Shown here one piece after another: positions 1-64,000 of a stretch of DNA of 64,000 bases. A model generated the notes under the pieces. The model did no database searches. It saw only the letters and a list, made by a program, of their open reading frames with translations, and was not told the origin of the DNA. How positions within the stretch are numbered: the stretch's first letter is position 1; every line of letters begins with the position of its first letter. Location of the stretch: sequence record NC_048674.1. One strand, written 5' to 3'. A program made the translations under genes and the position numbers.

Positions 1-213
1 AGAAAAACCGCATTGGAAAATATGGTTTTTCAGATGGGGGCCAAAGGTGTAAATGGCTTCCCGTCGATGCTTCGCGCTATGCGCTCCAAGAACTGGGTAG
101 AAGCAAAGAAGCACGGTCTTGCTAGTGCTTGGGCGAGACAGACACCAAATCGTGCTAAGAGAGTTACAGACGTTATTGAGACTGGTACTTACAAAGGTTA
201 TCCATTCGCATAA
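1..213 (+). CDS. e: Soluble T4-type lysozyme (endolysin), 3' part; 5' end lies outside the window
   Basis: Frame open from base 1: RKTALENMVFQMG...AWARQTPNRAKRV matches the T4 lysozyme C-terminal lobe and the gp5 lysozyme domain in this window. Confidence 0.9.
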   Translation, partial: RKTALENMVFQMGAKGVNGFPSMLRAMRSKNWVEAKKHGLASAWARQTPNRAKRVTDVIETGTYKGYPFA

Positions 214-216
214 AAC

Positions 217-247
217 AAAAAGGGACCCCATATCGGGATCCCTTTTT
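217..247. terminator. Bidirectional intrinsic terminator between convergent e and tk
   Basis: aaaaagggacccca-tatc-gggatcccttttt hairpin with A and T tracts. Confidence 0.8.
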
Positions 248-822
248 CATTTTCCACTCATACCAGCAACCCAGTGTTTACGACAAACAGAAATATATCT
301 ATCGTTCCCACCAATACAAACTTGATCACCAATAACTTTTTTGCCGTTCTCATCAACACGAAGGTTCATCGTTGCTTTAGAACCACACCAACAAATTGTT
401 TTATGTTCCACAATTTGTTCAGCCATAACCACAAGTTGACGACTTGCATCAAACATCTCTCCGTTAGAGTCGGACATGAGACCATAACACATAACAGGAA
501 CATCGTAATTATCAACAATAAAAGCCAGTTGTTTTACTTGTTCGACCGTCATAAATTGGGCTTCATCGATAAGAATACAATCTATTTTCTTTCCGATCTT
601 ATAACTCAAATAAAGATCAGTTAAATTCTCCTTATCAGAAAACATAATTGATGGACGAGAAACCCCCAATCGTGAAGAAACCATTTCCCCATCACGAGTA
701 TCAATGCAAGGTTTTAAAACTAAAACTCCCATTCCTCGTTCTTCATAATTATAAGCAACTTGCAATAAATGAGAACTCTTTCCCGCATTCATTGCGGAAT
801 GATGGAAATGCAAACTAGACAT
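247..822 (-). CDS. tk: Thymidine kinase
   Basis: AMNAGKS P-loop, IDEAQF, YGL, CWCG zinc motif and IGGNDRYISVCRKHW lasso motif. Confidence 0.97.
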   Translation of the reverse strand: MSSLHFHHSAMNAGKSSHLLQVAYNYEERGMGVLVLKPCIDTRDGEMVSSRLGVSRPSIMFSDKENLTDLYLSYKIGKKIDCILIDEAQFMTVEQVKQLAFIVDNYDVPVMCYGLMSDSNGEMFDASRQLVVMAEQIVEHKTICWCGSKATMNLRVDENGKKVIGDQVCIGGNDRYISVCRKHWVAGMSGK

Positions 823-830
823 ATCATACC

Positions 831-1247
831 TCAGATAAAATCAGAAAACTTTTTACGACTCTCTTTGAGCCCTTTATAAAATGTTAATGGAAACTTATGA
901 GCCGCAATCAATAGATCCACAATATCACAACGAACCCGATATATTTCAATCAGGTTATCACCATCATTGGCTAACAATGCACTATACCGATGGTGTCCGT
1001 CTAGAATGTAGTTATCATCAGAAACAACAATAGGTTTTGATAACACACTATATGGTGCACTTCTCATCTTTTCCACTTTTTCTTCATTATACTCTGATTG
1101 AGTCGGAAGTAAAGTCTTTACTTTAACCCTTTCCTTAATAAACCCAACCCCGTTTGTTGTACACCAATCCAAAAATCCGGGGACGTTCTCGGCTGCAATT
1201 TGAGGCATATTTTGTCTATCTATACCTTTACTGTTTTCATATTTCAT
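831..1247 (-). CDS. ParB/sulfiredoxin-like domain protein
   Basis: PIVVSDDNYILDGHHR motif; CTAAATA at 1270-1276 upstream. Confidence 0.8.
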   Translation of the reverse strand: MKYENSKGIDRQNMPQIAAENVPGFLDWCTTNGVGFIKERVKVKTLLPTQSEYNEEKVEKMRSAPYSVLSKPIVVSDDNYILDGHHRYSALLANDGDNLIEIYRVRCDIVDLLIAAHKFPLTFYKGLKESRKKFSDFI

Positions 1248-1290
1248 TTCAATTCTCCTTAATATAACATATTTAGAGATTAGGAAATGA

Positions 1291-1314
1291 AAAAAGAGCC
1301 CGAAGGCTCTTTTT
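1291..1314 (-). terminator. Intrinsic terminator after hoc
   Basis: aaaaagagcc-cgaa-ggctcttttt; reads as a TTCG loop on the minus strand. Confidence 0.85.
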
Positions 1315-2080
1315 ATTTTAAGTCACTTACCTTTAGAATCCGACCATTTCTGGATTCTTGAAGTTCAACTTCTCCATATTCATCAAACGCTTTAACTATG
1401 GTTTCTATTTCGTCTTTATATTTCAGAGAACTATAGTCTGTAAACCAAGATGGATTTTTCTTTATTTCGTCAATAACCCAGTACCCAATCCAAGTAAAGC
1501 TAGTTCCTCTATACTCAAGAGGGATAACTTTCCATAAAGACTCAAGAACCTTCGTAATAACGGTTAGGTCAACCATTCTAGTCGAAATCATTTGCCCAGA
1601 AGTAGTTTTATCCATAAGAGTCGTTTCGACCAGATAATTACCAGAGTCCGCAACAACGACGTTGCTTTTTGTTAATACCGCAGAAGTTGCACCGGATACG
1701 TTAATGGGTCCTTTCTTCCATTGATATTTGATCGTAAAATCAGACTTGTTATCACCAGCGGTATCAGGGGTAAATTTAACGACTGCTGTCATAGTAGACG
1801 AAAAACCATCACCTTCCTCAAGGGTAATGGTCTGTAGTGGTTGTGGTGTAAGGTCCAATTCAGCCATACCGATCTCAAAAACAGTGTCTGTGTCGGTAGT
1901 ATCTACCGTTGCAGTTACTGTATAAGTGGCAACATCAGAAGCACCGAAAGAACTAAGAATAAGGTCTTTTTCTGTTTTACCGGAAATGACGGTAGATCCC
2001 TTTTTCCACACATAGGTTGCACCTTCTGTGGTAATTTCTGAACTCAAGGTGACAGACGAACCTTTAGAATAAAATTTCAT
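1313..2080 (-). CDS. hoc: Hoc head outer capsid protein with two Ig-like domains
   Basis: Two Y-x-W-KK...G-x-Y-x-V Ig-like repeats; C-terminal FTWIGYWVIDEI...ELQESRNG capsid-binding motif; late promoter 2122-2128. Confidence 0.88.
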   Translation of the reverse strand: MKFYSKGSSVTLSSEITTEGATYVWKKGSTVISGKTEKDLILSSFGASDVATYTVTATVDTTDTDTVFEIGMAELDLTPQPLQTITLEEGDGFSSTMTAVVKFTPDTAGDNKSDFTIKYQWKKGPINVSGATSAVLTKSNVVVADSGNYLVETTLMDKTTSGQMISTRMVDLTVITKVLESLWKVIPLEYRGTSFTWIGYWVIDEIKKNPSWFTDYSSLKYKDEIETIVKAFDEYGEVELQESRNGRILKVSDLK

Positions 2081-2133
2081 TTATAATACCTCAAAACGAT
2101 AAAGGGGCATTATGCCCCTTTTATTTAGTACCT

Positions 2134-2985
2134 TTATTTCTTCATTACCATAGCCCATGTTTCTGGGTTTGGAATATAATCAGAAATCTTATTCACAATC
2201 TGTTTATCAAGTTCAGTTGCTTTCATCGGAGCTTTACCCTGTTGTTTAACTCTTATGTAGTTTGCTTCTTTAACATAAGAACCACCTTTACCAGATTTAG
2301 CAATAGAAGAGTCAACACCAATTTTATTGAATGCAATATACCAATCACCATCGGCATAACTCCGGGCACCTTCACCCATAGCCATTAGGTTTTTGAAGGT
2401 CATACTTGCACCCTCATGGGTTGCAACAAGAATTTCAACCGGTACAGTACGGGAACGTTCGGCGTTTTGTTTCATAGCAACGTTGATATCATTCATCACC
2501 CACACGATATGAACGTTTTCCTTGTTATAACCTAGTTCACGAACCTGTTTTGCAATTTGAGCCATCTTACCCATATCTTTAAGGGTAACGTCAAAGATCA
2601 AATTAGGTTTACGATCCTCTGGTGCAGCCAATACACCATTAAAAACACGTTTATCCATGTTCTTGGTTGTCTTGTATACATCAGATAGAAGGCTATGCAG
2701 AGTAGAAACGTTTTCTGGCTTCTTCAAGTCAAACTTGGATATATCGTGCCCGGTTTCTGCTTTAATGCGCCCAGCGAGCTTTGTGGAAGCCATAGCAAGC
2801 TCTTTTACACGGTCTACGTCTAGGGTAATACCTTCCAGACCAACTAGTTTAGAAGTAACAAATCCCTTTCCCGAACCGGCCCCACCAGCCAAGATCAAGA
2901 CGTTGTTAAACTTAGGATATGCCTTCTTTCCGAATACCATCAATTTTTCTTCCAATTGAACGAATTCACTAAATTTCATTTTCAT
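2134..2985 (-). CDS. P-loop kinase-like protein (AAA_33/zeta-like), possibly an internal head protein
   Basis: LAGGAGSGKG Walker A, TLDVD, LIFDVT, NAERSRTVP; N-terminus MKFSEFVQLEE; late promoter 3016-3022. Confidence 0.75.
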   Translation of the reverse strand: MKMKFSEFVQLEEKLMVFGKKAYPKFNNVLILAGGAGSGKGFVTSKLVGLEGITLDVDRVKELAMASTKLAGRIKAETGHDISKFDLKKPENVSTLHSLLSDVYKTTKNMDKRVFNGVLAAPEDRKPNLIFDVTLKDMGKMAQIAKQVRELGYNKENVHIVWVMNDINVAMKQNAERSRTVPVEILVATHEGASMTFKNLMAMGEGARSYADGDWYIAFNKIGVDSSIAKSGKGGSYVKEANYIRVKQQGKAPMKATELDKQIVNKISDYIPNPETWAMVMKK

Positions 2986-3018
2986 TTTAATTTTCCTATA
3001 GGTTGATTACCTTGGTAT

Positions 3019-3312
3019 TTAGGCATCTACCCAATAAGAAAACTCTTCAATCGTCTTGAATACCATCATCCGTTTGTCTTTGAATCTAGTAACAACAATA
3101 CCGGATTCCATAACACCAACAATATATTCACATACCATTTCACATGGTTCATCAATAAAGCAAGCTTTAGTATAGAAAGTTTTGATCTTGGTATAGTTAC
3201 CCATATCAACAACTTCTACCTTTTCGTAAGCTTCTTCGCAGATTTCAATAACACGTTTTACATCGTACATCTTTATATCCCTTTTTATTCTTATAGTTTC
3301 TTCACTATACAC
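3019..3312 (-). CDS. Hypothetical protein
   Basis: 97-aa ORF in tandem gene order. Confidence 0.65.
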   Translation of the reverse strand: MYSEETIRIKRDIKMYDVKRVIEICEEAYEKVEVVDMGNYTKIKTFYTKACFIDEPCEMVCEYIVGVMESGIVVTRFKDKRMMVFKTIEEFSYWVDA

Positions 3313-3348
3313 AAATGAAAATCCCCCGTCAATAGACGAGGGATGTTT

Positions 3349-3750
3349 TTATTTGAAACGTTTTACCTTGTAGGTCACCAGCTTAATGAACTCCAATGAA
3401 TCCTCAAGTGCGTTTAAAGTTCCTTTAAACTCTGGTTTTCCATCAAGTAACTCAGCCAACTCAGAGCCGTTGTCGTAAAGTCCCTGTAACACACTCAGAG
3501 CGTCGTCTGACGCAACTTCAAAGTGGTTGTATACCAACTCGATGTCGTTAGCCAAGGCGCTCTCTGCAACCGAATCTAGGTAGTCATCTGGGAATTCCTT
3601 ATAGAACTCATCAAGTGCCATATGGAGCGCATAATTGTTGGTTGTAAGATGGAGAAAGTGGATCTTTGCAACCGTCTTTAATCCAAGAGTCACAAATCTA
3701 GATACTCTATCTGAGATTCGTTTCATATCATATTTATAAGCTATTTTCAT
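3349..3750 (-). CDS. Ferritin/Dps-like four-helix protein (DUF5856-like)
   Basis: HFLHLTTNNYALHMALDEFY motif with His/Glu spacing typical of phage ferritin-like proteins. Confidence 0.7.
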   Translation of the reverse strand: MKIAYKYDMKRISDRVSRFVTLGLKTVAKIHFLHLTTNNYALHMALDEFYKEFPDDYLDSVAESALANDIELVYNHFEVASDDALSVLQGLYDNGSELAELLDGKPEFKGTLNALEDSLEFIKLVTYKVKRFK

Positions 3751-4301
3751 TGCATTCCCAATTTAACGATTAATGAATCCATCTTGAATGCGGCATAACT
3801 AATTAGACCGTATGTGGTATTTATTTCTTTACCACCATCCAAGTGATATGAACAACTACTACGATTAGTGAATTGTCTCTGACCATTGGTACATGTGAAA
3901 TAAGGTTCATCAATAATGATCATACTATATTTTTCAATCCTACTTCCATGAATAACATGATTGTATGTACCACGAGAATAAAACCTATTAACAAAGTCGC
4001 TAATNGACAACACTTGGTNTTTTAAATGTGGTGCNACNGACAATATANATCTGATAGTAGGATGGTTGTGAACAANATACAAAGCGTCTTTATGTTCTTC
4101 TAACAACATAATAGCAGCAGATGTTTTTCCTGTTTGTCTTCCCATATCCAAGCATATAGTCCCCAACTCTTGTTGGAATGCATCAGGAGATATCATCAAT
4201 CGACTCCTGTCTAGATATTCGGAACTTTTAAATAATTTTAATTTTTTGTTTACCATACTAACATATTCGTCTCTAAAGAAACTGTTTGGCGATATCATCA
4301 T
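3747..4301 (-). CDS. P-loop NTPase-like protein (helicase/terminase-like motifs)
   Basis: MGRQTGKT Walker A and IIIDE Walker B; contains Ns. Confidence 0.65.
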   Translation of the reverse strand: MMISPNSFFRDEYVSMVNKKLKLFKSSEYLDRSRLMISPDAFQQELGTICLDMGRQTGKTSAAIMLLEEHKDALYXVHNHPTIRXILXXAPHLKXQVLXISDFVNRFYSRGTYNHVIHGSRIEKYSMIIIDEPYFTCTNGQRQFTNRSSCSYHLDGGKEINTTYGLISYAAFKMDSLIVKLGMQ

Positions 4302-4329
4302 ATCTGTTTTACCTTCTTATTAGTTTATT

Positions 4330-4539
4330 TTAATAAGCCATCGCGAACATACGACGCTGTTTTGCTCGAAGGTCTTCACCTTCTTTCTCTTTCAACAGTT
4401 CATCCGGCTTTGCATCCAGACTAACCTGTTTGGCTTCTACGTTTTCCCACAGTTTGGAGTTATACCATTTTTCATTACCACCATTGGCACCACCACGACC
4501 CTCACGGGCATGACTTTTCTCATGAATATTCTTAGCCAT
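4330..4539 (-). CDS. Hypothetical late protein
   Basis: 69-aa ORF, GGAG RBS, CTAAATA at 4569-4575. Confidence 0.7.
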   Translation of the reverse strand: MAKNIHEKSHAREGRGGANGGNEKWYNSKLWENVEAKQVSLDAKPDELLKEKEGEDLRAKQRRMFAMAY

Positions 4540-4578
4540 TTAAAACTCTCCTATAGTTGATATGAACATATTTAGGGA

Positions 4579-4764
4579 TTAAAGACTACGAATAATCGAC
4601 ATAGCAATCAAAACGGGCCAAATTGCTGATACAGAAAGATAATCCATAACTTCTTTAAAAGTAGGGGTCCTATCCTCTTCTCGGTCTTGATGATCGGTAA
4701 TCCCAAATGCGGTAATGAATACCAGAACACCAATCAAATACACAATAAAAATTCCAGTCAACAT
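4579..4764 (-). CDS. Small membrane protein
   Basis: Two hydrophobic helices; GGAG RBS. Confidence 0.7.
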   Translation of the reverse strand: MLTGIFIVYLIGVLVFITAFGITDHQDREEDRTPTFKEVMDYLSVSAIWPVLIAMSIIRSL

Positions 4765-4789
4765 ATCAAATTCTCCGTTAATAAAAAGA

Positions 4790-5020
4790 AAAACGGGGAC
4801 TATATCAAGCCAGTCAAAGCAAGATAAAGTCCCCGTTGCCGAACGTTGTCTTTGGTGTCAGACAACAACCTTGTGATAGTGGTAGGTCACACCACCCTCT
4901 TTAAAACGGGGACCATAATCGAGGCAATATGGTCTCTTTTCGTCTAGTGACAATACAGGGTATCACCTTTACCCTTGACTCGTATTGTTTGACGCCGCTG
5001 CGCCACTCTTGGGGCGCGTA
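4790..5020 (-). ncRNA. Candidate structured RNA (cluster of five or more hairpins)
   Basis: Stems 4792-4801/4828-4837, 4845-4851/4860-4866, 4911-4917/4928-4934, 4950-4962/4970-4988, 5000-5004/5013-5017; strand inferred from operon. Confidence 0.45.
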
Positions 5021-5032
5021 CACTTTAAAATC

Positions 5033-5284
5033 TTAACTATATTGATAACCGGCGTTAGCCTTTTTCATTTCGTAATCATCATCAACAAAAACATCGTGAT
5101 TACCGTGCATGATATCATGTTTCAATTTACGATCTCGCTGACGACTCAATGTATTATAACGATCTTTGACACCCGATTCTGGATAACTAGGATATTTATC
5201 TCCCAGATCCCGATTCACTTTAAGTTCATCACCATACCAACTGTCCAGATGTTTTTCATTTTTACGACGAAATGTCTTACCCAT
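5033..5284 (-). CDS. Hypothetical basic protein
   Basis: 83-aa ORF (MGKTFRRK...) with AAGGA RBS. Confidence 0.7.
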   Translation of the reverse strand: MGKTFRRKNEKHLDSWYGDELKVNRDLGDKYPSYPESGVKDRYNTLSRQRDRKLKHDIMHGNHDVFVDDDYEMKKANAGYQYS

Positions 5285-5294
5285 ATATCATTCC

Positions 5295-5489
5295 TTACAG
5301 GCTTTCTATGTATTTAATCACACGGTTTAGTATTTCATTTGAATCATTTATCTCAATATCATCAAATGCATACTTTATCTTTTTTATTACAGTTTCTTTC
5401 TTCCATCCGATCTTGAAAGCATCATTAACGAAAGAAACCCAATCAATAATATAACCGGAATTATAAAATTTCTCTATCAGAATATCCAA
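5295..5489 (-). CDS. Small protein resembling the alanyl-tRNA synthetase YDTYGFPLD helical segment; start uncertain
   Basis: Frame open well upstream of the TTG at 5489: ...VFYQFETNGIPLDILIEKF...IDWVSFVNDAFKIGW. Confidence 0.55.
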   Translation of the reverse strand: MDILIEKFYNSGYIIDWVSFVNDAFKIGWKKETVIKKIKYAFDDIEINDSNEILNRVIKYIESL

Positions 5490-5639
5490 TGGAATACCAT
5501 TTGTTTCAAACTGATAAAATACATTACATAAAACCGGAATACCATTATTGGTATAACCATTTACAAAAACACTATTTTTACCTTTACGTCCTAACGGCTT
5601 GCGTTTAGCGGTGACATATACAACCTCTCTTTTTAAGTT

Positions 5640-6112
5640 TTAGCTTCATGTGCGGCTGCAAAGCAGGTCGAACCACCAAGGCACATACTTGTTGATGTGG
5701 TTCCGTAAATCGATCCGGTCGCACCATCACCGGACTTAATAGCATTGGCTATCCGAGCCCAACATACAAACATCATCACCCCAATGGGCTACGCCTGCAA
5801 AACGGTCTTGCTCGTTACTTTTACGCTTAGGCCCTTATGGGAATCTAAGCCTTATATTTAACGTCATAACGGACGCGCTTATGTGATGGCTTGAATCAGT
5901 GGTCATTCACAAGCAATACTCCCTATGTAACCTTTTACCCGTCACGGACTAGAACCTTATTACAGGGAAGGAACCTACATCACCATTTGAGTAATGGGAG
6001 AGGTCGGGGTTCGGTTTTTATTTTCTAGCTTTCACTAGATTTTTTACAAATACCGGTGGGCTACTTAAAGCGTCGATTCTCATAGACCGGACTATTGACG
6101 AGAATCCAAAAT
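5640..6112 (-). ncRNA. Candidate large structured non-coding RNA downstream of tRNA-Thr
   Basis: No ORF of 60 aa or more; long-range helix 5970-5981/5694-5704, many nested stems, predicted pseudoknot 5866-5871/5813-5818. Confidence 0.6.
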
Positions 6113-6113
6113 T

Positions 6114-6189
6114 TGGTGCCGAATGTCCGACTCGAACGGACCACCCCAGCGTTACAAAGGCTGTGCTCTACCAGATGAGCTAATTCGGC
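6114..6189 (-). tRNA. tRNA-Thr (TGT)
   Basis: Cloverleaf GCCGAAT..ATTCGGC-A-CCA, loop TTTGTAA, TTCGAG T-loop. Confidence 0.93.
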
Positions 6190-6190
6190 A

Positions 6191-6467
6191 GCGGATTATA
6201 ATCAGGATCGTTAGACTGTGATTATATCCTAATGTAGTTGACATGCTATCACAAGGAGGAAGGACGTTCAACTGATTTTGTCCATCTGTTCGTTGTTTGG
6301 TAAAGGACAGTTACCTCAAGTTCAACCCTGCTTGTCAAGGAGTAGTTACCATATCGTCTTTATACTACCAATCCCGCCTGAAACCTAAAGGCACGTTTCA
6401 GGATATCCAGATTCTCTATGGCTGGCTTATTCCGGGGCATACGTCGTTACCCGTTCTTTGTGCTAAG
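6191..6467 (-). ncRNA. Candidate structured RNA between tRNA-Pro and tRNA-Thr
   Basis: Stems CCTGAAAC/GTTTCAGG and GGAT-ATAATCA/TGATTAT-AATCC; internal segment ends ...GTCCTTTACCA. Confidence 0.4.
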
Positions 6468-6543
6468 TGGTCGGTGATACAGGACTCGAACCTGTGACCC
6501 TCTGGTCCCAAACCAGACGCGCTACCAACTGCGCTAATCACCG
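6468..6543 (-). tRNA. tRNA-Pro (TGG)
   Basis: TCTGG-TTTGGGA-CCAGA anticodon arm; encoded CCA. Confidence 0.96.
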
Positions 6544-6697
6544 AAAAGTTCCAAACCAACTGTATTTTACATACCAGATGACCACATCCCTATAATGGTT
6601 GATTTGGATTACCCCGTGCTTATCCGTAACGGTTTAAAACCGCAAGGGGGCATCGTCTCCGAGGATTTTATCAGAACGTCTTCTAACTTCTTCTATT

Positions 6698-6788
6698 TGG
6701 TGGATGCTGTTGGATTCGAACCAACTTGTTTACCCAGAGGGAACGGATTTACAGTCCGCCGCTACACCGCCATCGTAGCCGAACATTC
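6698..6788 (-). tRNA. tRNA-Tyr (GTA)
   Basis: GCGGA-CTGTAAA-TCCGT, long variable arm, CCA. Confidence 0.93.
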
Positions 6789-6794
6789 AGAATT

Positions 6795-6870
6795 TGGCTG
6801 GCGAGGTGGGATTCGAACCCACGACATACGGATTAACAGTCCGCTGTTCTACCTACTGAACTACACGCCA
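6795..6870 (-). tRNA. tRNA-Asn (GTT)
   Basis: GCGGA-CTGTTAA-TCCGT, TTCGAA T-loop, CCA. Confidence 0.95.
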
Positions 6871-6871
6871 T

Positions 6872-6949
6872 TGGAAGCGGGAGGTGGATTTGAACCACCG
6901 ATTTCCAGATAATGAGTCTGGCGAGAACTCCTGACTTCTCCACCCCGCT
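6872..6949 (-). tRNA. tRNA-Met (CAT), atypical
   Basis: CCAGA-CTCATTA-TCTGG, AGCGGGG acceptor, CCA; T37 and T73. Confidence 0.85.
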
Positions 6950-6953
6950 ATGA

Positions 6954-6960
6954 TATTTAG
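6954..6960 (-). promoter_or_regulatory. Late promoter CTAAATA immediately upstream of tRNA-Met
   Basis: tatttag on the plus strand, 4 nt from the tRNA 5' end. Confidence 0.6.
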
Positions 6961-7111
6961 GGTGGTCTTTCACCCTTCATGAATCTTGGTCATTATAACC
7001 CGGCTACATACGCGCATCAACATCCCTTTATAATTTTAAAAGCTAGGGGACTCATACCAGCTTTATTGTCATCGTAAGGTCAACGACCATTAAATTTGTG
7101 AGAGCTTACGA

Positions 7112-7306
7112 CTATAGAATATATGCATTAACTATGGATTTTTCGATCTGTCTTACTGATGTAAGTTTACTCTTACCTTTAAACTTAAAGGCAGGTTCTC
7201 CATTTGGAGCAAACCCAAAGACTACTAAACTATGGCGTCCATTCTTCCAATGGATTATACCATCACCAACTGACCAATTTTCAATTATGGATTTTATACC
7301 AGACAT
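7112..7306 (-). CDS. Hypothetical protein within tRNA cluster
   Basis: 64-aa ORF on the operon strand. Confidence 0.55.
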   Translation of the reverse strand: MSGIKSIIENWSVGDGIIHWKNGRHSLVVFGFAPNGEPAFKFKGKSKLTSVRQIEKSIVNAYIL

Positions 7307-7327
7307 AATATAGTTCTCATCAAAATT

Positions 7328-7404
7328 TGGTGGCCCCTACTGGACTCGAACCAGTGACCAACCGATTATGAGTCGGTTGCTCTAACCAACTGAGCTAAGG
7401 GGCC
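7328..7404 (-). tRNA. tRNA-Ile2 (CAT, lysidine type)
   Basis: GGCCCCT acceptor and CTCATAA loop closely resemble enterobacterial ileX. Confidence 0.9.
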
Positions 7405-7438
7405 AAACAACACGTATAATACGTATTACTATTGAATT

Positions 7439-7514
7439 TGGAGCGGGTAGCCGGTAACGATCCGGTCTACTCAAACTTGGAAGGCTTGCATGTATCCATA
7501 AACACCTTACCCGC
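7439..7514 (-). tRNA. tRNA-Gly (TCC)
   Basis: CAAGC-CTTCCAA-GTTTG; atypical ATCGTTA T-loop; TCCA end. Confidence 0.9.
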
Positions 7515-7515
7515 T

Positions 7516-7599
7516 TGGTCGGGATGGACGGACTCGAACCGTCACGCCTATGGCGCTAGAACCTAAATCTAGTGTGTCTGCCAATTTCACCACATCCCG
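7516..7599 (-). tRNA. tRNA-Leu (TAG)
   Basis: CTAGA-TTTAGGT-TCTAG, variable arm, CCA. Confidence 0.93.
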
Positions 7600-7676
7600 T
7601 GGTGCGCCGTACTGGATTCGAACCAGTGACCCACGCTTTAGAAGAACGTTGCTCTATCCAACTGAGCTAACAGCGC
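7600..7676 (-). tRNA. tRNA-Arg (TCT)
   Basis: ACGTT-CTTCTAA-AGCGT, CCA. Confidence 0.95.
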
Positions 7677-7680
7677 AATT

Positions 7681-7727
7681 TATATAAACATCATATCATA
7701 GTTAGAAAGGATGTTTAACTTTTATTT
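7681..7727 (-). promoter_or_regulatory. Sigma70-type early promoter, copy 1 of a 47-bp direct repeat
   Basis: TTAAAC (7713-7718)-17 nt-TG-a-TATGAT (7690-7695), upstream of tRNA-Arg. Confidence 0.75.
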
Positions 7728-8120
7728 GAAGTATTTTTCGAAGTAAGCGACTGGATGTCTTGCTTCTTCATCATACTCGTATTTAGGGGTGTCAGAAAAC
7801 AACACCCTATAAGCAGTTTTCGACCCGGAACCATATGGTATCTCAATTTCATCATTAAAGTCAAATTCTATATAACCTTTTTTACGAAGGGACCGGCAGC
7901 TAACACTCAACCAAGGTCCGCAACAGGATTTGAGTCTACCAATTGCGTAGATATCCTTTCCCTCGTTGTTAATATAGCAATAAATCTTGTCTACATCAAC
8001 ACCATGGATATTTTTCCATTCTTCACTGGTTTGTTTGAAGATCAAACTTGATTGAACCACAGTAAGACCTTTCTTGATAAACTTACTAATACCAATGAGA
8101 TGAATATCATGTTTATTCAT
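7722..8120 (-). CDS. Hypothetical protein
   Basis: 132-aa ORF, ATGA overlap with the upstream gene. Confidence 0.7.
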   Translation of the reverse strand: MNKHDIHLIGISKFIKKGLTVVQSSLIFKQTSEEWKNIHGVDVDKIYCYINNEGKDIYAIGRLKSCCGPWLSVSCRSLRKKGYIEFDFNDEIEIPYGSGSKTAYRVLFSDTPKYEYDEEARHPVAYFEKYFK

Positions 8121-8506
8121 GATAAACCTTCATATATTTCCATATCCCATGCAATAATTTCTCCAACTTTGTAAGTATCACCGTTACGAATAGCTAATGA
8201 TCGGACACAAAAAGAAGGAAGGCACCCATGAACATCATATACTTTGTCATTGGTTATTTCTACATCACCAGTAACAATAATGATATTATCTTTCTTGTAA
8301 GTTTCTATGGAATTAAGAATACCAACCGGATCCGGAGTATCTTTAGCATTATCAATGTTAAAACATTTTTGACCAAAATTGATTAGAACAGGTAGTTTTT
8401 TAGAAAATTCATCTATAACTTGTTCATTCAAAATGAATTTTAATCCGTTCGTATTAACCAAAGAACTTTTTTCATTAAGGTTGTAAGCCCCAAGCTTCAC
8501 TTTCAT
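8117..8506 (-). CDS. Hypothetical protein
   Basis: 129-aa ORF. Confidence 0.7.
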   Translation of the reverse strand: MKVKLGAYNLNEKSSLVNTNGLKFILNEQVIDEFSKKLPVLINFGQKCFNIDNAKDTPDPVGILNSIETYKKDNIIIVTGDVEITNDKVYDVHGCLPSFCVRSLAIRNGDTYKVGEIIAWDMEIYEGLS

Positions 8507-8507
8507 T

Positions 8508-8654
8508 TTAATATCTCGATTTTTGATAGAAAGGCTTCAAATGTTTACCACGCATAATCTTTACACATTTACCTTTACAGTGTTCTTCGTTGAAGACACT
8601 ACCCCAAAGGACTCCACACATGTAATTTCTGATGTATACGTTCATATTAAGCAT
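8508..8654 (-). CDS. Small Cys-containing hypothetical protein (48 aa)
   Basis: Hand-translated MLNMNVYIRNYMCGVLWG...KSRY; abuts the next gene. Confidence 0.45.
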   Translation of the reverse strand: MLNMNVYIRNYMCGVLWGSVFNEEHCKGKCVKIMRGKHLKPFYQKSRY

Positions 8655-8742
8655 CTCATATTGAATTTGAGAGATGATAAACTCACATAACGTCCAAAAA
8701 GCTCATTCAACAAAAAGGAATTTGAGTTTATCATCTTGTATT

Positions 8743-8835
8743 TGGTGCGTGAGGTGGGAATCGAACCCACGATGTGCCATTATGCAGTATCGGATTTTAA
8801 GTCCGATGCGTTTCAACCAACTTCGCCACTCACGC
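8743..8835 (-). tRNA. tRNA-Leu (TAA)
   Basis: TCGGA-CTTAAAA-TCCGA, long variable arm, CCA. Confidence 0.93.
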
Positions 8836-8840
8836 TCATT

Positions 8841-8887
8841 TATATAAACATCATATCACAGTTAGAAAGTATGTTTAACTTTTATTT
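8841..8887 (-). promoter_or_regulatory. Sigma70-type early promoter, copy 2 of a 47-bp direct repeat
   Basis: 45/47 identical to 7681-7727; upstream of tRNA-Leu(TAA). Confidence 0.75.
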
Positions 8888-9135
8888 TTACTTTCTTTTA
8901 TACCAAGTCGATATGCTTCTACACAGTATGCGTCGATCCTTGATACAGGGACCATAAAAGCTTTAGAAAGCCGATTCTTAATACGTTCGTTCTCTTTAGC
9001 CCGCTCATATAGTTTTCGAAATGGCTCAGGGTCTATAGGCTGAACAGAACATATTTGGTTTGCTATATCCAGCGGATATATTCTTCCACCCCAAGTTACT
9101 TTTTCTGATTCTAAAAAATTCATATCATTTCTCAC
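8875..9135 (-). CDS. Hypothetical protein
   Basis: 86-aa ORF overlapping the upstream gene end. Confidence 0.65.
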   Translation of the reverse strand: MRNDMNFLESEKVTWGGRIYPLDIANQICSVQPIDPEPFRKLYERAKENERIKNRLSKAFMVPVSRIDAYCVEAYRLGIKESKNKS

Positions 9136-10114
9136 TCAGATAGACATCATCGTGTTTATACTCTTTGAACTCATTGTATTTAGAGTCCGTAATTTCAAGA
9201 CAGTTACCAACTCGAATCAAATCAACTTCATTTGACCAATTTGGTTTAGTTGATTCCACAACCATAGATTGAGGAATCTTAACATCCCACTCAATTGGAG
9301 TCAACTGAATTTTTTCTGTTTGGTTAAACCCAATAATCTGGATTTTTGTCATCATACGAACCTTTTCAAACTGCTTGCATGTCTGACGACCATATTCCTG
9401 TGATGTTAGCACAATATCCAAGTTATTACAACCAGCATAAAAATTTTCTAATTTTGCAAATTCTTCAATATTTTTGAAGATTGCATAAGTTGTATCGTCG
9501 TGATGAGCATAATCATTAATCTGATCTTGAGTTTTAATCAATCTGCTAAGTTCATAATGTTTTGCATTACCAATATGAACATTATCAATCATGATCTTAA
9601 CATGATTCACAAGGATATCATCTTCTGGGTCTTCACTATCTTCTATCAACTCTTTCAGTCTTTCTTGGAGAGTTTTAAGATGTCTAGCGACTCGTTCCGG
9701 TGTTACCGGTAGCCAGTCATCTGCATCAGAAACGTCGTATACAGGTTTCTCCCACCAACAAGTAATACCAAACTCCGAGACGAGATCGTATACATCAGAC
9801 TTTACTACAATAAAAGAAGTCTCGTATTTTGTTTTGCTCCATAGGTCTGGGATTGTCCAACGATTTTCATCGTATGGATAAAATCCATGGGCTAAGTTCT
9901 CTTTAGAGACACCATCGTTAAACATGGATACGTTTTTCATTAAGCATTCTAACGCAAGATTATCATCAATGTCAAACTCACCATAATCGTCATACACCGC
10001 AGTAAGTGGGAAAGCACTAATACAGTGTTTACCAGCAACTGGGATCAAGCGAACTTTATCACCACCTTGAACGATTTGACGACTAACAGAACAAACAGTA
10101 TTAAAACTACCCAT
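9125..10114 (-). CDS. Hypothetical protein
   Basis: Long ORF; likely start MGSFNTVCSVS at 10114 after a GGTGGTG RBS. Confidence 0.8.
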   Translation of the reverse strand: MGSFNTVCSVSRQIVQGGDKVRLIPVAGKHCISAFPLTAVYDDYGEFDIDDNLALECLMKNVSMFNDGVSKENLAHGFYPYDENRWTIPDLWSKTKYETSFIVVKSDVYDLVSEFGITCWWEKPVYDVSDADDWLPVTPERVARHLKTLQERLKELIEDSEDPEDDILVNHVKIMIDNVHIGNAKHYELSRLIKTQDQINDYAHHDDTTYAIFKNIEEFAKLENFYAGCNNLDIVLTSQEYGRQTCKQFEKVRMMTKIQIIGFNQTEKIQLTPIEWDVKIPQSMVVESTKPNWSNEVDLIRVGNCLEITDSKYNEFKEYKHDDVYLSEK

Positions 10115-10115
10115 A

Positions 10116-10253
10116 TCACCACCAAACCACGGTTTTGATTTCTTTGTTATCAATCCAAAATGCAGCACGTTCAGTAACAACAAGGTGATCGTATTTTGAT
10201 TTTACTACATCTTTCGCTTCGATTTCTTGACCATTTTTAAGAACTACTTTCAT
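10116..10253 (-). CDS. Small hypothetical protein (45 aa)
   Basis: Hand-translated MKVVLKNGQEIEAK...TVVWW with AGGA RBS. Confidence 0.6.
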   Translation of the reverse strand: MKVVLKNGQEIEAKDVVKSKYDHLVVTERAAFWIDNKEIKTVVWW

Positions 10254-10311
10254 AAACCATCCTATCAAAAAATAAACCCCTAACGAAAATCGCTAGGGGT
10301 GTTAATACGTT

Positions 10312-10536
10312 TTACTGGCTAAGTTTGATCCGTTCATCAAACTGCATATATGAGAAAATTGCTTCGAAATCCTGATGGACTGCAATCGTTTTTTGCTTAT
10401 CGGTTCCACGAACATCAAAGGTGATATAAGAAACACCGTTCTTCTCAGAGAGACCTTTGATCAGTTTGGTGTCAATAACGGTACGAGACGCACCACCAAA
10501 TTCAGACGGATCTACAATATCAGCAATAAAAATCAT
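10312..10536 (-). CDS. Hypothetical protein
   Basis: 74-aa ORF with AAGGA RBS. Confidence 0.7.
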   Translation of the reverse strand: MIFIADIVDPSEFGGASRTVIDTKLIKGLSEKNGVSYITFDVRGTDKQKTIAVHQDFEAIFSYMQFDERIKLSQ

Positions 10537-10562
10537 TTATCTTTCCTTTTGTTATTTTATAA

Positions 10563-10595
10563 GGAGATTATAACACTATAATCTCCTGTTTTTAA
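10563..10595 (-). promoter_or_regulatory. Early promoter overlapped by a 10-bp palindrome
   Basis: TTAAAA-17-TGtTATAAT; GGAGATTATA-ACAC-TATAATCTCC. Confidence 0.6.
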
Positions 10596-10597
10596 TT

Positions 10598-11611
10598 TTA
10601 AACTTTGTTAGCTTTCAACATAAATTTCTTGACAAGAGCTTCCATCTGCGCTCCACCAGAAGAACTATGAGATTTCATAGTATGAACAAGTTCTTTCATA
10701 ACATCCATATTTTCCGGGGTTTCTGTCTCATAAAACGGAGTAGTTACAGACCAACGTTCTTTAGTACCAGTACGACCACTGATATTCCATATACCCTTTC
10801 TCATCCATGTCATACGAGAGAAGTAAATCACAGAACCGTTACCAATGTCAACTGCGAAATCATCACCGCCCAAATGTTTTCCTTCAAGTTCTTTTTTGAC
10901 GAAAAGAACATAATCGGCTTTCTTGAGCGGCTTGACCTTTTTATCACCAGAAAAAGCTTTCTTTAGCTTGGTTTCTGGGAAAAGGATTTTCGGATCCTTC
11001 ATAAACTTTTCAGTTTCGGATTGGTTGTAATTGCTTTGGGTCATTTTTACTTTTTTACGGTCAATCAGAACCTCAGTGAAAACACCCATCTTATCCAACT
11101 CAGGTTTATCAATACCTGCACCCAGAGCTTTGGTGATAAACACATGAGCCATTGCATTCAGATCAAAGAAAACTGTACGGTCTTCCGACGTAAATTTATA
11201 ATCGACAGAAGAAGTTCCCCAAGTACCAACGGTAATTTTACGTTCAAATGTGAACTTTTTGCCGCTCATCTTTTGGAAGTAGTCGAGATAAGCCTGAGTA
11301 TCAAAAAACTTGTCAAACATATGGGTTACGAAGTTAGTTACAACATGTTTCTCTTCTTCCTGTTTCTGTTTTCGCTGTGCCCATGTAGCTTCTTGGGTTG
11401 CAGGAGAACCAGATTTTCTCAGTTCTTCGTAAGCTTGGTTTACTGCCTGCATTTTTTCGGTGGAACCACCACGGTCTGGGTGGTTATCCTTTGCTGCCTT
11501 GCGATATGCAGCCTTTAGTTGGTCATCAGTAAACTTACCAGTCAAACCAAGAGCCTTCATCGCGACTGCTTGAGTCATAGATTCAAACAGCTCATTAAAC
11601 ATCTTAGACAT
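10598..11611 (-). CDS. DnaJ J-domain protein with long C-terminal region
   Basis: LKAAYRKAAKDNHPDRGGSTEKMQAVNQAYEEL (HPD motif); CTAAATA at 11635-11641. Confidence 0.9.
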   Translation of the reverse strand: MSKMFNELFESMTQAVAMKALGLTGKFTDDQLKAAYRKAAKDNHPDRGGSTEKMQAVNQAYEELRKSGSPATQEATWAQRKQKQEEEKHVVTNFVTHMFDKFFDTQAYLDYFQKMSGKKFTFERKITVGTWGTSSVDYKFTSEDRTVFFDLNAMAHVFITKALGAGIDKPELDKMGVFTEVLIDRKKVKMTQSNYNQSETEKFMKDPKILFPETKLKKAFSGDKKVKPLKKADYVLFVKKELEGKHLGGDDFAVDIGNGSVIYFSRMTWMRKGIWNISGRTGTKERWSVTTPFYETETPENMDVMKELVHTMKSHSSSGGAQMEALVKKFMLKANKV

Positions 11612-11655
11612 AAAATCATTCCTTTATAAAACAGTATTTAGGCAACAACTATAGG

Positions 11656-11811
11656 TTACATCTCTTTGTTTTCGTTGTCAACTGTTTTTAACCAATCCAA
11701 CCACTCCCGCACGGTCATACCTTCTGGTTTATAGATTGTATCTCCTTCAACTGCGATTCGCATCCGTTCTAGATCAAAATCAAAGTAGTCATCCATTTGA
11801 ATATCTTCCAT
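11656..11811 (-). CDS. Small hypothetical protein (51 aa)
   Basis: Hand-translated MEDIQMDDYFDFDLERM...NENKEM. Confidence 0.55.
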   Translation of the reverse strand: MEDIQMDDYFDFDLERMRIAVEGDTIYKPEGMTVREWLDWLKTVDNENKEM

Positions 11812-11850
11812 AAAATAAAGGGGTTGCTTAATAGCAACCCCTTTATAACA

Positions 11851-12075
11851 TTATTCTTTTACAACTTCAACCTGATTTTGTTTCAGATGATTGATTTTAT
11901 TCAGATAGAACTGAATGTCGGAAGATTCTTCTTTGTCTAGTTCGAGTGCTTCTGCGAGCATACTAAAGATTTTAGCATTTTGTTGACTAATTGCTACTGA
12001 TTCTTCACTCATATCAAAAATACGGGCTTTCAGTACGATGATGTCACTAGACAGTTTTTGAATTTGTTCTTGCAT
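11851..12075 (-). CDS. gp57A: Tail fibre assembly chaperone gp57A
   Basis: QKLSSDIIVLKARIFD resembles T4 57A; syntenic with gene 1. Confidence 0.8.
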   Translation of the reverse strand: MQEQIQKLSSDIIVLKARIFDMSEESVAISQQNAKIFSMLAEALELDKEESSDIQFYLNKINHLKQNQVEVVKE

Positions 12076-12087
12076 TTTATTTTCCTA

Positions 12088-12831
12088 TTAGATAATTGAT
12101 TTGATATTTTTCTTAAGAGCTTCTAATGTACCATCATTAAAAACTATAATATCACTTGCTGATGGTTCTAAACCACGCTCGGTGATATGTGAATCGGTTG
12201 ATACGATTCCAGTCTTACAAATAAAGATTACTTTAGCACCATTATCACGACAAAATTGCATTTCGTGAGCCTGTCTTACATCGGTTATAATGATGTCTTT
12301 CCCATCATCCGGGATACACTCTAACCAATAATCACGTCTTACATTGACAACTAGATCCGTACCAAGAACTTGCATTAGTCTACGAATAGACCATTTATAT
12401 TTATTTTCAATTTCTGCTGCTTTTTTCTTATTACCAAAGAATTCAGCAAAGCCAATACACAACATATCTTTTATTGTCATTTTGTCACTAGATCTAAATT
12501 CAGAGACAGAATTGAAAAGTTTGTGCATTTCACCGAATGTGAAATTGTTGTGTCTATGGCAGAACATTATAGCATTATTCAGAAGACTCTTTAATTCTAA
12601 AGTAGTCAAGCCCAAATCTTGCTCTCGGTCATATTCAGTTTCTCCATTAACATCAGAAAAGCTGATATCTTTTGTTTTCTGAATACGTTGTAATCCATTA
12701 TGGATGGATTTTTTAATTGGGTGAGCTAGAGCATATGGAACAGCCCCGGTGAGTTCTTGGATGAACTTAGAGGCTGTATCTTTACCCGTTCGTTTCAAAC
12801 CAGAAATAGCGTATATCATATAGTACCTCAT
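12088..12831 (-). CDS. gp1: Deoxynucleoside monophosphate kinase gp1
   Basis: ISGLKRTGKDT, SIRRLMQVLGTD, ITDVRQAHE, HITERGL. Confidence 0.95.
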   Translation of the reverse strand: MRYYMIYAISGLKRTGKDTASKFIQELTGAVPYALAHPIKKSIHNGLQRIQKTKDISFSDVNGETEYDREQDLGLTTLELKSLLNNAIMFCHRHNNFTFGEMHKLFNSVSEFRSSDKMTIKDMLCIGFAEFFGNKKKAAEIENKYKWSIRRLMQVLGTDLVVNVRRDYWLECIPDDGKDIIITDVRQAHEMQFCRDNGAKVIFICKTGIVSTDSHITERGLEPSASDIIVFNDGTLEALKKNIKSII

Positions 12832-12872
12832 CTTTTTGTTTATTATACCCCAAGACGAAGTATCTTTAGATT

Positions 12873-13430
12873 TTACTTTTGGAATGGGTGTCCTGCACCA
12901 ATACCGACCGGGTTTTGTTTTGGTAGAATTTCCAAATCATTGACACCAACAACACTCATAGATGAATAACTAAACGTTACATTACCTATAAGGGCTGGGT
13001 TTCCGTCATCAACATAGGACAATTCTATATCGTCCAATGAACTCGGGAATGGGTCGTGAAACTTGAAAGTCAATACTATATTCTTTTTTGAGTTATCCAG
13101 AATATGAACCAAAATAGATCTAGGTCTAGCACCCGGTAGATGGGCAGTGGAATTGAAAGTTCTACTATCAGTAACAGAGATCATCCATTGATACAACTCT
13201 TTATAAGATTCGAAATTTTCATCAATCAAAAATCTAATCCTAAATGGTTCGTAAATGATCTTCGAACCCGGCATAAGCCCGGACGTCATCTGATTTATCG
13301 AAACCCTCGTTATATCCATTTCCATAGTTGGAAGAACAACGGATTGAGCTGATGTTACAAAGTTAGCGGTTGTGTTTGCGTCTGGGATTTCCAGACGCAT
13401 GTTTGTTATGTGTGCTTGATTATGTATCAT
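12873..13430 (-). CDS. gp3: Tail tube terminator gp3
   Basis: PGSKIIYEPFRIRFLIDENFESYKELYQWM...FHDPFPSSL. Confidence 0.9.
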   Translation of the reverse strand: MIHNQAHITNMRLEIPDANTTANFVTSAQSVVLPTMEMDITRVSINQMTSGLMPGSKIIYEPFRIRFLIDENFESYKELYQWMISVTDSRTFNSTAHLPGARPRSILVHILDNSKKNIVLTFKFHDPFPSSLDDIELSYVDDGNPALIGNVTFSYSSMSVVGVNDLEILPKQNPVGIGAGHPFQK

Positions 13431-15289
13431 GTTGACGGTTGAACTCCATATGAATATTGCGGTTGATCTGGTCTAAATTCACCAAAGCCAGACGGTAGAA
13501 CGGAATTCATACTGTTATATGTAGTATTATTTACAGCAGCCATTAAAGCACCTTCTTGTCGTCGTGCGTCTCGTTCTTCCTTTTCACGTTGTTGTTTAGC
13601 TCGGAATTCTTCAACCTCTTGGTTTCTTTTCTCAAGGGTTTTAAATACAGGCTCGGTTTCACCAGCCTTAATTTCATTCCCTAATTTAGATTCCGGTTGA
13701 GCTTCATTAGCATTAGCTTTCCCAAACAATGATCCAGTAAGACTTTCCCAAGCACCCTTAGCAGCATCAACACCCTTATCTAACAGCTCTGGGTTCTCTT
13801 TGGCGAAGTTATACAACTCATAAGCCATCAAGCCAGCACCAACAAAAGGAATTGCTCTACCAGCGACACGTACCGCCATACCGGCACCAGTCAATGCGCT
13901 TTTTGGTATAAATTTAGAGGCTGATTTTGCAGCATCGGCAGCAACAGACCAACCTTTTTTACCAAGATCCGCCGCCTTTGACAAAATACCAGCTTTCCCT
14001 TTAGGGGTAGGTGTCTTTGTTTTAGGGGTCTCTATTTTTGCTGGTTGTCCGGGTTTAGGTTCCGGTGTGGGTGTCTTCTTTCCATCGGGTGTTGTAGTTT
14101 TTGGAGACTTCTTAGGATCCTTCGATACATCGTTTGGATTAACCCCACCAGACGATGGTGTCGGGGTCTTACTTCCCAATCCCGGTATCTTATCAAACAA
14201 CCCAGAGAACTTAGCAATTAAACCACCAACAGCAGCAGATAGGGCACCCGCAATCATAGGAGCCAAACCAAGAACCGCACCAGATAGAACACTGATACCA
14301 GAAACAAGGCCACTAAGAACAAACCCAACACCACCAATCAATTTACCGATCAACATGGACATCTGGATACCTTTAAGAACATCGATTAAGCTTTTATGAC
14401 GCTTTTCGTTGTTCTCTCGTTCTCTTCCATTTTCTTGTCTTTCTTTCTTTTGCTCTTGGTTATTTCTATCTGTTTTTACTTTGTCTTCGGGTTTGTTTTG
14501 TGGGATCTGCTGGAATCTAGAAGTAGCATCAGCCTTCTTCTCTTCATAAGCCGCATTCGCTTTTGCATCTAATTTCTTTTCCTTACGTGCGTTATGTGCA
14601 TCGATAATAGACCCACCAACAAACTTCGTTGCATTAGCGGCCTGATTATAACCGGGAATAGTTGATAACAAATCGTTTATGGTTCCAGTAACCATACCGA
14701 TACCAGCGGACATAGTATGACCAAGTATTTTCGCTGTTGCTGATGTTTCTGATTTCTTCATTCGGTCAACTATATTAGCTTTTTTTGCTATCTCTCGAAC
14801 AAATTTACCAGTTTTTTGATTTTCTTCTTTGAAATTTTCCACAAATTCACGACGATCACCAACTTCTCGTTGTATAAATTCTTTCAAAGTCTCCCTAGTG
14901 TCTTCCTGCATAGGTTTGGCAGTTTCCCCCTGTTCTGGGTTCTGACTTTTTACACCTTGGCTATAATCCACTAGGGGTTGTTTATTATTTAAAATGTCTT
15001 CCAGTTGCTTTCGTCTAGCCGAAACTAATTCGTTTTCAACCTTATTACTACGCTTATTATCCTTTCTGGCACCTTTTATCTGGTTCGCTAATTTTTCTTG
15101 TTCTTGTGCGACTTCCAGACTGGAATCAGATGTAATATCATAAGACGCGGTAAGGTCTTTTGTTGAGTTGGACAACTTTTCTGTCTTGTCGTCCAACTTA
15201 AGCATCGAATCAGAAACAATATCCATAGCATCCGTGACATCTCGAACCGATTTATCAAGTTCGTTCTGTTTCTGCTTGTCAATCATCAC
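13427..15289 (-). CDS. gp29: Tape measure / baseplate hub gp29
   Basis: 620 aa, coiled coil, Gly-rich hydrophobic segment, P/K/T-rich linker; located after gp26 and before gp3. Confidence 0.75.
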   Translation of the reverse strand: MMIDKQKQNELDKSVRDVTDAMDIVSDSMLKLDDKTEKLSNSTKDLTASYDITSDSSLEVAQEQEKLANQIKGARKDNKRSNKVENELVSARRKQLEDILNNKQPLVDYSQGVKSQNPEQGETAKPMQEDTRETLKEFIQREVGDRREFVENFKEENQKTGKFVREIAKKANIVDRMKKSETSATAKILGHTMSAGIGMVTGTINDLLSTIPGYNQAANATKFVGGSIIDAHNARKEKKLDAKANAAYEEKKADATSRFQQIPQNKPEDKVKTDRNNQEQKKERQENGRERENNEKRHKSLIDVLKGIQMSMLIGKLIGGVGFVLSGLVSGISVLSGAVLGLAPMIAGALSAAVGGLIAKFSGLFDKIPGLGSKTPTPSSGGVNPNDVSKDPKKSPKTTTPDGKKTPTPEPKPGQPAKIETPKTKTPTPKGKAGILSKAADLGKKGWSVAADAAKSASKFIPKSALTGAGMAVRVAGRAIPFVGAGLMAYELYNFAKENPELLDKGVDAAKGAWESLTGSLFGKANANEAQPESKLGNEIKAGETEPVFKTLEKRNQEVEEFRAKQQREKEERDARRQEGALMAAVNNTTYNSMNSVLPSGFGEFRPDQPQYSYGVQPST

Positions 15290-15460
15290 TTAGTCCTTTT
15301 CTCTCGCCTGTTCTTTAAGATCGTTTAGGTAGAGGTGAACATAAACACCAAATTCAAAGGGGGTCATATCCTCAAGGTCCGAATGGCTCCATCCATCTTT
15401 TCTAAGCTTATATACCGTATTAAAATGATCGTATATGGTATGGTTAACAAGCGTTATGCG
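15290..15460 (-). CDS. Start-less 56-codon frame (gpT/GpE-prime-like extension of gp26)
   Basis: RITLVNH...GWSHSDLEDMTPFEFGVY...EKD; no ATG/GTG/TTG until codon 32; entered via T TTT TTC at 15460-15466. Confidence 0.7.
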   Translation of the reverse strand, partial: RITLVNHTIYDHFNTVYKLRKDGWSHSDLEDMTPFEFGVYVHLYLNDLKEQAREKD

Positions 15461-16239
15461 AAAAAACTTTCTACCCCTTTAAGTGTAACAATTTCTTGGT
15501 GTCCACATTTTTTACACTTTACAGGTATATTTAGAGTATGTTGGGGGAGGGATGTTACAAATTTACCCATTTTGGTCAAAGCAACTGAATCGGCGTATTC
15601 CATAATTTCAGAAATATCCTCATACGGAATATCAACACCAACCTTAACAACCTGATCTCCCATATGAACTTCGTCAATACAGCGATTGATTAAGTTAAAC
15701 AAGTCGGACTCAACTTCTACGTTGAAATATTCAACCTCGCTGATATTAGGATATCTCATATAAACTGTCATGTTCTCATTCAGAACAATTTTGTTATCTG
15801 GTGCATCCGACAATTTAGCGTTATTCAAGTTTACGTTTACTTTGATATCAGAGCCACAACGAATAATTTCACCATATTGGTCATATTGAACATTACCATC
15901 TTCATCGAGAATTTCGTTGGCGCAAGTAAACATAACCGGGACAGTTGGACTTGCTTTTGATAACTTATACAAAGCTAGATAAACTGCTTCCAAGTCAAAC
16001 ACAGGTAAAAGGTCTACATCAACATTATCAGTTAGGATACAGTTTTTTACGATTTGGATGATTGCATCATCGATTCCAGTATTGGCTTCGTTAGCTAACA
16101 TCAACAGTTTCATTTCTTTCATCAAGAAAGCACGAACCTTGATCTTTCTACCATCTGATAAAGTCACATTGGTCTGCTGTACGTTTTTCTGCATAGCAGC
16201 AAGAAGTACACTCTTGTCAATCGTGGTTTTGTTTGTCAT
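15454..16239 (-). CDS. gp26: Baseplate hub assembly protein / chaperone gp26
   Basis: VRAFLMKEMKLL, DLEAVYLALY, CKKCGH...LKGVESFFA; late promoter 16268-16274. Confidence 0.85.
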   Translation of the reverse strand: MTNKTTIDKSVLLAAMQKNVQQTNVTLSDGRKIKVRAFLMKEMKLLMLANEANTGIDDAIIQIVKNCILTDNVDVDLLPVFDLEAVYLALYKLSKASPTVPVMFTCANEILDEDGNVQYDQYGEIIRCGSDIKVNVNLNNAKLSDAPDNKIVLNENMTVYMRYPNISEVEYFNVEVESDLFNLINRCIDEVHMGDQVVKVGVDIPYEDISEIMEYADSVALTKMGKFVTSLPQHTLNIPVKCKKCGHQEIVTLKGVESFFA

Positions 16240-16312
16240 AGTTAAAAATCCCTTATAGATCTATACTTATTTAGTACATTGTAACATGATGTTCTTCAAG
16301 ACTTAATCTTAG

Positions 16313-16435
16313 ATAGTTTCACTTGCAATCAAACTATAAAGTCTCTATAAGTATTTATATAGAAAATCTATAATTAGAAAGAGTGTGAGCGAAGCGAACA
16401 GGCGGCTACGCCGTCTCACTACGTTCGAGATCTAT
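16313..16435. repeat. Dispersed repeat, copy 1 (AT-rich tract plus GC hairpin cluster)
   Basis: Reverse complement matches 58523-58643 with about 4 mismatches and a 2-nt indel. Confidence 0.92.
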
Positions 16436-16442
16436 AGATATG

Positions 16443-16467
16443 AAAAAGCCACCCCGTAGGATGGCTT
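16443..16467 (-). terminator. Terminator after gp54
   Basis: aaaaagccaccccgtaggatggctt; near-identical copy at 59011-59036. Confidence 0.7.
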
Positions 16468-16471
16468 AGTA

Positions 16472-17413
16472 TTAACGAATGGCTTTCACAACGCCTGTAG
16501 TACGTCTTATGATACTCTCTATAGAGTCGATGGTGTTCTCTTCACCCTTAGTAGGAACATGCACTGTGGTTGATACAGCGAATGTGACGGTAAAGGTTGC
16601 TACCTGAGAATTGTTCTCAAAATCTAGTTGAACTTCACCTACCTCTATGGGAAAGCACCCTGTATTATGTACCGTGGATTGCTTAACTCCATGACGGTCT
16701 AACGTGATGACGTCAATATCCTTTGCATACGTATTATAAAATCCAAATTGTCCATTTCTTGGGTTGACAATTGTATTCTGCCATGTTAGCATCAAAGAAC
16801 GTTCCTCATAAGAAGGGGAACAGTAAAACGTCATACTCATGGTTCCGTAGTTTCTACCTCTAACTTCGTGTCTAGGTAGTTTGTCTGTACGGTTGATTGT
16901 CGTTTCCAAAGTAGAACTAGGAAGACCGACACTCTTTACCATTAATGCTAGATCTCTGTTTACATCGTAATCAGTTCCCAAAAATCCATCAAGGATCTCT
17001 CCTGCTCCCGGTATGATCCGGATCAAGGACGGGTCCCAAGCACCAAAAATCTTCTTCATGCTAGGCGTGAGGATTTTGTGTGCTTGTCCCAAAGCAATGT
17101 CCTGAACTCTATGCCAAGCATAACTTGTACCAGAGAAAAGACTATCATTGACGTCCATCCCGCTACTTGAATCAGGAAATATTGGTAAATCCCTATCAAA
17201 AACACCATCACTGAATATAGAGGTTCGGAAATCTCCGAACCTTACAATAAACATGTTTGGTCTAGCCAAATCGGTATTCTCAACTTTCCGCATAAACCTA
17301 GTTAGATCGGGGATCTCGCTTGCATCCCCACCATCGTTTAATAAATCTTCACCAAACCCGATAGTACTATCTATCATACTATCTATGGTTGGAATAGGTG
17401 GTATTAAGTTCAT
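16472..17413 (-). CDS. gp54: Baseplate-tail tube initiator gp54
   Basis: DLARPNMFIVRF and LMVKSVGLP gp19-like fold motifs; start at the TAATG overlap with gp2. Confidence 0.85.
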   Translation of the reverse strand: MNLIPPIPTIDSMIDSTIGFGEDLLNDGGDASEIPDLTRFMRKVENTDLARPNMFIVRFGDFRTSIFSDGVFDRDLPIFPDSSSGMDVNDSLFSGTSYAWHRVQDIALGQAHKILTPSMKKIFGAWDPSLIRIIPGAGEILDGFLGTDYDVNRDLALMVKSVGLPSSTLETTINRTDKLPRHEVRGRNYGTMSMTFYCSPSYEERSLMLTWQNTIVNPRNGQFGFYNTYAKDIDVITLDRHGVKQSTVHNTGCFPIEVGEVQLDFENNSQVATFTVTFAVSTTVHVPTKGEENTIDSIESIIRRTTGVVKAIR

Positions 17414-18411
17414 TAGTATGATCTCCAAACGGAATTCGTATTATAGGTCTTCGGAGGAACACCAGATACAAACCGCTGAGTCGGTAGATTAATGACAGAA
17501 CTCCAATCCTGCGGTTTAATCTCCATTAATGGACCCTTAATATGACCCGGCAAATACGCTTTGATCATATGGTCTGCACCTCTCATTCCCTTAACCTTAC
17601 CCCAGTTGATATTTAGGGATGTACGGTTGGTAATCCTCTCTGTTGTTGCATGTTTCAGCAACTCTTCCATAAATTCTTTACGGGCTTTGATCGGGATATA
17701 GTGAAGGTTGAGACCCAACATCAAACCTTTGTGTTTTGCACTTAGGCCAAGATATACGATCAGGGGGAATTTATCCCAGTATGGTAGTGTTGCCTTATGT
17801 TTTGCGTCGTATGCGAAAGTATACAATCGACCAGCAATTGGTCTTGTTACTTGGTGACCACGAACGTTTTTCTTTATGAAATTGTTAAACCATTCCGTTG
17901 ACTTCTTCTGAGACTTTACAGGCTCTTTTTCGTGTTGTCTTACTTTATTTCTAAAGTCAGCCAACAACATCTGATATTTTTCGGCTTTAGATAGTTTTCT
18001 TCCGCTTATTTTCGCATCTTTTAACTTCTTAGCCAGTAGAATATCTTGCTTGAATCTTCTGAATGCCCGTTCCGTGGTTTCTTTATTAAGTCCACGTCCT
18101 TCAATATAATTTTTTAGAGTAATGCTACTCTTTTCTTTTTGTGTCAAATAATCAACACCAAGCTCAATCCATTGTTGTTTATTCTTGTTTGGGTTTACCA
18201 GAGAATAATAAGTCTTTATTTCTTCTCTGTGTCTGCGCATAGCTCTACTGAATGTTTCATAATTCAACCCTTTTTCCTCTGCATATTTCTTTGCAGTAAG
18301 ACTTGGGTTCTTTTTCTTGGCGTTCATATAATCAACACCAACATCAATCCATTGTTTTCTATTGCGTTTTTCTGTTGTGGACTCTGCACGTTCAGTTATT
18401 TCGAATATCAT
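17413..18411 (-). CDS. gp2: DNA end protector gp2 with duplicated N-terminal domain
   Basis: YTFAYDAKHKATLPYWDKFPLIVYLG, GLNLHYIP. Confidence 0.96.
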   Translation of the reverse strand: MIFEITERAESTTEKRNRKQWIDVGVDYMNAKKKNPSLTAKKYAEEKGLNYETFSRAMRRHREEIKTYYSLVNPNKNKQQWIELGVDYLTQKEKSSITLKNYIEGRGLNKETTERAFRRFKQDILLAKKLKDAKISGRKLSKAEKYQMLLADFRNKVRQHEKEPVKSQKKSTEWFNNFIKKNVRGHQVTRPIAGRLYTFAYDAKHKATLPYWDKFPLIVYLGLSAKHKGLMLGLNLHYIPIKARKEFMEELLKHATTERITNRTSLNINWGKVKGMRGADHMIKAYLPGHIKGPLMEIKPQDWSSVINLPTQRFVSGVPPKTYNTNSVWRSY

Positions 18412-18878
18412 TTAGTAAGTCCTTTGAAACCCATTGCTCTCAATGAGTCCTCATTAATTATATTAAATCTCCACCCTTTTTTCTTGCATAATTCAGCGGT
18501 GGTTTTCCATTTGTCGTTATTGACTTGCCATGTATACACAGCTTGAATATAAGCATTTTTTGCTTTTAATGTATTTCTTTTTGGTGGTACTGGTGGAAAG
18601 CATTCTTTTTTAGGCTTAACTTCCCAGAGAGAAATAGAACCGTCGGACCACTGTATCCACATATCCATAAAATAACGTCGTTTCTTTCCATCTGCATTAG
18701 AAAAATACGGAATGACCATACATTCGCTGTTCCAATATCTAACGTCTGGATTATTATCCAACATCTCCATTATATACTTTTCCCACGAACTACGGTAGGT
18801 AACCTTTTTTGGGTCTCCTTTATATTTTTCTCTATTCTTTACAAAGTATTGACCTTTGTATGTATTATTTCCGGCCAT
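18408..18878 (-). CDS. gp4: Head completion nuclease gp4
   Basis: KYKGDPKKVTYRSSWE, RRYFMD, EVKP. Confidence 0.96.
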   Translation of the reverse strand: MAGNNTYKGQYFVKNREKYKGDPKKVTYRSSWEKYIMEMLDNNPDVRYWNSECMVIPYFSNADGKKRRYFMDMWIQWSDGSISLWEVKPKKECFPPVPPKRNTLKAKNAYIQAVYTWQVNNDKWKTTAELCKKKGWRFNIINEDSLRAMGFKGLTK

Positions 18879-18899
18879 AATAAATTCTCCTATTTGTTT

Positions 18900-18922
18900 T
18901 ATTTAGGGTTTGCCCCTAAATA
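18900..18922. promoter_or_regulatory. Back-to-back divergent late promoters for gp4 and gp48
   Basis: tatttaggg-tttgc-ccctaaata. Confidence 0.8.
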
Positions 18923-18947
18923 CAAGTAAACAACATGAGGTTTAAAA

Positions 18948-20006
18948 ATGAAAGTTAATATTCTCAATGGGGTTAATAGAGCTACTGGTGGTAGTTTCAA
19001 CCCACTCACTGACACTAAGTCAGAGGGAACTGATCTTATTATAGAAAATAAAAACTCTAAGAAACCCGGTATAAAGGCTTTACAGTACCCATTAACCATG
19101 AAGGGTAGTGACAACAAACACTCTTCCTATTTAGTTTTCTATGCTGTGAAACCAACAAATGGGGGGCTTAAAAACAGTGATATCCACGAACGTTCTATGA
19201 GGTCTGTTAAGGGTAAATTCAACGAAGAAACCCTAGCCGTTATTCAGCTATATATGCCAAACATGAACGAAAACATTAGCCATAATTATGAAGATAACGA
19301 TGGTGGATTCCTTCAAGATATAGTTATGAACTACCAAGCCAACGCATCAGAAAGAGATGGAACATTAGATAGCATTGCAAACGGTGGTAAAGCCGTTGTA
19401 AACGCAATGGCACAAAAGGTTATCGTCTCCACTGGTGGTATTGCACAGCGATATAATTCTCAGGTAACTGGTAATTTGCTTGGTGATCGAGCCGCCCAAA
19501 TGTATCGTGGTACTGGTGTACGTTCCCAAACATTTATATTTCAATTCCGACCGAGGTCTATGGCAGAATTAAAAGAGGTTGGACAAATAATTAAAACTTT
19601 TATGGTTCTTAGTGCTGCCGAAAACAAAGGGGCTGTAGATCTTGCTTCTCTTGGAATTGGTACTGATTCAGAACTTGGTGCGGGTGAAGGGTATACTTAT
19701 CTCGAAGTACCACCTTTGTGGTTTATAGAAGAAAGGGTAAGTCAAAGTCAAGAACAGAAGATTAGATTTACACCTAAATTCGCAATGGGTCCAGCCGGTA
19801 TTAGTAATATCCGGATCAACAAAACCCCAGACCAAATATATGATACATTCGCGTCAACGGCTGCGGATTCCGTCGCAATAGATCTAGAAATAACTGTTAC
19901 AGAACTTCGTCCGGTTTATCGCGATTACTGGGAAGCTCTTACATCAGATTTGGGTAATCCTGATTCTGGTGAATTCTTCTTCGGTTCGTATGGAGGTAAG
20001 AGATAA
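18948..20006 (+). CDS. gp48: Baseplate tail tube cap gp48
   Basis: RSQTFIFQFRPRSMAELKEVGQII...PPLWFI. Confidence 0.88.
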   Translation: MKVNILNGVNRATGGSFNPLTDTKSEGTDLIIENKNSKKPGIKALQYPLTMKGSDNKHSSYLVFYAVKPTNGGLKNSDIHERSMRSVKGKFNEETLAVIQLYMPNMNENISHNYEDNDGGFLQDIVMNYQANASERDGTLDSIANGGKAVVNAMAQKVIVSTGGIAQRYNSQVTGNLLGDRAAQMYRGTGVRSQTFIFQFRPRSMAELKEVGQIIKTFMVLSAAENKGAVDLASLGIGTDSELGAGEGYTYLEVPPLWFIEERVSQSQEQKIRFTPKFAMGPAGISNIRINKTPDQIYDTFASTAADSVAIDLEITVTELRPVYRDYWEALTSDLGNPDSGEFFFGSYGGKR

Positions 20007-20572
20007 TGCTATTTAACTATTTCCCCCCTATAAAATATAATGGGGCTCAAACTGCTGATATATTTCGTCCACATGGAAACTATTTTGATGATATTTTAAG
20101 CAAATTCATTGTAAGAAAATATATCGTCTCTGGTTCTCCTAGACCAGAAGTTGTTTCCTACGATTTATATGGGGATACGAAATATTATTGGATCCTACTA
20201 TTTCTTAACCAAGTATACGATCCTTTTTATGATTGGATATGTGAAGAAGAAATAGTTCATCAATATACAGCGCAAAAATATAAAAACCTACCAGCAAAAG
20301 AGGGAACTGTTTTATATCATATTGATGAAAATGGTGAGATGTATTTTCGTATGAAAGAATATCCGGTTGGTTCTGGTGTTTGGTATGATGAAGGGGATAC
20401 CGCTCATCTATATAAACAGTATGTCGGGACTTTAGTCCCTGTTACTGCCATAGAACATGAATTAGCAACCAACGAATCCAAGAGAACCATAAACGTTTTA
20501 AATCCGTCAGATTTGGGTAGGTTTATGGATGAATACACAAGATTAATGGAGCGTATCCGTGGGAATAAGTAG
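20006..20572 (+). CDS. gp53: Baseplate wedge gp53 (LysM-like)
   Basis: RPEVVSYDLYGDTKYYWILLFLNQVYDPFYDW. Confidence 0.95.
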   Translation: MLFNYFPPIKYNGAQTADIFRPHGNYFDDILSKFIVRKYIVSGSPRPEVVSYDLYGDTKYYWILLFLNQVYDPFYDWICEEEIVHQYTAQKYKNLPAKEGTVLYHIDENGEMYFRMKEYPVGSGVWYDEGDTAHLYKQYVGTLVPVTAIEHELATNESKRTINVLNPSDLGRFMDEYTRLMERIRGNK

Positions 20573-21797
20573 ACGCAGTACGGCGGCGTATGAAAACTTT
20601 ACCATTGAGCGTATTGTTTTCTTTCAAAGCTTGGATAGTGAAGGGTTTGATATAACTGATATATTCAAATCCTTCTCCATATATGAAGGGATTAGTCAAG
20701 GGTTGCTGAAAGGCACCCTTGAATTTGTTGATTTCATGAATTTAATAAACTCAATTAATCCAAGAGGTGATGAGAAGGTACAAATAAGTTTTAGATCCGT
20801 ACATTTAAACGGGGTGGATGCAAAAACGTATTCTAAAATATTCAAAGTTACTCGTTACGAAGATATTACAAACCCAAATACACAAACTCAAAAGTTTGTA
20901 AGACTTCATCTTGTATCCGAACAAGATCACAAGAATGAATATAGTCGGATCAGTAAAAGTTATAAAGGGACATCCATTCATGCAATCGTTTCTGATATGC
21001 TCCGGGTGATTGGGTTCACTGACGAAACCATATTTGTCGAACCAACGCTTTATAACCGGGATATTGTAATCCCAAATTTAACACCGATATCAGTTATTAA
21101 TTTCTTAGCTTCTTCTGCACAATCATCGGATGTTAATTCAAAGGGTGATAGTAATTTCTACTTTTATGAGGATGTAGATGGAGCCAAATTCAGAACTGGT
21201 ACATCCATGATGGTTGGAGACCCGGTTGTTGACCTGATATTTGAAGCAACCCACGACACTACAATGTATAACAAGATAATCAAGATGCAGCGTGTTAAGG
21301 GATACAACATACCAGAACAATATAGGAATGGTGGTTTAGGCGTTAACGTTCATTCGATGTCTTTGGATAAAAAGCTTTATACAAATAATTATCAGGACTA
21401 TACGTCTGTAAAAGATGTATATCCAACACTAAACCCAGAACCGTGGTTTGGTGGTGATATAAAACCAGAAAGAAATGCATGTGTTTATTTCACAACAGAA
21501 GACCAGATGTATAAGTATATCAATATGGGTTCAAATGGTAACTCTCTTGGTATAAGAGCAACAAACCGAACATCACTAAACGCAAAAAGAATGCTTATTC
21601 AAGTTGCCGGTAATTCGGACCTGAGTTGTGGTCAGGTGGTAAATATTATTGCTGGTGATATGAATGGTGAAATGACATCAAAAGATGCAGGGCGCTGGCT
21701 TATCAACTCAATAAATCATGTCTGTACACAGGGCTCTTATATCATGAACTTAGAATTGATATCTGATTCCGATACTAGAGGGAAGGATATACAATGA
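20559..21797 (+). CDS. gp27: Baseplate hub gp27
   Basis: 412 aa, FYFYEDVDG, GRWLINSINH; directly precedes gp5. Confidence 0.85.
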   Translation: MGISRRSTAAYENFTIERIVFFQSLDSEGFDITDIFKSFSIYEGISQGLLKGTLEFVDFMNLINSINPRGDEKVQISFRSVHLNGVDAKTYSKIFKVTRYEDITNPNTQTQKFVRLHLVSEQDHKNEYSRISKSYKGTSIHAIVSDMLRVIGFTDETIFVEPTLYNRDIVIPNLTPISVINFLASSAQSSDVNSKGDSNFYFYEDVDGAKFRTGTSMMVGDPVVDLIFEATHDTTMYNKIIKMQRVKGYNIPEQYRNGGLGVNVHSMSLDKKLYTNNYQDYTSVKDVYPTLNPEPWFGGDIKPERNACVYFTTEDQMYKYINMGSNGNSLGIRATNRTSLNAKRMLIQVAGNSDLSCGQVVNIIAGDMNGEMTSKDAGRWLINSINHVCTQGSYIMNLELISDSDTRGKDIQ

Positions 21798-23632
21798 AAT
21801 TTGAATTCTTTTTTGGCGTTGTAGAGGATCGGTTTGATCCTCTTAATCAAGGTAGATATAGAGTTCGTGTGATGGGATATCATACTGATCAAAAATCAAA
21901 AGATGATTTGATTGGTATACCTACTGATGAACTTCTTTGGATGCGCTGTGCCACGTCAACGGATTCAGCCTCTATATCTGGTGTGGGAAATAGTCCAACA
22001 AACCTAGTAGAGGGTGTGTGGGTTATGGGGGTTTTCAAGGATGAATTTAAACAGGATGGTTTAATACTTTTTTCTATCCCCGGATCTTATGTCCAAAAAC
22101 CAAATACTCTACGGGGATTCTGTGACCCAACAGGTCAATACCCTCGTTATATTGGTAACGACGTTAATATATTAGCCGGTGGTGGACAAAAAGGGGCTGG
22201 TATTCATGGAACTGCCCCGGTGTCTATTGATGGAAAGCCGTTATCGGTTTATACTCAGGATGAAAATACTTCTGGTGCATTAGCCCCTGATGACAAATCA
22301 TTTGACGATGCAATCGCAGATGACGATCCGGATTTCACAATTGAAAAAATGTTGAAGGGGGACGAAGGGGTTAGGAACAAATGGTATCTCGATTCTCTTG
22401 GATATCCAACCATAGGTATTGGTCATCTAATCATACATGAGAATACACGAAACGTAGCCCGTATAGATGCGATTCTAACCCAACAGTTGGGTCATCCTGT
22501 ACAAGGGGGTGTGATCTCCCCAGAAGACGTTACAAAGCTGTTTAACGAGGATATCCAAAAGACTCGTGCTGATATGATGAGATTCGAAAATATACGTCGT
22601 GTCTACGTCAAAGAAAATAGAAGTCGTCAAATGGCTTTAGAAAATATGGCGTTTCAGATGGGGGCTGGCGGATTAGCGAAATTCAAAAATACACTAAACG
22701 CTATGTATGAAGAACGTTGGCGAGATGCATATAATGGTATGCTCGACTCTCTTTGGGCTAGACAAACTCCGGGTCGAGCGAATCGGGTTGCCAAGATTAT
22801 TTTAACCGGAAACCTAGAGTCTTATGGAGTAAAACCAAAACCAGAGGAACCGCCTATTATCCCAATATCTGGGAGAATGAAGCGTTCTATTATGGCATTG
22901 TCCTCTCCGGTTGTTTTTGCTGACGAAGTAGACCCAGATGATCCGTCCGTTCCACCACCACCTCGTACTGATGGTCTTCTTTTCGAAGAACCACCTAGCG
23001 CATATGCTGCTGAATACCCATATAACCATGTATATGAATCGGAGAGTGGTCATATTCAGGAATTTGATGATACTCCGGGGAAAGAACGATATAACCTGAA
23101 ACATACATCAGGGACGTATATTGAGATTTCTGGTGGTGGTCGTCAAGTAAACAAAGTTATGGGTGATGACTATGTTATCGATATGGCAAACCGGATGATC
23201 AACGTAAAGGGTGATTATCAGGTAGTTGTTGAAGGTAACGCGACTGTATACGTTATGGGTAACTGTACCCAGCAAGTTGATGGAAACTTGACTCAGGTTG
23301 TCAAAGGAAACGTATCTGAATCGGTTTATGGTAACGTTGAACAGTCGGTGAAGGGGAACGTTAAGCAAACTGTTAACGGTGGCTTAGAATCGCGTATAGA
23401 CGCTGATGTGACCCTATCTGTCGGTGGTAGTGTTGTTAGTGATATAGAAGGGAATTTAACTGCAACAGTTCAAGGTAATTGCAACGAGAACGTAGAAGGT
23501 GATATGAACCTTAATGTTTTTGGTGATTATACAGTTACTGTATCTGGTGACTATAAATCGCAAGCTGCTCAATCTCTTATTACCTCTCAAGGTACGACCG
23601 AGATTAGTGGTTCTACTGTTAGTATTAACTAA
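21794..23632 (+). CDS. gp5: Baseplate spike and tail lysozyme gp5
   Basis: OB-fold FFGVVEDRFDP, lysozyme DEG...YPTIGIGH, beta-helix V-x-G-N repeats. Confidence 0.98.
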   Translation: MKFEFFFGVVEDRFDPLNQGRYRVRVMGYHTDQKSKDDLIGIPTDELLWMRCATSTDSASISGVGNSPTNLVEGVWVMGVFKDEFKQDGLILFSIPGSYVQKPNTLRGFCDPTGQYPRYIGNDVNILAGGGQKGAGIHGTAPVSIDGKPLSVYTQDENTSGALAPDDKSFDDAIADDDPDFTIEKMLKGDEGVRNKWYLDSLGYPTIGIGHLIIHENTRNVARIDAILTQQLGHPVQGGVISPEDVTKLFNEDIQKTRADMMRFENIRRVYVKENRSRQMALENMAFQMGAGGLAKFKNTLNAMYEERWRDAYNGMLDSLWARQTPGRANRVAKIILTGNLESYGVKPKPEEPPIIPISGRMKRSIMALSSPVVFADEVDPDDPSVPPPPRTDGLLFEEPPSAYAAEYPYNHVYESESGHIQEFDDTPGKERYNLKHTSGTYIEISGGGRQVNKVMGDDYVIDMANRMINVKGDYQVVVEGNATVYVMGNCTQQVDGNLTQVVKGNVSESVYGNVEQSVKGNVKQTVNGGLESRIDADVTLSVGGSVVSDIEGNLTATVQGNCNENVEGDMNLNVFGDYTVTVSGDYKSQAAQSLITSQGTTEISGSTVSIN

Positions 23633-23634
23633 CG

Positions 23635-23663
23635 AAAAGGGATCCCAAATCGGGATCCCTTTT
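23635..23663. terminator. Bidirectional terminator after gp5
   Basis: aaaagggatccc-aaatc-gggatccctttt. Confidence 0.88.
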
Positions 23664-23666
23664 GTT

Positions 23667-23942
23667 TTAGATGTCGTCTGCACTTCGTTTGATATATTCT
23701 TGGAGTGCTTCTTTTTCAAGTCCCCACACAAAAGATAGAGTGCCGCCACCTACATCAATTTCAAATGGACAGAAATCCCAATAAATGGTTTCTTTCATCT
23801 TTACTTCCATCAGAAGTTCTTCGTCTTCAACTTTATCAAAGTTCTTTTCGATAAAGTTTTTTAGTTCTCGACGAACTCGAAAATTATGAACCTGATTTTC
23901 TTTAAAACCAGCAAAATTAGTTCCTACATAAATTAGTTTCAT
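23667..23942 (-). CDS. Hypothetical protein (opposite strand)
   Basis: 91-aa ORF with AAGGA RBS. Confidence 0.7.
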   Translation of the reverse strand: MKLIYVGTNFAGFKENQVHNFRVRRELKNFIEKNFDKVEDEELLMEVKMKETIYWDFCPFEIDVGGGTLSFVWGLEKEALQEYIKRSADDI

Positions 23943-23953
23943 ATTTATTTTCC

Positions 23954-24319
23954 TTATAGAGATTCCAACATCTCGTCAATTCGATGTACTTGCTTCATCA
24001 ATTCTTTGCGCAAAACCAATAAATCATTTTTGGTTTTGTTTACCTTCGGAGGTTCGTACGATTCCACTTCATCTGGTTCCGCGATCATAAGGTATTCTTT
24101 CATCTCTTTCGAAGTAAAGATTGGGCTGAATTCATTTAGATTTTCATATCCTTCTATTTTATAGATTTCATCTTCCTGTTTTTCATCGACAAAAAAGATA
24201 TCCATACCAAGTGTTTCCACTATGATGCGATTATTTTCCTCGTTGTCATCTTTTTCTCCAAACTGGATAAATTTTTCCATTGCTTCTTCGTTTTTGAATT
24301 TAAATTTATTATACATCAT
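23954..24319 (-). CDS. Hypothetical acidic protein (opposite strand)
   Basis: 121-aa ORF. Confidence 0.7.
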   Translation of the reverse strand: MMYNKFKFKNEEAMEKFIQFGEKDDNEENNRIIVETLGMDIFFVDEKQEDEIYKIEGYENLNEFSPIFTSKEMKEYLMIAEPDEVESYEPPKVNKTKNDLLVLRKELMKQVHRIDEMLESL

Positions 24320-24378
24320 ATTATACCCTATATTTTATATGAACAACCCCTAAATACTCCATAATGGAGGATTTTTAT

Positions 24379-24891
24379 ATGGCACAAATTAACACACCTA
24401 CCAACTGGAAGTCAACCATTTTTGATGGAGAAACTTCTGTGGATAGCTTGTTTAGCTATACACTAACCGCATCTGAACAACTGGTGAGTTTTACGGTGGT
24501 TCCATCAGAAGACCTATCACCAGATGGAATTTTTCTTGATGGTAACAGATTGCATGGGAAAGTCAATGACTATTTTGATGGGAAAGTAGATTTGGTTCTA
24601 AAGTATAGAGATAGGACATCTCTACAGATATCACAAACAAATTCGTTCGCTTCTTTACCAGAACCAACTACTTGTGACCTCATAGCATTTAATCCACCAA
24701 GCGAATTAAAAAAGGTTGTTACTTATACACAGACATTGGTTTATGACGATATTACTGACCCCACACTACCAATTAGAAAAACAGTTAGGGATTCTATAAA
24801 TATGACTATCATAGGTTCTTTTGATGGTTGGGTTGTAAAATTTAGAGCGTATGTATCTTCGTCTGGGCCTTTTCCAAAATTGGGGATATGA
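24379..24891 (+). CDS. gp5.1: gp5.1-like protein
   Basis: NRLHG...LKYR...LP...TYTQTLVYD...RKT...IGSF..W resembles T4 5.1; GGAGG RBS; late promoter 24350-24356. Confidence 0.8.
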   Translation: MAQINTPTNWKSTIFDGETSVDSLFSYTLTASEQLVSFTVVPSEDLSPDGIFLDGNRLHGKVNDYFDGKVDLVLKYRDRTSLQISQTNSFASLPEPTTCDLIAFNPPSELKKVVTYTQTLVYDDITDPTLPIRKTVRDSINMTIIGSFDGWVVKFRAYVSSSGPFPKLGI

Positions 24892-25190
24892 AAATGGCAG
24901 GTTTAGTATTAAATGGCGCAAAAACTGTTGGGCCGGGGCCTTGGTTACCAAGTCAGGTTATTGGAACCACAACTACGGTTTTTGCTAACGGAAAACAAAT
25001 TCTAGTTAGAGAAGATGATAGGGTGATTACTCACATAAAGCCCGGTGATGACCCAAGTCCGAAGTCTGGACTTGTTATCGCCAGTAGCGCGAAAGTATTC
25101 ATCGAAGGGAAACGGGTTGCGCAATTAGCAGATCTTTGTACAGAAGGGGAAGTTATTGTGGAATGTTCATCTAATGTATTTGTTGTTTGA
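24888..25190 (+). CDS. gp5.4: PAAR-like spike tip protein gp5.4
   Basis: VFANGKQI..TH..SSAKVFIEGKRVAQLAD.C....SSNVFV. Confidence 0.9.
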   Translation: MKMAGLVLNGAKTVGPGPWLPSQVIGTTTTVFANGKQILVREDDRVITHIKPGDDPSPKSGLVIASSAKVFIEGKRVAQLADLCTEGEVIVECSSNVFVV

Positions 25191-25198
25191 GGTTTATT

Positions 25199-25627
25199 AT
25201 GGCTGGATTTTTTGGAAACAGATTAAAAATTATCACCAACGAGAAAACTGTCTATTATACAGATATAGACCCTAATTTTCGTCGTGATATAAAGACAAAC
25301 GATGTTCTTATGACACAGAACATCGGTGCTGTGCAATTGTCAATGGCTGGTATTATAGCAACTAGGAAGCGTGAAAAACCGTTTGATCCTGATTTCGGCT
25401 GTGATATTAGTGCAGAACTATTTGAATTAATGAATGATGCGTCAACTAGTGCGGTTGAACGAAGTATATATGATGCAATAAGAAACTATGAACCTCGTGT
25501 AAAATTGAGGCAGGTACAAGTCGTTCCTTTATACGACAGAAACGAATATATAGTTTCTATTTATTATTCTCTTATCACAAATTTATCAACTGTTGTTGAA
25601 CTAAAAATGGAACTATCAAATGGCTAA
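25199..25627 (+). CDS. gp25: Baseplate wedge gp25
   Basis: YTDIDP, REKPFDPDFGC, IRNYEPRV. Confidence 0.95.
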   Translation: MAGFFGNRLKIITNEKTVYYTDIDPNFRRDIKTNDVLMTQNIGAVQLSMAGIIATRKREKPFDPDFGCDISAELFELMNDASTSAVERSIYDAIRNYEPRVKLRQVQVVPLYDRNEYIVSIYYSLITNLSTVVELKMELSNG

Positions 25628-27575
25628 TATTAACTCAGTTGAAATCCCAAACGTATTCAAAGAGAGTACCTTTGAAGGTTTCAAAACCAGATTACGGGAT
25701 TTCTTTAAAAACCAATATGAATTTAAAGATTATGATTTTGAAGGGTCGAGATTGACTGTCCTGATAGAATCGATGGCTTATGCAATGCTATATCATCAGC
25801 AATTTGCAAACGGGGCTTTATTTGAAGGGTACAACCAAACTGCCCGTCTTCGTTCTTCTGTGGTTCAACACGCACAAGATAACGGGTATATGCCTTGGGG
25901 TATGAGTGCTAGTACTAATATGATACAGATCCAAGCGTATTATAGCCCGATTGATAGTAGTCCTCGTTCTATTACAATTCCGAAGGGTACTAAATTCACT
26001 GCTTCTATTGAAGAAGTTGAATTTTATGATTATGTAACTTGGGAAGACGTCGAGGTAATCCGTGGTATAGACAAACGATATATTACAGATCTTAACTTGG
26101 TTCAAGGTAGAATTATCAGAAACCAAATGACGTTTGGTCAGGATGGGACTATTGTAATTCAGGATCCAAATATTGACCGTAGATATGTTAACGTTTATGT
26201 GAACGGGGCTAAATGGGAAGACTGGTCTAACAAACCGATTGTTCGTGTTGGTGGTACTTCGACTGTTTTTTATCAAAGAGAAACAATTGATAGCTTCACT
26301 GAAATATATTTCGGGGAAGGCGACTCTACCGTTGATACTAACGGTATGCTCCGCAGTAACTACGTGGGTGGTTTAAAGCCATCTGTAGGCGATACCATCG
26401 TTTTGGAATACATAAGCACTAAAGGAACAGCCGCTAACGGTTCTCGTGGTTTTGATTATGTTGATACAATTCCTAACTTGGTTGTTGAAGAGATTAGAGA
26501 AAACCCAACTCATCCTGACGGAATCAACGATGTGAATTATGTCGGATCTATTGGTGGTGGTGAAGTTGAGGATATAGAACGTATTCGTTCACTAGGTCCG
26601 GTAATGAGAGAGACACAGCGTCGTTGTGTTACTGCTTCCGACTACGAAACTTTCATATCTAGTCGATTTGGAAATATCGTTCAGGCTATCCAGTGTTATA
26701 CCAACCCAGAAAAGCCGGGTTATGCATTCATTGCGATAAAGCCTCAAGATGGTTTATATCTGACTACTGTGCAGAAAGAAGACATCCAAAACTATCTGAG
26801 ACCGTTTAACGTTAGTACGATTACGCCGGTTGTTCATAGTCCAAATTATATGTATGTGAAAACCAATGCCAAGGTAACCTACGCAATAAACCAGCTCCCA
26901 CAAACAGAAGAATGGTTACAAGGTCAGATCTTGAATTCCATAGACCGTTATTATACGGAAGAGGTTGAAATCTTCAACGCAGGTTTCTATACATCCAAAA
27001 TGAACAGCCGTATTGATAATACTGATGTGTCTATTCTTGGTACTGAAACAAAAATTGGACTTGTTCGAGAAATAGACAACTATCTAGTTAGTCCGATGAA
27101 TGGTATTCAGTACAATAACGACCTAGTTGAAGGCTCTATCTATAGCACCGAAATAAAATATATCCATAACACAACAACAAGTTATGATGTTCATTATGTT
27201 GGTACTAAAAAGAACGATATTCCTGATCCGTCTGGGGTACACAGCGAAAATACTGGGTTGATGTTGGTTGGACCCTTTGCTGCTGGTCATATATCTGGTG
27301 TTCAAGAATATACCGGAAGCGACTTTGATAGGAAAGAAATTGATGGGCGCAGTAAATACTATGTAGTTGGATCTATAAATTATGAAATAGACCAAATCAC
27401 ATTCGACCTTGGCGTTCTCAATAAAGATCCAGATCAGTTTATTGCGGCATATATTGAATTACATAGTGAACCAACTTCACTTAATATATTCCCGTCAGAT
27501 GGTACATTGATCGTTTTTGAGAATAACCTACGTCCTCAATACACAACAATTGAAATGAACTCGGTGGTAATTTAA
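25620..27575 (+). CDS. gp6: Baseplate wedge gp6
   Basis: FKDYDFEGSRL, ARLRSSVV, RCVTASDY. Confidence 0.97.
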   Translation: MANINSVEIPNVFKESTFEGFKTRLRDFFKNQYEFKDYDFEGSRLTVLIESMAYAMLYHQQFANGALFEGYNQTARLRSSVVQHAQDNGYMPWGMSASTNMIQIQAYYSPIDSSPRSITIPKGTKFTASIEEVEFYDYVTWEDVEVIRGIDKRYITDLNLVQGRIIRNQMTFGQDGTIVIQDPNIDRRYVNVYVNGAKWEDWSNKPIVRVGGTSTVFYQRETIDSFTEIYFGEGDSTVDTNGMLRSNYVGGLKPSVGDTIVLEYISTKGTAANGSRGFDYVDTIPNLVVEEIRENPTHPDGINDVNYVGSIGGGEVEDIERIRSLGPVMRETQRRCVTASDYETFISSRFGNIVQAIQCYTNPEKPGYAFIAIKPQDGLYLTTVQKEDIQNYLRPFNVSTITPVVHSPNYMYVKTNAKVTYAINQLPQTEEWLQGQILNSIDRYYTEEVEIFNAGFYTSKMNSRIDNTDVSILGTETKIGLVREIDNYLVSPMNGIQYNNDLVEGSIYSTEIKYIHNTTTSYDVHYVGTKKNDIPDPSGVHSENTGLMLVGPFAAGHISGVQEYTGSDFDRKEIDGRSKYYVVGSINYEIDQITFDLGVLNKDPDQFIAAYIELHSEPTSLNIFPSDGTLIVFENNLRPQYTTIEMNSVVI

Positions 27576-27577
27576 AA

Positions 27578-30500
27578 ATGATAAAAGCTCCAACAATAAC
27601 AAGTCTTCGCGTCGCCATGCTCGGCGCGAACTTCGTTCACCTAAAATGGGATGATGTAGGTTCGAACTATTTTTATATTGTCGAATACACCATCGTTTCA
27701 GGTACTGGGGTAGATAGTTGGACACAATTGGGGGTGGAATATTCCCCCGAATTTTTCAGTTCATCTCTCATTCCAGATACAAAATATAAATTTAGAATAT
27801 CTACAACTCATCCCGGTTTGGAGCCGTCTGATTGGGTTGTTAGTGATGTAATAGAATCATTCACAACAAACGCATATCAAATAACTACCATGGAGAAATT
27901 CATTCCATCGTTTAAGTTTATTGATATGAAGTTGCATAAAAACAAGATGGATTATATCAACCTCAATAGTGATGTGATTCAGGCTAGTTTGATGAATGAA
28001 AACTTTATATACGATCCTAGTATCTCAAACGTCACGAATATAGAAAATTTTGTTACTAGTGACGATGAATACCATGAGATTTTGGGTTCTGTATCAAAAA
28101 TTTGTCGGGATATTAATAGCGTTTACCTTGGCGCAAACCGTCGTGTTGTATACGCATTTGAAAAATATCAAAACTACTGTAAGGTAACTAATGACGGTGG
28201 GCAGAACTGGTATTACTACCAAGCTATTTCTGATCGCGTTGGATATCCAACCGGTAATACCGTAATGAGCCAAAACAGGAATACATCTTTCCTTCTTGGT
28301 TATGATTTTGCTTTTTACGGACGAAATGTTGATGAAGTAAGATTTAGCTCAGACCTTCATTTTTGGTCGGATGATCAGCTTACATTTGTTAAGATGGATA
28401 CTGATTCGTCTATCCCATTTCCTACTATGTTCTTTGGGACTTTTGCCAAGTACCCAGACGATATCAGAAGAAAAGTAGAAGCTCAAACGTCCTCTAATAT
28501 GTGGCTATATGCCGCTGCAAATGGTGTTGCTAGACGTATACGAGTATCTGGTGGTCCAACCGATAATGAAGGTAATATCATATGGGACCCGGAAGTCTTT
28601 ACGATCTGTGATAATCCAAACGTAGTAGTTAAGAAAATGGATGTACTTAACGAGGTTTGTTATGCGCTGGTATCCGGTGAAGTAGATGCAGGGAAAGATA
28701 AAAGAGATCCGAAAAACGTAAAGAAATCTGTATATTCTGGTGTATATCGCCTCAACGAAAAATACAAGAAAGAAGATTTCATGTTGGGAAATATGAATTT
28801 CTCCGACCCAACAGAAGATATTAATTTTGTAAATGGTATTGACGTTGGTCGTGAGATGGTAACTTTCCTTCCTGACGGTACACACGTTGGTAAAGTTTCT
28901 ACTAGATGGGAATCTAGAGTATTCCAAGGTAGAACCCATGGAATGCAAATGAAAGTCAACTTTGTACCAAGTGATAGCCATGACTCGTTTGAGTTTATTG
29001 CTGATATCTATTCCGATCCAGTACAAAAGATAGTAGACCCGGTGAAATATAGTCGGTTTGTTGATGATTTTGCATATCCTAATATTTTTGACCTTTACCA
29101 AGAAGATGGGCAGATAGTAAAGCCTTCTGTTCCGGATGGTGGGTCATGGGAAAGAGTGTTTGGAAATACTGAGGATGAACGGTATAATATCGAACACAAA
29201 TATTCCGATATGAGTGTTGATGGTACTAAATTATTTGTATCCGGTGCAACTTATAAATACACCAATACTATCGAAGATCTTGATACCGTTAATAAATACC
29301 CGGATGATGTGACCTATGCGGTAAAATACAGTTCCGATTTTGGATATCTTAGTGAAAAGAAAGTTTTCATGTATCAATGGGAAACCGAAGATGGTGATGT
29401 TTTCTCCTTAAGACCAGCTAGATATTATAACGAGGCTGGGTTTGATTATATGGCTATGACTGGGGAGAGGGTTTGGAAAAACCATGAAAACCGAATAGTT
29501 CTTATAACACCTTCCACCAAATACCAATATAACATAGACCCTACACGGGAATATAACAAAGAAGTTTGGAATAAAGGTTCTGTAAAATTTTATCTGAACA
29601 ATATCAATTTCAAAAACTTTAGTAAGTATTGTAACGGTATTTTGATTCACACTGCCTACAATAGAGAGAATGGTCTTGGTGGGGAGATATTTGGATACTA
29701 TGAGTTCCCTTATCGTGTTAGGGATGAAGCATCTGTATTTTGGAGACCAGAATATATCGCGTTGCAAGCTTCTTTGATAAACCAAGAAAGAGAAGTTGTT
29801 GAAGAGAAGAAGGATGATACAGGTATAATTGATCCAAATATCGCACCTATGTTGAGAATTATGGGACCTGAACATTATTTCAACGACTCAAATTACTCTA
29901 AGTTTGCTGAATATTATCTTCAATTCCTATCAGAAGGTACTGATTCGATGTATGGTAAACTTCTCAATTTCATCAAACTAAAATACCCGAGAGAGAAAGA
30001 TTCTTTTGTATTTTTGTGGTCTGAGATGAGACGACGAAATATATATCTAGACCAAAACAAGAGAGATGAGGTTGTTAAATTCTTCGAAGCCAACGCCAAT
30101 AACTTTTATAGCTCAAAGGGAACTCTGGATAGTTATAAGTTCTTGTTCAAACTGCTATATGATGCCGATGTAGATATTGAAATCGAATCTCAAGTTGGGA
30201 TAGATTATGATATACTGGTTAAGTCGTCTAATATCAGTACTGATCTTGTTGGAAGAACGATATTTACCAAAACTGGTCGAGCCAACGTTACCTATATTGA
30301 ACGTCAGTTTGTTGATGGTCAATTAAGATGGAAAATAACGATTCATAACCTTATTGGGAAGTTGGAAGTTGGGCAAGAAATAAAATCTGAATCTAGTTCT
30401 TTTGTTGGTGAAGTTACTCGGGGAGTTAAGGGTAAAGAGCTAGCATATTCCGACATAGATTATATAAACAGAAACAGATCTTACTATATGATGAGAATTC

Positions 30501-31081
30501 GTTCTGAATTGAACACATCTCGGTATAAGGATGATGTTATTCGGTTTGTTCATCCAGTTGGATTTGGATTTGTTGGTATTACTCTACTAACTGTTATGGT
30601 TAACGGGGGTATTTCTATGAAACACATAGAGACTATCGTCGATATAAATAAATCATATCGGTGGGATTCTGGTTTACCTAGCCTAACCCCTAAATATAGA
30701 ACAGTACCAGACCCCAATGGTTCGTTTACAGATCCAGTACCTCTATTCGACCCGATAACTGGGGAATTAATGGAAGTGGAACAACCACAAACGCCATTTG
30801 ATGTGTCTGAGTGGAATAACGCAATTGATACAAGTACCGGTGATGTATTTGAGGTCAGGAATTATGACCAAGATGAACAGAACTGGACTGTTGACGGTGT
30901 TGTTTATACCCCATCGGCACGTAGGCTTGATGGTAGTCCCCTGTTTAGCGATTTCAGTAGTAGGTATTCTGACCTTAAACGGTTGTCAGAAAAACGGCTT
31001 AAGGATGATATAGGCAATCCTCGTGATGTAAGTAAACTCCTTGTGCCAGTACCACCTACCCAAGTTAAGGTAGAACAATAA
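27578..31081 (+). CDS. gp7: Baseplate wedge initiator gp7
   Basis: KAPTITSLRV..LKWDDVGSNYFY, FVHPVGFGF. Confidence 0.96.
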   Translation: MIKAPTITSLRVAMLGANFVHLKWDDVGSNYFYIVEYTIVSGTGVDSWTQLGVEYSPEFFSSSLIPDTKYKFRISTTHPGLEPSDWVVSDVIESFTTNAYQITTMEKFIPSFKFIDMKLHKNKMDYINLNSDVIQASLMNENFIYDPSISNVTNIENFVTSDDEYHEILGSVSKICRDINSVYLGANRRVVYAFEKYQNYCKVTNDGGQNWYYYQAISDRVGYPTGNTVMSQNRNTSFLLGYDFAFYGRNVDEVRFSSDLHFWSDDQLTFVKMDTDSSIPFPTMFFGTFAKYPDDIRRKVEAQTSSNMWLYAAANGVARRIRVSGGPTDNEGNIIWDPEVFTICDNPNVVVKKMDVLNEVCYALVSGEVDAGKDKRDPKNVKKSVYSGVYRLNEKYKKEDFMLGNMNFSDPTEDINFVNGIDVGREMVTFLPDGTHVGKVSTRWESRVFQGRTHGMQMKVNFVPSDSHDSFEFIADIYSDPVQKIVDPVKYSRFVDDFAYPNIFDLYQEDGQIVKPSVPDGGSWERVFGNTEDERYNIEHKYSDMSVDGTKLFVSGATYKYTNTIEDLDTVNKYPDDVTYAVKYSSDFGYLSEKKVFMYQWETEDGDVFSLRPARYYNEAGFDYMAMTGERVWKNHENRIVLITPSTKYQYNIDPTREYNKEVWNKGSVKFYLNNINFKNFSKYCNGILIHTAYNRENGLGGEIFGYYEFPYRVRDEASVFWRPEYIALQASLINQEREVVEEKKDDTGIIDPNIAPMLRIMGPEHYFNDSNYSKFAEYYLQFLSEGTDSMYGKLLNFIKLKYPREKDSFVFLWSEMRRRNIYLDQNKRDEVVKFFEANANNFYSSKGTLDSYKFLFKLLYDADVDIEIESQVGIDYDILVKSSNISTDLVGRTIFTKTGRANVTYIERQFVDGQLRWKITIHNLIGKLEVGQEIKSESSSFVGEVTRGVKGKELAYSDIDYINRNRSYYMMRIRSELNTSRYKDDVIRFVHPVGFGFVGITLLTVMVNGGISMKHIETIVDINKSYRWDSGLPSLTPKYRTVPDPNGSFTDPVPLFDPITGELMEVEQPQTPFDVSEWNNAIDTSTGDVFEVRNYDQDEQNWTVDGVVYTPSARRLDGSPLFSDFSSRYSDLKRLSEKRLKDDIGNPRDVSKLLVPVPPTQVKVEQ

Positions 31082-32064
31082 TGTCAGTGATTTATAGAGC
31101 AATGGTTACTAGCGACTTTCGGGTCGCTAACCTTTTAAACTTTTATTCTCTTATCGGAGATGGTAATACACAAAATACCCTCTATGCATATTTCGGGAGA
31201 AGTGAAGCATGGGCTGATAATGAATCAGACCCAAAATTTGCACCACCATATCCCGATGATACGTCAGAGGGGTATTCTGATGTTTGGTCTAGAATGCTGG
31301 GAGCTGTTAAGATCCAAAAAGAGCTTATTCGTCCAGTAGTGCCCCGTAAGGATTGGGGGGACCAGAGATATGCAGACCCATACACTTTCCATATCGGTGA
31401 CATTGTAGTTACCAACTCAGCCCCGTATAATACAACTGAAATTGGATCTGGGTGGATGGTATATCGTTGTGTTGATGTACCATCAGATGGTATGTGTTCA
31501 ATTCAAACCATTAAAGACAAGGAAGAGTGTTTGAAAGTTGGTGGTAAATGGACTCCATCAATATTCAGCATACTCCCGATAGGACGTTCTGATGGCGTAA
31601 ACATGCAAGATGGTTATATATGGGAATACCTATACACAATACCAACCGACGTTGCGATAAACGATTGTTCAAATGAATATATCGTAGTACCAACTCCAGA
31701 TGAACTAAAAACATCTCCTGATGTATGGGGATACCAACACGTTATAACTTGGTATCCAAATGATTATAACCTTATTGGTAGAATAAAATGTAATACACTT
31801 AGGTTTAGATCATATTTTGATAGTTATAATTTCCCCGCATCAAGTAAAATCGGTAACACTGGTTTTCGGCAGATGGGGATTATAAATAATCCACTTTTGG
31901 TTAAAAATACACCAGCAGATCCGGATGTAAAAGCAACTGCACTCAGTTATGATCCATCTCAGTTAGAAAGACATAGTGGGAATATTATCTATATGGATAA
32001 TAGACAACCTGTAATTCGTTCTAGAGATCAAACGGAAGAATTTAACGTGGTGTTTAGTTTCTGA
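31081..32064 (+). CDS. gp8: Baseplate wedge gp8
   Basis: VIYRAMVTSDFR, WEYLYTIP, QTEEFNVVFSF. Confidence 0.96.
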   Translation: MSVIYRAMVTSDFRVANLLNFYSLIGDGNTQNTLYAYFGRSEAWADNESDPKFAPPYPDDTSEGYSDVWSRMLGAVKIQKELIRPVVPRKDWGDQRYADPYTFHIGDIVVTNSAPYNTTEIGSGWMVYRCVDVPSDGMCSIQTIKDKEECLKVGGKWTPSIFSILPIGRSDGVNMQDGYIWEYLYTIPTDVAINDCSNEYIVVPTPDELKTSPDVWGYQHVITWYPNDYNLIGRIKCNTLRFRSYFDSYNFPASSKIGNTGFRQMGIINNPLLVKNTPADPDVKATALSYDPSQLERHSGNIIYMDNRQPVIRSRDQTEEFNVVFSF

Positions 32065-32093
32065 AAAAACCCGACCATTAGGTCGGGTTTTTT
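32064..32093 (+). terminator. Terminator after gp8, followed by a late promoter at 32102-32108
   Basis: aaaaaacccgacc-atta-ggtcgggtttttt. Confidence 0.88.
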
Positions 32094-32144
32094 ATTTTCT
32101 CCTAAATACAAGGGTGAACCCTATAAAATAAAGGATATAAAATA

Positions 32145-33071
32145 ATGTCTGTACAAAAGCCTAAAGAGCTAGTTGATACTGGCGTCCGTGGTCAAGAAGG
32201 AACCGGTGATACCCTTCATGACGGCGGCTTAAAATTAAACCAAGATATAAACAGTATTTGGAACGTGTTCGGGGACTACAGAATTGGTAAGACTTCTGGT
32301 TTTGGTAATCGCGTTCAGACCCTCCATGGTACTGGATATTATCAAAAACACACTCGGGCATACTATGCAGGGGCAGAACAGCCGTCTGGCAACCCAGTAG
32401 AATTTGGTTCTATGCACGACCTATCTGTTATCAGAGACGGTACAGGAGACCTTACTATAACTCTCCCTCAAGGTAGTGGTCATGGTGGGGAATGTGTAGA
32501 ATTCGTCAATACAGACGGTTCTGTGGGGTTTGGTGCTGGTAAAGAAGTGATTATTCGGACTAGTGGTTCTGGTGATACCATCGGGGCTAGTGGGAATAGA
32601 TTGGTTGTAAACCGTTCCAATTTCAAATTAACCCTATGGGTAGCAGAAGCAAGTCCAGCAGGTTCGAAATGGAATTATAAGCTTGAATCGATTTATGGTG
32701 ACTCTGCAACTTCATATAGCGCCACTATTACTGGGATCGCGGTTGGTGCTGACCGAAACGTGGTTTTGTTTAGTAAGCCACAATTCAACGCGGTTAAACA
32801 CATGATCTTTGTTACTCAACGTGGCGTTGGTGCCCTTCAAGAATCATGCGAAACTTTACTGATGGTAAATAATACCAGTACCGCAGATACAAAAGTTTAT
32901 TCTACTGAATACGCTAGACTGCGAACCAAAACACCAGATAAAGCGGAAGAAAACCTTTTATTTGAAGCTTCTTATAGCATCACAGGTAATTCTGTTTTAC
33001 TGACCATAAAAAACATTAGTCAGTCAACGATAGACGTATATATAAAATCTATCGATGCAATTGGGGCATAA
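32145..33071 (+). CDS. gp9: Long tail fibre connector gp9
   Basis: GTGDTLHDGGLKLN, YSTEYA. Confidence 0.93.
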   Translation: MSVQKPKELVDTGVRGQEGTGDTLHDGGLKLNQDINSIWNVFGDYRIGKTSGFGNRVQTLHGTGYYQKHTRAYYAGAEQPSGNPVEFGSMHDLSVIRDGTGDLTITLPQGSGHGGECVEFVNTDGSVGFGAGKEVIIRTSGSGDTIGASGNRLVVNRSNFKLTLWVAEASPAGSKWNYKLESIYGDSATSYSATITGIAVGADRNVVLFSKPQFNAVKHMIFVTQRGVGALQESCETLLMVNNTSTADTKVYSTEYARLRTKTPDKAEENLLFEASYSITGNSVLLTIKNISQSTIDVYIKSIDAIGA

Positions 33072-33073
33072 AA

Positions 33074-35212
33074 ATGAAACAGCAAATTATTATTGGTAAT
33101 CGTGTTGATGACGGAACCGGTGATTACCTTAGAAAAGGTGGTCAGAAGACAAACGACAACTTTAATGAACTTTACTACAACTTGGGGGATGGTAACATTC
33201 CTCATGCTGCTGGTGCATGGAAACCATATAGCGACCACACAAAAACTCTATCGGCTATTATGGGTCAGGCGTGGGTAATTAATACAACAACCGGTCGTAT
33301 TACTGTCAATCTTCCGAGTGGAACACCAGCCGATTATGGTAAGGTTATTCGTGTTCGTGATGTAATGGGAACTTGGGGTGGAAACCCAGTAATTCTTGTT
33401 CCCGGTGGATTTAATACCATCAAAGGGTCTTCTGGTACACACAGATTAGAAAACAATTTCATGGACGTTGAGCTTGTATATTGCTCTCCCGGTAACTGGG
33501 ATTATGTACCAAGTAAATATGTTGGTGAAATTAGATCCAACGACATAGCAACTGTTGCCAAAAAAGAATTTATTGCCACCGAAGGTCAAACCGATTTTCA
33601 AAATATATTCTCGTCTGGTTATAACAGAAACTCGATTAACGTATATAAGCGCGGTAACATTCTTTATTACGGTCAGGAATACGGTCCCGAATCAAACTAT
33701 GGGTCTATTGTTCAAAAGACTGTTGCAGACCCAGCCAAGATTGATATTAACCCGGTACAAATCGATAGCGATAGGTGGGGTACTATTGTTGGTAAGGGAA
33801 CTAGATTTGGAACAGTTGAAGGGAATACTATAGTATCCTTTTATTCCAAAGAGTCTGATAAAAAGACATACATAAAATTTGACCTTAATAAGAAACCACT
33901 TAACGAAGACCGTTTGGTTTGTGTTTATAACGATAAAACATACCTAATGAAATTCGATAAGCTGACCAGCGAATATGTTTCTGTGAATGAAACCCCTGAC
34001 ATTCTAGCTCAAATGAAAATCGCGTCAAAATTTTCATATTATGTTGGTGTTAGCAAAATAACAGACCTTGATGGATATACCATTAAGCTAGAAAAGCCGT
34101 GCGAAGCTGGTGATGTTGTTGTTATCGAAACTTTCTTAGACGGTTTGGCTACATATAGAAGTTCTTACGAAACTGCGACTATTCGGGTTTATTCCGACCA
34201 ATATGTTCCTGTAGATTATGTTTCTGAAACAGGGCGTCGGTTTGTTGGGGATCTGTCTGCTAAATTTAGATTTAACCTTTCCGAATTTGGCTTCCAACCA
34301 AGTGAGACTTTTAACCCAAAAACTCTAGAGATGATTGTCAACGGTCGTCAATTGGTTAAATCTGGACAGGGTGATATACCGTTTTTTACTTGTGAGGGTG
34401 CGGATAGCTTAACTCAAGAATCTTGTATTGCTAATGGTGGTGTTTGGGTTCCTACTGGTGTTGATTTTGGACCTATCGAAGATGAGAACGGTTATATGCG
34501 TGATATTGTGGTGAACGAACCGTTCAACCATGAAGACGTTATTACGATTCGTTGGTTTAATAATGATATTGGTTCGTTGCTTGAACTTGACGATATTATC
34601 AAAGAGACAGACAAAAAGTATATCAATACTGTTCCTGTTACTTTGACCGGGAAAATTAGATATTCTGATCCTTTCAATCCAACCCCAAAGACAGTACAAC
34701 CAGATCCTAACGATTTGATCAACGTTCCTGCAAACTCTATTGCAATGCTGTTTGATATGTTTTATCCAGTTGGTACTATCTACGAAAACGCACATAACCC
34801 GAACAACCCAGCAACCTATATGGGGATTGGTACTTGGGTTCGTTGGGCAGAGGGTAAGGTTGTTGCTGGGTGGAATAGTCAGAATCCAAACGATCCGATA
34901 TACGGTCTGAATAACCAAGATTTGGATATTAACGGACAACCAAGACACAGTGCTGGTAGTATTTTTGGTGAAAACGACGTAACCCTTGCGGTTGACAATA
35001 CCCCCGGAACAAAAAGTACGGAAAAGGCGCTTATTGCAGATCCGAATGGTGATGTTCTTGTTGGTGGGTGTCAATACGACCCAGACGAGAGTGGTCCGGG
35101 TTATAAGAAATACAGAGAGGATTATGTCTATACCAGACCAAACGAAACAGTAAACCCGTTCTCTGTGATCCAACCTACAACCACCGCCCATAGATGGCTA
35201 AGGGTAGAATAA
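33074..35212 (+). CDS. gp10: Baseplate wedge / tail pin gp10
   Basis: MKQQIIIGNRVDDGTGDYLRKGG, YPVGTIYEN, WLRVE. Confidence 0.96.
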   Translation: MKQQIIIGNRVDDGTGDYLRKGGQKTNDNFNELYYNLGDGNIPHAAGAWKPYSDHTKTLSAIMGQAWVINTTTGRITVNLPSGTPADYGKVIRVRDVMGTWGGNPVILVPGGFNTIKGSSGTHRLENNFMDVELVYCSPGNWDYVPSKYVGEIRSNDIATVAKKEFIATEGQTDFQNIFSSGYNRNSINVYKRGNILYYGQEYGPESNYGSIVQKTVADPAKIDINPVQIDSDRWGTIVGKGTRFGTVEGNTIVSFYSKESDKKTYIKFDLNKKPLNEDRLVCVYNDKTYLMKFDKLTSEYVSVNETPDILAQMKIASKFSYYVGVSKITDLDGYTIKLEKPCEAGDVVVIETFLDGLATYRSSYETATIRVYSDQYVPVDYVSETGRRFVGDLSAKFRFNLSEFGFQPSETFNPKTLEMIVNGRQLVKSGQGDIPFFTCEGADSLTQESCIANGGVWVPTGVDFGPIEDENGYMRDIVVNEPFNHEDVITIRWFNNDIGSLLELDDIIKETDKKYINTVPVTLTGKIRYSDPFNPTPKTVQPDPNDLINVPANSIAMLFDMFYPVGTIYENAHNPNNPATYMGIGTWVRWAEGKVVAGWNSQNPNDPIYGLNNQDLDINGQPRHSAGSIFGENDVTLAVDNTPGTKSTEKALIADPNGDVLVGGCQYDPDESGPGYKKYREDYVYTRPNETVNPFSVIQPTTTAHRWLRVE

Positions 35213-36183
35213 TGATAAGTATTTTTCAACAACCAAGAAGCCTAACATATTATGCTGGTAGTTCATACCAGCTTTCTATTTTAGCAAGTACAAACAACGT
35301 AGATGCAGAACTTAGATATTCTTGGGAATCTTCCGTAGATAGCAATGCTTGGACTGCCGTTGTTGATGCTAGTGCGGCAACTGATAATCTAAGAGTTCTT
35401 CCATCAAACGCATCATATAATCATGGTTATTTCAGATGTCGTGTTAAAGAAGTCAATTCCACATCAGGCGCGGAACTAAGTTCTTTGGATTCGTCTGTTG
35501 TAACCGTGACTATGTTTGACGGTAGAACAAACACAGATATGACTAGAAGTCGAATGGCTTCTATGATCAAGAGTAGAAAAGCATCAGACCACGAATTTAA
35601 TGGAGACCCGACATTAGAGACGTTATCTGTTGTTGGTGGTATCGGTAACCTAACAATCCAAGATGCCAGAAGTCATAACAAGTTCAAGACAGTTGAAAAC
35701 GCAATTTCCGATGCTGCATATGTGGGAAGACTTAATAAAGGTTCTGTTATTATAAATATAGATAATACGGACCCCGGCGGAAAACCACAAATCGATACAT
35801 TAACCTTTTCTGGTGCTATTTCCTCTCCAATTTCTGGTATGCCTGTTGTTCTTGATGTATTTGGTACTCGAATTGAAGTTGCAGATGGTGTAAGTCCGAC
35901 ATTTGTTAGAGATAAAGTATTCGATTTACTTAAACAATTTGAAGTGGATGGTTTATATGTGAGGGATGTTACTAAACTTTCTAGTGATTCTATAAACTTC
36001 ACATATAGAGACCTTCGTGATCACACACCAGAACCATGGTCAGAATATGGGATGACCATCGATTGGGTTGTTGGATCTCCTGCATCTTATGGTTACGGAT
36101 ATTGGGAAATGTTTTTCAAAGAAGATAAAGTTGCAATTGATACCACGGTAACAACACTTTATTACTGGAAAAGGATTGGTTAA
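35212..36183 (+). CDS. gp11: Short tail fibre connector gp11 with N-terminal Ig-like domain
   Basis: gp11 core (NKFKTVENAISD...GYGYWE...YYWKRIG) preceded by an IFQQPRS...YSWE...GYFRCRV domain. Confidence 0.88.
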   Translation: MISIFQQPRSLTYYAGSSYQLSILASTNNVDAELRYSWESSVDSNAWTAVVDASAATDNLRVLPSNASYNHGYFRCRVKEVNSTSGAELSSLDSSVVTVTMFDGRTNTDMTRSRMASMIKSRKASDHEFNGDPTLETLSVVGGIGNLTIQDARSHNKFKTVENAISDAAYVGRLNKGSVIINIDNTDPGGKPQIDTLTFSGAISSPISGMPVVLDVFGTRIEVADGVSPTFVRDKVFDLLKQFEVDGLYVRDVTKLSSDSINFTYRDLRDHTPEPWSEYGMTIDWVVGSPASYGYGYWEMFFKEDKVAIDTTVTTLYYWKRIG

Positions 36184-36185
36184 AA

Positions 36186-37538
36186 ATGATTAATAATACA
36201 GAACAACATATTAGTTCTAAAGCTGTTGATGTGGTGCTAGATCCTAGCACCACTAATTTCCCAGCAACAACTAATGATGTACAAAAAATGGCTGAACTCA
36301 TACAACCCCATGCAATTGGAAGGTATGAGGATATGAAAGCGACCGAAACAAAAATGGGTATTCTCAGGATTGCGACGGAAGCGGAAGTATTGGCAGGAAC
36401 CGTGGCTGATGCAATCGTTACTCCCAAGACCCTACAAGCCAAATGGGTGCGCCCAGATGCATCAGAAACGGTTAAGGGTCTAGTTAGGTACGCTACCAGC
36501 GCGGAACGTCTAGAAACAGCAGCAAGCGCATCTATAGGCATTAATACGGCTGGTATATGGGATATCATCAGAACAAAAGCAATTGGTTCTACCACAAAAG
36601 CAGGTACGTTGAAATTATCGACGATTACCATTGGACAACAAGGGACTGATTCAACTACTGCAACAAGTCCTGATGTTGTTAAGGCAATGATAGATAAGTT
36701 CGCAGTTACTGCAAATTCCGGTGCAACTGAATTGACCTCTGGGATAGTTAAGATTTCCCCATCCCCAGTAATTAATGCGGCTTTACATAACGGTGTAGCA
36801 GTTAGCCCGAAAGGCTTTATTGAGACTCGTGCAACTCAATCAAGAGTTGGTACAGTAAAAATGGCAACTCAAGCCGAGTCTAATGCCCGTACTGCAACTG
36901 ACGTAGCCATTAGCCCAGCAACTCTTCCAATTGCATCGTCTTCCCAGTGGGGTATTGTTGCATTGACAGACGTTGCTGTGCAAGGGGCAACGAATAAAGC
37001 GTTAAGTTCTCATGGAGCAACAACCTTAGTTGCAAAAACTGGGGGAACAATGACCGGTGCATTGATTACCCCAAATATATATCTTACAAATCCCCAAGAT
37101 GGTTCACCTAATGCGGTTGTTAGATATGATTGGGCAGTTGGAGCATTCGAGGATAAACAAAACCAAATAAATGGAAAGGTTAATCGTGGAAGTGCAGTAA
37201 CTCTTAATAGAACTGATAGACAATTGATTTTTAATGCTGCTCCATATGGTGGTCATAAAAGTGGTGACTTTAATATGTCACAACCGTGGTGGAATTACGA
37301 TGGGTTAATAGTTGTATCCTCTGGTGATGATGGTAGACATATGAAGTCTAACTATATATCGAAGGCTCAAATTTCTATCCTTCAAGATAATTTCGCTAAC
37401 GCTTGGTGGATTGCAGACACCGATTCTACTTGGTGGATTGGTAGGTTTAACGCTAATGGTACTTATTTCCATACCACGGGTGACAACTGTATTATATGGC
37501 ATGTTTGGGGTGTTAATGACATATACCAAACAACCTAA
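36186..37538 (+). CDS. gp12: Short tail fibre gp12
   Basis: NNTEQHIS N-terminus, ATE...G...IAT repeats, VTPKTL. Confidence 0.9.
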   Translation: MINNTEQHISSKAVDVVLDPSTTNFPATTNDVQKMAELIQPHAIGRYEDMKATETKMGILRIATEAEVLAGTVADAIVTPKTLQAKWVRPDASETVKGLVRYATSAERLETAASASIGINTAGIWDIIRTKAIGSTTKAGTLKLSTITIGQQGTDSTTATSPDVVKAMIDKFAVTANSGATELTSGIVKISPSPVINAALHNGVAVSPKGFIETRATQSRVGTVKMATQAESNARTATDVAISPATLPIASSSQWGIVALTDVAVQGATNKALSSHGATTLVAKTGGTMTGALITPNIYLTNPQDGSPNAVVRYDWAVGAFEDKQNQINGKVNRGSAVTLNRTDRQLIFNAAPYGGHKSGDFNMSQPWWNYDGLIVVSSGDDGRHMKSNYISKAQISILQDNFANAWWIADTDSTWWIGRFNANGTYFHTTGDNCIIWHVWGVNDIYQTT

Positions 37539-37572
37539 ATACTAATATATAAAACGAATGGGGTAAAAACTA

Positions 37573-40500
37573 ATGGAAATTATTAAACCTGTATTGGATG
37601 ACCTGAAATATACTTCTGATATGCCTGTTGCTGGTTCTGGTCAAAAACAGGTTGAATGGATTAAAAATGGTGAGCAACCACAAGGTGCAGATCCTTATAT
37701 TGTTGGTGATAAAGGGGGCGTTTTAAACCGCCCCTCTACTCAAATTTCTGCTAACGTAGAGACATTGGATAAAAACCAAGAAACAATCCTTTCTAAGATG
37801 TCGGAAGTTATCGACAAGGTGAATATTCATGATGATATAATTAATGCTGGTGATGGGCGAGATTTATATCAACGAGTTGGTGATTTGGAAACCGAAATGG
37901 ATGTCCATAGCGGAATCCTTGAAGAAATAAAAGAAACCGATGTAATCCTCGACGCAAAAATCCAGTCAATTTCAGATAATATCGGAGTTGGGGATCCATC
38001 TCTTAGATTCCGAACTCTCCGAGCAGATGACCTTCATATCAAAAAAATGTTGGGTAATTATAAAGATTTTGATATTGATGGTGTTCCATCACCCGGCTCA
38101 CTTTCTTCGGGGGTGAAAGGTCAGATCGAACGTAACTATAACACTGGTGTCAACCTTGATGTTCGTGTTACTTCTCTTGAAAAATGGTGGGAAGACTCAA
38201 CTCCTGCATCTTTGAGGGAAGAAGTTAACCAGATTAGAACCGAACTTGGACAAGACCCTGATCCAACAAGGAACATTTATTCTCGTATCGGCGATTTAGA
38301 AATGGCCGACGAAACAAATTCACCTTTGGTTCAAGANCTTGTAGAACACACTGGATANGGTGAATTNCCTCTNCANTANCTTGATGTACAAACNGATTCT
38401 TATCAAACNGTAGNTAATCTATACGATTANTCTNTACATGTCAAGAAAGACGTNGATTATATTAGTGGTATCGCCAAACAAACCGAGGGTCTGTCTGATG
38501 ACTTGGCTCGTTCTCTTGGTTCGGCTAGTGATTCCACACTGGATACCACCGCTTGGGGTAGAATTAATGATCTACGTGTCCGTATGGAGAATAACGAAGG
38601 TATTCTAGGATCTAGTCCTCTAGATGGATTGCAGGGAAAAGTTAAAGAAGTAGACCAGAGAGAGAAAGAACATTTCGAAGATCTTGATGGTCGTGTTTCG
38701 AGTATATCAACTACTGTTAACGTCGAATATAGAACTTCTATTGAGGATCTACAAAATACCGTAGGTAATCCAAACACAGGTTTGGTTATCAAGGTAGAAG
38801 GGACAAAAAACGTCGCTGACGACGATTACCGTAGAATTGGTTCATATCAAGCATCGAAAGATATGTATGAACAGATGTACCGTGATTATAAGAATGGTGC
38901 TGGATATATCCCTAACCCAACAGAAACTCGGCTTGGTGCTGTATGGTCGCGAGAATATGATGGTGCTAACTGGGTATGGCGAGATTTGTTTACCACTAAC
39001 TTTGTGGTTGGTGATAACAATAAGATTACCGCCATCGACGGAACCACACTTGTTTCTTATTCTACTGGTTCTGATGGGAAATATATCCCGACCTTTGGTC
39101 ATAACGGAACAACCAAACTCCGTATAGTCGGCGACATTATCGGAAATATTTCTCTTGATACAACCTCTGATATCAGAAAATATGGGAAAACTATTCTTGG
39201 CTCTACCGATCAAACTATAAAAGTTGGTCAGAGTGATAAGAATATAGTTATGGTTGGTAAGGATATCGATTCTTTCAAGTATAACACACCAACCGGTGAA
39301 TTTGATGTTCTGCATATTGGGAACTACAAAAAATATATCACCGACGTTAACCCAGAGAATGGATTTACCCTAAACCAGAATGCGGTAATTGGTTATGCAG
39401 GCGCAGATGTTATTAAATTAGATAACACTACAATAAATATTGGTTCTGCTAATACAAACCTCGCATTTAAGGGAAATGTCAGCGAATTGATTATGGACCA
39501 AGACAAAGCGTTTAAGATGAATGTTGGTATGGGTAAACATCTAAACGTGGTCAATAACTTTGGTGGAATATTGACATACGGTGATATTGAAACTACTAAC
39601 GTATTTGCAACGGACCTTTATATTCAAGGTACTGGGGTTGATCGGTTTAAGGTTTGGCACCAAGGTATGGATGCACCCGCAGATGGTAGTTTTTACGCTC
39701 GTAAGAACAACCAATGGATGGTCGTTGAACAGGGTGGTTCTGGTACTGGTATTATTGGTGATGCACCACAGTCCGGATTGGCATACGCTCGGGTAAATGA
39801 CGATGGTGTTGGTTTCTGGCAAGCCGTAGGCGAAAGAAATATAACCCTAGCAGAAAACGTATCTATAATGGCAAAAACCAATAGTGGTACGATTACTGCA
39901 TTTACCGTTGATTCTGCAACCGTAACAACTCGAATTGGTGGAACTACAGGGAAAATAAACCTTCGTGGTACTGTATCCGATTTCAAATTAGAAAGTAAAA
40001 TTTCTACATCTTATGGTTCTCTTTTAGAAAGTACCCAAACCAAAATAGTGATCGGCGACACAACCACACCAGTGAATGTATATTCTACTGGGAATCTGTT
40101 TGTTGGTGTTGGTTCTGATGCTAAGAAAGTTTGGACCGACGCACATGACGCACCAAACAACGCGAATTTCTACGCTCGTAAGGGTGGGCAATGGACTCTA
40201 ATCCATGACGGTATAGACCCAACCAAGGATGTTTCTGTTGGTGAAACCAGCGATTTCATCATTGGTGGATATAACGTAGCCAAGGTGGATACAGTTGGTG
40301 TCGATAAGCTAATGGTTATTGGTGATAGTAGAACGTTCATGAAGTTTGACGGTAAGGTAACTAACCTCAAGCTTGCAGAAGTAGGTGCCAATAATAGTTT
40401 CGGTATTACCACACAGGTAAATAATGTCGATAAGAACATAATTAGTATATCGCAACCTTCTACAGAAAAGTTTATCGCAATTGGTGACACCGATCTACCG

Positions 40501-40698
40501 GTTCGTATTACCGCATCTGAGGTAACAATCAATGACGATAAAGTCCTCACAAAGGATAGTTTCGAAGCACCAGCAGACGGAAACAAGTACGTAAGACAAG
40601 ATGGTCAGTGGACAAGAGCGTATTACTACGGTGATTTTGCTACAGACGCACCGACCAGTCCTAAAGAAGGTGATGTGTTCTTCGAATTCATCAACTAA
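37573..40698 (+). CDS. wac: Fibritin (whisker) with multiple foldon-like motifs
   Basis: N-terminal WIKNGE..GAD..LNRP, long coiled coil, repeated DAP.DG..Y.R....W motifs; contains Ns. Confidence 0.92.
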   Translation: MEIIKPVLDDLKYTSDMPVAGSGQKQVEWIKNGEQPQGADPYIVGDKGGVLNRPSTQISANVETLDKNQETILSKMSEVIDKVNIHDDIINAGDGRDLYQRVGDLETEMDVHSGILEEIKETDVILDAKIQSISDNIGVGDPSLRFRTLRADDLHIKKMLGNYKDFDIDGVPSPGSLSSGVKGQIERNYNTGVNLDVRVTSLEKWWEDSTPASLREEVNQIRTELGQDPDPTRNIYSRIGDLEMADETNSPLVQXLVEHTGXGEXPXXXLDVQXDSYQXVXNLYDXSXHVKKDXDYISGIAKQTEGLSDDLARSLGSASDSTLDTTAWGRINDLRVRMENNEGILGSSPLDGLQGKVKEVDQREKEHFEDLDGRVSSISTTVNVEYRTSIEDLQNTVGNPNTGLVIKVEGTKNVADDDYRRIGSYQASKDMYEQMYRDYKNGAGYIPNPTETRLGAVWSREYDGANWVWRDLFTTNFVVGDNNKITAIDGTTLVSYSTGSDGKYIPTFGHNGTTKLRIVGDIIGNISLDTTSDIRKYGKTILGSTDQTIKVGQSDKNIVMVGKDIDSFKYNTPTGEFDVLHIGNYKKYITDVNPENGFTLNQNAVIGYAGADVIKLDNTTINIGSANTNLAFKGNVSELIMDQDKAFKMNVGMGKHLNVVNNFGGILTYGDIETTNVFATDLYIQGTGVDRFKVWHQGMDAPADGSFYARKNNQWMVVEQGGSGTGIIGDAPQSGLAYARVNDDGVGFWQAVGERNITLAENVSIMAKTNSGTITAFTVDSATVTTRIGGTTGKINLRGTVSDFKLESKISTSYGSLLESTQTKIVIGDTTTPVNVYSTGNLFVGVGSDAKKVWTDAHDAPNNANFYARKGGQWTLIHDGIDPTKDVSVGETSDFIIGGYNVAKVDTVGVDKLMVIGDSRTFMKFDGKVTNLKLAEVGANNSFGITTQVNNVDKNIISISQPSTEKFIAIGDTDLPVRITASEVTINDDKVLTKDSFEAPADGNKYVRQDGQWTRAYYYGDFATDAPTSPKEGDVFFEFIN

Positions 40699-40709
40699 AA
40701 GGGTTTACG

Positions 40710-42206
40710 ATGGCTAACAAAGTGTATAAAAATGGGGTGGTGCATGACACCATCCCATCCATTTATAAAAATAACTGGCATAGGTCCGTACCGTGGGTTT
40801 TTTCTAATGGGGCATGGCATAGAGCTTATGACCTTGGCGACGAAAACCTATTAGCAAATAGTCGAATGTTGAATGGTACTGATATTTTTTGTTATTCTGA
40901 CGGGGTTGTTATTGGAAACGTTCCACCATGCTATACCGTTTATAATAACTCGACAAATACGGGAAATAACGCTTTTGCTATAAGCTTCAACCAAGATAAT
41001 GAAAATACGAAAGGATATACATTCAGAACTATTGATAGTCGAATGTTCTTCCAAACCCGTATTTCGTTAAAGGCTGGAAAAACTTATACCGCAAGCGTTA
41101 TGGTTAAAAACAACGATCTTACGTTGGTTCATAGTGGTGTACTTGCTGATATATACATGGACAATGGTGACCCCATTGATAATTATCTAACATTTAAAAC
41201 TAAATTTGATAATAATCCATTAATTGGTGATGAGAGAACCCGTATATACTCTACTTTCACCGCAAAGAAAGACTGTCTAATACAATTTAACTTTGGTGTT
41301 GGAGTTAGATATAACACAAATGGTGATTTCTCTTTTGATTCACCTATGGTTACAAATACAAATATCCTGATCGATTATCAACCAACCCCCCACGTTTTAA
41401 CCAACGAAGCAATTATTTTAAATAGAGACGCTGGATTCTCTACCACTGGTTCTTTGATGGTTGCGAACAAGACACATAAAGTTTCTGGTGGCCTTGTTAT
41501 TGGTGATATCGCTACAGAACTAGTGATAGCTTCAAAAAACGTTGGTGGTATTTCTACTGGTATGGGTATAAATCTAGAAACTAACACATTCTGGGTTAAA
41601 ACTCCCGATGGTGCTTATCATACCAAACCGTTGAAAAGACCATTACCAAGAAATAACAGTATTGGTGTATCTGTTTGGTTTGATGTATCTAACGGATTTG
41701 CCCAAAACATAAGGTTGTATGTAAACGGTGAAGTATACGCAAGAATAACAGACCCATATCTTAGTCTTGATACAGGGCTTAATACTGTATTCGGGCTAAA
41801 TAGTAATAACATCACCATTGAACAATTTGAAATTTACATGGATGGAAACAGTCATCTATTTAATATTTCAAATCAGGGTAATGGAAAATTGGTATCTACT
41901 GATGGAAAACTGGTTCTTGATATCGTCGGTGATACAATTTGGTGGAGTACGGTTGCGCCTAAAATAACGAAACAACCACAAGTTATATATAACGCGCAAG
42001 TTGGTGATACGGTCGTGATAGAATCGGATTGTGATAGATTTTCCACGGTTCAATGGAAAACCTCAAGGGGTGTTGAAGTAGGTAATTCTAAAAATCTAGA
42101 GATAGAAGTTACCCCAACTCTAGACACATCAATTTTCTATTACGCCATTTATAAGAACAGTTATGGTCAAGTAACCACTCGCTCAACTAGGATCCAAATA
42201 TCTTAA
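40710..42206 (+). CDS. Putative virion adhesin/appendage protein with C-terminal Ig-like domain
   Basis: Beta-rich; ends APKITKQPQ...VQW...YYAIYKNSYG; sits between wac and gp13. Confidence 0.65.
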   Translation: MANKVYKNGVVHDTIPSIYKNNWHRSVPWVFSNGAWHRAYDLGDENLLANSRMLNGTDIFCYSDGVVIGNVPPCYTVYNNSTNTGNNAFAISFNQDNENTKGYTFRTIDSRMFFQTRISLKAGKTYTASVMVKNNDLTLVHSGVLADIYMDNGDPIDNYLTFKTKFDNNPLIGDERTRIYSTFTAKKDCLIQFNFGVGVRYNTNGDFSFDSPMVTNTNILIDYQPTPHVLTNEAIILNRDAGFSTTGSLMVANKTHKVSGGLVIGDIATELVIASKNVGGISTGMGINLETNTFWVKTPDGAYHTKPLKRPLPRNNSIGVSVWFDVSNGFAQNIRLYVNGEVYARITDPYLSLDTGLNTVFGLNSNNITIEQFEIYMDGNSHLFNISNQGNGKLVSTDGKLVLDIVGDTIWWSTVAPKITKQPQVIYNAQVGDTVVIESDCDRFSTVQWKTSRGVEVGNSKNLEIEVTPTLDTSIFYYAIYKNSYGQVTTRSTRIQIS

Positions 42207-42217
42207 GGGGCATTAAA

Positions 42218-42361
42218 ATGCAAACCGCTGTACTTTTATTCTTTAGGACAATAGGTCTCGAAATTCTAACTCAGTTGCTTAAGGTGGCGGCGGAAGCAAT
42301 CACCAAAAAACAGAAGCAGAATGAAGAAGATAAAGAGGCTAACAAAAATAAAGAACAATAA
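42218..42361 (+). CDS. Small amphipathic protein (47 aa)
   Basis: Hand-translated MQTAVLLFFRTIGLEILTQLLKVAAEAITKKQKQ...; AAGGGG RBS. Confidence 0.6.
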   Translation: MQTAVLLFFRTIGLEILTQLLKVAAEAITKKQKQNEEDKEANKNKEQ

Positions 42362-42434
42362 TTAAAAGCCCCGTTCGTTTATTCGTTCGGGGCTTTTCTC
42401 TAAATACCATTGTAAACTATTAAAGGAAGATAAA

Positions 42435-43355
42435 ATGTATAATACCTGTAATAACCCTAAAGAACTAAAAGATAATATTCTTCGTCGGTTAGGTGCTCCA
42501 ATTATAAATATTGAGGTTACAGAAACTCAGATCTATGACAGTATCGGGCGGGCTCTTGAACTTTATAAAGATTACCACCATGATGCACTAAACCGGGCCT
42601 TTATAACCTGTATTCTAACCGAAGAACAAGCCATGACCGGGTATATCGATTTGAGTGAATACCCAGTATTCGCAGTAACTAGAATTCTGCGTAGTATGGT
42701 CGGTAATATGACTCTGTTAGGTGGTGGTGTTCCTCTAAACTGGTTTGCTAGTTTCATTACTGGGTTAGCAACGAGTGGCGTTGGTTCTTGCTACCATGGA
42801 CCTTTTGGGACAATCGGTTCCGTTGGATATTTTGCTGCATTTAGTTCCTATCAGAAACTCCTACAAGACCAATTAAATCCACTACCGGATTATGATTTTG
42901 ATACCAAATCTGGGATTCTACAGATCACACACAACAACCTCAAAAAAGGTGATGTGATGGTTATTGAAGCATATGTTCAAAACTTCGTAGACCTTGACGA
43001 ATACGCATTTAACGATATAGGTAGTGCTTTACCAATAGGGCACGGTGTACCTGCATCAGATTTAGAAAATAAATGGTCTAACCCATACAAGAAACTCCCC
43101 CAAAGCGTCATAGGAAGCGCAAGGAACGATTTCCCAGACCAGAAGGTATATAACAACAGGTGGGTTAAAGATATGTCCACAGCGCTCGTTAAAGAGGTTT
43201 GGGGGAATATAATGGCTAAACACCAAGGGATGCAACTCCCCGGTGGAGTAACTGTTGACGGAACTAGACTAATCCAAGAAGCCAAACAAGAAATTGAGAC
43301 CCTTCGAGAGGAATTGCTTCTGTTGGCTGGTCCAGATCCAATTATTATGGGGTAA
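42435..43355 (+). CDS. gp13: Neck protein gp13
   Basis: NPKELKDNILRRLGAPIINIEV, LPGGVTVDG. Confidence 0.96.
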   Translation: MYNTCNNPKELKDNILRRLGAPIINIEVTETQIYDSIGRALELYKDYHHDALNRAFITCILTEEQAMTGYIDLSEYPVFAVTRILRSMVGNMTLLGGGVPLNWFASFITGLATSGVGSCYHGPFGTIGSVGYFAAFSSYQKLLQDQLNPLPDYDFDTKSGILQITHNNLKKGDVMVIEAYVQNFVDLDEYAFNDIGSALPIGHGVPASDLENKWSNPYKKLPQSVIGSARNDFPDQKVYNNRWVKDMSTALVKEVWGNIMAKHQGMQLPGGVTVDGTRLIQEAKQEIETLREELLLLAGPDPIIMG

Positions 43356-43358
43356 TAT

Positions 43359-44150
43359 ATGTACGATTCTAATCTATTTGCCAGACTAGAAGATGGTTCC
43401 GGATATGAGGATTCAACTAATAAGAAAGAAGTATTGAATCCTCATGTTAATAATTATGGTCATGGCTATACACAAGCATTTGCTAGACATTTAATGTCAG
43501 AAGCAATCCAAATGAAAGGAATTGAGGTTTTCTATATTCGAAGGGAACTGGTGAAACTTGACCTTTTGTACGGGGAAGATATGCAATCCAAATTCAACAA
43601 CGCTTTCCGGGTTGCTATGTATTTGGAAAACTTTGAAGGGTATCAGGGACGTCAGGAATTTTTCTCAAAATTTGGTATGAGTGTAAATGATGAGGCTGAA
43701 TTCTCTGTATCCCCAGAACTGTTTAATAGACAAGGGGATGGAGAGAAGGCAAGAGAGGGAGACCTAATATATTTCCCTATGAATAATGCCCTTTTCGAAG
43801 TAACTTGGGTTGAACCAAATAACCCATTCTATCAAAATGGACAAGAAACACTGTATAAAATTACAGCACAGAAATTCATATATTCTGGTGAAGAGATTCA
43901 ACCCGAGTTTAGTCCATCTGATTATATTATGAACCCCGCACTTGATCCGGTTCGTAAACTCGATAAACGAGTTGATACATCGATTCTTGAATATGAAGAA
44001 GATGATTTTGTTTCTGACGAAGCAGATGATTTTGTAGAAGAATTTGATGTGTTAATTGGTACTGGTGCCCCGGTTGCAGAAGCTCCATATCAACCATTTG
44101 TTAAGGGTCAAACTAATAAAGACCCATTCAGTGATCTTGACTTTAGATAA
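43359..44150 (+). CDS. gp14: Neck protein gp14
   Basis: EAIQMKG, SKFG, EGDLIYFP. Confidence 0.96.
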   Translation: MYDSNLFARLEDGSGYEDSTNKKEVLNPHVNNYGHGYTQAFARHLMSEAIQMKGIEVFYIRRELVKLDLLYGEDMQSKFNNAFRVAMYLENFEGYQGRQEFFSKFGMSVNDEAEFSVSPELFNRQGDGEKAREGDLIYFPMNNALFEVTWVEPNNPFYQNGQETLYKITAQKFIYSGEEIQPEFSPSDYIMNPALDPVRKLDKRVDTSILEYEEDDFVSDEADDFVEEFDVLIGTGAPVAEAPYQPFVKGQTNKDPFSDLDFR

Positions 44151-44212
44151 AATATAAAGGCGGGGGAAACCCCGCTTCCCTAAATACAATAAATACATAT
44201 GGAGTATAAATT

Positions 44213-45025
44213 ATGTTTGGATATTTCTATAATAGCTCAATGCGTAGATATACGGTTTTGCTAATGGACCTCCTTAGCGGTGTACAAGTAGAACGTACAC
44301 GGGGAGACCAAAAATTTTATAATAAAGTACCAATTACAAACGCATCAAAAGAGAGATTTATCATAAAGCTTAACAATGCGTTTAGCAACAATTATGATGG
44401 TGATATGGCTCGTGGTGAAACCATTCTCCCTAGAATAAATATCCATATGGTGGATATGATGTATAACTCCCAGTATAAAACAGGTATGCAGGGAAGACAA
44501 GCATCTGATCAAAACAATAAGTCATATAATATTTTCAACCCAGTACCTTGGAAATTTACTTTTGAGGTTTCTATTCATACCAGATATGAAACTGATATGC
44601 ATACCATCGTAGAGCAAATTCTACCATATTTCCAACCTAACTTCCCATGCAAAATTGTTGAACTTCATGACGGTAAAACTCCCGTTGATAGAGATATTCA
44701 GATAACAATCCAATCTGTTTCTATGTCGGAAGAATTAGAAGGAGACCGTGGAGAACGTCGTCGTCTAGAATGGACCTTATTCTTTGAACTAGATGGGTGG
44801 ATGTATGCGAACTTTGCAGACCTTAAAGGTGAGATCAAAACCACATATCTTGATTTCTTTGGGAATATGAAAAGATTACCGATTGAAGCTTATGAATCCG
44901 TTGATTCACAGGTGGTTCCTTTTGATTCCACACCAAACACATGGAATGGGGATTATATAGAAACTTGCTCTGCTGGAGTACCAATCCCCGTAGATCCAGA
45001 ACCATCAAAACCAAGAGAGAATTAA
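44213..45025 (+). CDS. gp15: Tail sheath terminator gp15
   Basis: MFGYFYNSSMRRY, EQILPYFQP. Confidence 0.96.
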   Translation: MFGYFYNSSMRRYTVLLMDLLSGVQVERTRGDQKFYNKVPITNASKERFIIKLNNAFSNNYDGDMARGETILPRINIHMVDMMYNSQYKTGMQGRQASDQNNKSYNIFNPVPWKFTFEVSIHTRYETDMHTIVEQILPYFQPNFPCKIVELHDGKTPVDRDIQITIQSVSMSEELEGDRGERRRLEWTLFFELDGWMYANFADLKGEIKTTYLDFFGNMKRLPIEAYESVDSQVVPFDSTPNTWNGDYIETCSAGVPIPVDPEPSKPREN

Positions 45026-45026
45026 A

Positions 45027-45539
45027 ATGAGTGAATTAGATATGAAAAGTCTACTTGATGTGTCTGGGTTGCCCGGATTTGATGGTGGCGAAGTTGTTGT
45101 GTATGAACCAACTGTATTACTTCCGGTGGAATCCAACCCGTTAGATAGAGCAAAAGACCTATCAGACGATTACAGTTTGGCTAGACAAGCATTAAACCAA
45201 CAACAACAAATGATTATGGCTATGGCGGCAATTGCATTGGAGAATGCAAAGAATTCAGAGAGTCCAAACCAAGTTAATGCGTTTACTCAGTTAATGGGAA
45301 CGTGGACTGCTAATACAAAGGAAATTCTTAAGCTCCATAAAGAAATGGACGCAATTACAGCCGAGAAAACAAAGACTGGTGGAAATAAACCAGAAACTCC
45401 TAGCCCGAGTATGAATATTGAAAACGCTACTGTTTTTATGGGAACCCCTGCTGAACTAATGCTAAGAGAAGGAACCCAAACACAGGCTCAATCTCTTGTT
45501 ATTGATGGTGAATCAGAAGAGGTTAAAAATGCAACTTAA
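45027..45539 (+). CDS. gp16: Terminase small subunit gp16
   Basis: DDYSLAR, IENATVFMGTPAEL. Confidence 0.92.
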   Translation: MSELDMKSLLDVSGLPGFDGGEVVVYEPTVLLPVESNPLDRAKDLSDDYSLARQALNQQQQMIMAMAAIALENAKNSESPNQVNAFTQLMGTWTANTKEILKLHKEMDAITAEKTKTGGNKPETPSPSMNIENATVFMGTPAELMLREGTQTQAQSLVIDGESEEVKNAT

Positions 45540-45834
45540 TTGGCGAGACCATATAAAAACAGAAGAACATCTAAGGGCTTATATTGACCTAGACAGAACG
45601 GAATTTAATGACCATCTAATTAGTACATCGTGGGATATTCTAACACACAGAAATGGTGTTAGAGTTCAAGTTGTTAATTATCCACTTGTTAGAGAACTAT
45701 ACACCTATATTTTTTCTAAATTAGGATATGATGTTTCTGGTGATAAATATATCATCGGGAACTCTGTTATCAAATTTACTAATAAGTTAGATATCCCCAG
45801 AGGTTCATTCTATCGATATATTTTTGAGGGATAA
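45529..45834 (+). CDS. Hypothetical protein inserted between terminase genes
   Basis: 101-aa ORF from the ATG at 45529 after a GAGG RBS. Confidence 0.7.
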   Translation: MQLNWRDHIKTEEHLRAYIDLDRTEFNDHLISTSWDILTHRNGVRVQVVNYPLVRELYTYIFSKLGYDVSGDKYIIGNSVIKFTNKLDIPRGSFYRYIFEG

Positions 45835-47757
<1,923 letters not shown>

Positions 47758-47769
47758 AAGGAAAATAAA

Positions 47770-49806
47770 ATGGCATTACTTTCTCCGGGTGTAGAAGCTA
47801 AAGAGAATAATATGCAAACTACTATTGCCCGTTCATCTACTGGACGGGCGGCTCTAGCTGGTAAATTCCAGTGGGGTCCTGCATATCAAATTTCTCAACT
47901 AGTTTCCGAGACCGATCTTATCGACCGTTTCGGTCGTCCTGATAATCAAACTGCTGATAGCGTTCTCAGTGCGATCAACTTCCTGAAATATGGTAACGAT
48001 CTTCGTACCGTCCGTATTCTTGATGAAGATACAGCACGTAACTCTAGTCCGTTTTTTGAAACAATTGATTATACTATTACATCTCCGGGTGTTGATTATC
48101 GTATTGGTGACGATGTTAAAATTCTCCAAAATGGTGCAACTATCACCACTGGTAAAGTGTCCGCACTTAACTCCGTTGGTGGTATTACCTTCGTTAGATT
48201 CTCTACTGCCGAAGTAGTCAAAAAGGCAAAAGAACTTAACGATTACCCAGCCCTTCAAAATGGATGGCAGATCCAATTTACCTCTGGTGGTCCCGGTAGT
48301 GGTCAATCTGCAACGGCTGTACTGAATGGTATTCGTCAAGATAGTAAGATTTATATCCGTAATGATGAATATTCCCGTGAATCCCTGCTTCGTAGAGACG
48401 AAACGACCGAAACATACATCGATATGTGTGAATCCTATGGTATTCCGGTTGTTGCTTCTCGTTATGCCGGTCTGACCGGTGATAATATCCAAGTCGCATT
48501 TATTGCGTACAAAGATTATTACAAGTTTGGTGTTGATGGTAAGATTTCTTCTGTTAATACAGTAAACCTGAAAACTTTCCCAAGTGGTTTGAGTTTTGGT
48601 AATATCACCCCAAGCTCTTATTTGGAATATGGTCCACAAACAAAAGACCAGTTCGCAATGATTGTTTTTGTTGGTGGTTCTGCTGTTGAATCTCGTGTTC
48701 TGTCAGTAAAAGAGAATGACCGCGATATATACGGTTCCAGTATCTATGTTGATGAATTCTTCATTAATGGATATTCCACCTTTATTCAAGGTGTTGCTGA
48801 GTCGTGGCCTACTGAATATTCCGGAATCCTTACATTCGGTGGCGGTAATAGTGGTAACTCGACTGCTTCTGCCGGTGATTGGATCGAAGGTTGGGATATG
48901 TTCTCCGACCGTGAGCACGTAGATGTAAACCTGTTTATTGCCGGTTCTTGTGCTGGTGAAGGTGTAGAAATTGCATCAACTGTACAGAAATCCGTTGCCG
49001 CCATCTGTGATGAGCGTCAGGATTGTCTTGGCTGGATCAGCCCACCCCGCGAATACATGGTAAACCTACCTGTAGCAACTTCGGTTAAGAAGATGGTTGA
49101 ATGGCGTCGTGGTGTTACCGATTCGGGTGTTGTGGTTGATGATAACATGAACATAGGAACCACCTACAGTTCTACATCTGCAAACTACAAGCTGCAATAT
49201 GACAAATACAACGACACCAACCGTTGGATCCCGCTGTCTGCTGATATGGCTGGTTTGTGTGCTCGTACAGACACAGTAGCCCAACCATGGATGTCTCCGG
49301 CTGGTTTTAACCGTGGTCAGATCCTAGACGTTCGTAAGCTGGCTATCGAGACTCGTCAAGCACATCGTGATGAGCTATATCAAAACAGTATGAACCCAGT
49401 AGTTGGATTCCCCGGTCAAGGTTTCATTCTGTATGGTGATAAGACTATGAGTCTTCAACCAACCCCATTCGATCGGATCAACGTCCGTCGTTTGTTCAAC
49501 CTGTTGAAGAAGTCTATCTCTGAAAGTGCGAAATATAAGCTGTTTGAGAATAACGATGCGTTCACTCGTAACTCTTTCCGCAGTGAGGTCAATTCCTACC
49601 TAGATTCTATCAAGTCTCTTGGTGGTATCTATGATTTCCGTGTCGTGTGTGATGAGACAAACAACACCCCAGCGGTTATTGACCGTAACGAGTTTGTTGC
49701 AACTATTCTAATCAAACCAGCACGGTCTATCAACTATGTTAGCCTGAACTTCTCCGCCGTGGGAACTTCCGCTAACTTCGATGAGTTGGTTGGTCCACAA
49801 AACTAA
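47770..49806 (+). CDS. gp18: Tail sheath gp18
   Basis: LLSPGVEAKE, WMSPAGFNRG, RINVRRLF. Confidence 0.98.
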   Translation: MALLSPGVEAKENNMQTTIARSSTGRAALAGKFQWGPAYQISQLVSETDLIDRFGRPDNQTADSVLSAINFLKYGNDLRTVRILDEDTARNSSPFFETIDYTITSPGVDYRIGDDVKILQNGATITTGKVSALNSVGGITFVRFSTAEVVKKAKELNDYPALQNGWQIQFTSGGPGSGQSATAVLNGIRQDSKIYIRNDEYSRESLLRRDETTETYIDMCESYGIPVVASRYAGLTGDNIQVAFIAYKDYYKFGVDGKISSVNTVNLKTFPSGLSFGNITPSSYLEYGPQTKDQFAMIVFVGGSAVESRVLSVKENDRDIYGSSIYVDEFFINGYSTFIQGVAESWPTEYSGILTFGGGNSGNSTASAGDWIEGWDMFSDREHVDVNLFIAGSCAGEGVEIASTVQKSVAAICDERQDCLGWISPPREYMVNLPVATSVKKMVEWRRGVTDSGVVVDDNMNIGTTYSSTSANYKLQYDKYNDTNRWIPLSADMAGLCARTDTVAQPWMSPAGFNRGQILDVRKLAIETRQAHRDELYQNSMNPVVGFPGQGFILYGDKTMSLQPTPFDRINVRRLFNLLKKSISESAKYKLFENNDAFTRNSFRSEVNSYLDSIKSLGGIYDFRVVCDETNNTPAVIDRNEFVATILIKPARSINYVSLNFSAVGTSANFDELVGPQN

Positions 49807-49874
49807 TAGAGTGGGGGATAAATATCCCCCATTTTAACCACCCTAAATAATTAAAGAATACAAAGAGGTTTAAA

Positions 49875-50363
49875 ATGGATCTTACTGATGTAAGCCGTGC
49901 GTTTTCTAACGGTGATCTGGCTCGCCCTAACCTGTTTGAGATTGAAATTCCTTTCATGGGGCAAGACTTTTCATTTAAATGTAAAGCTGCTTCTATGCCG
50001 GGTGCAACTGTAGAACCCGTAATTCTGGGTTATCAGAATAAAAAGCTCAAACTGGCTGGTGACCGTACATTCGATGACTGGACACTCACAGTCTATAATG
50101 ACACCGAACACAACACACGTCAACAATTTATTGAGTGGCAAAATATAGCTCAATCCCTTGGTCGTAATATCAATGGTGAAGTTCCAACCGTGTATAAGAA
50201 GGAAGCAACCGTACATCAACTCGACCGTACTGGTAAGCGCACTCGTTCTTATACAGTTTATGGTACTTGGCCTACCCAAATTTCCGAACTTGCTTTGGAC
50301 TGGGATACTGGGTCTGAGGTTGAAATGTTTGAAGTTATTATGGCTTTGGACTGGTGGGAATAA
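49875..50363 (+). CDS. gp19: Tail tube gp19
   Basis: GDLARPNLF, AGDRTFDDW, LDWW. Confidence 0.97.
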   Translation: MDLTDVSRAFSNGDLARPNLFEIEIPFMGQDFSFKCKAASMPGATVEPVILGYQNKKLKLAGDRTFDDWTLTVYNDTEHNTRQQFIEWQNIAQSLGRNINGEVPTVYKKEATVHQLDRTGKRTRSYTVYGTWPTQISELALDWDTGSEVEMFEVIMALDWWE

Positions 50364-50444
50364 AATGATTGGGGTAGAAATACCCCATATCCTTTTAATT
50401 TTATTGCCCTAAATAAATATAGATAAAATAAAAGGATTACTCAT

Positions 50445-52022
50445 ATGTTCAATGGTCGTTTTACTGTTCCAAGTTTTCTTCGTCCGTGGGCGAAAGATGA
50501 CGATAAGGAACTAGATATAGAACTCAAATCGGGTATTGATAGTTTCTCCGCACCAGACAATCCCGATGGTGCAAATTCTATTGATAGAACCGATACATCA
50601 GCACCCAGTCGTGCATATCAAGCTTATGCATATGGTACTGAACAAAAAATTAATTCAACTCGTCAACTTATAGATCAATATCGCGCTCTAACAAATTATC
50701 ACGAAGTTGATAATGCGATTGATGAAATCGTAAACGATGCAATTGTTCAAGAAGACGAAAAGAATACTGTTTCATTGGATCTGGATGCAACTAAATGGAA
50801 TAAATCCATTAAAGACCGGGTTCAGGAAGAATTTGAAGAAATATTGTCTCTTTTGAACTTCGAAAAAGAAGGTAAGAGATTATATCGCCGTTGGTATGTT
50901 GATAGTCGGATCTATTTCCATAAAATGATCGATCCGAAACGCCAAAAAGAAGGTATTAAAGAACTTCGGTTGTTAGACCCACGAGCCGTATATTATCACA
51001 GAGAAAACTTTAAAGAGGTTGAAGGTGGTAATAGCATTTATAAAGGTCATCGTGAATATTTTACTTATTCTGGTACTGAATGTTCGACTTATAATATAAA
51101 CCAAGCCAATACAAACCATATCGTTATTCCCCGCGATGCGATGGTTTATGCTCATAGTGGCAAAGTATCTTGTGATGGTAGATCCATTATAGGGCATTTA
51201 CATGCTGCAATAAAGCCAGCTAACATTTTGAAGATGTTAGAGGATGCATTGGTTATATATCGCGTATCACGCGCACCAGAACGTCGTATTTTTTATATTG
51301 ACGTTGGTAATATGCAACCGAAAAAAGCAACCGAACACGTAAACAAAGTCATGCAAGGTTTTAAAAACCGGGTTATCTATGACAGTTCAACTGGTAAGGT
51401 TAAAACAGCAGCCAATAACCTAAGTATGACAGAAGATTTCTGGTTGATGCGTCGTGATGGTAAGGCTTCTACTGAGATTTCTACTCTTCCGGGTGCTCAG
51501 TCTATTGGTGAAATGGACGACGTTCGTTGGTTCAACCGTAAAGTGTATGAAGCAATGAAATTACCACTTAGTCGCCTCCCAATGGAATCTGGTGGTGTTA
51601 CATTCTCAAATGGCGGGGAAATATCTCGTGATGAGCTGTTGTTTTCTAAATTGGTTCGTGGTATGCAGCGCCAATTTGACCCAATTTTCTATGACCCACT
51701 TGTTACAAACCTTATTCTAAAAGGTATTATGAGTCAGGAAGAATGGGATGAAGAAAAGAATAACATCAAGATTGTATATGCCAAAGATTCTTATTATGAA
51801 GAACTTAAAGATATTGAGATTCTTCAACGTAGAGTAGATGTGGTTAGTAGTCTCATTCAAAATAACATTGTCGGAAAATATATGTCTCATAATACAATTA
51901 TGAAAGACATAATGAAAATGACAGATAAACAAATTGAAGAAGAGGCGAAGAAAATTGAGGAAGAAATGAAATCCGAAATTCTCAATCCACCAAATCCAGA
52001 AGATGGTCTCGCTGATTTTTAA
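50445..52022 (+). CDS. gp20: Portal protein gp20
   Basis: RRWYVDSR, EDALVIYR.SRAPERRIFYID. Confidence 0.98.
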   Translation: MFNGRFTVPSFLRPWAKDDDKELDIELKSGIDSFSAPDNPDGANSIDRTDTSAPSRAYQAYAYGTEQKINSTRQLIDQYRALTNYHEVDNAIDEIVNDAIVQEDEKNTVSLDLDATKWNKSIKDRVQEEFEEILSLLNFEKEGKRLYRRWYVDSRIYFHKMIDPKRQKEGIKELRLLDPRAVYYHRENFKEVEGGNSIYKGHREYFTYSGTECSTYNINQANTNHIVIPRDAMVYAHSGKVSCDGRSIIGHLHAAIKPANILKMLEDALVIYRVSRAPERRIFYIDVGNMQPKKATEHVNKVMQGFKNRVIYDSSTGKVKTAANNLSMTEDFWLMRRDGKASTEISTLPGAQSIGEMDDVRWFNRKVYEAMKLPLSRLPMESGGVTFSNGGEISRDELLFSKLVRGMQRQFDPIFYDPLVTNLILKGIMSQEEWDEEKNNIKIVYAKDSYYEELKDIEILQRRVDVVSSLIQNNIVGKYMSHNTIMKDIMKMTDKQIEEEAKKIEEEMKSEILNPPNPEDGLADF

Positions 52023-52047
52023 CAACACTAAATAAAGGTATAGAGTG

Positions 52048-52203
52048 ATGGAAGAATTTATTAATGCAGCACGAGCTGGTGATCTTATTGCCGCTAAAGG
52101 TGCATTCGAAACTGAAATGTTTTCACGTATTGCCGCTAAAACTCATGATATGCGGGTTCAGATGGGAGCATCCTTAGCCCCCTTCGAAGACGAACAAGAA
52201 TAA
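52048..52203 (+). CDS. gp67: Prohead core protein gp67
   Basis: Hand-translated MEEFINAARAGDLIAAKGAF...; late promoter 52028-52034. Confidence 0.8.
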   Translation: MEEFINAARAGDLIAAKGAFETEMFSRIAAKTHDMRVQMGASLAPFEDEQE

Positions 52204-52231
52204 TTTTTAACAACCCCATAAGGAAAATAAA

Positions 52232-52708
52232 ATGGAAAAACAAGAAGTAATTTCCAAATGGGGAGTAAAAGGTTCTCGCATTCTTGAAACCGATTTGGAG
52301 TACGACGTACTCCTTTCGTTAATCGCTGAATGCGTTGAATCAACTGCTCCCGAAAAAGCACAACACCTTAAATCTGTATTTGGTGAAGATGACTCTTTGA
52401 CAATTGCAGAAAATATGATTTCTGAAAATGCGATTGAAGCATTGGCGATCCTAAGTATTTTGGAAGAGTCTGAGGAACTTGATGAAGTTCTTGTGAAGCG
52501 TGTAAATGCTGCTGGTACTGTTACACGTATCCATGACCGTGAAACCCGTAAACGTAGAGCGACACAAACCACTGGATTAAGTAAGTCACAGCGTCGTCAA
52601 ATTGCTAGACATGCGGTTAAAACCAAAAGAGCTAACCCGTCTATTCAGATTCGAGCTAATAAGAAATATAAAAAGGCTATGCGTAAGCGCCATTCGATGG
52701 GGCTCTAA
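52232..52708 (+). CDS. gp68: Prohead core protein gp68
   Basis: RKRRATQTTGLSKSQRRQIAR. Confidence 0.92.
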   Translation: MEKQEVISKWGVKGSRILETDLEYDVLLSLIAECVESTAPEKAQHLKSVFGEDDSLTIAENMISENAIEALAILSILEESEELDEVLVKRVNAAGTVTRIHDRETRKRRATQTTGLSKSQRRQIARHAVKTKRANPSIQIRANKKYKKAMRKRHSMGL

Positions 52709-52710
52709 TC

Positions 52711-53436
52711 ATGTATGAAAATATTCTAGTAGAAAACTGGGAAGGTAGAGACAACGGTGAACCTTCAAAAAATATGCTTTTAATTGAGCATTGGAGCACC
52801 GAATATAGGACTGATACTAATCTAACCGAGAAAAATGAATCTGGGGTTCCCAATAAAGAATGTTACCTTATTGAATCAGTGGATGACAAAGGTACTGGTA
52901 ATCTTTATATCGAGGGTATTTTCCTCCAAGCGGAAGTTCCTAATGGTAATGGTCGCATTTATCCAAAACGGGTAATGGAAAAAGCCGTAGAAAGATACAT
53001 TAAAGATCAGGTTGCGTCTAAACAATCTCTTGGTGAGCTAAATCACCCCGGTGATCGTTCTTATCCAGACCCATCAAAATCAGCTTTGGTCATTGAAAAG
53101 CTCTGGTGGAAAGGTAACGACGTTTATGGTCGTGCTCGTATTGTAGAAGGAGACCATGCGGAAGGTGATAAGGTCGCTGCTCTTATTAGAGCTGGTTGGA
53201 TTCCGGGTGTTAGTTCTCGTGGTCTTGGTTCTTTAAAGCGTAATTCACGCGGTTTAAATGAAGTTCAAGAAGGTTATCGTTTAACTGTTGGGGTAGATGT
53301 TGTTTGGGGACCAAGCGCACCTAATGCGTATACAAACGCATACCGAGTTAACGAATCAAAAACCGATCAAAAACCTACCCTAAATAATACAGACGATGCA
53401 AAGATTCTCAAATTAATCGAAGCATTGAAAAGTTAA
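52711..53436 (+). CDS. gp21: Prohead protease gp21
   Basis: LYIEGIFLQAE, GELNHP, GVSSRGLGS. Confidence 0.97.
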   Translation: MYENILVENWEGRDNGEPSKNMLLIEHWSTEYRTDTNLTEKNESGVPNKECYLIESVDDKGTGNLYIEGIFLQAEVPNGNGRIYPKRVMEKAVERYIKDQVASKQSLGELNHPGDRSYPDPSKSALVIEKLWWKGNDVYGRARIVEGDHAEGDKVAALIRAGWIPGVSSRGLGSLKRNSRGLNEVQEGYRLTVGVDVVWGPSAPNAYTNAYRVNESKTDQKPTLNNTDDAKILKLIEALKS

Positions 53437-53457
53437 CTTTCAAATAAGGAAAAACCA

Positions 53458-54291
53458 ATGTCTATTAAAGACCAACTGCTCAGTGAATCTAAAAATATCA
53501 CTGTACAAGTAGATGCCATTTCTGGTGCTCTACAAGGGCTCAATTTGAGCGAGGGTGTCGTTGACGCACTGACCCAAGTATTTCAAACCAAACTGCGTGA
53601 AGAAGCCGTACAGCTCGCAGAATCGCACATCGAAGCCCTAGCCGCTAAATCCGATGAACTGGTTCAAGAAGCTGCCGAAGCAAAGAATGCAGAACTGATT
53701 AAAACCATGGATAGTTATTTCGAACATCTAGCAGAAAGCTTTATGGAAGATAACAAAGTAGCTATTGAAACTGGTATCCAAGCCCAACTTGCTGAAAGTC
53801 TGCTTGCTGGTATGAAAGAACTATTTGTGTCTCATCATGTTGTTGTTCCAGAGGATGCAGTCGACATCGTTGCTGAACAAGCTGCTGAACTGGAAGAAGC
53901 CCAAAGCATGATTAACGATCTGGTTAGTAAAAACTCTGCTCTGACCGAAAGTATTCAAGCTAAAGAACGTGAAGCTGTTATCGCCGAGTCTATTAAAGAT
54001 CTGACTATGGTTCAACAAGAACAAGTTAAAACTCTTTGTGAAGGAATTTCGTTTGGTTCTGCTGAACAATTCGGTACTCGTGTAAGTGCTCTGGTTGAAA
54101 TGGTTTCTCAGAAGAAAGAACAAGAACCTAATCAGAAACCTCTAAACGAAAATCTTAACTTCAATGATGACGAAGGTCAGAAAGACGACAAAGATGAAAA
54201 GGGTGAGAAAGGCGAAAAAGGTAAGAAAGATAAAAAGCCAGAACCCAAATCAAAAATCGATGAGTCTGTGCAAGAGTTCATGCACTGGTAA
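53458..54291 (+). CDS. gp22: Prohead scaffold gp22
   Basis: IKDQLLSESK, AELAESL..GMKELF..H.V.VP, acidic tail. Confidence 0.93.
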   Translation: MSIKDQLLSESKNITVQVDAISGALQGLNLSEGVVDALTQVFQTKLREEAVQLAESHIEALAAKSDELVQEAAEAKNAELIKTMDSYFEHLAESFMEDNKVAIETGIQAQLAESLLAGMKELFVSHHVVVPEDAVDIVAEQAAELEEAQSMINDLVSKNSALTESIQAKEREAVIAESIKDLTMVQQEQVKTLCEGISFGSAEQFGTRVSALVEMVSQKKEQEPNQKPLNENLNFNDDEGQKDDKDEKGEKGEKGKKDKKPEPKSKIDESVQEFMHW

Positions 54292-54416
54292 TTTTCTGTT
54301 TAACGGGGAGTTATAAAAATAACTAGAAATAACTCCCCTAAATATATTTGTAAGGGAAAGAAGAAATGGTTCTTCTCCCAGAAAATTAAATTTCAAATCC
54401 AAAAAGGAAAACAAAA

Positions 54417-56099
54417 ATGTCTAAGACCGCTATTATCGCTAAGTGGAAACCGCTGCTTGAAAAAGAAGGTATGCCGGAAATTGCTACCATGAAGCGCAAG
54501 GATATCGTCGCTCGTCTGATGGAAAACCAATATGAAGACATCAAGAGTAACGACGGTGCTGCATATACCGACCAAACCGTAATCGACTCCATGGTTGACG
54601 TTCAAGGTCGTAAAGCTCAACTGGCAGAAGCCAAAAAGATGCTGAACGAAGCTCAAGCCGCTGCTCTGGCAGAAGGTCGCGAACTGACCGGTGAAGAGAT
54701 GGAAACCATGCTAACCGAAGCTAACATCGTCGGTGACCACGGTTATGATGCTGTTAAGATCGCCTCTGGTGAAGCTTCCGGTAACATCACCAACGTCGGT
54801 CCGGCTGTTATGGGTCTGGCTCGTCGTGCTATCAGCAACCTGATTGCCTTTGATATCTGTGGTGTTCAGCCGATGACCTCTTCCGCTGGTCAGGTATTCA
54901 CCCTTCGTGCCATCTATGGTACTGATGCGCTGGATGCTCAAGCTCGCGAAGCTTTCCACCCGCAATATGCACCTGATTCCAGCTTCTCTGGTCGTGGTGC
55001 CACTGCCCCGCTGATTCCTGCTTTTGATAAAGACGGAACCTATGCAATCGGTGATCTGGCTCGCTTCCAACTGGATGAAGAAGTAGACGCTTATTCCAAC
55101 TCCGGTACTAAGGTTGTTCAGTTTGTTACCGCTTATACTGCTGGTACTGCTGCTGACGTTAAAACCGCTGGTTACCTGAAACTAATCCACGACAAGATCG
55201 CGGTTGAAATCGGTGAAGGTATGGCTACCTCCATGGCGGAACTGCAAGAGAACTTTAATGGTTCCAGCAATAACCCGTGGCCTGAAATGAGTTTCCGTAT
55301 TGATAAGCAAGTAGTTGAAGCTAAGGCTCGTCAACTGAAAGCTCAGTACTCCATCGAACTGGCTCAGGACCTGCGTAACGTTCACGGTCTGGATGCAGAC
55401 AGCGAACTGTCCAGCATTCTGGCTAACGAAATCATGCTGGAAATCAACCGTGAAATGATCCTGTGGATCAACGCTACCGCTCAAATTGGTAAGACCGGTT
55501 GGACTAACCAACATGGTGGTCAAGCTGGTGTCTTCAACTTTGCCGACCCGAACGACGTTCGTGGTGCTCGTTGGCAAGGTGAGAGCGCCAAGGCTCTGGT
55601 TACCCAAATCGATAAGGAAGCTGCTGAAATCGGTCGTCAAACCGGTCGTGGTAACGGTAACTTCGTAATCTGTTCCCGTAACGTTGCTGTAATGCTCGGT
55701 TCCACCGACCAACTGGTTTCTCCGGCTGCTGCTGGTACTACCAAGCTGAACACTGATACCTCCGTATCTCAGTTCGCTGGTGTTCTGGCTGGTAAGTATC
55801 GTGTCTTCATCGACCAGTACGCTGTTGAAGATTACTTCACTGTCGGCTTCAAGGGTAGCTCCGAACTGGATGCAGGTCTGTACTACTGCCCATACATCCC
55901 GTTGAGCCCGCTGCGTGGTGTGGATCCTAAGTCCTTCGCTACCATTCTTGGCTTCAAGACCCGTTACGGTGTTAAACTGCATCCGTTCGCTGACGGTTCC
56001 AAGAACAAAGGCTTCTCCAAGATCACTTCCGGTATGCCGGGTGCTGCAATCTTCGGTAAGAACTCCTTCTACCGTCGTGTACGTGTTCTGGGTGCCTAA
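54417..56099 (+). CDS. gp23: Major capsid protein gp23
   Basis: GPAVMGL..RAI..LIAFDICGVQPM, LKAQYSIELAQDLR, GFKTRYG. Confidence 0.99.
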   Translation: MSKTAIIAKWKPLLEKEGMPEIATMKRKDIVARLMENQYEDIKSNDGAAYTDQTVIDSMVDVQGRKAQLAEAKKMLNEAQAAALAEGRELTGEEMETMLTEANIVGDHGYDAVKIASGEASGNITNVGPAVMGLARRAISNLIAFDICGVQPMTSSAGQVFTLRAIYGTDALDAQAREAFHPQYAPDSSFSGRGATAPLIPAFDKDGTYAIGDLARFQLDEEVDAYSNSGTKVVQFVTAYTAGTAADVKTAGYLKLIHDKIAVEIGEGMATSMAELQENFNGSSNNPWPEMSFRIDKQVVEAKARQLKAQYSIELAQDLRNVHGLDADSELSSILANEIMLEINREMILWINATAQIGKTGWTNQHGGQAGVFNFADPNDVRGARWQGESAKALVTQIDKEAAEIGRQTGRGNGNFVICSRNVAVMLGSTDQLVSPAAAGTTKLNTDTSVSQFAGVLAGKYRVFIDQYAVEDYFTVGFKGSSELDAGLYYCPYIPLSPLRGVDPKSFATILGFKTRYGVKLHPFADGSKNKGFSKITSGMPGAAIFGKNSFYRRVRVLGA

Positions 56100-56115
56100 T
56101 AGCAAATCCAAAAAT

Positions 56116-56139
56116 AAGGGAACCTTCGGGTTCCCTTTT
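56116..56139 (+). terminator. Terminator after gp23
   Basis: aagggaacc-ttcg-ggttccctttt. Confidence 0.92.
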
Positions 56140-56232
56140 CGTTTTTCTTACTGGTCTAAATAATACTAGATAGAGTTCATACAGTCAACCAATGAATGAG
56201 CCCTAAATAAAAGAAAAAGAGGAATCTTAAAA

Positions 56233-57462
56233 ATGGCTAAAGTAGTCTCCAAAAAAATACAAGACCTAATTAAAGAGTCTGGTATGTCCGGGCGGTTGGT
56301 TGAATCTAGTAGTGGTGATATCGTAACGGGTCGCCCTTCTTTAGTTTCACTAACTCGCAAAACATTTAATAAAATTTATGATGAGCTTGCTGGTGTTCAA
56401 CCAACTACAGACCCAGTAGCAAACGTATTTGGTGTACGTTACGAGTATATTAGCGAAGACAATCAAAGTCATCGGGATATTAACCTTGACAACCGTAATT
56501 ATGGTGGTGAATTTGATATGGCCGCCGTTGCTGCATTACCCACCGGTAGTGCTGGTATGGTATCAAAAACATATTTTACCAGTGAAGGTTATGTGTTCCA
56601 AGTTATCAATGATGGTGATTACTCCGGTGATTTGAATTCTCTTTTTGAGAATGTCTTTACTGGTAACCTTCGTCTTGTTGTTGACGCAATTGTACCGAAC
56701 ACACAAGAAGATAAAGAAATCCAAAAAACCAGATATGTAATGAACAAATGGAAATCCGTTGTTCGTAGTCGCAAACTAAAATCTAACATCACCCTAGAAC
56801 TCCTTCAAGATATGGGTGGTATGAATATGGATGGTGATGCCGCAGTAGAAGATCTATTGTCTGTTGCCATCGCAGAAGAAATTAACAGCGATATTATCAT
56901 GAAACTGGTAACCGTCGCATCTAAAGAAGTTAAAGCAACCCCGTACAATGTAGCAACCACTGAATATTTTGCTGGTCGTGATCTTGTTGCTCGGGCGTGT
57001 CGTATGGCGGCTCAAATTACTTTAGATACCACGTTTAAACCAACTTATATTCTTGCTTCTGCTCATGTAGCTGCACTTATTCAAACGTCTGGACTAGTTG
57101 ACGACCAACACCGAATTATCGGTACTAAAATGAAATTGGTTGTTGATTCAAAGACTCCTGTTCATTATATGTTGGTTGGTGTTAAGGCTAAATTTGATGA
57201 AGGTGTTGATACAGTAAGTGCTGTTTATTACAGTCCTTATATCGAAGAAGATGAAGCGGGGACTTTTATGGTTGCTGCCGATCCGGACGCACTACAACCT
57301 GTAGTTGGTATTATCTCAAGATATGCTCTATCTACTAGCCCGGATTTCAGAAAAATTGAATCCAACCCGGCTAAGGTATATGATGGGGAAGATTGGGTAG
57401 GTGCCGCCAACAAGTCTCAATTGGCTCGTATGTGTATGGTTGAAATGAAAGATTACGCCTAA
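56233..57462 (+). CDS. gp24: Capsid vertex protein gp24
   Basis: GRPSLVSLTR, SRKLKSNITLELLQD, YYSPY. Confidence 0.92.
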   Translation: MAKVVSKKIQDLIKESGMSGRLVESSSGDIVTGRPSLVSLTRKTFNKIYDELAGVQPTTDPVANVFGVRYEYISEDNQSHRDINLDNRNYGGEFDMAAVAALPTGSAGMVSKTYFTSEGYVFQVINDGDYSGDLNSLFENVFTGNLRLVVDAIVPNTQEDKEIQKTRYVMNKWKSVVRSRKLKSNITLELLQDMGGMNMDGDAAVEDLLSVAIAEEINSDIIMKLVTVASKEVKATPYNVATTEYFAGRDLVARACRMAAQITLDTTFKPTYILASAHVAALIQTSGLVDDQHRIIGTKMKLVVDSKTPVHYMLVGVKAKFDEGVDTVSAVYYSPYIEEDEAGTFMVAADPDALQPVVGIISRYALSTSPDFRKIESNPAKVYDGEDWVGAANKSQLARMCMVEMKDYA

Positions 57463-57509
57463 TTAATTTCCCAGATAAAAAGACATAGAAGCTTTATTCT
57501 GGATAAAAG

Positions 57510-57542
57510 AAAGCCCCAACCTTTTTAGGTCGGGGCTTTTTT
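57510..57542. terminator. Bidirectional terminator at the end of the late cluster
   Basis: aaagcccc...ggggctttttt. Confidence 0.8.
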
Positions 57543-57891
57543 ATTTTGATTGCTCAAGAACAGTTTCGATGAAAATATAATATTTCATCTTTTCTATTTC
57601 ATGTAGTTCATCGTAAGATGTCAAACATGGGTGGGTTTTCTCGTCTCTAGATTTATCTTCACCAAATATCCAACCTTCTCCCTCTTTATAATTTCTCCAA
57701 AGCTCATGAACAGTTCGAGCGTCAGAATCAGGGTGATCGATTATATATGTTACATGTTTAGTCCAAACCCGTTTAACTTTTTCTGGTTCTTCTTTCCACA
57801 ATGTATCGGTGTCGCCTAGTATTAAATTAAACCGTCGAATCGCATCATGCGCAGTTCTGGCGATCTTACGTGGTGAGCTTTTCATTTTCAA
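57541..57891 (-). CDS. RyR-domain protein
   Basis: HELW..YK..EGWIFG..K....KTHPCL.SYDEL...EK motif. Confidence 0.85.
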   Translation of the reverse strand: MKMKSSPRKIARTAHDAIRRFNLILGDTDTLWKEEPEKVKRVWTKHVTYIIDHPDSDARTVHELWRNYKEGEGWIFGEDKSRDEKTHPCLTSYDELHEIEKMKYYIFIETVLEQSK

Positions 57892-57923
57892 CCTCGTTTA
57901 TTGTTATTATTCCACAACAATAT

Positions 57924-58484
57924 TTAGAGATTGAAAATGTCAACCTTTTCTAATACTGGTATATCATCAATACCTAACCACTTACAAAGTTTTGATCTTT
58001 GAACCGGGTTCATAATGTTTAGGGTAGGTATATTTAGGCTTCTTGCTATTTTAACCGCAGTAGCAGTTCCACCAGATACAGTACCATGTATCGATTCTTC
58101 CGCACAAAATACAACTAAGTCAGAATAAGACTTGAGATTTAATCCCATAACTTGAGGAACGTTCCTAGCGTGTAATTCTTGGTGACCAATTGGCATAAAT
58201 TCCCATCCAATACCAGACCCATGAACACGGGAAGCAAGCAATTCAAATTCATAATAGTTTTCATGATTTTTGACATTAACACAACCGGGTCTATCATCAG
58301 GACGATATACAATGGTTAATGCTGGGTCATATTCGGTTAGGAAAAGCGTATCAGAACCAATGGCACCACCAGATCTAGCACCATAACCACGATCAGAAAA
58401 AGCTTTTCCAATTCTTATCATCAACTGTTTATACTCTTCGTTAGGATATCTGGTTCCTATAAGAGTTACAATTTTCCTTTTCAT
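57924..58484 (-). CDS. DprA/Smf-like SLOG family protein
   Basis: IGTR, RSGGAIGSD, HARN, SGGTATAVKIARSLNIP. Confidence 0.82.
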   Translation of the reverse strand: MKRKIVTLIGTRYPNEEYKQLMIRIGKAFSDRGYGARSGGAIGSDTLFLTEYDPALTIVYRPDDRPGCVNVKNHENYYEFELLASRVHGSGIGWEFMPIGHQELHARNVPQVMGLNLKSYSDLVVFCAEESIHGTVSGGTATAVKIARSLNIPTLNIMNPVQRSKLCKWLGIDDIPVLEKVDIFNL

Positions 58485-58522
58485 GATGATATTTTAACAC
58501 ACCTAAATAGCATTATAAATAA

Positions 58523-58643
58523 ATAGATCTCGAACGTAGTGAGACGGCGTAGCCGCCTGTTCGCTTCGCTCACTCTTTCTAATTATAGATCTTCTATATA
58601 AATACTTATAGAGATTTTATACTTTGATTACAAGTGAAACTAT
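58523..58643. repeat. Dispersed repeat, copy 2 (inverted relative to 16313-16435)
   Basis: See copy 1. Confidence 0.92.
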
Positions 58644-58737
58644 TTTATTTTGTATATAAAAGATACAAAAAAGGTGATCTCTCGACCACCTAAGTATAAA
58701 AGTTAAAAACATTCGTAATGTCTGATACAATACGAAA

Positions 58738-58959
58738 TCAAAAAACGTAAAATTTATCTCCATCTAGCTTAACGAATAAATCTTCTTGTACATCATGTAC
58801 AACCACAATATTCCCCTTCCCCAAATATTCCTTTATCTTCACGATCATTAAATGGTCATCTTCTTCAAGTCTTTTCCATCTCTCAATCAAATTATAAGAT
58901 CCGAAATATCCAGTAAGAACAAAAATATTTTCATTAACTTCGATGAAATTGTATTCCAT
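58738..58959 (-). CDS. Hypothetical protein
   Basis: 73-aa ORF; CTAAATA at 58998-59004. Confidence 0.65.
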   Translation of the reverse strand: MEYNFIEVNENIFVLTGYFGSYNLIERWKRLEEDDHLMIVKIKEYLGKGNIVVVHDVQEDLFVKLDGDKFYVF

Positions 58960-59040
58960 TAAACACCCTTCTTATATTGACCAAAATGGTCAATTGGTAT
59001 TTAGGGATACAAAAAAGCCACCCCATAGGATGGCTAGATA

Positions 59041-59838
59041 TTAATAAATGGTATGGAACCGAGAATTACGACTCTCGCGCAATGTCACACTACCATTAAT
59101 CTGGATGTAATAAAGAACTGTTTTCAGAAGTGCTTTATCCGGTTCGCGTTCATGAGTATCAATAATACTCTTCCAAGACGGTCCTTTATCAAGGATCCAA
59201 TCAAGAATCCAATACGGGCAATTGAGGTATTGGTTACCAACAGCACCAATCAGATTTACTTTCGGCTTGAAACCATAAGTCAAATCCGGTTCTTGGGTAT
59301 CTTTAGTAGTTTCCAAATTCATTTTTTCTTTAACGAACTTCTTTTCATCTTCAATTAATTCGTCGAGAGTTTTAAACCCAGAAGCATCAATATATTCTGG
59401 TTGTTTCGGTGGAGTGAATTCAATTTTAACATCGTTAGGAGTATTGATATTAACCACCCCATCATCAATTTTGATTGATTCAACCACACCAAGTTCAATA
59501 ACCTCTTCTACATTGTCGAATTCATCATCGACTACAACTGGTTCGACAAAAGGGGTTTTTTCTTTCGGTTCCGGTGCAAGGTCCAGTTTTTCATTCTCTT
59601 TGGCGTCCGCCATTTCAAGGAGTTTAACGATCATATCGTCAACCGAAGTATTAGACTTGCTAATTTTAAAACCACATTCCTTAGCATATGCTTGAATTTT
59701 CGCTTTCGCTTCTGGTGCGGTATTAGCATCAACAATTTCGTTGATTACCCCAAGGTCAAGCTCTTTTTGTTTTTTCGCAGTAGACTTTTTTGGTTTAGTT
59801 TCTTTTTCTACTGGTTCTTCTACATAATTCAATGCCAT
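59041..59838 (-). CDS. inh: Inhibitor of prohead protease
   Basis: C-terminal PYWILDWI...YYIQINGSVTLRESRNSRF; late promoter 59865-59871. Confidence 0.9.
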   Translation of the reverse strand: MALNYVEEPVEKETKPKKSTAKKQKELDLGVINEIVDANTAPEAKAKIQAYAKECGFKISKSNTSVDDMIVKLLEMADAKENEKLDLAPEPKEKTPFVEPVVVDDEFDNVEEVIELGVVESIKIDDGVVNINTPNDVKIEFTPPKQPEYIDASGFKTLDELIEDEKKFVKEKMNLETTKDTQEPDLTYGFKPKVNLIGAVGNQYLNCPYWILDWILDKGPSWKSIIDTHEREPDKALLKTVLYYIQINGSVTLRESRNSRFHTIY

Positions 59839-59850
59839 TTCGCATTCCTC

Positions 59851-60117
59851 TTAGTTTGTTAATGTATTTAGGGATTTGAGATATTTTACTGCCATCCCAA
59901 TCTCGTTATACCCAAAGATCATACCATATTTGGTCTTTTTATAGCCATGGTCTTTTCGGATCTGAGTTCCTTTGAACTTAGAATGACCTCCGTGGTCTGA
60001 AACCCTCACCATATGCCCCTGTACGTCGATATAAGAGCTTGTGGATGAAGATACCAACCTACACTNGATCCCGNTATTGAATAGCTCTATCATCAATTCA
60101 CGAGCTTTNNGGTTCAT
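59851..60117 (-). CDS. Hypothetical protein
   Basis: 88-aa ORF with VRVSDH motif; contains Ns. Confidence 0.65.
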   Translation of the reverse strand: MNXKARELMIELFNXGIXCRLVSSSTSSYIDVQGHMVRVSDHGGHSKFKGTQIRKDHGYKKTKYGMIFGYNEIGMAVKYLKSLNTLTN

Positions 60118-60836
60118 TAATANAATTCTCCGGAATCACACATNATTTTAACAAGACCNANATCNCCTTTTACGGAATCNACCATATNTTTNATCATNAT
60201 NTTNGCNGCAACANTTTTAAAGCTCAATTCNTTCTGNATATAGATATCAAATTGACCATATTTNTTGGCNTCNTTNATGAAATATTTTGTACCGTGTGCT
60301 TCNCCNACAACCATCCCACAANCTTTTAACCAACTAGGATAACCCTTACCCACTTCTTTTGCGGAAAAGAATCCATCCTTATTAGTCATTCCACCAGTAC
60401 GTTGTACTTCATCGACATAATATTTAATGTCTTTCACTACGTTTTTATTTTCAACAACAGACACTTTCTTGATTTTTGGTTGTTCGGAACGAGTGAACAC
60501 ACTTTCATCATCTTGTTCGATGATTGGTTTAAGCATGGATTCAAGTTCTTGGATCCGAGTTTCATGAAGTTGGTCGAGTTCTTCGATTGAAGATGCTTTA
60601 TTACGACGTTTGACCCAATCTCGCTGACCTTCTATGATCGCTGGGTTAATTTTTCGAACTTCTTTATAAACAGAATTCAGTTTCTCATCTGATTCACTCA
60701 GCCGTTCGTCTGCACAAATAGTTCGTTCTATTTTACTCGATGCTTTCTCACAGTCAAAAGATGCCGCATTAACCTGTACCGCACTAATAGCACACATAGC
60801 ACCTAAGATAGCAAAACTAACAAACCGCTTTTTCAT
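60117..60836 (-). CDS. Secreted LprI-like lysozyme inhibitor domain protein
   Basis: Signal peptide then ASFDCEKASSKIERTICAD.RLS..D..L..VY...QRDWVKRR; C-terminus N-rich. Confidence 0.8.
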   Translation of the reverse strand: MKKRFVSFAILGAMCAISAVQVNAASFDCEKASSKIERTICADERLSESDEKLNSVYKEVRKINPAIIEGQRDWVKRRNKASSIEELDQLHETRIQELESMLKPIIEQDDESVFTRSEQPKIKKVSVVENKNVVKDIKYYVDEVQRTGGMTNKDGFFSAKEVGKGYPSWLKXCGMVXXEAHGTKYFXXXAXKYGQFDIYXQXELSFKXVXXXXMXKXMXDSVKXDXGLVKXMCDSGEXY

Positions 60837-60857
60837 TTTTCATTCCTCAATTTAAAG

Positions 60858-61493
60858 TTATTTGGTTTCTTTTTTTGCTGCTTCTTCCATAGCAGCAATG
60901 ATTACATTCAGGGGGGTCAGGTGTCCACAAACGTAGTAGAAGGCGCGAACAAACACAGTACCTTTGTGTCCACGAACAAGGTGAACGTTAGCGGTTACCA
61001 TCATCCGACCAAACATCTCATCCAAACGAAGACACCGGTTGAACTGTTCACCCCGAAGTTCCATGATCTCCATGATGTTTTTCTTTATAACGGCTTCTTT
61101 CTCGCTAACTTTCGGTTCTGGTTGGTTGATTGGAGCGTTTTTAACTGTTTCAATCATAGCAACAACCTGTTCACCCATAGAAACCAATTCTTCACACAGA
61201 GCTTTATCCATCCAAGGCATTGCTTTTTCTGCTTTTACCAGATATTTGGCGAAAGTCGCGGTGTTTGGTTGTGCATAATAAAGGTCTACCGCTGCTTCGT
61301 GTTCCGGAAGATTCATATTACGCTGTTCGATGTTGATGGAGTCCAGATAGAAAGAAGAGAATTCGGCCCGCACCAGTTCCATCATTTTTGCGCATTCGTT
61401 TAGGGCGCGTTTCTGACCGGCCTTAGAAACAAAACCGGCTTCAACCATACCAACTACGTTTTCCATAATTTCATTGAATTTTTCGTTGTTCAT
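60858..61493 (-). CDS. Hypothetical early protein
   Basis: 211 aa, AAGGA RBS, sigma70-like promoter upstream. Confidence 0.8.
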   Translation of the reverse strand: MNNEKFNEIMENVVGMVEAGFVSKAGQKRALNECAKMMELVRAEFSSFYLDSINIEQRNMNLPEHEAAVDLYYAQPNTATFAKYLVKAEKAMPWMDKALCEELVSMGEQVVAMIETVKNAPINQPEPKVSEKEAVIKKNIMEIMELRGEQFNRCLRLDEMFGRMMVTANVHLVRGHKGTVFVRAFYYVCGHLTPLNVIIAAMEEAAKKETK

Positions 61494-61523
61494 GGTTCGT
61501 TCCTTTTTGTCTCTTGTTTCGAT

Positions 61524-61570
61524 ATGGATAAGATATCAAAAAGGCTCACCCATTGGCAAGCCTTTTTTTC
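61524..61570 (-). promoter_or_regulatory. Early promoter overlapping a hairpin terminator
   Basis: A-tract UP element, TTGCCA-18-TATCTT; hairpin aaaaaggct...agccttttt. Confidence 0.5.
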
Positions 61571-61578
61571 ATTTATTT

Positions 61579-62580
61579 TTAGAAATTTCCATCAAGGATA
61601 TTCATCCAGTGTTCCCGAACAAGTTCCCCTGCTAGGTTGTTCACTGCTTTACCTACATCAGAAGGACGTTCTGCATCTCGTAGATTTTTGCTGGTATCCT
61701 TCGTGAAATCTTCAATTGCGTCTTTCGAGAGGTTACCAGAAACCTTACCAAACTCTTTGGTGGTAGGGATCCCAATCTTACTGAGGACATTTTTAAGACG
61801 ATTCACGTTGATATATTCAGCAATCTCATGAACCATAGCAAGATCTGATTCACCCAGAGGCTCTTTTACCTTTACCGGTTTGTCAGATTTCCCTTTCTCT
61901 GTAAACTTGGAGTTTTTAGATTTGAAAATAGTCCGACCTTGACGGGTATAATGTGGGTCTACTGTCTTCGCAACAAACCCCTCCGCAATGTTATCAGTTC
62001 CTTCAACAAGATCGAATTTTCCTGCTTTGTTGCTTGGGATAACAACTGATTGGAAGTCGTTCGGGAGTTTTGTTACACCATCGAAATCCCCACGGTAGAT
62101 AACAGGGGCATGTTTGAAGATCCCATCGATTGCATCCATAACGAAATCGTGGGAGAGGTACATTCCAGTTTCACCAGAGAAAATGAAGATATCAAACACA
62201 TAAAAGTCTTGATCTCCATACTCTACTTCTTTTTGAATCATTTTTCCAGTAGTAAGATTACCGGCATATTCCCCGAAGATTGTAACTTGATCAACTTCTG
62301 GGTGTTTTTGTTTAACAAAGTTGTATACTTTTCGGGCATTATCATGATATTTCTTTACAATCAGGTCTGCTTCATAAAACTGGTCAAAATCACCAAGAAG
62401 ATCAGTTCGACGACCAGCCTGTACATGTTCATCATTTACAGCAAGTTGAAAATTAGTACCATGAATCTTTTCCATTGCAACCCATTCAACACCCTTTGCA
62501 GTATATCCGGAAGTTGCAAAAGAGTCGATGACGTTTTGACGATAGTGGTTCTCAAGAGAGTTATATTTTACAAAAATCAT
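61579..62580 (-). CDS. rnlB: RNA ligase 2
   Basis: KYNSLENHY, EKIHGTNF, FGEYAG, AEGFV, KSKN..F.EK. Confidence 0.96.
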   Translation of the reverse strand: MIFVKYNSLENHYRQNVIDSFATSGYTAKGVEWVAMEKIHGTNFQLAVNDEHVQAGRRTDLLGDFDQFYEADLIVKKYHDNARKVYNFVKQKHPEVDQVTIFGEYAGNLTTGKMIQKEVEYGDQDFYVFDIFIFSGETGMYLSHDFVMDAIDGIFKHAPVIYRGDFDGVTKLPNDFQSVVIPSNKAGKFDLVEGTDNIAEGFVAKTVDPHYTRQGRTIFKSKNSKFTEKGKSDKPVKVKEPLGESDLAMVHEIAEYINVNRLKNVLSKIGIPTTKEFGKVSGNLSKDAIEDFTKDTSKNLRDAERPSDVGKAVNNLAGELVREHWMNILDGNF

Positions 62581-62595
62581 ATTATTTCCTTTTAT

Positions 62596-62919
62596 TTAGT
62601 CGTAAAAACCGGGTTTTTTGCTTTCAGCAATAGATTTGCGAATTTGTGGCTCTTTGTCATAGCAGGTTTTGCAATATTTCCCAGCAAACACATTACCAAC
62701 AAGTTGGTCTTCGTCTTGTGCAGTACCACAACAAGTACATACAAAATATCGAACACCTACATTTACCAAACCACACTGTTCGTTAAGGAACTCAAGTGGT
62801 TTGTTTCGTGGGAGTGCTTCTGCATCTCGACCACCAACCCCTTTTCGCCAATAAGACCCTGTGCAGTACTTCGAAAAATAAATGTTTGGGTATTTTACTT
62901 GCAATTCTTCGTTACACAT
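62596..62919 (-). CDS. Hypothetical Cys-rich (zinc-finger-like) protein
   Basis: CTCCG...CKTC. Confidence 0.7.
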   Translation of the reverse strand: MCNEELQVKYPNIYFSKYCTGSYWRKGVGGRDAEALPRNKPLEFLNEQCGLVNVGVRYFVCTCCGTAQDEDQLVGNVFAGKYCKTCYDKEPQIRKSIAESKKPGFYD

Positions 62920-63230
62920 TTTTGTTTCCTTTCTTTATAAAGGTTGTTAATAAAGTTAACAATTACCGGGTGAGGGACACAAATTTCTTTCTCGGTATAA
63001 CTTACCCTAGCTTTGTGTTTTCCACCATAAAATTTACCAAACACATTTTTGGCGATCATACCTTTTTGGTGGTGTTGGTTCCTCATTACTGAATCTTGAT
63101 CTGCGTTAGATCGCATCAGTTTTGATGGGGTTTTCTCTTTCCAAGAAAATATACCAGTTCCTAAAAACTTGTCAAGACCATATGCCAGACCAAGACAAAC
63201 AACACCAACAGACAAACTTTCTACCAACAT
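62895..63230 (-). CDS. Hypothetical protein with N-terminal hydrophobic helix
   Basis: 111-aa ORF, GAGG RBS. Confidence 0.65.
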   Translation of the reverse strand: MLVESLSVGVVCLGLAYGLDKFLGTGIFSWKEKTPSKLMRSNADQDSVMRNQHHQKGMIAKNVFGKFYGGKHKARVSYTEKEICVPHPVIVNFINNLYKERKQKCVTKNCK

Positions 63231-63242
63231 AATTAATTCCTC

Positions 63243-63725
63243 TTAAAGGTCAGCGATATCAACAGCAACACCACCAGCAGCGATGAACGGGATGCGGCTC
63301 TTGGCACGGTCATCAACCAGACAAACGTTAGGACGAGCAAACGCGGCTTTGTCTTCACTACACAGGGTATAATGGAAGTTTTCTAACAGTACCGCAGCGA
63401 CGTCAGCAGGATATACATAAGAGACCCAAGCTTTCTTCTGGCGAACTACGTTCTCTGGGTTTTGACGACCGACGCTGGTTAAGATACTTACCTTGCGACC
63501 ACTACGAACCATCTCAATAACCAGAGAAACCCCTTTTTCCATCACCGGAAGATGACGATAGAAATTACCATTTGCCAGTTCTTCTTTGATAAGATTCTTA
63601 TCTTCTTTGTTCAGACTGTCAAACTGTTCTGCCGCACCCTCACCAAAACGAGCATCGAATGCACGACACCAGTCAGCCATCACCCCATCCATATCAAAAA
63701 ACAACTCGTAAGGATCATTCAGCAT
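63243..63725 (-). CDS. HAD 5'(3')-deoxyribonucleotidase-like protein
   Basis: FFDMDGVMADW, ILTS, KKAW, LVDDR; likely start MLNDPY at 63725. Confidence 0.9.
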   Translation of the reverse strand: MLNDPYELFFDMDGVMADWCRAFDARFGEGAAEQFDSLNKEDKNLIKEELANGNFYRHLPVMEKGVSLVIEMVRSGRKVSILTSVGRQNPENVVRQKKAWVSYVYPADVAAVLLENFHYTLCSEDKAAFARPNVCLVDDRAKSRIPFIAAGGVAVDIADL

Positions 63726-63846
63726 TGTAATTCCTCTTTTGTGTCTCAACGAGATAGATAATACTACACACAAGTTTCATGAGTCAACCCCTTTTTAAAA
63801 GAAAAAAGGCCATGAGCAAATTGCATCATGACCCACGTTAGACAAC

Positions 63847-64000
63847 TTAACCGTCCTCGCGTTTTGTTTGAGTTTTCTTCTCAACTCTGGCGTTTTCCAT
63901 CTCACTGATCCGCTTCTCAAGTCTCTCCAATTCAACTCGGTTCCCCCTATTAACCTCATCGATAAGATCCTTACTATAAAGCATTGCCCGCAGTTGAGCA
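63847..64000 (-). CDS. Partial hypothetical coiled-coil protein (3' end only)
   Basis: Open frame from the window end: AQLRAMLYSKDL...TKREDG-stop. Confidence 0.55.
   Translation of the reverse strand, partial: AQLRAMLYSKDLIDEVNRGNRVELERLEKRISEMENARVEKKTQTKREDG

What the first reader, a model, noticed from the sequence alone, without database searches (positions are those of the whole stretch)
5640..6112. Candidate ~470-nt pseudoknotted ncRNA at the 3' end of the phage tRNA operon
Seen (minus strand): a GC-richer stretch without ORFs that starts right after the CCA of tRNA-Thr. A long-range helix GATGTAGGTTCC (5981-5970) / GGAACCACATC (5704-5694) closes a ~270-nt domain. Inside it are CTTCCCT-GTAA/TTAC-AGGGAG, GCTT-GAAT/ATTC-AAGC, GCTTAG-(CCC ATAA GGG)-CTAAGC, GCAAGA/TTTTGC, AGCCCA/TGGGCT, ATAGC/GCTAT and CCGGT/ACCGG. 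An H-type pseudoknot is predicted: hairpin CGTC-CGTTAT-GACG whose loop pairs with GTAACG at 5818-5813. Flanks include GATTCTC/GAGAATC (inner loop TCCGGT could pair with ACCGG), a CTAG-T-GAAA-G-CTAG tetraloop and a 3' ATGTGC/GCACAT domain holding a GGTTCGACC T-loop-like element. Known: T4 tRNA clusters carry small stable RNAs (rnaC/rnaD), and large RNAs such as GOLLD and ROOL occur in phage tRNA clusters. I did not recognise tmRNA, RNase P or group I signature motifs. Inference: an unclassified large structured RNA co-processed with the tRNAs.
Basis: partly seen in the sequence, partly recalled or inferred. Interest (0 to 1): 0.85.

Follow-up and report, generated by a model that had tools for sequence, protein, structure and literature searches.

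The report
Mosaic of small phage RNA modules
The stretch after tRNA-Thr in this Aeromonas T4-like phage is not one 470-nt RNA but a chain of separately inherited non-coding RNA cassettes, and one of them is an apparently undescribed ~100-nt structured RNA found in over a thousand phage genomes, T4 included.

Summary
The window is Aeromonas phage AS-sw. It is not one ~470-nt RNA.

- **Mosaic:** ten relatives show at least four cassettes (A, B, C, D) that occur independently. tRNA-Trp sits between C and D in five relatives.
the closing helix and the pseudoknot do not covary. A helix that long appears in 8-27% of shuffles.
- **Cassette C (5853-5707):** a ~147-nt multi-helix RNA found only in Aeromonas T4-like phages.
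- **Cassette B1 (~6018-5919):** a ~100-nt motif with an invariant CCUGUAAUAAGGU core.
  - One version hits 1,092 phage records. Confirmed copies are in T4 (between denV and vs.8), T2, Dhaka-, Gelderland- and Vequintaviruses, T5-like Aeromonas phages and uncultured phages, mostly inside tRNA arrays.
  - Four helices covary strongly.
  - It has no Rfam match, no similarity to T4 rnaC/rnaD, and no copy in E. coli genomes or plasmids.

Function is unknown. My best guess is that these are small RNAs released by tRNA-processing enzymes.

The parts
6195..6222 (-). sigma-70-like promoter match (ATCACA-16-TATAAT) immediately upstream of tRNA-Thr
   Evidence: Consensus scan, 10 of 12 matches. This is a pattern match only. 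No terminator-like site lies on this strand anywhere in 5200-9000.
6114..6189 (-). tRNA-Thr (UGU), the last tRNA before the non-coding stretch
   Evidence: ARAGORN; Rfam tRNA model, 55.7 bits.
6043..6113 (-). Cassette A. It contains the hairpin GAUUCUC...GAGAAUC (6106-6075). The small CUAG-UGAAAG-CUAG hairpin follows just outside it at 6038-6025.
   Evidence: Present in all Ceceduovirus relatives and, after tRNA-Asp, in phage 65 and avDM6. The hairpin keeps pairing through U-A to C-G in phage 65 and avDM6 (GAUUCCC/GGGAAUC).
5919..6018 (-). Cassette B1, a member of a widespread phage RNA motif. Elements: P1 6016-6013 with 5975-5972; P2 hairpin 5997-5983; Pa 5971-5968 with 5934-5931; invariant core CCUGUAAUAAGGU 5966-5954; P4 hairpin 5949-5941; junction GGGUA 5940-5936; tail UUACAUAGGGAG 5930-5919.
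   Evidence: - CM R1 gives 74.2 bits, E 1e-16, at 5976-5919, the only copy in the window.
- The full-length profile HMM covers 6018-5916, E 2e-22.
- Covariation over 27 instances: 90.4% paired against 69.4% shuffled, score 0.516 against 0.134, 0 of 500 shuffles as high.
- Pa and P4 alone: 97.2% paired, score 0.634 against 0.197.
5854..5918 (-). Cassette B2: two local hairpins, GCUUG...CAAGC (5914-5889) and CGUC-CGUUAU-GACG (5875-5862). Found only next to B1 in Aeromonas T4-like phages.
   Evidence: Co-occurs with B1 in Ceceduovirus, Aswh_1 and ZPAH1, but not in T5-like phages, where B1 is followed by unrelated sequence. The loop of the second hairpin varies freely. No covariation test was possible.
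5707..5853 (-). Cassette C: a ~147-nt structured RNA. It has hairpin GCUUAG/CUAAGC with a variable tip, a domain closed by CGAGC/GCUCG that contains a 9-bp stem, hairpin AUAGC/GCUAU, and hairpin UCCGGU/ACCGGA. In most relatives it ends directly before tRNA-Trp.
   Evidence: - Conserved in all 11 relatives.
- RNAalifold consensus has 43 pairs, 98.8% paired, 4 pairs with changes on both sides. Slid controls are 22-45% paired.
- Single-sequence z = -2.44.
- CM R2 finds it only in Aeromonas T4-like phages.
5708..5710 (-). C/D junction. A tRNA-Trp (CCA) gene occupies this point in CC2, AP1, P19, Aswh_1 and ZPAH1. It is deleted in AS-sw and partly retained in AS-szw and Assk.
   Evidence: BLAST block boundaries, ARAGORN on the relatives, alignment.
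5560..5710 (-).
   Evidence: Inherited as a separate block downstream of tRNA-Trp in relatives, and split into two blocks in phage 65. The Rfam scan finds no tRNA-like match here.

Best explanation
**Shown.** The interval is a chain of at least four independently inherited non-coding cassettes (A, B1+B2, C, D) at the 3' end of a tRNA operon, not one RNA. B1 and C each fold on their own.

- B1 belongs to a ~100-nt RNA family of large virulent phages. Helix P1 encloses a variable hairpin P2. P1 abuts helix Pa, which closes a junction. That junction holds the invariant CCUGUAAUAAGGU segment (probably a CCU-GUAAUA-AGG hairpin), a short G-C hairpin P4, and a GGUAA joiner.
- C is a lineage-specific ~147-nt multi-helix RNA.

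**Inferred.** The cassettes are transcribed with the tRNAs, since a promoter-like site precedes tRNA-Thr and no terminator follows. They are probably cut out as small stable RNAs by the enzymes that mature the flanking tRNAs. In relatives, RNase P cleavage at the 5' end of tRNA-Trp would define the 3' end of C.

**Inferred, weaker.** B1 probably acts in trans by binding a factor shared by many Gammaproteobacterial hosts or their phages, whether a protein, the translation or tRNA machinery, or a small ligand. The reasons are that its core is invariant across unrelated phage families, it has no constant neighbouring gene, and it has moved between T4-like and T5-like Aeromonas phages.
For: **Mosaic structure**
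- Block-wise BLAST and nhmmer show A, B, C and D present or absent independently in 11 relatives.
- tRNA-Trp lies between C and D in five relatives.
- B1 alone occurs in T5-like Aeromonas phages at 82-83% identity.

**B1 family**
- blastn of one version hits 1,092 phage records.
- Instances were confirmed in T4, T2, Dhakavirus, Gelderlandvirus, Ci1, Ahp1, a Shewanella phage, Vequintavirus and uncultured contigs.
- The CM separates true members (35-76 bits) from chance matches that contain the exact core (25 bits or less).
- Covariation in P1, P2, Pa and P4 beats shuffles in 0 of 500 trials, and the slid controls collapse.
- RNAalifold on the hand alignment recovers P1, P2, Pa and P4.

**Context**
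- B1 lies on the tRNA strand inside or beside tRNA arrays in most lineages.
- There is one copy per phage stretch examined.
- It is absent from 5,426 E. coli genomes and 72,556 plasmids.

**Cassette C**.

**Transcription signals**: promoter-like site, no terminator.

**Precedent**: T4 makes small stable RNAs (rnaC, rnaD) from its tRNA operon (PMC3014915; PMC9697503).
Against: - No transcript data were available, so discrete stable RNAs and their ends are inferred.
- The B1 helices are short (3-7 bp). Single-sequence thermodynamics mostly do not predict P1 or Pa, with pair probabilities usually below 0.1.
- I chose the P1 and P2 columns of the alignment by looking for complementarity, which inflates their counts. 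P4's boundaries were also hand-set. Only Pa sits at a purely fixed offset from the core.
- Pa pairs a pyrimidine-rich strand with a purine-rich strand, so part of its pairing is compositional: duplex energy z is about 0 against shuffled 3' strands.
- The tail after Pa is also complementary to the core (mean z = -1.47). That cannot form together with Pa, so the true fold, or a switch between two folds, is unresolved.
- In T-even phages B1 lies outside the tRNA cluster, ~65 nt upstream of the likely vs.8 start. That fits a cis-acting leader as well as a trans-acting RNA.
- The covariation in C rests on two or three haplotypes only.
Confidence: 0.55

Rival explanations
1. One reading: one ~470-nt RNA closed by the helix 5981-5970/5704-5694, containing an H-type pseudoknot, and processed as a unit with the tRNAs.
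For: The helix is in the single-sequence MFE fold. The region is non-coding and has no Rfam match.
Against: - The cassettes are inherited separately.
- A tRNA-Trp gene lies inside the helix span in AP1, P19 and CC2.
- The strands change without compensation, and phage 65 has one strand only.
- The pseudoknot loop varies against an invariant partner.
- A helix of that size occurs in 8-27% of shuffles.
- The 5' strand is used by covarying B1 helices.
Confidence: 0.05
2. B1 is a cis-acting leader, either a riboswitch-like element or a protein-controlled one. It would switch between the Pa fold and the core:tail fold to control read-through or translation of what follows.
For: - Two mutually exclusive pairings of the invariant core both have support: Pa by covariation, and core:tail by excess complementarity in 10 of 25 lineages.
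- In T-even, Dhaka- and Gelderland-type phages the motif lies in the 5' region of a vs.8-like gene.
- AS-sw has a vs.8 homologue on the same strand about 1.6 kb downstream.
- An invariant core is typical of ligand-binding RNAs.
Against: - In most lineages the next feature is a tRNA or another RNA cassette, not an ORF.
- No terminator follows B1 in the window.
- In T4 the likely vs.8 ribosome-binding site is ~55-65 nt beyond the motif and is not part of either pairing.
- The L179 group lacks tail complementarity.
Confidence: 0.2
3. The cassettes are DNA-level debris or recombination modules, that is, remnants of shuffled tRNA-array spacers with no RNA function of their own.
For: - The locus is plastic. 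tRNA-Trp is gained or lost, the first hairpin of C is duplicated in CC2 and Assk, and an insert sits between B and C.
- Phage 65 lacks B1 altogether at blastn sensitivity, so it is dispensable.
Against: - Compensatory changes in four B1 helices and in C indicate selection on RNA pairing.
- A 13-nt core is invariant across Straboviridae, Demerecviridae, Vequintavirinae and unclassified phages.
- This rival could still hold for A, B2 and D, which were not shown to covary beyond one pair.
Confidence: 0.12
4. The region encodes degenerate tRNAs, tRNA-like molecules or small proteins.
For: It sits in a tRNA array. T4 annotation reads through its B1 copy as the start of vs.8, and T2 annotates a 34-aa ORF there.
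Against: - ARAGORN and the Rfam tRNA, tmRNA and other models find nothing in 5400-6113 even at E up to 10.
- The ORFs in the interval (46-48 aa) cross the tRNA-Trp insertion point.
- The reading frame over the T4 copy is not conserved in T2, L167, ESCO10 or L204. Protein conservation starts at MRTFLTG / MKFLTP downstream.
Confidence: 0.03

Closest known systems
Bacteriophage T4 small stable RNAs rnaD (species 2, 119 nt) and rnaC (species 1, 139 nt)
   Same: They are non-coding RNAs encoded directly after a tRNA gene at the 3' end of a T4-type tRNA operon. Their function remains unknown after decades (PMC3014915; PMC9697503). Their sizes are similar to B1 (~100 nt) and C (~147 nt).
   Different: - There is no detectable homology. 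CM R1, CM R2 and a full-length B1 profile HMM give no hit on T4 rnaD or rnaC.
- T4 carries its own B1 copy elsewhere, between denV and vs.8, so B1 is a separate family.
- By eye, rnaD loosely resembles B1 (UGAUG-GGUU-CCCUGAGUAAGG ... CUUACAU). That remains only a lead.
Large ornate RNAs found in phage or tRNA contexts (GOLLD, ROOL)
   Same: They are structured non-coding RNAs of unknown function, sometimes next to tRNA genes in phages.
   Different: There is no Rfam hit to either family. What is conserved here are ~100- and ~150-nt units, not a single domain of more than 400 nt.
Unnamed candidate structured RNAs from the IMG/VR-wide screen (Fremin et al. 2023, PMC10690425)
   Same: That screen used comparative genomics to predict phage RNA motifs, including tRNA-adjacent ones. 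The B1 family could be among its 10,006 candidates.
   Different: I could not check this. The main text names no such motif, and no supplementary sequence files are held. A full-text search for the core sequence found no relevant paper.
Riboswitch or ribozyme-type RNAs with an invariant core in a multi-helix junction
   Same: Short covarying helices surround a block of invariant nucleotides, and there is a possible alternative pairing of the core.
   Different: It matches no Rfam riboswitch or ribozyme model at E up to 1 on nine diverse instances. It has no consistent downstream gene, and no ligand or cleavage site is known.

Membership tests
B1 motif family (defined here) | Invariant core CCUGUAAUAAGGU followed 8-26 nt later by GUAA(A/U) | tested here: met
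   Window 5966-5954 and 5938-5934. The core is invariant in the 23 aligned members except one C and one U substitution.
B1 motif family (defined here) | Helix Pa: the 4-5 nt just 5' of the core pair with the 4-5 nt that follow the GUAA joiner | tested here: met
   CCUU (5971-5968) pairs with AAGG (5934-5931). Across the family, 3 of the 4 Pa columns are 100% paired, each with 3 pair types.
B1 motif family (defined here) | Helix P1 enclosing a variable hairpin P2 and abutting Pa | tested here: met
   AACC (6016-6013) pairs with GGUU (5975-5972). P2 is CCAUU/AAUGG. There are more than 10 different complementary P1 versions across lineages. Caveat: these columns were hand-chosen.
B1 motif family (defined here) | Covariance-model score clearly above chance matches that contain the same core | tested here: met
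   74.2 bits in the window. Members score 35-76 bits and chance core matches 25 bits or less.
T4 rnaC / rnaD small stable RNAs | Encoded in a phage tRNA operon, downstream of a tRNA, on the same strand | tested here: met
T4 rnaC / rnaD small stable RNAs | Sequence or structure homology to T4 rnaC or rnaD | tested here: not met
   No hit on L016 with R1 (E up to 10), R2 (E up to 10) or the B1 profile HMM (E up to 100).
T4 rnaC / rnaD small stable RNAs | Accumulates as a discrete stable RNA during infection | not testable with these tools
   No expression data for AS-sw or for the T4 denV-vs.8 spacer.
Any Rfam 15 family (tRNA, tmRNA, RNase P, group I/II introns, GOLLD, ROOL, riboswitches, ribozymes) | Match to the family covariance model | tested here: not met
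   Nothing at gathering score in the window except tRNAs. Nothing relevant at E up to 10 in 5400-6500. Nothing at B1 positions in nine other instances at E up to 1.
   Cassettes occur separately. tRNA-Trp lies within the span. The closing helix and pseudoknot are not compensated.
Cis-regulatory leader or riboswitch | Constant position upstream of homologous genes, with an expression platform overlapping a terminator or ribosome-binding site | tested here: inconclusive
   B1 is upstream of vs.8-like genes in T-even-type phages, but it is followed by tRNAs or RNA cassettes elsewhere. No terminator follows it. An alternative core:tail pairing exists in many lineages.

The most novel reading that the evidence does not exclude
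B1 is a previously undescribed class of functional phage RNA, carried from T4 to T5-like and rV5-like phages, usually in tRNA arrays. Its invariant junction would either bind a conserved host component, for example a tRNA-directed enzyme or a tRNA-targeting defence nuclease, for which it would serve as decoy or inhibitor. Or it would sense a ligand by switching between two folds. T4 would then encode a functional non-coding RNA that has gone unannotated inside the reading frame assigned to vs.8.
Probability: 0.3. Interest if true: 0.8.

Novelty: new variant of a known kind. Interest (0 to 1): 0.62.

Why it matters
Phage tRNA arrays are now seen as counter-measures to tRNA-targeting immunity. 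The non-tRNA RNAs inside them, such as T4 rnaC and rnaD, have had no function assigned for fifty years.

This locus adds a further RNA family. It shows strong covariation, has an invariant core, and spreads across unrelated virulent phages of Gammaproteobacteria. It has a copy in T4 itself, the most tractable phage there is. The question of what these RNAs do therefore becomes directly testable in E. coli K-12 or B with T4 genetics.

The work also suggests that the annotated start of T4 vs.8 is wrong. More generally, it shows that 'large RNA' calls made from a single-sequence fold in such arrays should be checked for cassette structure.

Tried and rejected
1. **Rfam.** The whole window at gathering score, the locus at E up to 10, and nine other instances at E up to 1 gave nothing but tRNAs.
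2. **Homology of B1 or C to T4 rnaD or rnaC.** Rejected by two CMs and a profile HMM.
Rejected by comparison with relatives. RNAalifold instead supports a 9-bp stem, UGCAGGCGU/AUGUUUGUA, with three compensated positions.
4. **Short exact patterns in IMG/VR** (GTCCGNGACGGGTAAAAGGTTACA, CCTGTAANAAGGTTC, TAGCCAATGCTATTAAG). These returned only known phages or chance matches.
   - Four new members emerged from the profile-HMM screen (L226, L268, L372, L409), and a fifth, L290, was accepted only after the CM rescoring.
   - All but L290 lie in or beside tRNA genes. L372 and L409 come from a mis-binned 'Phocaeicola' MAG.
   - Absence from bacteria is therefore not proven. It is backed by no hit in E. 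coli genomes or plasmids.
6. **MAFFT on full-length B1 sequences.** It mis-registers P1. I used an N-padded hand alignment, which MAFFT shifted by one column for five sequences, slightly lowering the P1 counts.
7. **tRNA-Tyr anticodon-arm mimicry by CUGUAAU, k-turn (UGAUG), GTPase-centre GUAAUA loop mimicry, promoter or MotA-box readings.** I considered these from memory. None could be tested, and none is claimed.
8. **Literature.** Searches for the core sequence and for T4 denV/vs.8 RNAs found nothing relevant.
Full report
**Identity of the window and the locus.**
The query interval is 100% identical to Aeromonas phage AS-sw (MF498775; Straboviridae, Emmerichvirinae, Ceceduovirus). On the minus strand a run of tRNA genes ends with tRNA-Thr at 6189-6114. 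From 6113 down to about 5500 no CDS is annotated in AS-sw or in better-annotated relatives such as vB_AdhaM_G2. The mechanical ORFs there are 46-48 aa. A sigma-70-like match (ATCACA-16-TATAAT, 6222-6195) sits just upstream of tRNA-Thr, and no terminator-like site occurs on that strand between 9000 and 5200. The interval is therefore most simply part of the tRNA transcript. That is an inference.

**Checking the observation.**
Statistically the folds are unremarkable:
- z = -1.7 for the 474-nt interval
- z = -2.0 for 6113-5708
- z = -0.4 for the B part
- z = -2.4 for the C part

A Watson-Crick helix of 11 bp or more with one bulge turns up in 16 of 60 dinucleotide shuffles, and 12 bp or more in 5 of 60. 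Rfam gives only tRNAs at gathering score. In a permissive scan of 5400-6500 nothing relevant appears at E up to 10. So there is no tmRNA, RNase P, intron, GOLLD, ROOL, riboswitch or ribozyme match.

**The interval is a mosaic.**
Block-wise BLAST and nhmmer against ten relatives split it into cassettes:
- A: 6113-6043
- B: 6029-5857
- C: 5853-5708
- D: 5710-5560

Their distributions differ:
- Phage 65 and avDM6 have A, C and D but no B.
- Aswh_1 and ZPAH1 have B and C, with different flanks.
- CC2 and ZPAH1 carry an extra ~86-88 nt between B and C. In CC2 this includes a second copy of the first hairpin of C. Assk has the same duplicated hairpin, but the rest of its gap is a run of N.
- T5-like Aeromonas phages (Demerecviridae, Shenzhenvirus) have only the 5' 95-100 nt of B, at 82-83% identity, inside their own tRNA arrays.

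ARAGORN places a tRNA-Trp gene exactly at the C/D junction in CC2, AP1, P19, Aswh_1 and ZPAH1. AS-sw has lost it, and AS-szw and Assk keep fragments.

- The 3' strand of the closing helix (5704-5694) lies in D. In AP1, P19 and CC2 that is beyond tRNA-Trp.
- The distance between the two strands ranges from 277 nt to 495 nt.
- Aswh_1 and ZPAH1 change the 5' strand to GATGGAGCTTCC, and no complementary sequence is present.
- The 3' strand drifts (CATC, CAAC, CATT) without compensation.
- Phage 65 keeps the 3' strand with no 5' strand at all.
- The pseudoknot loop reads CGTTAT, TGTTAT, TGTAAT, TATCAT or CATCAT, while its proposed partner GTAACG is invariant. That partner is also present in phages that lack the hairpin.

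- GATTCTC/GAGAATC, which becomes GATTCCC/GGGAATC
- GCTTAG/CTAAGC with a variable CCC/GGG tip
- ATAGC/GCTAT
- CCGGT/ACCGG, which becomes CTGGT/ACCAG through a U.G intermediate

**Cassette C.**
RNAalifold on eight relatives gives 43 pairs, 98.8% of cells paired. Slid controls are 22-45% paired. Four pairs change on both sides.
- a CGAGC/GCUCG closing helix
- a 9-bp stem, UGCAGGCGU/AUGUUUGUA in AS-sw and UGUAGGCUU/AGGUUUACA in the other haplotype, with three compensated positions

A covariance model of C (R2) finds one copy in the window (5853-5707, 169 bits), plus phage 65 and avDM6. It finds nothing in T4, including rnaC and rnaD, in T5-like phages or in the other loci. C is thus a real but lineage-restricted RNA. 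Its covariation rests on only two or three haplotypes.

**Cassette B1 is the main result.**
A second BLAST with B+C picked up the segment 5980-5920 in Aeromonas phage Ahp1_CNU-2021, Citrobacter phage Ci1, E. coli phage ESCO10 and Shewanella phage KASIA.

Re-searching with the ESCO10 version hit 1,092 phage records, including Tequatrovirus, Dhakavirus, Gelderlandvirus, Klebsiella, Enterobacter, Yersinia and Salmonella T4-like phages, and Vequintavirus. T4 itself carries a copy immediately after the denV stop codon, overlapping the annotated start of vs.8.

Pattern scans of IMG/VR added five or more uncultured lineages. The metagenome and bacterial-genome scans added five more members between them.

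All copies share these features:
- Helix P1, which appears in at least eleven mutually complementary versions: AACC/GGUU, AAGC/GCUU, AAAGG/CCUUU, GGGAA/UUCCC, GGGAG/CUCCC, AGGC/GCCU, AACUC/GAGUU, UGCAA/UUGCA, UGCGU/ACGCG, CCAACAA/UUGUUGG and ACUCC/GGAGU.
- A variable hairpin P2 inside P1, often with a GNRA loop.
- A 5-nt strand directly after P1 that pairs with the 5 nt following a G(G/A)GUAA joiner. This is helix Pa.
- The invariant CCUGUAAUAAGGU.
- A 3-bp G-C hairpin P4.

On a 27-sequence hand alignment, 90.4% of cells pair against 69.4% in shuffles. The covariation score is 0.516 against 0.134 (0 of 500 shuffles as high) and 0.02-0.10 when partners are slid. Seventeen of 25 pairs change on both sides.

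I chose the P1 and P2 columns by eye, so I repeated the count for Pa and P4 alone. Pa lies at a fixed offset from the invariant core, while P4's boundaries were hand-set. The result was 97.2% paired against 75.1%, and a score of 0.634 against 0.197, with slid controls at 0.13 or less.

RNAalifold on the same alignment recovers P1, P2, Pa and P4, and adds a CCU-GUAAUA-AGG hairpin within the core.

A covariance model of the 3' domain (R1) scores members at 35-76 bits. Chance sequences that contain the exact 13-mer plus GTAAA score 25 bits or less. The window has exactly one copy, at 5976-5919, with 74.2 bits.

**Caveats on the B1 structure.**
- The helices are short, and single-sequence partition functions rarely favour P1 or Pa. 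If the fold is real, it must be stabilised by tertiary contacts or a partner.
- Pa pairs a pyrimidine-rich strand with a purine-rich one, so some of its pairing is compositional. The A-U and U-A swaps in the T4 and L192 groups argue against composition alone.
- The tail after Pa (UUACAUAGGG in AS-sw) is complementary to the core more often than shuffled tails are: mean z = -1.47, with 10 of 25 lineages below -1.64. The 5' side of that pairing never varies, and the L179 group lacks it.
- Pa and this core:tail pairing cross with no linker. In my judgement they cannot form together. They are either alternatives or one of them is spurious.

**Context and distribution of B1.**
- It lies on the tRNA strand within or next to tRNA arrays in these lineages:
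  - Ceceduovirus and Ishigurovirus
  - Shenzhenvirus
  - Ahp1
  - Ci1
  - Vequintavirus, about 600 nt upstream of the array
  - uncultured lineages L179, L185, L192, L193, L197, L200, L226 and L268
- It lies elsewhere in T-even, Dhaka- and Gelderland-type phages (between denV or ip genes and a vs.8-like gene), in the L170 group and in KASIA.
- No flanking protein gene is constant.
- Phage 65 lacks it at this locus and at blastn sensitivity genome-wide, so it is accessory.
- It was not found in 5,426 complete E. coli genomes or 72,556 plasmids.
- Of 120 bacterial-genome matches to the core pattern, only two short contigs of one MAG carry the motif. One of them is a 4.9-kb contig with 23 tRNAs, clearly a mis-binned T5-like phage array.

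**Relation to known RNAs.**
- T4 encodes rnaD and rnaC directly after tRNA-Arg. Reviews and a 2022 omics study still list their function as unknown (PMC3014915; PMC9697503).
- B1 and C resemble them in kind and size but not in sequence or structure. R1, R2 and a full-length B1 profile HMM give no hit on them. T4 also has its B1 copy at a different locus.
- Nine diverse B1 instances have no Rfam match at E up to 1.
- A full-text search for the core sequence found no relevant paper.
- A 2023 screen predicted 10,006 unnamed candidate RNAs in IMG/VR (PMC10690425). I could not check whether B1 is among them, because no supplementary files are held.

**How it most likely works.**
- Shown: a mosaic of cassettes; two independently folding, covarying RNAs; association with tRNA arrays; restriction to virulent phages.
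- Inferred: co-transcription with the tRNAs, and release by RNase P, RNase E and 3' trimming, as for T4 rnaC and rnaD. In relatives the 3' end of C would be made by RNase P cutting at tRNA-Trp.
- Inferred, weaker: B1 acts in trans on something common to many Gammaproteobacterial hosts.
  - Its 13-nt core is invariant across three phage families.
  - It has no fixed gene neighbour.
  - It has evidently moved between T4-like and T5-like Aeromonas phages.
- A cis-acting, two-state leader is the main rival, especially for the T-even copies, which sit ~65 nt upstream of the likely vs.8 start.
- I could not tell whether the partner is a protein, the translation or tRNA machinery, a defence nuclease or a small molecule.

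**Verdict.**
The 470-nt pseudoknotted RNA is not supported. What is there is a chain of small RNA cassettes. One of them belongs to a widespread, strongly covarying and apparently undescribed phage RNA family that includes an unannotated element in T4.

Noticed in passing
L163 (T4 NC_000866) minus strand ~6960-6850, i.e. T4 ~64.85-64.95 kb: The annotated start of T4 vs.8 lies inside the B1 motif, 26 nt after the denV stop. The frame upstream of MRTFLTGPYL is broken or shifted in T2, L167, ESCO10 and L204, so the true start is probably ~65 nt downstream of the motif. T2 annotates a 34-aa ORF over its copy.
   Followed up: partly
window 3747-4301 (minus strand): This 184-aa ORF is a vs.8 homologue (LDMGRQTGKTSA against T4 LRLDGGRQSGKS). 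It lies about 1.6 kb downstream of B1 on the same strand, a loose synteny with T4's motif-vs.8 arrangement. Its translation contains several X, so the window has ambiguous bases there.
   Followed up: no
L158 ~1555-1600; L163 minus strand just after the motif; L161; L162: T-even, Dhaka- and Gelderland-type copies of B1 are followed by a second conserved hairpin, GCCA-NGGAA-UGGC (AUGUGCCACGGAAUGGCC), before the vs.8-like gene. Aeromonas copies are followed by unrelated hairpins (B2).
   Followed up: no
L003 (CC2) 1858-1990 and L014 (Assk) 1149-1282: CC2 and Assk carry a second copy of the first hairpin of cassette C. In CC2 it is followed by about 85 nt of unique sequence before the full C. In Assk the rest of the gap is a run of N. 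This suggests recombination at that hairpin.
   Followed up: no
L010 (AS-szw) 1295-1352; L014 (Assk) 1427-1499; window ~5709: tRNA-Trp is intact in CC2, AP1, P19, Aswh_1 and ZPAH1. It is truncated in AS-szw, undetected by ARAGORN in Assk, and cleanly absent in AS-sw. This looks like recent decay of one tRNA gene within a species-level clade.
   Followed up: partly
L372 and L409 (GTDB MAG 'Phocaeicola sp. WFFMC_MAG_101'): L372, a 4.9-kb contig with 23 tRNA genes and a B1 copy, closely resembles the T5-like Aeromonas phage array. It is almost certainly phage DNA mis-binned into a Bacteroidota MAG.
   Followed up: partly
L016 (T4) 3172-3054 minus strand (rnaD): By eye, rnaD shares a pattern with B1: AACC...UGAUG-GGUU-CCCUGAGUAAGG...CUUACAU. 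Neither the CM nor the profile HMM detects it, so this is an untested lead to distant homology.
   Followed up: partly
window 5911-5881 (cassette B2): A 31-nt stretch of the GCUUG...CAAGC hairpin matches three Acinetobacter phages at 93.5% identity (E 2e-3), and a neighbouring stretch matches Shewanella phage 1/4. This may be chance or another small mobile hairpin.
   Followed up: no
L008 437-511; L372 334-408: ARAGORN calls a tRNA with a CUA anticodon (reported as tRNA-Pyl, i.e. an amber suppressor) in the T5-like Aeromonas phage arrays. AhP_Mru1's annotation also lists a suppressor tRNA.
   Followed up: no
L159 (Shewanella phage KASIA) 1-1079: The terminase large-subunit gene just upstream of its B1 copy is annotated as joined from three pieces, with an HNH endonuclease inside, which suggests introns or inteins.
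   Followed up: no

What the first reader, a model, noticed from the sequence alone, without database searches (positions are those of the whole stretch)
15290..15466. Lambda G/GT-like programmed -1 frameshift in a T4-like phage (gp26 into a start-less frame before the tape measure)
Seen: gp26 ends GAA AGT TTT TTC GCA TAA, containing a canonical X XXY YYZ heptamer (T TTT TTC, 15466-15460). The -1 frame continues 56 codons (RITLVNH...GWSHSDLEDMTPFEFGVYVHLYL...) to a stop abutting the gp29 start. That frame has a stop just upstream and no ATG/GTG/TTG until codon 32. Known: lambda G/GT, P2 E/E-prime and Mu tail chaperones use such a shift directly upstream of the tape-measure gene; the W-x6-M-x3-E pattern resembles those extensions; as far as I recall, T4 itself is regarded as lacking the shift. 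Inference: gp26 here is a tail assembly chaperone made as a 261-aa and a ~316-aa form.
Basis: partly seen in the sequence, partly recalled or inferred. Interest (0 to 1): 0.8.

Follow-up and report, generated by a model that had tools for sequence, protein, structure and literature searches.

The report
Frameshifted tail chaperone gene, T4-type phage
In this Aeromonas T4-type phage the gp26 gene almost certainly makes a short and a long protein through a programmed -1 ribosomal slip on T TTT TTC; T4 encodes the two forms as separate genes (26 and 51), the mechanism was published for T4-like phages in 2022, and this phage's database record does not annotate it.

Summary
The window is Aeromonas phage AS-sw (Straboviridae, Ceceduovirus). 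gp26 (16239-15454, minus strand, 261 aa) ends with an in-phase T TTT TTC heptamer (15466-15460), then one codon, then the stop. The -1 frame runs 56 codons to a stop that abuts the next gene. It has a stop six codons upstream of the heptamer and no ATG/GTG/TTG before codon 32.

The extension is real coding sequence. It matches the C-terminal tail of T4 gp51 (phrog_634 E=1.7e-11; my extension HMM against T4 gp51 E=2.4e-8). T4 gp26 and gp51 are paralogues that share PF12322. So gp26 plus its -1 extension is collinear with T4 gp51, and AS-sw has no separate gene 51.

Among 99 gp26 loci outside T4 itself, 98 carry the heptamer. The terminal Phe-Phe is TTT TTC in 93 of 94 distinct sequences, against about 20% expected. 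The first -1 codon is Arg in 88 of 94, using all four CGN codons. The three Tevenvirinae examined (T4, Mineola, EcS1), which have gene 51, use non-slippery TTC TTT.

Papers citing Vladimirov, Gautam & Davidson (Virology 2022) show the kind is already described. The value here is an annotation correction. No fusion protein has been demonstrated experimentally for this phage.

The parts
16352..16359 (-). TATAAATA motif (T4-type late promoter consensus), about 113 nt upstream of the gp26 start. No such motif lies between gp26 and the downstream gene.
   Evidence: The window as a whole has 10 copies against 6.7 expected, so the motif alone is weak evidence. Its function as a late promoter is inferred from established T4 biology.
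16472..17428 (-). gp54-like tail-tube initiator (318 aa; annotated 'tail tube'), the gene upstream of gp26
   Evidence: phrog_45 E=1.1e-46 and PF06841 (below its cut-off). phmmer with T4 gp54 gives E=3.6e-8. RefSeq annotation.
15454..16239 (-). gp26 = short chaperone form (TAC-N), 261 aa, stop codon included
   Evidence: PF12322 T4_baseplate E=2.5e-54, covering residues 25-261. phrog_150 E=7.4e-59. BLASTP to T4 gp26 E=4e-13, aligned to the shared C-terminal F-F. AlphaFold2 model with mean pLDDT 85.7.
15474..15480 (-). Purine-rich AAAGGGG, 8-14 nt upstream of the heptamer. It is a possible Shine-Dalgarno-like stimulator and also encodes Lys-Gly.
   Evidence: GA(G/A)GG at -14 to -10 in 92 of 94 homologues. 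This does not discriminate, because the same bases encode a conserved Glu/Arg-Gly and T4, which has no shift, carries AGAGG there too.
15460..15466 (-). Slippery heptamer T TTT TTC (X XXY YYZ), with tRNA-Phe in both the P and A sites
   Evidence: It is present in 98 of 99 gp26 loci outside T4. The F-F codons are TTT TTC in 93 of 94 distinct sequences, against about 0.20 expected. The preceding codon always ends in T, across five different codons.
15454..15456 (-). Zero-frame stop (TAA), one sense codon after the heptamer
   Evidence: the spacing heptamer + one codon + stop is found in 96 of 99 loci. The stop itself varies: TAA 42, TAG 32, TGA 20.
15290..15460 (-). The -1-frame extension: 56 codons plus TAA. 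It is a Gp51_C-type domain and forms the C-terminal part of the long form (TAC-NC).
   Evidence: phrog_634 'baseplate hub assembly catalyst' E=1.7e-11. An HMM of 94 such extensions hits T4 gp51 residues ~207-246 at E=2.4e-8. The homologous ORF in L110 is labelled PF28602 Gp51_C. Entropy at codon positions 1/2/3 is 0.93/0.58/1.33 bits. There is no start codon before codon 32.
13427..15289 (-). Downstream 619/620-aa protein, the presumed tape measure (functional equivalent of gp29). Its start abuts the stop of the extension.
   Evidence: The assignment is by position, size and composition only. It matches phrog_11300, of unknown function. It has a coiled-coil-like N-terminus (weak SMC hit) and a hydrophobic segment at about residues 306-365. 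There is no detectable homology to T4 gp29. The equivalent ORF in 63 loci is 412-767 aa, median 582.
12873..13430 (-). gp3-like tail-tube terminator / sheath stabiliser (185 aa)
   Evidence: RefSeq annotation. PF06841 E=1.2e-6 and phrog_45 E=7.8e-35.

Best explanation
gp26 of Aeromonas phage AS-sw is the tail/hub assembly chaperone gene of a T4-type phage, and it is decoded in two ways.

Most ribosomes read F-F-A and stop, giving the 261-aa short form, which is equivalent to T4 gp26. A minority slip back one base on U UUU UUC, with the two tRNA-Phe re-pairing on UUU UUU. These ribosomes continue for 56 codons in the -1 frame and terminate where the next gene starts. The product is a ~316-aa long form whose C-terminal domain is homologous to the tail of T4 gp51.

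The Tevenvirinae examined (T4, Mineola, EcS1) make the same two architectures from two paralogous genes, 26 and 51, and have lost the slippery codons.

By analogy with lambda G/GT and with T4 genetics, the two forms are expected to act together on the downstream tape-measure-like protein and on the hub/tube initiator during tail assembly, and to be absent from the virion.

What is shown: the sequence anatomy, the homology, the conservation and the selection signatures. What is inferred: that the ribosome actually shifts, the ratio of the two forms, and the chaperone role.
For: (1) Anatomy.

(2) Collinearity with a natural single-frame long form. T4 gp26 and gp51 both match phrog_150 and PF12322. 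In gp51 the PF12322 match covers residues 1-201 and leaves a 48-residue tail. In the window's gp26 the same family ends at the last residue. The extension matches phrog_634, as does gp51 residues 147-246. The extension HMM hits gp51 residues ~207-246 at E=2.4e-8.

(3) Heptamer conservation. 98 of 99 loci carry it, spanning non-Tevenvirinae Straboviridae, Kyanoviridae, Otagovirus, Chakrabartyvirus, a Ralstonia phage and a Xanthomonas phage. The codons are TTT TTC in 93 of 94, against about 0.20 expected. The preceding wobble base is T in 94 of 94. Nearby wobble positions have a top-base share of only about 0.33-0.69.

(4) Selection in the -1 frame directly 3' of the slip. Arg occupies the first codon in 88 of 94 sequences, through CGG, CGC, CGA and CGT; the same bases read in the zero frame give G, A, V, D, E, S or L. 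An F-L variant has T TTT TTA with AGA = Arg.

(5) The extension evolves as coding sequence and stays open. The median open length is 179 nt past the stop, against 19 nt in the +1 frame.

(6) Negative controls. T4, Mineola and EcS1 have gene 51, encode F-F as TTC TTT, and have no extension.

(7) AS-sw has only one gp26-family gene and one extension in its whole genome. The same HMM detects both T4 paralogues.

(8) Literature.
Against: There is no direct evidence that the fusion protein exists in this or any sampled phage.

No stimulatory RNA structure lies downstream (z = 0.26; no consensus pairs), so efficiency may be low.

In 56 of 94 homologues, mostly cyanophage-type, an ATG sits at -1-frame codon 3, close to or overlapping the gp26 stop. 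In those lineages an independently initiated small protein is possible, and gene callers annotate one.

One relative, Vibrio phage D493, has CTT TTC instead of a canonical heptamer, yet keeps the open -1 frame.

Similarity of gp26 to solved tail assembly chaperones is weak: HK97 TAC 2ob9, probability 0.82 but E = 0.5.

The downstream protein is a tape measure by position only.
Confidence: 0.85

Rival explanations
1. The extension is a separate small gene: a free Gp51_C-type protein of about 55 aa. It would be translated by its own initiation or by termination-reinitiation coupling at the gp26 stop, and not as a fusion.
For: Several records annotate such ORFs: PX29 with a TTG start at the junction, phiAS5 and phage 65 with internal starts, and the KVP40-like PG216 and the L110 contig with an ATG overlapping the stop. 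An ATG occupies -1-frame codon 3 in 56 of 94 loci.
Against: In AS-sw and its relatives there is no ATG/GTG/TTG until codon 32, although codons 1-31 are conserved as protein. The junction codon varies (ATA, TTA, CTG, CTG, TTG).

The Arg codon that precedes every candidate ATG is conserved in the -1 frame with synonymous variation.

This model gives no reason for the invariant T TTT TTC or for the wobble T before it.

The homologous T4 gp51 carries this domain covalently joined to the gp26-like domain.
Confidence: 0.07
2. The long form arises from transcriptional slippage: RNA polymerase drops one U on the T6 run, and the ribosome does not shift.
For: The site is a homopolymeric run of six T. 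The outcome, a -1 reading, would be identical at the protein level. Nothing here separates the two mechanisms directly.
Against: Six residues is short for efficient polymerase slippage; from my own knowledge, known cases usually need about nine. This model needs only a run, not codon phase, yet the run is always in exact X XXY YYZ phase with the wobble T of the preceding codon. Variants keep the heptamer rule (TTTTTTA, TTTTTTT) and do not lengthen the run.
Confidence: 0.04
3. The extension is a decaying remnant of a former gene 51 and has no product.
For: It is unannotated in the AS-sw record and has no start codon.
Against: It is open in 98 of 99 loci across very divergent phages. Its variability by codon position is typical of purifying selection. 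It has more than 20 columns with at least 85% residue conservation. AS-sw has no other copy of this domain, which is essential in T4.
Confidence: 0.01

Closest known systems
[quoted passage not shown]
   Same: It is the same gene family and the same logic. As summarised by citing papers, TAC-N genes of T4-like phages carry poly-T -1 frameshift signals, while some T4-like phages instead carry a short gene plus a separate long fused gene. That matches what I found independently: gp26 plus a -1 extension in AS-sw, against genes 26 and 51 in T4.
   Different: I could not read the paper itself, so I cannot say whether Ceceduovirus / AS-sw was among its examples. I also cannot say whether it reports the details seen here: Arg conserved at the first shifted codon, the fixed heptamer-codon-stop spacing, and the F-L / TTTTTTA variants.
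T4 gp26 and gp51 (hub assembly chaperones)
   Same: The window's gp26 is homologous to T4 gp26 up to the shared C-terminal F-F. The extension is homologous to the C-terminal ~40 residues of gp51. In T4 both are listed as hub assembly chaperones, and gp51 is essential but absent from the particle (PMC3004832).
   Different: T4 uses two divergently transcribed paralogous genes, located away from gene 29. It encodes F-F as TTC TTT, and gene 25 follows gene 26 directly. AS-sw has one gene, placed between the gp54-like gene and the tape-measure-like gene, and needs recoding to make the long form.
Lambda G/GT (and P2 E/E', Mu) tail assembly chaperone frameshift; Xu, Hendrix & Duda, Mol Cell 2004
   Same: There are two overlapping frames just upstream of the tape-measure gene, and a canonical X XXY YYZ heptamer near the end of the first frame. 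No stimulatory RNA structure is evident, and the result is a short major form plus a long minor form. From my own knowledge, P2 also uses a poly-T heptamer.
   Different: No sequence similarity to these proteins was found. Structural similarity to a solved siphovirus TAC (HK97, 2ob9) is only weak. gp26 is roughly twice the size of typical G-like proteins and has conserved Cys pairs resembling a zinc ribbon. The gene upstream is the tube initiator (gp54-like), not the major tube gene.
E. coli dnaX -1 frameshift
   Same: It is a tandem-slippage heptamer with a Shine-Dalgarno-like element about 10 nt upstream. Here GA(G/A)GG lies at -14 to -10 in 92 of 94 loci.
   Different: dnaX also has a strong downstream hairpin; none is present here. 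The purine-rich element here also encodes conserved residues and occurs in T4, which does not shift, so its role as a stimulator is unproven.

Membership tests
T4 gp26/gp51 family (PF12322 T4_baseplate, with or without Gp51_C) | PF12322 domain above the gathering score | tested here: met
   E=2.5e-54 and 184.7 bits against a cut-off of 24.5. Residues 25-261 match profile positions 6-219 of 219. phrog_150 E=7.4e-59.
T4 gp26/gp51 family (PF12322 T4_baseplate, with or without Gp51_C) | C-terminal Gp51_C-type domain following the PF12322 domain (the long form) | tested here: met
   The domain is present, but in the -1 frame. phrog_634 E=1.7e-11. The extension HMM against T4 gp51 residues ~207-246 gives E=2.4e-8. 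The homologous small ORF in L110 carries the precomputed label PF28602 Gp51_C. That model is absent from the local Pfam copy, so it was not scored directly.
T4 gp26/gp51 family (PF12322 T4_baseplate, with or without Gp51_C) | Acts in hub/tail assembly and is absent from the mature particle | not testable with these tools
   This is known for T4 gp51 (PMC3004832). It is inferred here from homology.
Programmed -1 frameshift tail assembly chaperones (lambda G/GT type) | [quoted passage not shown] | tested here: met
   T TTT TTC at 15466-15460. It is found in 98 of 99 loci, and the codon choice is far from expectation.
Programmed -1 frameshift tail assembly chaperones (lambda G/GT type) | A second frame that overlaps the first, lacks its own start, and is conserved as protein | tested here: met
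   There is no start before codon 32 and a stop lies six codons upstream of the heptamer. In 56 of 94 relatives an ATG at codon 3 exists, so the 'no own start' criterion is not universal in the family.
Programmed -1 frameshift tail assembly chaperones (lambda G/GT type) | Location between the tail tube gene and the tape-measure gene | tested here: inconclusive
   The upstream gene is the gp54-like tube initiator, which has a gp19-type fold family. The downstream 619-aa protein fits a tape measure by size, position and composition, but shows no homology to T4 gp29 or to any named tape-measure family.
Programmed -1 frameshift tail assembly chaperones (lambda G/GT type) | Sequence or fold homology to characterised TACs (lambda G, HK97 TAC) | tested here: inconclusive
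   No Pfam TAC family is hit and no PDB sequence hit was found. Foldseek finds HK97 TAC 2ob9 at probability 0.82, E = 0.5, target-normalised TM 0.50 over 105 columns. YqbN (3klu) and PLE ORF19 (5ir0) are weaker still.
Programmed -1 frameshift tail assembly chaperones (lambda G/GT type) | Both the short and the fused long protein are made, at a fixed low ratio | not testable with these tools
   This needs proteomics or ribosome profiling of infected cells.

The most novel reading that the evidence does not exclude
The frameshift signal may be a compact, structure-free module in which the nearly invariant spacing 'heptamer + one sense codon + stop' (96 of 99 loci) is itself stimulatory. The upstream GA(G/A)GG at -14 to -10 may contribute as well. 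Under this reading a slow termination context helps drive the slip.

In lineages with an ATG at shifted codon 3, three products may then be made: the short form, the fused long form, and a free Gp51_C peptide. Whether this was already discussed in the 2022 paper could not be checked.
Probability: 0.25. Interest if true: 0.4.

Novelty: already known. Interest (0 to 1): 0.3.

Why it matters
**Annotation.** The RefSeq record of AS-sw, and every one of the roughly 20 related records I inspected, either leaves this stretch blank or calls a short 'hypothetical protein' with an arbitrary start. The correct description is one gene with two products.

**T4 biology.** The finding links T4's gp51, which the 2010 T4 tail review called 'essential, of unknown function', to the universal long form of tail assembly chaperones. 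It also shows two evolutionary solutions to the same need: recoding in most T4-type lineages, and gene duplication in the Tevenvirinae.

**Scale.** The family is very large, with 2,057 clusters at 50% identity, so the mis-annotation is widespread in marine cyanophage and metagenome data.

None of this is conceptually new after Vladimirov et al. 2022.

Tried and rejected
- **Direct BLASTP, extension against T4 gp51.** No significant alignment. The homology shows only at profile level.
- **Direct BLASTP, window gp26 against T4 gp51.** Not significant.
- **hhalign, downstream-protein family against T4 gp29.** No similarity. NCBIfam and PDB sequence searches for that protein gave nothing useful.
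- **Downstream RNA stimulator.** The single-sequence fold has z = 0.26, and RNAalifold on ten diverse junctions gives zero pairs. I rejected this idea.
- **The search for related loci with the 13-sequence alignment.** It failed because no stretch was conserved enough. Lineage-specific subsets worked.
- **Full text of Vladimirov et al. 2022 and of the KVP40 genome paper.** Neither is held. I relied on what citing papers say.
- **PF28602 (Gp51_C).** The model is not in the local Pfam copy.
- **Folding or searching the fused long form.** I did not do this.

Full report
**Identity of the window.** The region 13400-16300 is 100% identical to Aeromonas phage AS-sw (NC_048674; Straboviridae, Emmerichvirinae, Ceceduovirus). 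The window corresponds to record positions 62001-126000. On the minus strand the gene order is:
- gp4 (head closure)
- gp2 (DNA end protector)
- a gp54-like 'tail tube' protein (17428-16472)
- gp26 'baseplate hub subunit' (16239-15454)
- 165 unannotated bases
- a 619-aa 'hypothetical protein' (15286/15289-13427)
- gp3 (13430-12873)

This differs from T4. There, genes 3 and 2 are adjacent, and genes 26, 51, 27, 28, 29, 48 and 54 lie elsewhere.

**The observation.**
- gp26 ends GAA AGT TTT TTC GCA TAA.
- T TTT TTC (15466-15460) is in X XXY YYZ phase.
- The -1 frame has a TAA six codons upstream of the heptamer. After the heptamer it runs 56 sense codons (15460-15293) to TAA (15292-15290), which abuts the start of the next gene.
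- Its first ATG/GTG/TTG is codon 32.
- TTTTTTC is under-represented in the window: 18 copies against 32 expected.
- gp26 is the only one of 108 long ORFs that combines a terminal in-phase heptamer with at least 50 open -1 codons.

**What the extension is.** The 56-aa piece, searched on its own, matches phrog_634 'baseplate hub assembly catalyst' (E=1.7e-11, profile positions 58-112 of 121). That is the annotation used for T4 gp51.

T4 gp51 (249 aa) and T4 gp26 (208 aa) both match phrog_150, and only gp51 also matches phrog_634 (residues 147-246). The two are paralogues (BLASTP E=2e-6). In Pfam, PF12322 covers gp51 residues 1-201 and stops there, leaving a 48-residue tail. In the window's gp26 the same family ends exactly at the last residue.

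An HMM that I built only from 94 -1-frame extensions hits T4 gp51 at residues ~207-246 with E=2.4e-8. In a metagenomic relative, the small ORF after gp26 carries the precomputed label PF28602 'Gp51_C'.

So gp26 alone has the architecture of T4 gp26, and gp26 followed by the -1 extension has the architecture of T4 gp51.

**Comparative test of the shift site.** tblastn found the extension in 38 phage records, always starting 7 nt before the end of the gp26 stop (loci).

I assembled 99 gp26 loci: 12 from GenBank records spanning many lineages, 80 environmental cyanophage-type contigs, and 7 Aeromonas-type contigs. The results were as follows.
- 98 of 99 carry the heptamer. It is TTTTTTC in 97, of which 96 have exactly one sense codon before the stop, and TTTTTTT in 1.
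- Among 94 distinct sequences, the terminal F-F is TTT TTC in 93. Phe codon usage elsewhere in the same genes (644 TTT : 243 TTC) predicts about 20%.
- The preceding codon is AGT, TCT, GAT, AAT or GCT, so it always ends in T.
- The following codon and the stop (TAA 42, TAG 32, TGA 20) vary freely.
- Neighbouring wobble positions have a top-base share of only 0.33-0.69.
- The sample is diverse. The median identity over the C-terminal 100 residues is 0.51 and the minimum is 0.06.

**Selection in the shifted frame.** The first -1 codon after the heptamer is Arg in 88 of 94 sequences. It is encoded by CGG (46), CGC (29), CGA (7) and CGT (6). The same nucleotides read in the zero frame give G, A, V, D, S, E or L. 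An F-L variant has T TTT TTA followed by AGA, so both the slipperiness and the Arg are preserved through different bases.

Entropy at codon positions 1, 2 and 3 of the extension is 0.93, 0.58 and 1.33 bits, and more than 20 columns are at least 85% conserved. The -1 frame stays open for a median of 179 nt past the gp26 stop, against 19 nt for the +1 frame. It ends overlapping or abutting the start of a long ORF of 412-767 aa.

**Negative controls.** T4, Klebsiella phage Mineola and Escherichia phage EcS1 (all Tevenvirinae) have a separate gene 51. They encode the equivalent F-F as TTC TTT, and gene 25 follows directly with no extension.

Conversely, a six-frame HMM search of the complete AS-sw genome finds exactly one gp26-family ORF and one extension. 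The same HMM, built without Tevenvirinae members, detects both T4 gp26 (E=1.5e-28) and T4 gp51 (E=2.9e-5). AS-sw therefore has no other way to make a gp51-type protein, and gp51 is essential in T4 (PMC3004832).

**Signals around the site.** No downstream RNA structure is evident (z = 0.26; no consensus pairs in ten diverse junctions). This is usual for phage tail-chaperone shifts. A purine-rich GA(G/A)GG lies 10-14 nt upstream in 92 of 94 loci. Its spacing resembles the dnaX Shine-Dalgarno-like stimulator, but it also encodes conserved residues and is present in T4, so it proves nothing. A TATAAATA late-promoter motif lies about 113 nt upstream of gp26, with none between gp26 and the downstream gene. 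This suggests that the three reading frames are co-transcribed.

**Function.**
- An AlphaFold2 model of gp26 is confident, with mean pLDDT 85.7.
- No PDB structure matches it significantly. Among the weak hits, the one with the highest probability is the HK97 tail assembly chaperone 2ob9 (probability 0.82, E = 0.5).
- In BFVD the fold recurs in 44 viral proteins at E <= 0.001, including proteins named gp26 and 'baseplate hub assembly chaperone/catalyst' and proteins of several jumbo phages.
- The downstream 619-aa protein has no detectable homology to T4 gp29. I call it the tape measure from its position, its size, its coiled-coil-like N-terminus and its central hydrophobic segment. That identification is an inference.

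**Rivals.**
- *Independent initiation* of a free small protein is plausible only in lineages with an ATG at shifted codon 3 (56 of 94 loci). It cannot explain the start-less AS-sw arrangement, the conserved Arg upstream of that ATG, or the invariant heptamer.
- *Transcriptional slippage* on six T's cannot be excluded by sequence alone. It does not require the strict codon phase that is observed.
- *A decaying pseudogene* is contradicted by the conservation data.

**Prior knowledge.**
- The 2010 T4 tail review lists gp26 and gp51 as hub assembly chaperones and mentions no frameshift.
- The PRFect paper summarises Vladimirov, Gautam & Davidson (Virology 2022) as showing that some T4-like phages carry a short TAC gene plus a separate longer fused gene instead of frameshifting.
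- A 2025 paper cites the same work for poly-T -1 frameshift signals in TAC-N genes of T4-like phages.
- I could not obtain the 2022 paper itself.

Taken together, the phenomenon is published. What I add here is independent verification for this phage, quantitative conservation statistics, and the observation that none of the public records I inspected annotates a frameshift here.

**Verdict.** My confidence is about 0.85 that a -1 ribosomal frameshift makes a gp26-Gp51_C long form. For novelty I rate it already known, and unannotated in this genome. Interest is modest.

Noticed in passing
L108:2132-3088 (Vibrio phage D493, OZ195930): The gp26 homologue ends ...L-F-K, encoded CTT TTC AAG, so there is no canonical X XXY YYZ heptamer. 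The -1 frame is still open for 57 codons past the stop. The next large gene is gp5-like, not a tape-measure-like ORF. This may be a different slip site or a different expression mode.
   Followed up: partly
L006:6349-6404 (T4 genes 27/28) and T4 gp26: T4 gene 28 starts 56 nt inside gene 27. T4 gp26 also weakly matches the gp28 family phrog_1140 (E=9e-4). gp28, the gene directly upstream of T4 gene 29, might therefore be a third distant paralogue of the gp26/gp51 chaperone family. phmmer found no gp28 homologue in AS-sw.
   Followed up: partly
window 61582-62595, minus strand: A long stop-to-stop ORF carries an in-phase A AAT TTC heptamer in its last five codons, with a 30-codon open -1 frame. 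This is probably chance. I did not examine it.
   Followed up: no
window, whole: TTTTTTC is under-represented on both strands: 18 copies against 32.2 +/- 6.1 expected, and all 100 shuffles had at least 18. This is consistent with general avoidance of slippery runs.
   Followed up: no
window 15454-16239 (gp26 protein): Six Cys are invariant among close homologues: C67, C106, C128, C187, C242 and C245. C106 is also invariant across the 13 diverse sequences. There are weak zinc-ribbon Pfam hits at residues 238-252. The model shows beta-hairpins at these positions. A zinc-binding site in a tail chaperone would be unusual.
   Followed up: no
P0130: An 864-aa protein carries the gp26 domain at its C-terminus (residues 614-864). 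This appears to be a fusion of the chaperone domain to a large N-terminal part of unknown nature.
   Followed up: no
BFVD hits: The gp26 fold is found well beyond T4-type phages, with probability 1.0. Examples are Campylobacter CP220, Bacillus SP-15, Ralstonia phiRSL1 and RP12, Pseudomonas PaBG, and Erwinia jumbo phages. Many of these proteins are 300-680 aa long. This suggests single-frame long forms, or fusions, in other myovirus lineages.
   Followed up: no
L103:38197-40889 (AS-sw record 164197-166889, outside the window): The DNA polymerase is annotated as two adjacent CDS that overlap by 4 nt. The topoisomerase II large subunit and the UvsW-like helicase are also annotated in pieces. From my own knowledge, split replication genes are known in this phage group.
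   Followed up: no
L009 (Vibrio phage PG216, KVP40-like), feature 2477-3322: The record's note on gp26 already says 'similar to a 40 amino acid stretch at the C-terminus of T4 ... gp51' (truncated in the output). Early annotators of KVP40-type genomes therefore saw the gp51 link, but annotated a separate 55-aa ORF.
   Followed up: partly

Follow-up and report, generated by a model that had tools for sequence, protein, structure and literature searches.

A noncoding element of ∼125 bp that stands twice, in opposite orientations, among the genes of a T4-type phage raises the question of what such an element does there. The 64,000-nt window analyzed here comprises bases 62001 to 126000 of Aeromonas phage AS-sw (MF498775.1, a record titled “partial genome”), a T4-type phage with a ∼230-kb genome classified within the Straboviridae, Emmerichvirinae, Ceceduovirus. 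A repeat search of the window returned the pair as two inverted arm matches, 16313-16385 with 58571-58643 (73 nt, 95% identity) and 16382-16435 with 58523-58576 (54 nt, 98%), which are offset from each other by 2 nt, corresponding to a GT indel. Reading of the two sequences gave four substitutions and one 2-nt indel (96% identity). The inverted duplication reported in a preliminary description of this DNA was thus confirmed by both routes, and every motif named there was found in the sequence. Copy 1 (16313-16435) runs from an AT-rich to a GC-rich module on the plus strand and is antisense to both of its neighbors, gp54 and gp26; copy 2 (58523-58643) has the AT module followed by the GC module on the minus strand, in the same sense as its flanking genes. 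A 33-nt core pattern has two exact occurrences in the window and none in 100 shuffles.

BLAST, profile searches, and pattern scans of the full AS-sw record placed copies near 6.3, 48.2, 78.3, 120.5, 146.4, and 187.3 kb, with those at 78.3 and 120.5 kb corresponding to window copies 1 and 2. Both members of the original pair are real, but the element is not a two-copy one, as four more sites lie in the record outside the window. We refer to these noncoding, intergenic elements as cassettes. CC2 has six copies and phage 65 has six sites, and a translated comparison of the flanks established synteny of each of these six with a site in AS-sw, that is, across both genera of the subfamily (the CC2 group and the phage 65 group). 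The count across genomes and relatives that had been proposed as a check thus gave six cassettes per genome rather than a pair, with matches in 21 phage records, all of them Emmerichvirinae, at 1 to 8 places per record depending on the query. Among the sites examined, none was empty. The gaps between the six sites span 26 to 51 kb, and the minimum gap of 25.8 kb has a P value of 0.004 in a random-placement simulation (a post hoc test). Two of the sites lie among structural genes, one between gp54 and gp26 and one after the tail fiber genes.

Outside this subfamily, a search of a genome collection gave a single match, to a prophage, and the matches in metagenomes were to relatives of phage 65, plus one chance match. 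Plasmids gave no match to the cassette. We rejected exact-core matches in other viral contigs as chance likenesses to AT-rich sequence. No description of the cassette was found in Rfam or in the searchable literature.

The AT module, delimited in an alignment of 20 distinct copies (16313-16379, plus strand, in copy 1), is ∼67 bp long. It begins with a conserved left block, TAGTTTCA, followed by two variable bases, TG, one variable base, and AATCAAA, and it also holds CTATA motifs ∼11 bp apart and an invariant block, TATAATTAGA. The GC content of the module over 60 bp is 0.17 to 0.20, which falls in the lowest 0.1 to 0.5% of all 60-bp windows of the genome. The alignment places a dyad at its center (TCTATA at 16344-16349 and TATAGA at 16358-16363 in copy 1), and around this dyad two putative −10-type hexamers point outward. 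The left-arm hexamer of copy 1 (TATAGT, 16334-16339, minus strand) faces gp26 and reads TATANT across the copies, position 5 alone varying, with all four bases seen there. The right-arm hexamer, TATAAT, faces the GC module (16369-16374, plus strand, in copy 1; 58582-58587, minus strand, read directly in copy 2) and is kept in 18 of the 20 distinct copies. Its variants, TATACT in the prophage and TACAGT in one arm in phage 65, differ at positions 3 and 5 only. This pattern of variation is what would be expected if the hexamers served as −10 elements.

A sigma-70-like pair on the plus strand of the copy 1 AT module (TTGCAA, 17 nt, TATAAG; 16323-16351) is weak, its second hexamer having no T at position 6; a promoter scan did not call this pair in AS-sw and phage 65 and called it, marginally, at 9/12 in the prophage. 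As a hairpin, the dyad scores z = −5.3 in phage 65 and z = −2.1 in the prophage, and it is not significant in the AS-sw copies (z = −0.4 and −0.6). The preliminary description had leaned on TATAAATA, the late motif of T4, which lies on the minus strand of copy 1 at 16352-16359. The native late-promoter motif of AS-sw, drawn from the upstream regions of ∼20 late genes, is CTAAATA, mostly preceded by C residues (e.g., 18923-18929, 54300-54420, and 16268-16274), and late motifs of this type are found likewise in distant T4-type phages. Given the native motif, and given that every phage 65 copy reads TATTAATA at this position, we rejected TATAAATA as a T4 late promoter. The cassette was likewise set aside as a typical early promoter, because the native early promoters are strong TTGAC(A/T)-17-TAnAAT sites.

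The GC module of copy 1 (16385-16427, plus strand) consists of GTGAG (16385-16389), CGAAG, CGAAC (16395-16399), a 4-bp hairpin, CGGC-TAC-GCCG (16403-16413), and then CTCAC (16415-16419), TAC, and GTTCG (16423-16427). In copy 2 (58531-58573, minus strand), GTGAG lies at 58573-58569, CGAAC at 58563-58559, CTCAC at 58543-58539, and GTTCG at 58535-58531. Given the order GTGAG-CGAAG-CGAAC, hairpin, CTCAC-TAC-GTTCG, the GTGAG/CTCAC and CGAAC/GTTCG pairings cross, and the branched hairpin first proposed for this block has to be replaced by a pseudoknot topology or by alternative pairings. The minimum-energy fold is a long bulged hairpin. The three-helix model pairs 99% of cells over eight distinct main-type copies, versus 28 to 43% when the partner is slid. 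Compensatory change is confined to one base pair, and the observed score was reached in 18 of 500 shuffles. The c6k copy of phage 65 and the c48k-type copies carry the same 5-mers shifted from crossing to nested order with complementarity kept, which lends informal support to a structure in the GC module. Forward-minus-reverse folding energies range from −4.5 to +3.4 kcal/mol with no consistent sign, and several G-U pairs occur on the AT-to-GC strand. The loops of the GC hairpin vary between copies within one genome, and the module has no T-run. With Rfam 15, only tRNAs passed the gathering score over the window, and nothing credible up to E = 10 was found over 16250-16480. The window contains eight tRNA genes clustered on the minus strand (6117-8835); a 61-nt direct repeat (7678-7738 and 8838-8898, 89% identical) adjoins two of them.

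We then considered the gene context of each copy. Along the late genes, copy 1 is preceded by gp54 and its intrinsic terminator (16446-16467, minus strand, just outside the cassette), enters with its GC side first, and is followed by the CTAAATA of gp26 (16268-16274, minus strand), which lies between the cassette and the gene. The latter is a baseplate hub gene (15454-16239, minus strand; Pfam T4_baseplate, E = 2.5e-54) annotated as gp26 in phage 65. At copy 2 the order is a 73-aa gene (58738-58959, minus strand), its intrinsic terminator found by a terminator scan (58672-58691, minus strand), the cassette with its AT module leading, a promoter-like site distinct from the cassette (TTTATA, 17 nt, TAAAAT, the second hexamer being preceded by TG; 58491-58519, minus strand), and a DprA-like gene (57924-58484, minus strand). 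The name DprA-like recombination mediator is that of RefSeq, and the Pfam match is subthreshold (E = 0.0013, residues 3 to 47). A plus-strand CTAAATA (58503-58509) is directed into copy 2, whose GC side it meets first; this promoter had been called correctly from the start and is conserved in CC2 and phage 65. The tail fiber and vs.1 sites have the same terminator-cassette-promoter layout.

The c6k site is arranged differently, in that the GC module ends 14 to 20 nt before the ATG with a Shine-Dalgarno sequence directly after it (CC2, ZPAH1, and phage 65), which leaves no space for another promoter. At four sites the cassette is in the sense orientation (AT, GC, gene) and at two it is antisense, and every site has exactly one side that faces a sense gene. 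At three to five sites a further promoter, belonging to the downstream gene, intervenes between that gene and the cassette. Cassettes in either orientation mark transcription-unit boundaries. An AsiA gene is present in AS-sw, and no MotA domain was found in the five genes tested beside asiA.

Several other noncoding signals recur in these genomes. A conserved terminator hairpin with the stem GCCACCCC / GGATGGC follows gp54, an inh-like gene, and a tail fiber gene (window 16430-16482 and 58999-59051; record ∼142.5 kb), and a second recurring terminator family is represented at window 214-246 and 23631-23663. The motif GGAATTGATT.TAGA forms the basis of a long hairpin that directly adjoins the c48k and c6k cassettes (AS-sw record 48321-48387; left c6k flanks in CC2 and in ZPAH1, extract 1400-1497) and is also present downstream of the vs.1 copy of phage 65.

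Comparison of copies within and between genomes suggested how the family has evolved. Within CC2, four copies are 90 to 97% identical, and same-site orthologues in phage 65 are 75 to 86% identical. That paralogues are more alike than orthologues points to gene conversion or concerted evolution and indicates that the copies within a genome are homogenized by gene conversion. In ZPAH1, two different sites share a single distinctive GC variant. The flanking intergenic DNA fails to align between the genera, whereas the cassette aligns at 75 to 86%; being alignable where its flanks are not, and being kept at six sites in two genera, the cassette is by this comparison under selection. The arrangement itself differs locally: in the gp54/gp26 spacer of phage 65 (extract 248-458), which is orthologous to window copy 1, two inverted AT modules around two small GC hairpins replace the single AT module and standard GC module.

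One of the earlier suggestions was an inversion switch, in which copies 1 and 2 would serve to flip the intervening 42-kb morphogenesis block. The copies are inverted and 96% identical, T4-type phages recombine avidly, and the cassettes demonstrably exchange sequence. However, both window junctions are full length, on the same relative strand, and 42 to 44.5 kb apart in ten relatives (those in which both junction searches gave coordinates), and the order of copies 1 and 2 is the same in phage 65 and ZPAH1. As the junctions keep the same relative strand in the relatives, crossing over has left no trace. No recombinase gene adjoins the window copies. In one DNA-like sequencing run, depth was 51 on the cassette versus ∼10 beside it (about fivefold), and loose ends matched the flanks of other cassette copies; among these alternative flanks no inversion joint was listed. 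With a single orientation in the ten relatives, ZPAH1, and phage 65, we consider an inversion switch highly improbable.

The repeats have consequences for the records themselves. The AS-sw record contains a 6-kb inverted duplication (450-6389 versus 126530-120531, 98.4% identity; the part within the window is 58531-64000), and one of its boundaries falls inside a cassette copy. The left-end (c6k) junction of this record is unique to AS-sw, other genomes having a different left flank there. The window junctions, on the other hand, are intact elsewhere; it is the left end of the AS-sw record that is chimeric, with the join falling inside the repeat. The region around copy 1 is 100% identical in the AS-sw record and 91 to 99.7% identical in 13 relatives, and 14 records, CC2 and vB_AdhaM_G2 among them, contain at full length the junction of copy 2, which runs from the DprA-like gene through the cassette to the 73-aa gene. 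With the junctions of each copy intact in 14 records, we rejected the concern, raised in the preliminary description, that one copy could be an assembly artifact. Both window copies are genuine, and the context seen in the window is the authentic one.

The sixth site is truncated in the AS-sw record, its counterpart in AS-zj is collapsed around an N, and the 187-kb copy in AS-sw is full of ambiguous bases. The window holds 44 clustered ambiguous (IUPAC/N) bases (e.g., 4005-4076, 38337-38373, and 60214-60322), which put X residues into open reading frames such as 59851-60117 and 60117-60836. The clusters of ambiguous bases and the N-riddled 187-kb copy point to a low-quality AS-sw consensus. 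In the 254-kb AP1 record (121933-124462), the gp26 side of copy 1 is joined to the right flank of the sixth (tail fiber) site, with gp54 31 kb away from that join; such a join reflects either true recombination between direct copies or an error of assembly. RNA-labeled sequencing runs gave patchy, directionless contigs that were broken or branched at the repeat. In two of these runs, over window 13600-19400, contigs connect the left flank of c48k with a GC module of the copy 1 type and with the 3′ end of gp54, and such contigs are either recombinant molecules or the product of an assembler threading through the repeat. The cassette misleads short-read assemblers, and genome comparisons and phage therapy dossiers that use the AS-sw, AS-zj, and AP1 records should allow for this.

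A 16-kb viral contig and the Aeromonas rivipollensis chromosome also contain the AT module and a 15-nt GC motif; the carrier is a temperate phage, whose genes include those for terminase, HNH, lysozyme, and Ant. There, inverted GC motif-plus-hairpin units on both sides of the AT block form a 147-nt palindrome (z = −11.7), and the composite lies within a 1.4-kb noncoding region between divergent genes together with three AATGACACTAT iterons. The prophage keeps the 15-nt GC motif and has no CTCAC/GTTCG partners. The same region contains four GGTTCGCT(T/A)CGCTC motifs in both orientations and a CGGC-TAC-GCCG hairpin as in AS-sw; iterons and motifs lie at 7401-7454 and 7520-7900 of one prophage sequence and at the equivalent 7250-7760 in a second. 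Only lysozyme and a SegE-like GIY-YIG endonuclease are encoded by both the prophage and AS-sw, and no trans-acting factor common to the prophage and the T4-type phages was found. The SegE-like GIY-YIG homing endonuclease gene of AS-sw (record 146602-147504) adjoins the sixth cassette site, and the prophage homologue (4564-5025), the only one there, lies 2.6 kb from the prophage cassette. The proteins neighboring the prophage cassette matched no family in Pfam, PHROGs, or the Atlas.

Based on these features, the most likely role of the cassettes, in our view, is that of signals controlling transcription, with recombination among the copies as well. In the specific form that we tentatively favor, each cassette would be a factor-dependent bidirectional promoter/operator, without a usable −35 element, joined to a structured GC leader or roadblock. 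RNA polymerase would recognize the AT block by its pair of −10 hexamers with the help of a factor, which would bind the central dyad at a distance of ∼27 bp upstream from each predicted start point. AsiA disables −35 recognition, and because the phage encodes AsiA, dependence on such a factor is plausible. One direction faces a gene at every site, and the GC block would form the 5′ leader of the gene-ward transcript at four sites and a structural block on the unproductive antisense side at the other two. The dispersed 125-bp homologies would at the same time offer substrates for homologous recombination. If this is correct, the cassettes would reveal a promoter class for AsiA-encoding phages, in which a limited check for MotA found nothing.

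The promoter/operator reading ranks as the likeliest of those that we compared, possible rather than probable, and it draws on several lines of evidence: the synteny of all six sites when AS-sw/CC2 are compared with phage 65; a cassette that aligns between genera where its flanks do not, with paralogues closer to each other than orthologues; the pair of outward-pointing −10-type hexamers, the way they vary, and the dyad centered between them; the sense gene on exactly one side of each site and the c6k arrangement with its adjoining Shine-Dalgarno sequence; the prophage GC motifs, inverted on both sides of the AT block as in divergent transcripts sharing a leader; and the presence of AsiA together with the precedent of promoter/stem-loop cassettes in T4-type phages (PMC4122927). 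It is weakened by the poor TTGCAA-17-TATAAG pair, which goes uncalled in AS-sw and phage 65, by the strength of the real early promoters of the phage, by the nonsignificant dyad of the AS-sw copies, and by the single compensatory GC pair and the absence of strand bias in folding energy. A cassette promoter would also be redundant at the three to five sites where the gene has its own. No candidate for the dyad-binding factor was identified. Sites for IHF, CRP, ArgR, sigma-54, lambda boxA, and herpesvirus OBP, compared by eye, did not fit.

A role as a replication-origin module, linked or not to a recombination hotspot, is an alternative that we hold to be unlikely. In that case the AT block would be an unwinding element opened by transcription from a neighboring promoter, the GC block would limit or organize the bubble, and six modules spaced around the genome would fire early in infection. 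The extreme AT richness of the modules, their more-even-than-chance (if post hoc) spacing, their presence in either orientation, and their position mostly in the spacer between a terminator and the next promoter are all consistent with this, as are the conserved late promoter that reads through the GC module into the AT tract at copy 2 and the iterons and strong palindrome in the noncoding region of the prophage. T4 itself has at least five origins, which measure ∼100 bp and consist of a promoter and an AT-rich unwinding element, but these origins have no common sequence motif (PMC3016281). Moreover, the cassettes have no MotA box, no MotA domain was found in the genes tested beside asiA, not all sites have a conserved promoter upstream of the AT tract, and no initiator-like protein common to the T4-type phages and the prophage was found. 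The spacing could also reflect loss of closely spaced direct repeats by deletion. The bolder version, a sequence-defined origin and recombination-hotspot module with six early-firing copies that is also used by an unrelated temperate Aeromonas phage, strikes us as distinctly doubtful; if real, it would give the T4-type phages, in which no motif is common to the known origins, their first consensus origin element, and an origin of either kind would make origin choice in these phages directly testable.

If function resided instead in the GC module as RNA, the AT block would drive a structured 5′ leader or small RNA, whose pseudoknot or long bulged hairpin would govern stability, termination, or translation. 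The near-complete pairing of the three-helix model, the crossing-to-nested rearrangement with complementarity retained in the phage 65 c6k copy and the c48k-type copies, the G-U pairs on the AT-to-GC strand, and the abutting Shine-Dalgarno sequence at c6k argue for an RNA. They are offset by the one compensatory pair with a score that shuffles also reach, by folding energies of inconsistent sign, by the lack of an Rfam match even at E = 10, by a prophage that has the 15-nt motif and not its partners, and by two of six copies that are antisense to their neighbors, with no terminator closing a short RNA. We consider the RNA reading improbable, and the lack of an Rfam match, strand bias, and closing terminator, together with compensatory change at one base pair only, leaves the small RNA of the preliminary description with no positive support. 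Equally improbable to us is a selfish or neutral repeat, spread once by recombination or homing-linked co-conversion and persisting by gene conversion. The composite does occur in an unrelated prophage that shares the SegE-like GIY-YIG endonuclease and lysozyme, one cassette site adjoins the phage's own seg-like gene, most sites are transcriptionally neutral spacers occupied in either orientation, and concerted evolution is seen. Against this, all six sites are occupied and syntenic in both genera, with no empty site among those examined, and the cassette is better conserved than the surrounding noncoding DNA in a compact genome. It also has no terminal inverted repeats, and short direct repeats flank the GC module only, in some copies.

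Known systems resemble the cassette in part. The T4 origins oriF (uvsY) and oriG (34) combine a MotA-box middle promoter with an unwinding element downstream (PMC3016281). Like the cassette, they are ∼100 to 125 bp, join promoter-like sequence to a very AT-rich tract, are spread in several places per genome, and lie in some cases within late-gene regions. The cassette differs in that its copies are homologous and its AT tract overlaps the hexamers rather than lying downstream. There is no TGCTT box, which in a MotA-dependent middle promoter is centered at −30; the conserved block at −30 of the weak promoter reads TG(C/T/A)AATCAAA, and a conserved promoter (CTAAATA) reads in at copy 2 only. The prophage version recalls the divergent early control regions of temperate phages, in which operator palindromes lie between divergent promoters, each followed by a nut-like leader; it has an AT palindrome with identical inverted GC motif-plus-hairpin units extending outward between divergent gene sets. 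Yet the motif is unlike boxA, no repressor or antiterminator gene was identified nearby, and the variation of the hairpin loops within a genome makes N-type loop recognition unlikely. As for mobile and RNA elements, the cassette ends, TAGTTTCA... and ...GTTCG, are not inverted repeats as in a MITE, and all six sites are occupied in both genera; no covariance model of Rfam matched; and, unlike an invertible segment present in both orientations, the intervening DNA is seen in one orientation only in the ten relatives, ZPAH1, and phage 65.

The closest parallel is with the PeSL and PmSL (promoter-early and promoter-middle stem-loop) cassettes of the T4-type phages RB49/phi1, PST/T4, and nt-1/KVP40 (PMC2839356, PMC4122927). 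Both they and the AS-sw cassette are short conserved composites of AT-rich promoter-like sequence and a GC stem-loop, repeated in intergenic spaces at transcription-unit boundaries and providing dispersed homologies for recombination. A PeSL has a terminator stem-loop just upstream of a good −35/−10 promoter, with a Shine-Dalgarno sequence and ATG at its 3′ end. In the AS-sw cassette, by contrast, the AT block is followed, not preceded, by the GC block; this block lacks a T-run and is a conserved sequence motif, where a PeSL has a generic stem, and the terminators nearby are separate elements that differ between sites. The −35 is poor (the TTGCAA-17-TATAAG pair is again the one called only in the prophage), and a 3′ Shine-Dalgarno sequence with a start codon is found only at c6k. 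There are six copies rather than dozens in hyperplastic regions, at sites fixed across genera rather than variable, and several lie in core or late gene blocks in either orientation. Judged by these sequence comparisons, the cassette appears to fall outside the oriF/oriG, PeSL, MITE, and Rfam families, although under the promoter/operator reading it would be the functional counterpart of PeSL cassettes. We would class it as a variant form among the dispersed regulatory cassettes of T4-type phages, outside the PeSL family. The noncoding signals of T4-type phages other than T4 are almost unmapped, and here a single cassette marks six fixed positions in two genera and recurs in a temperate phage.
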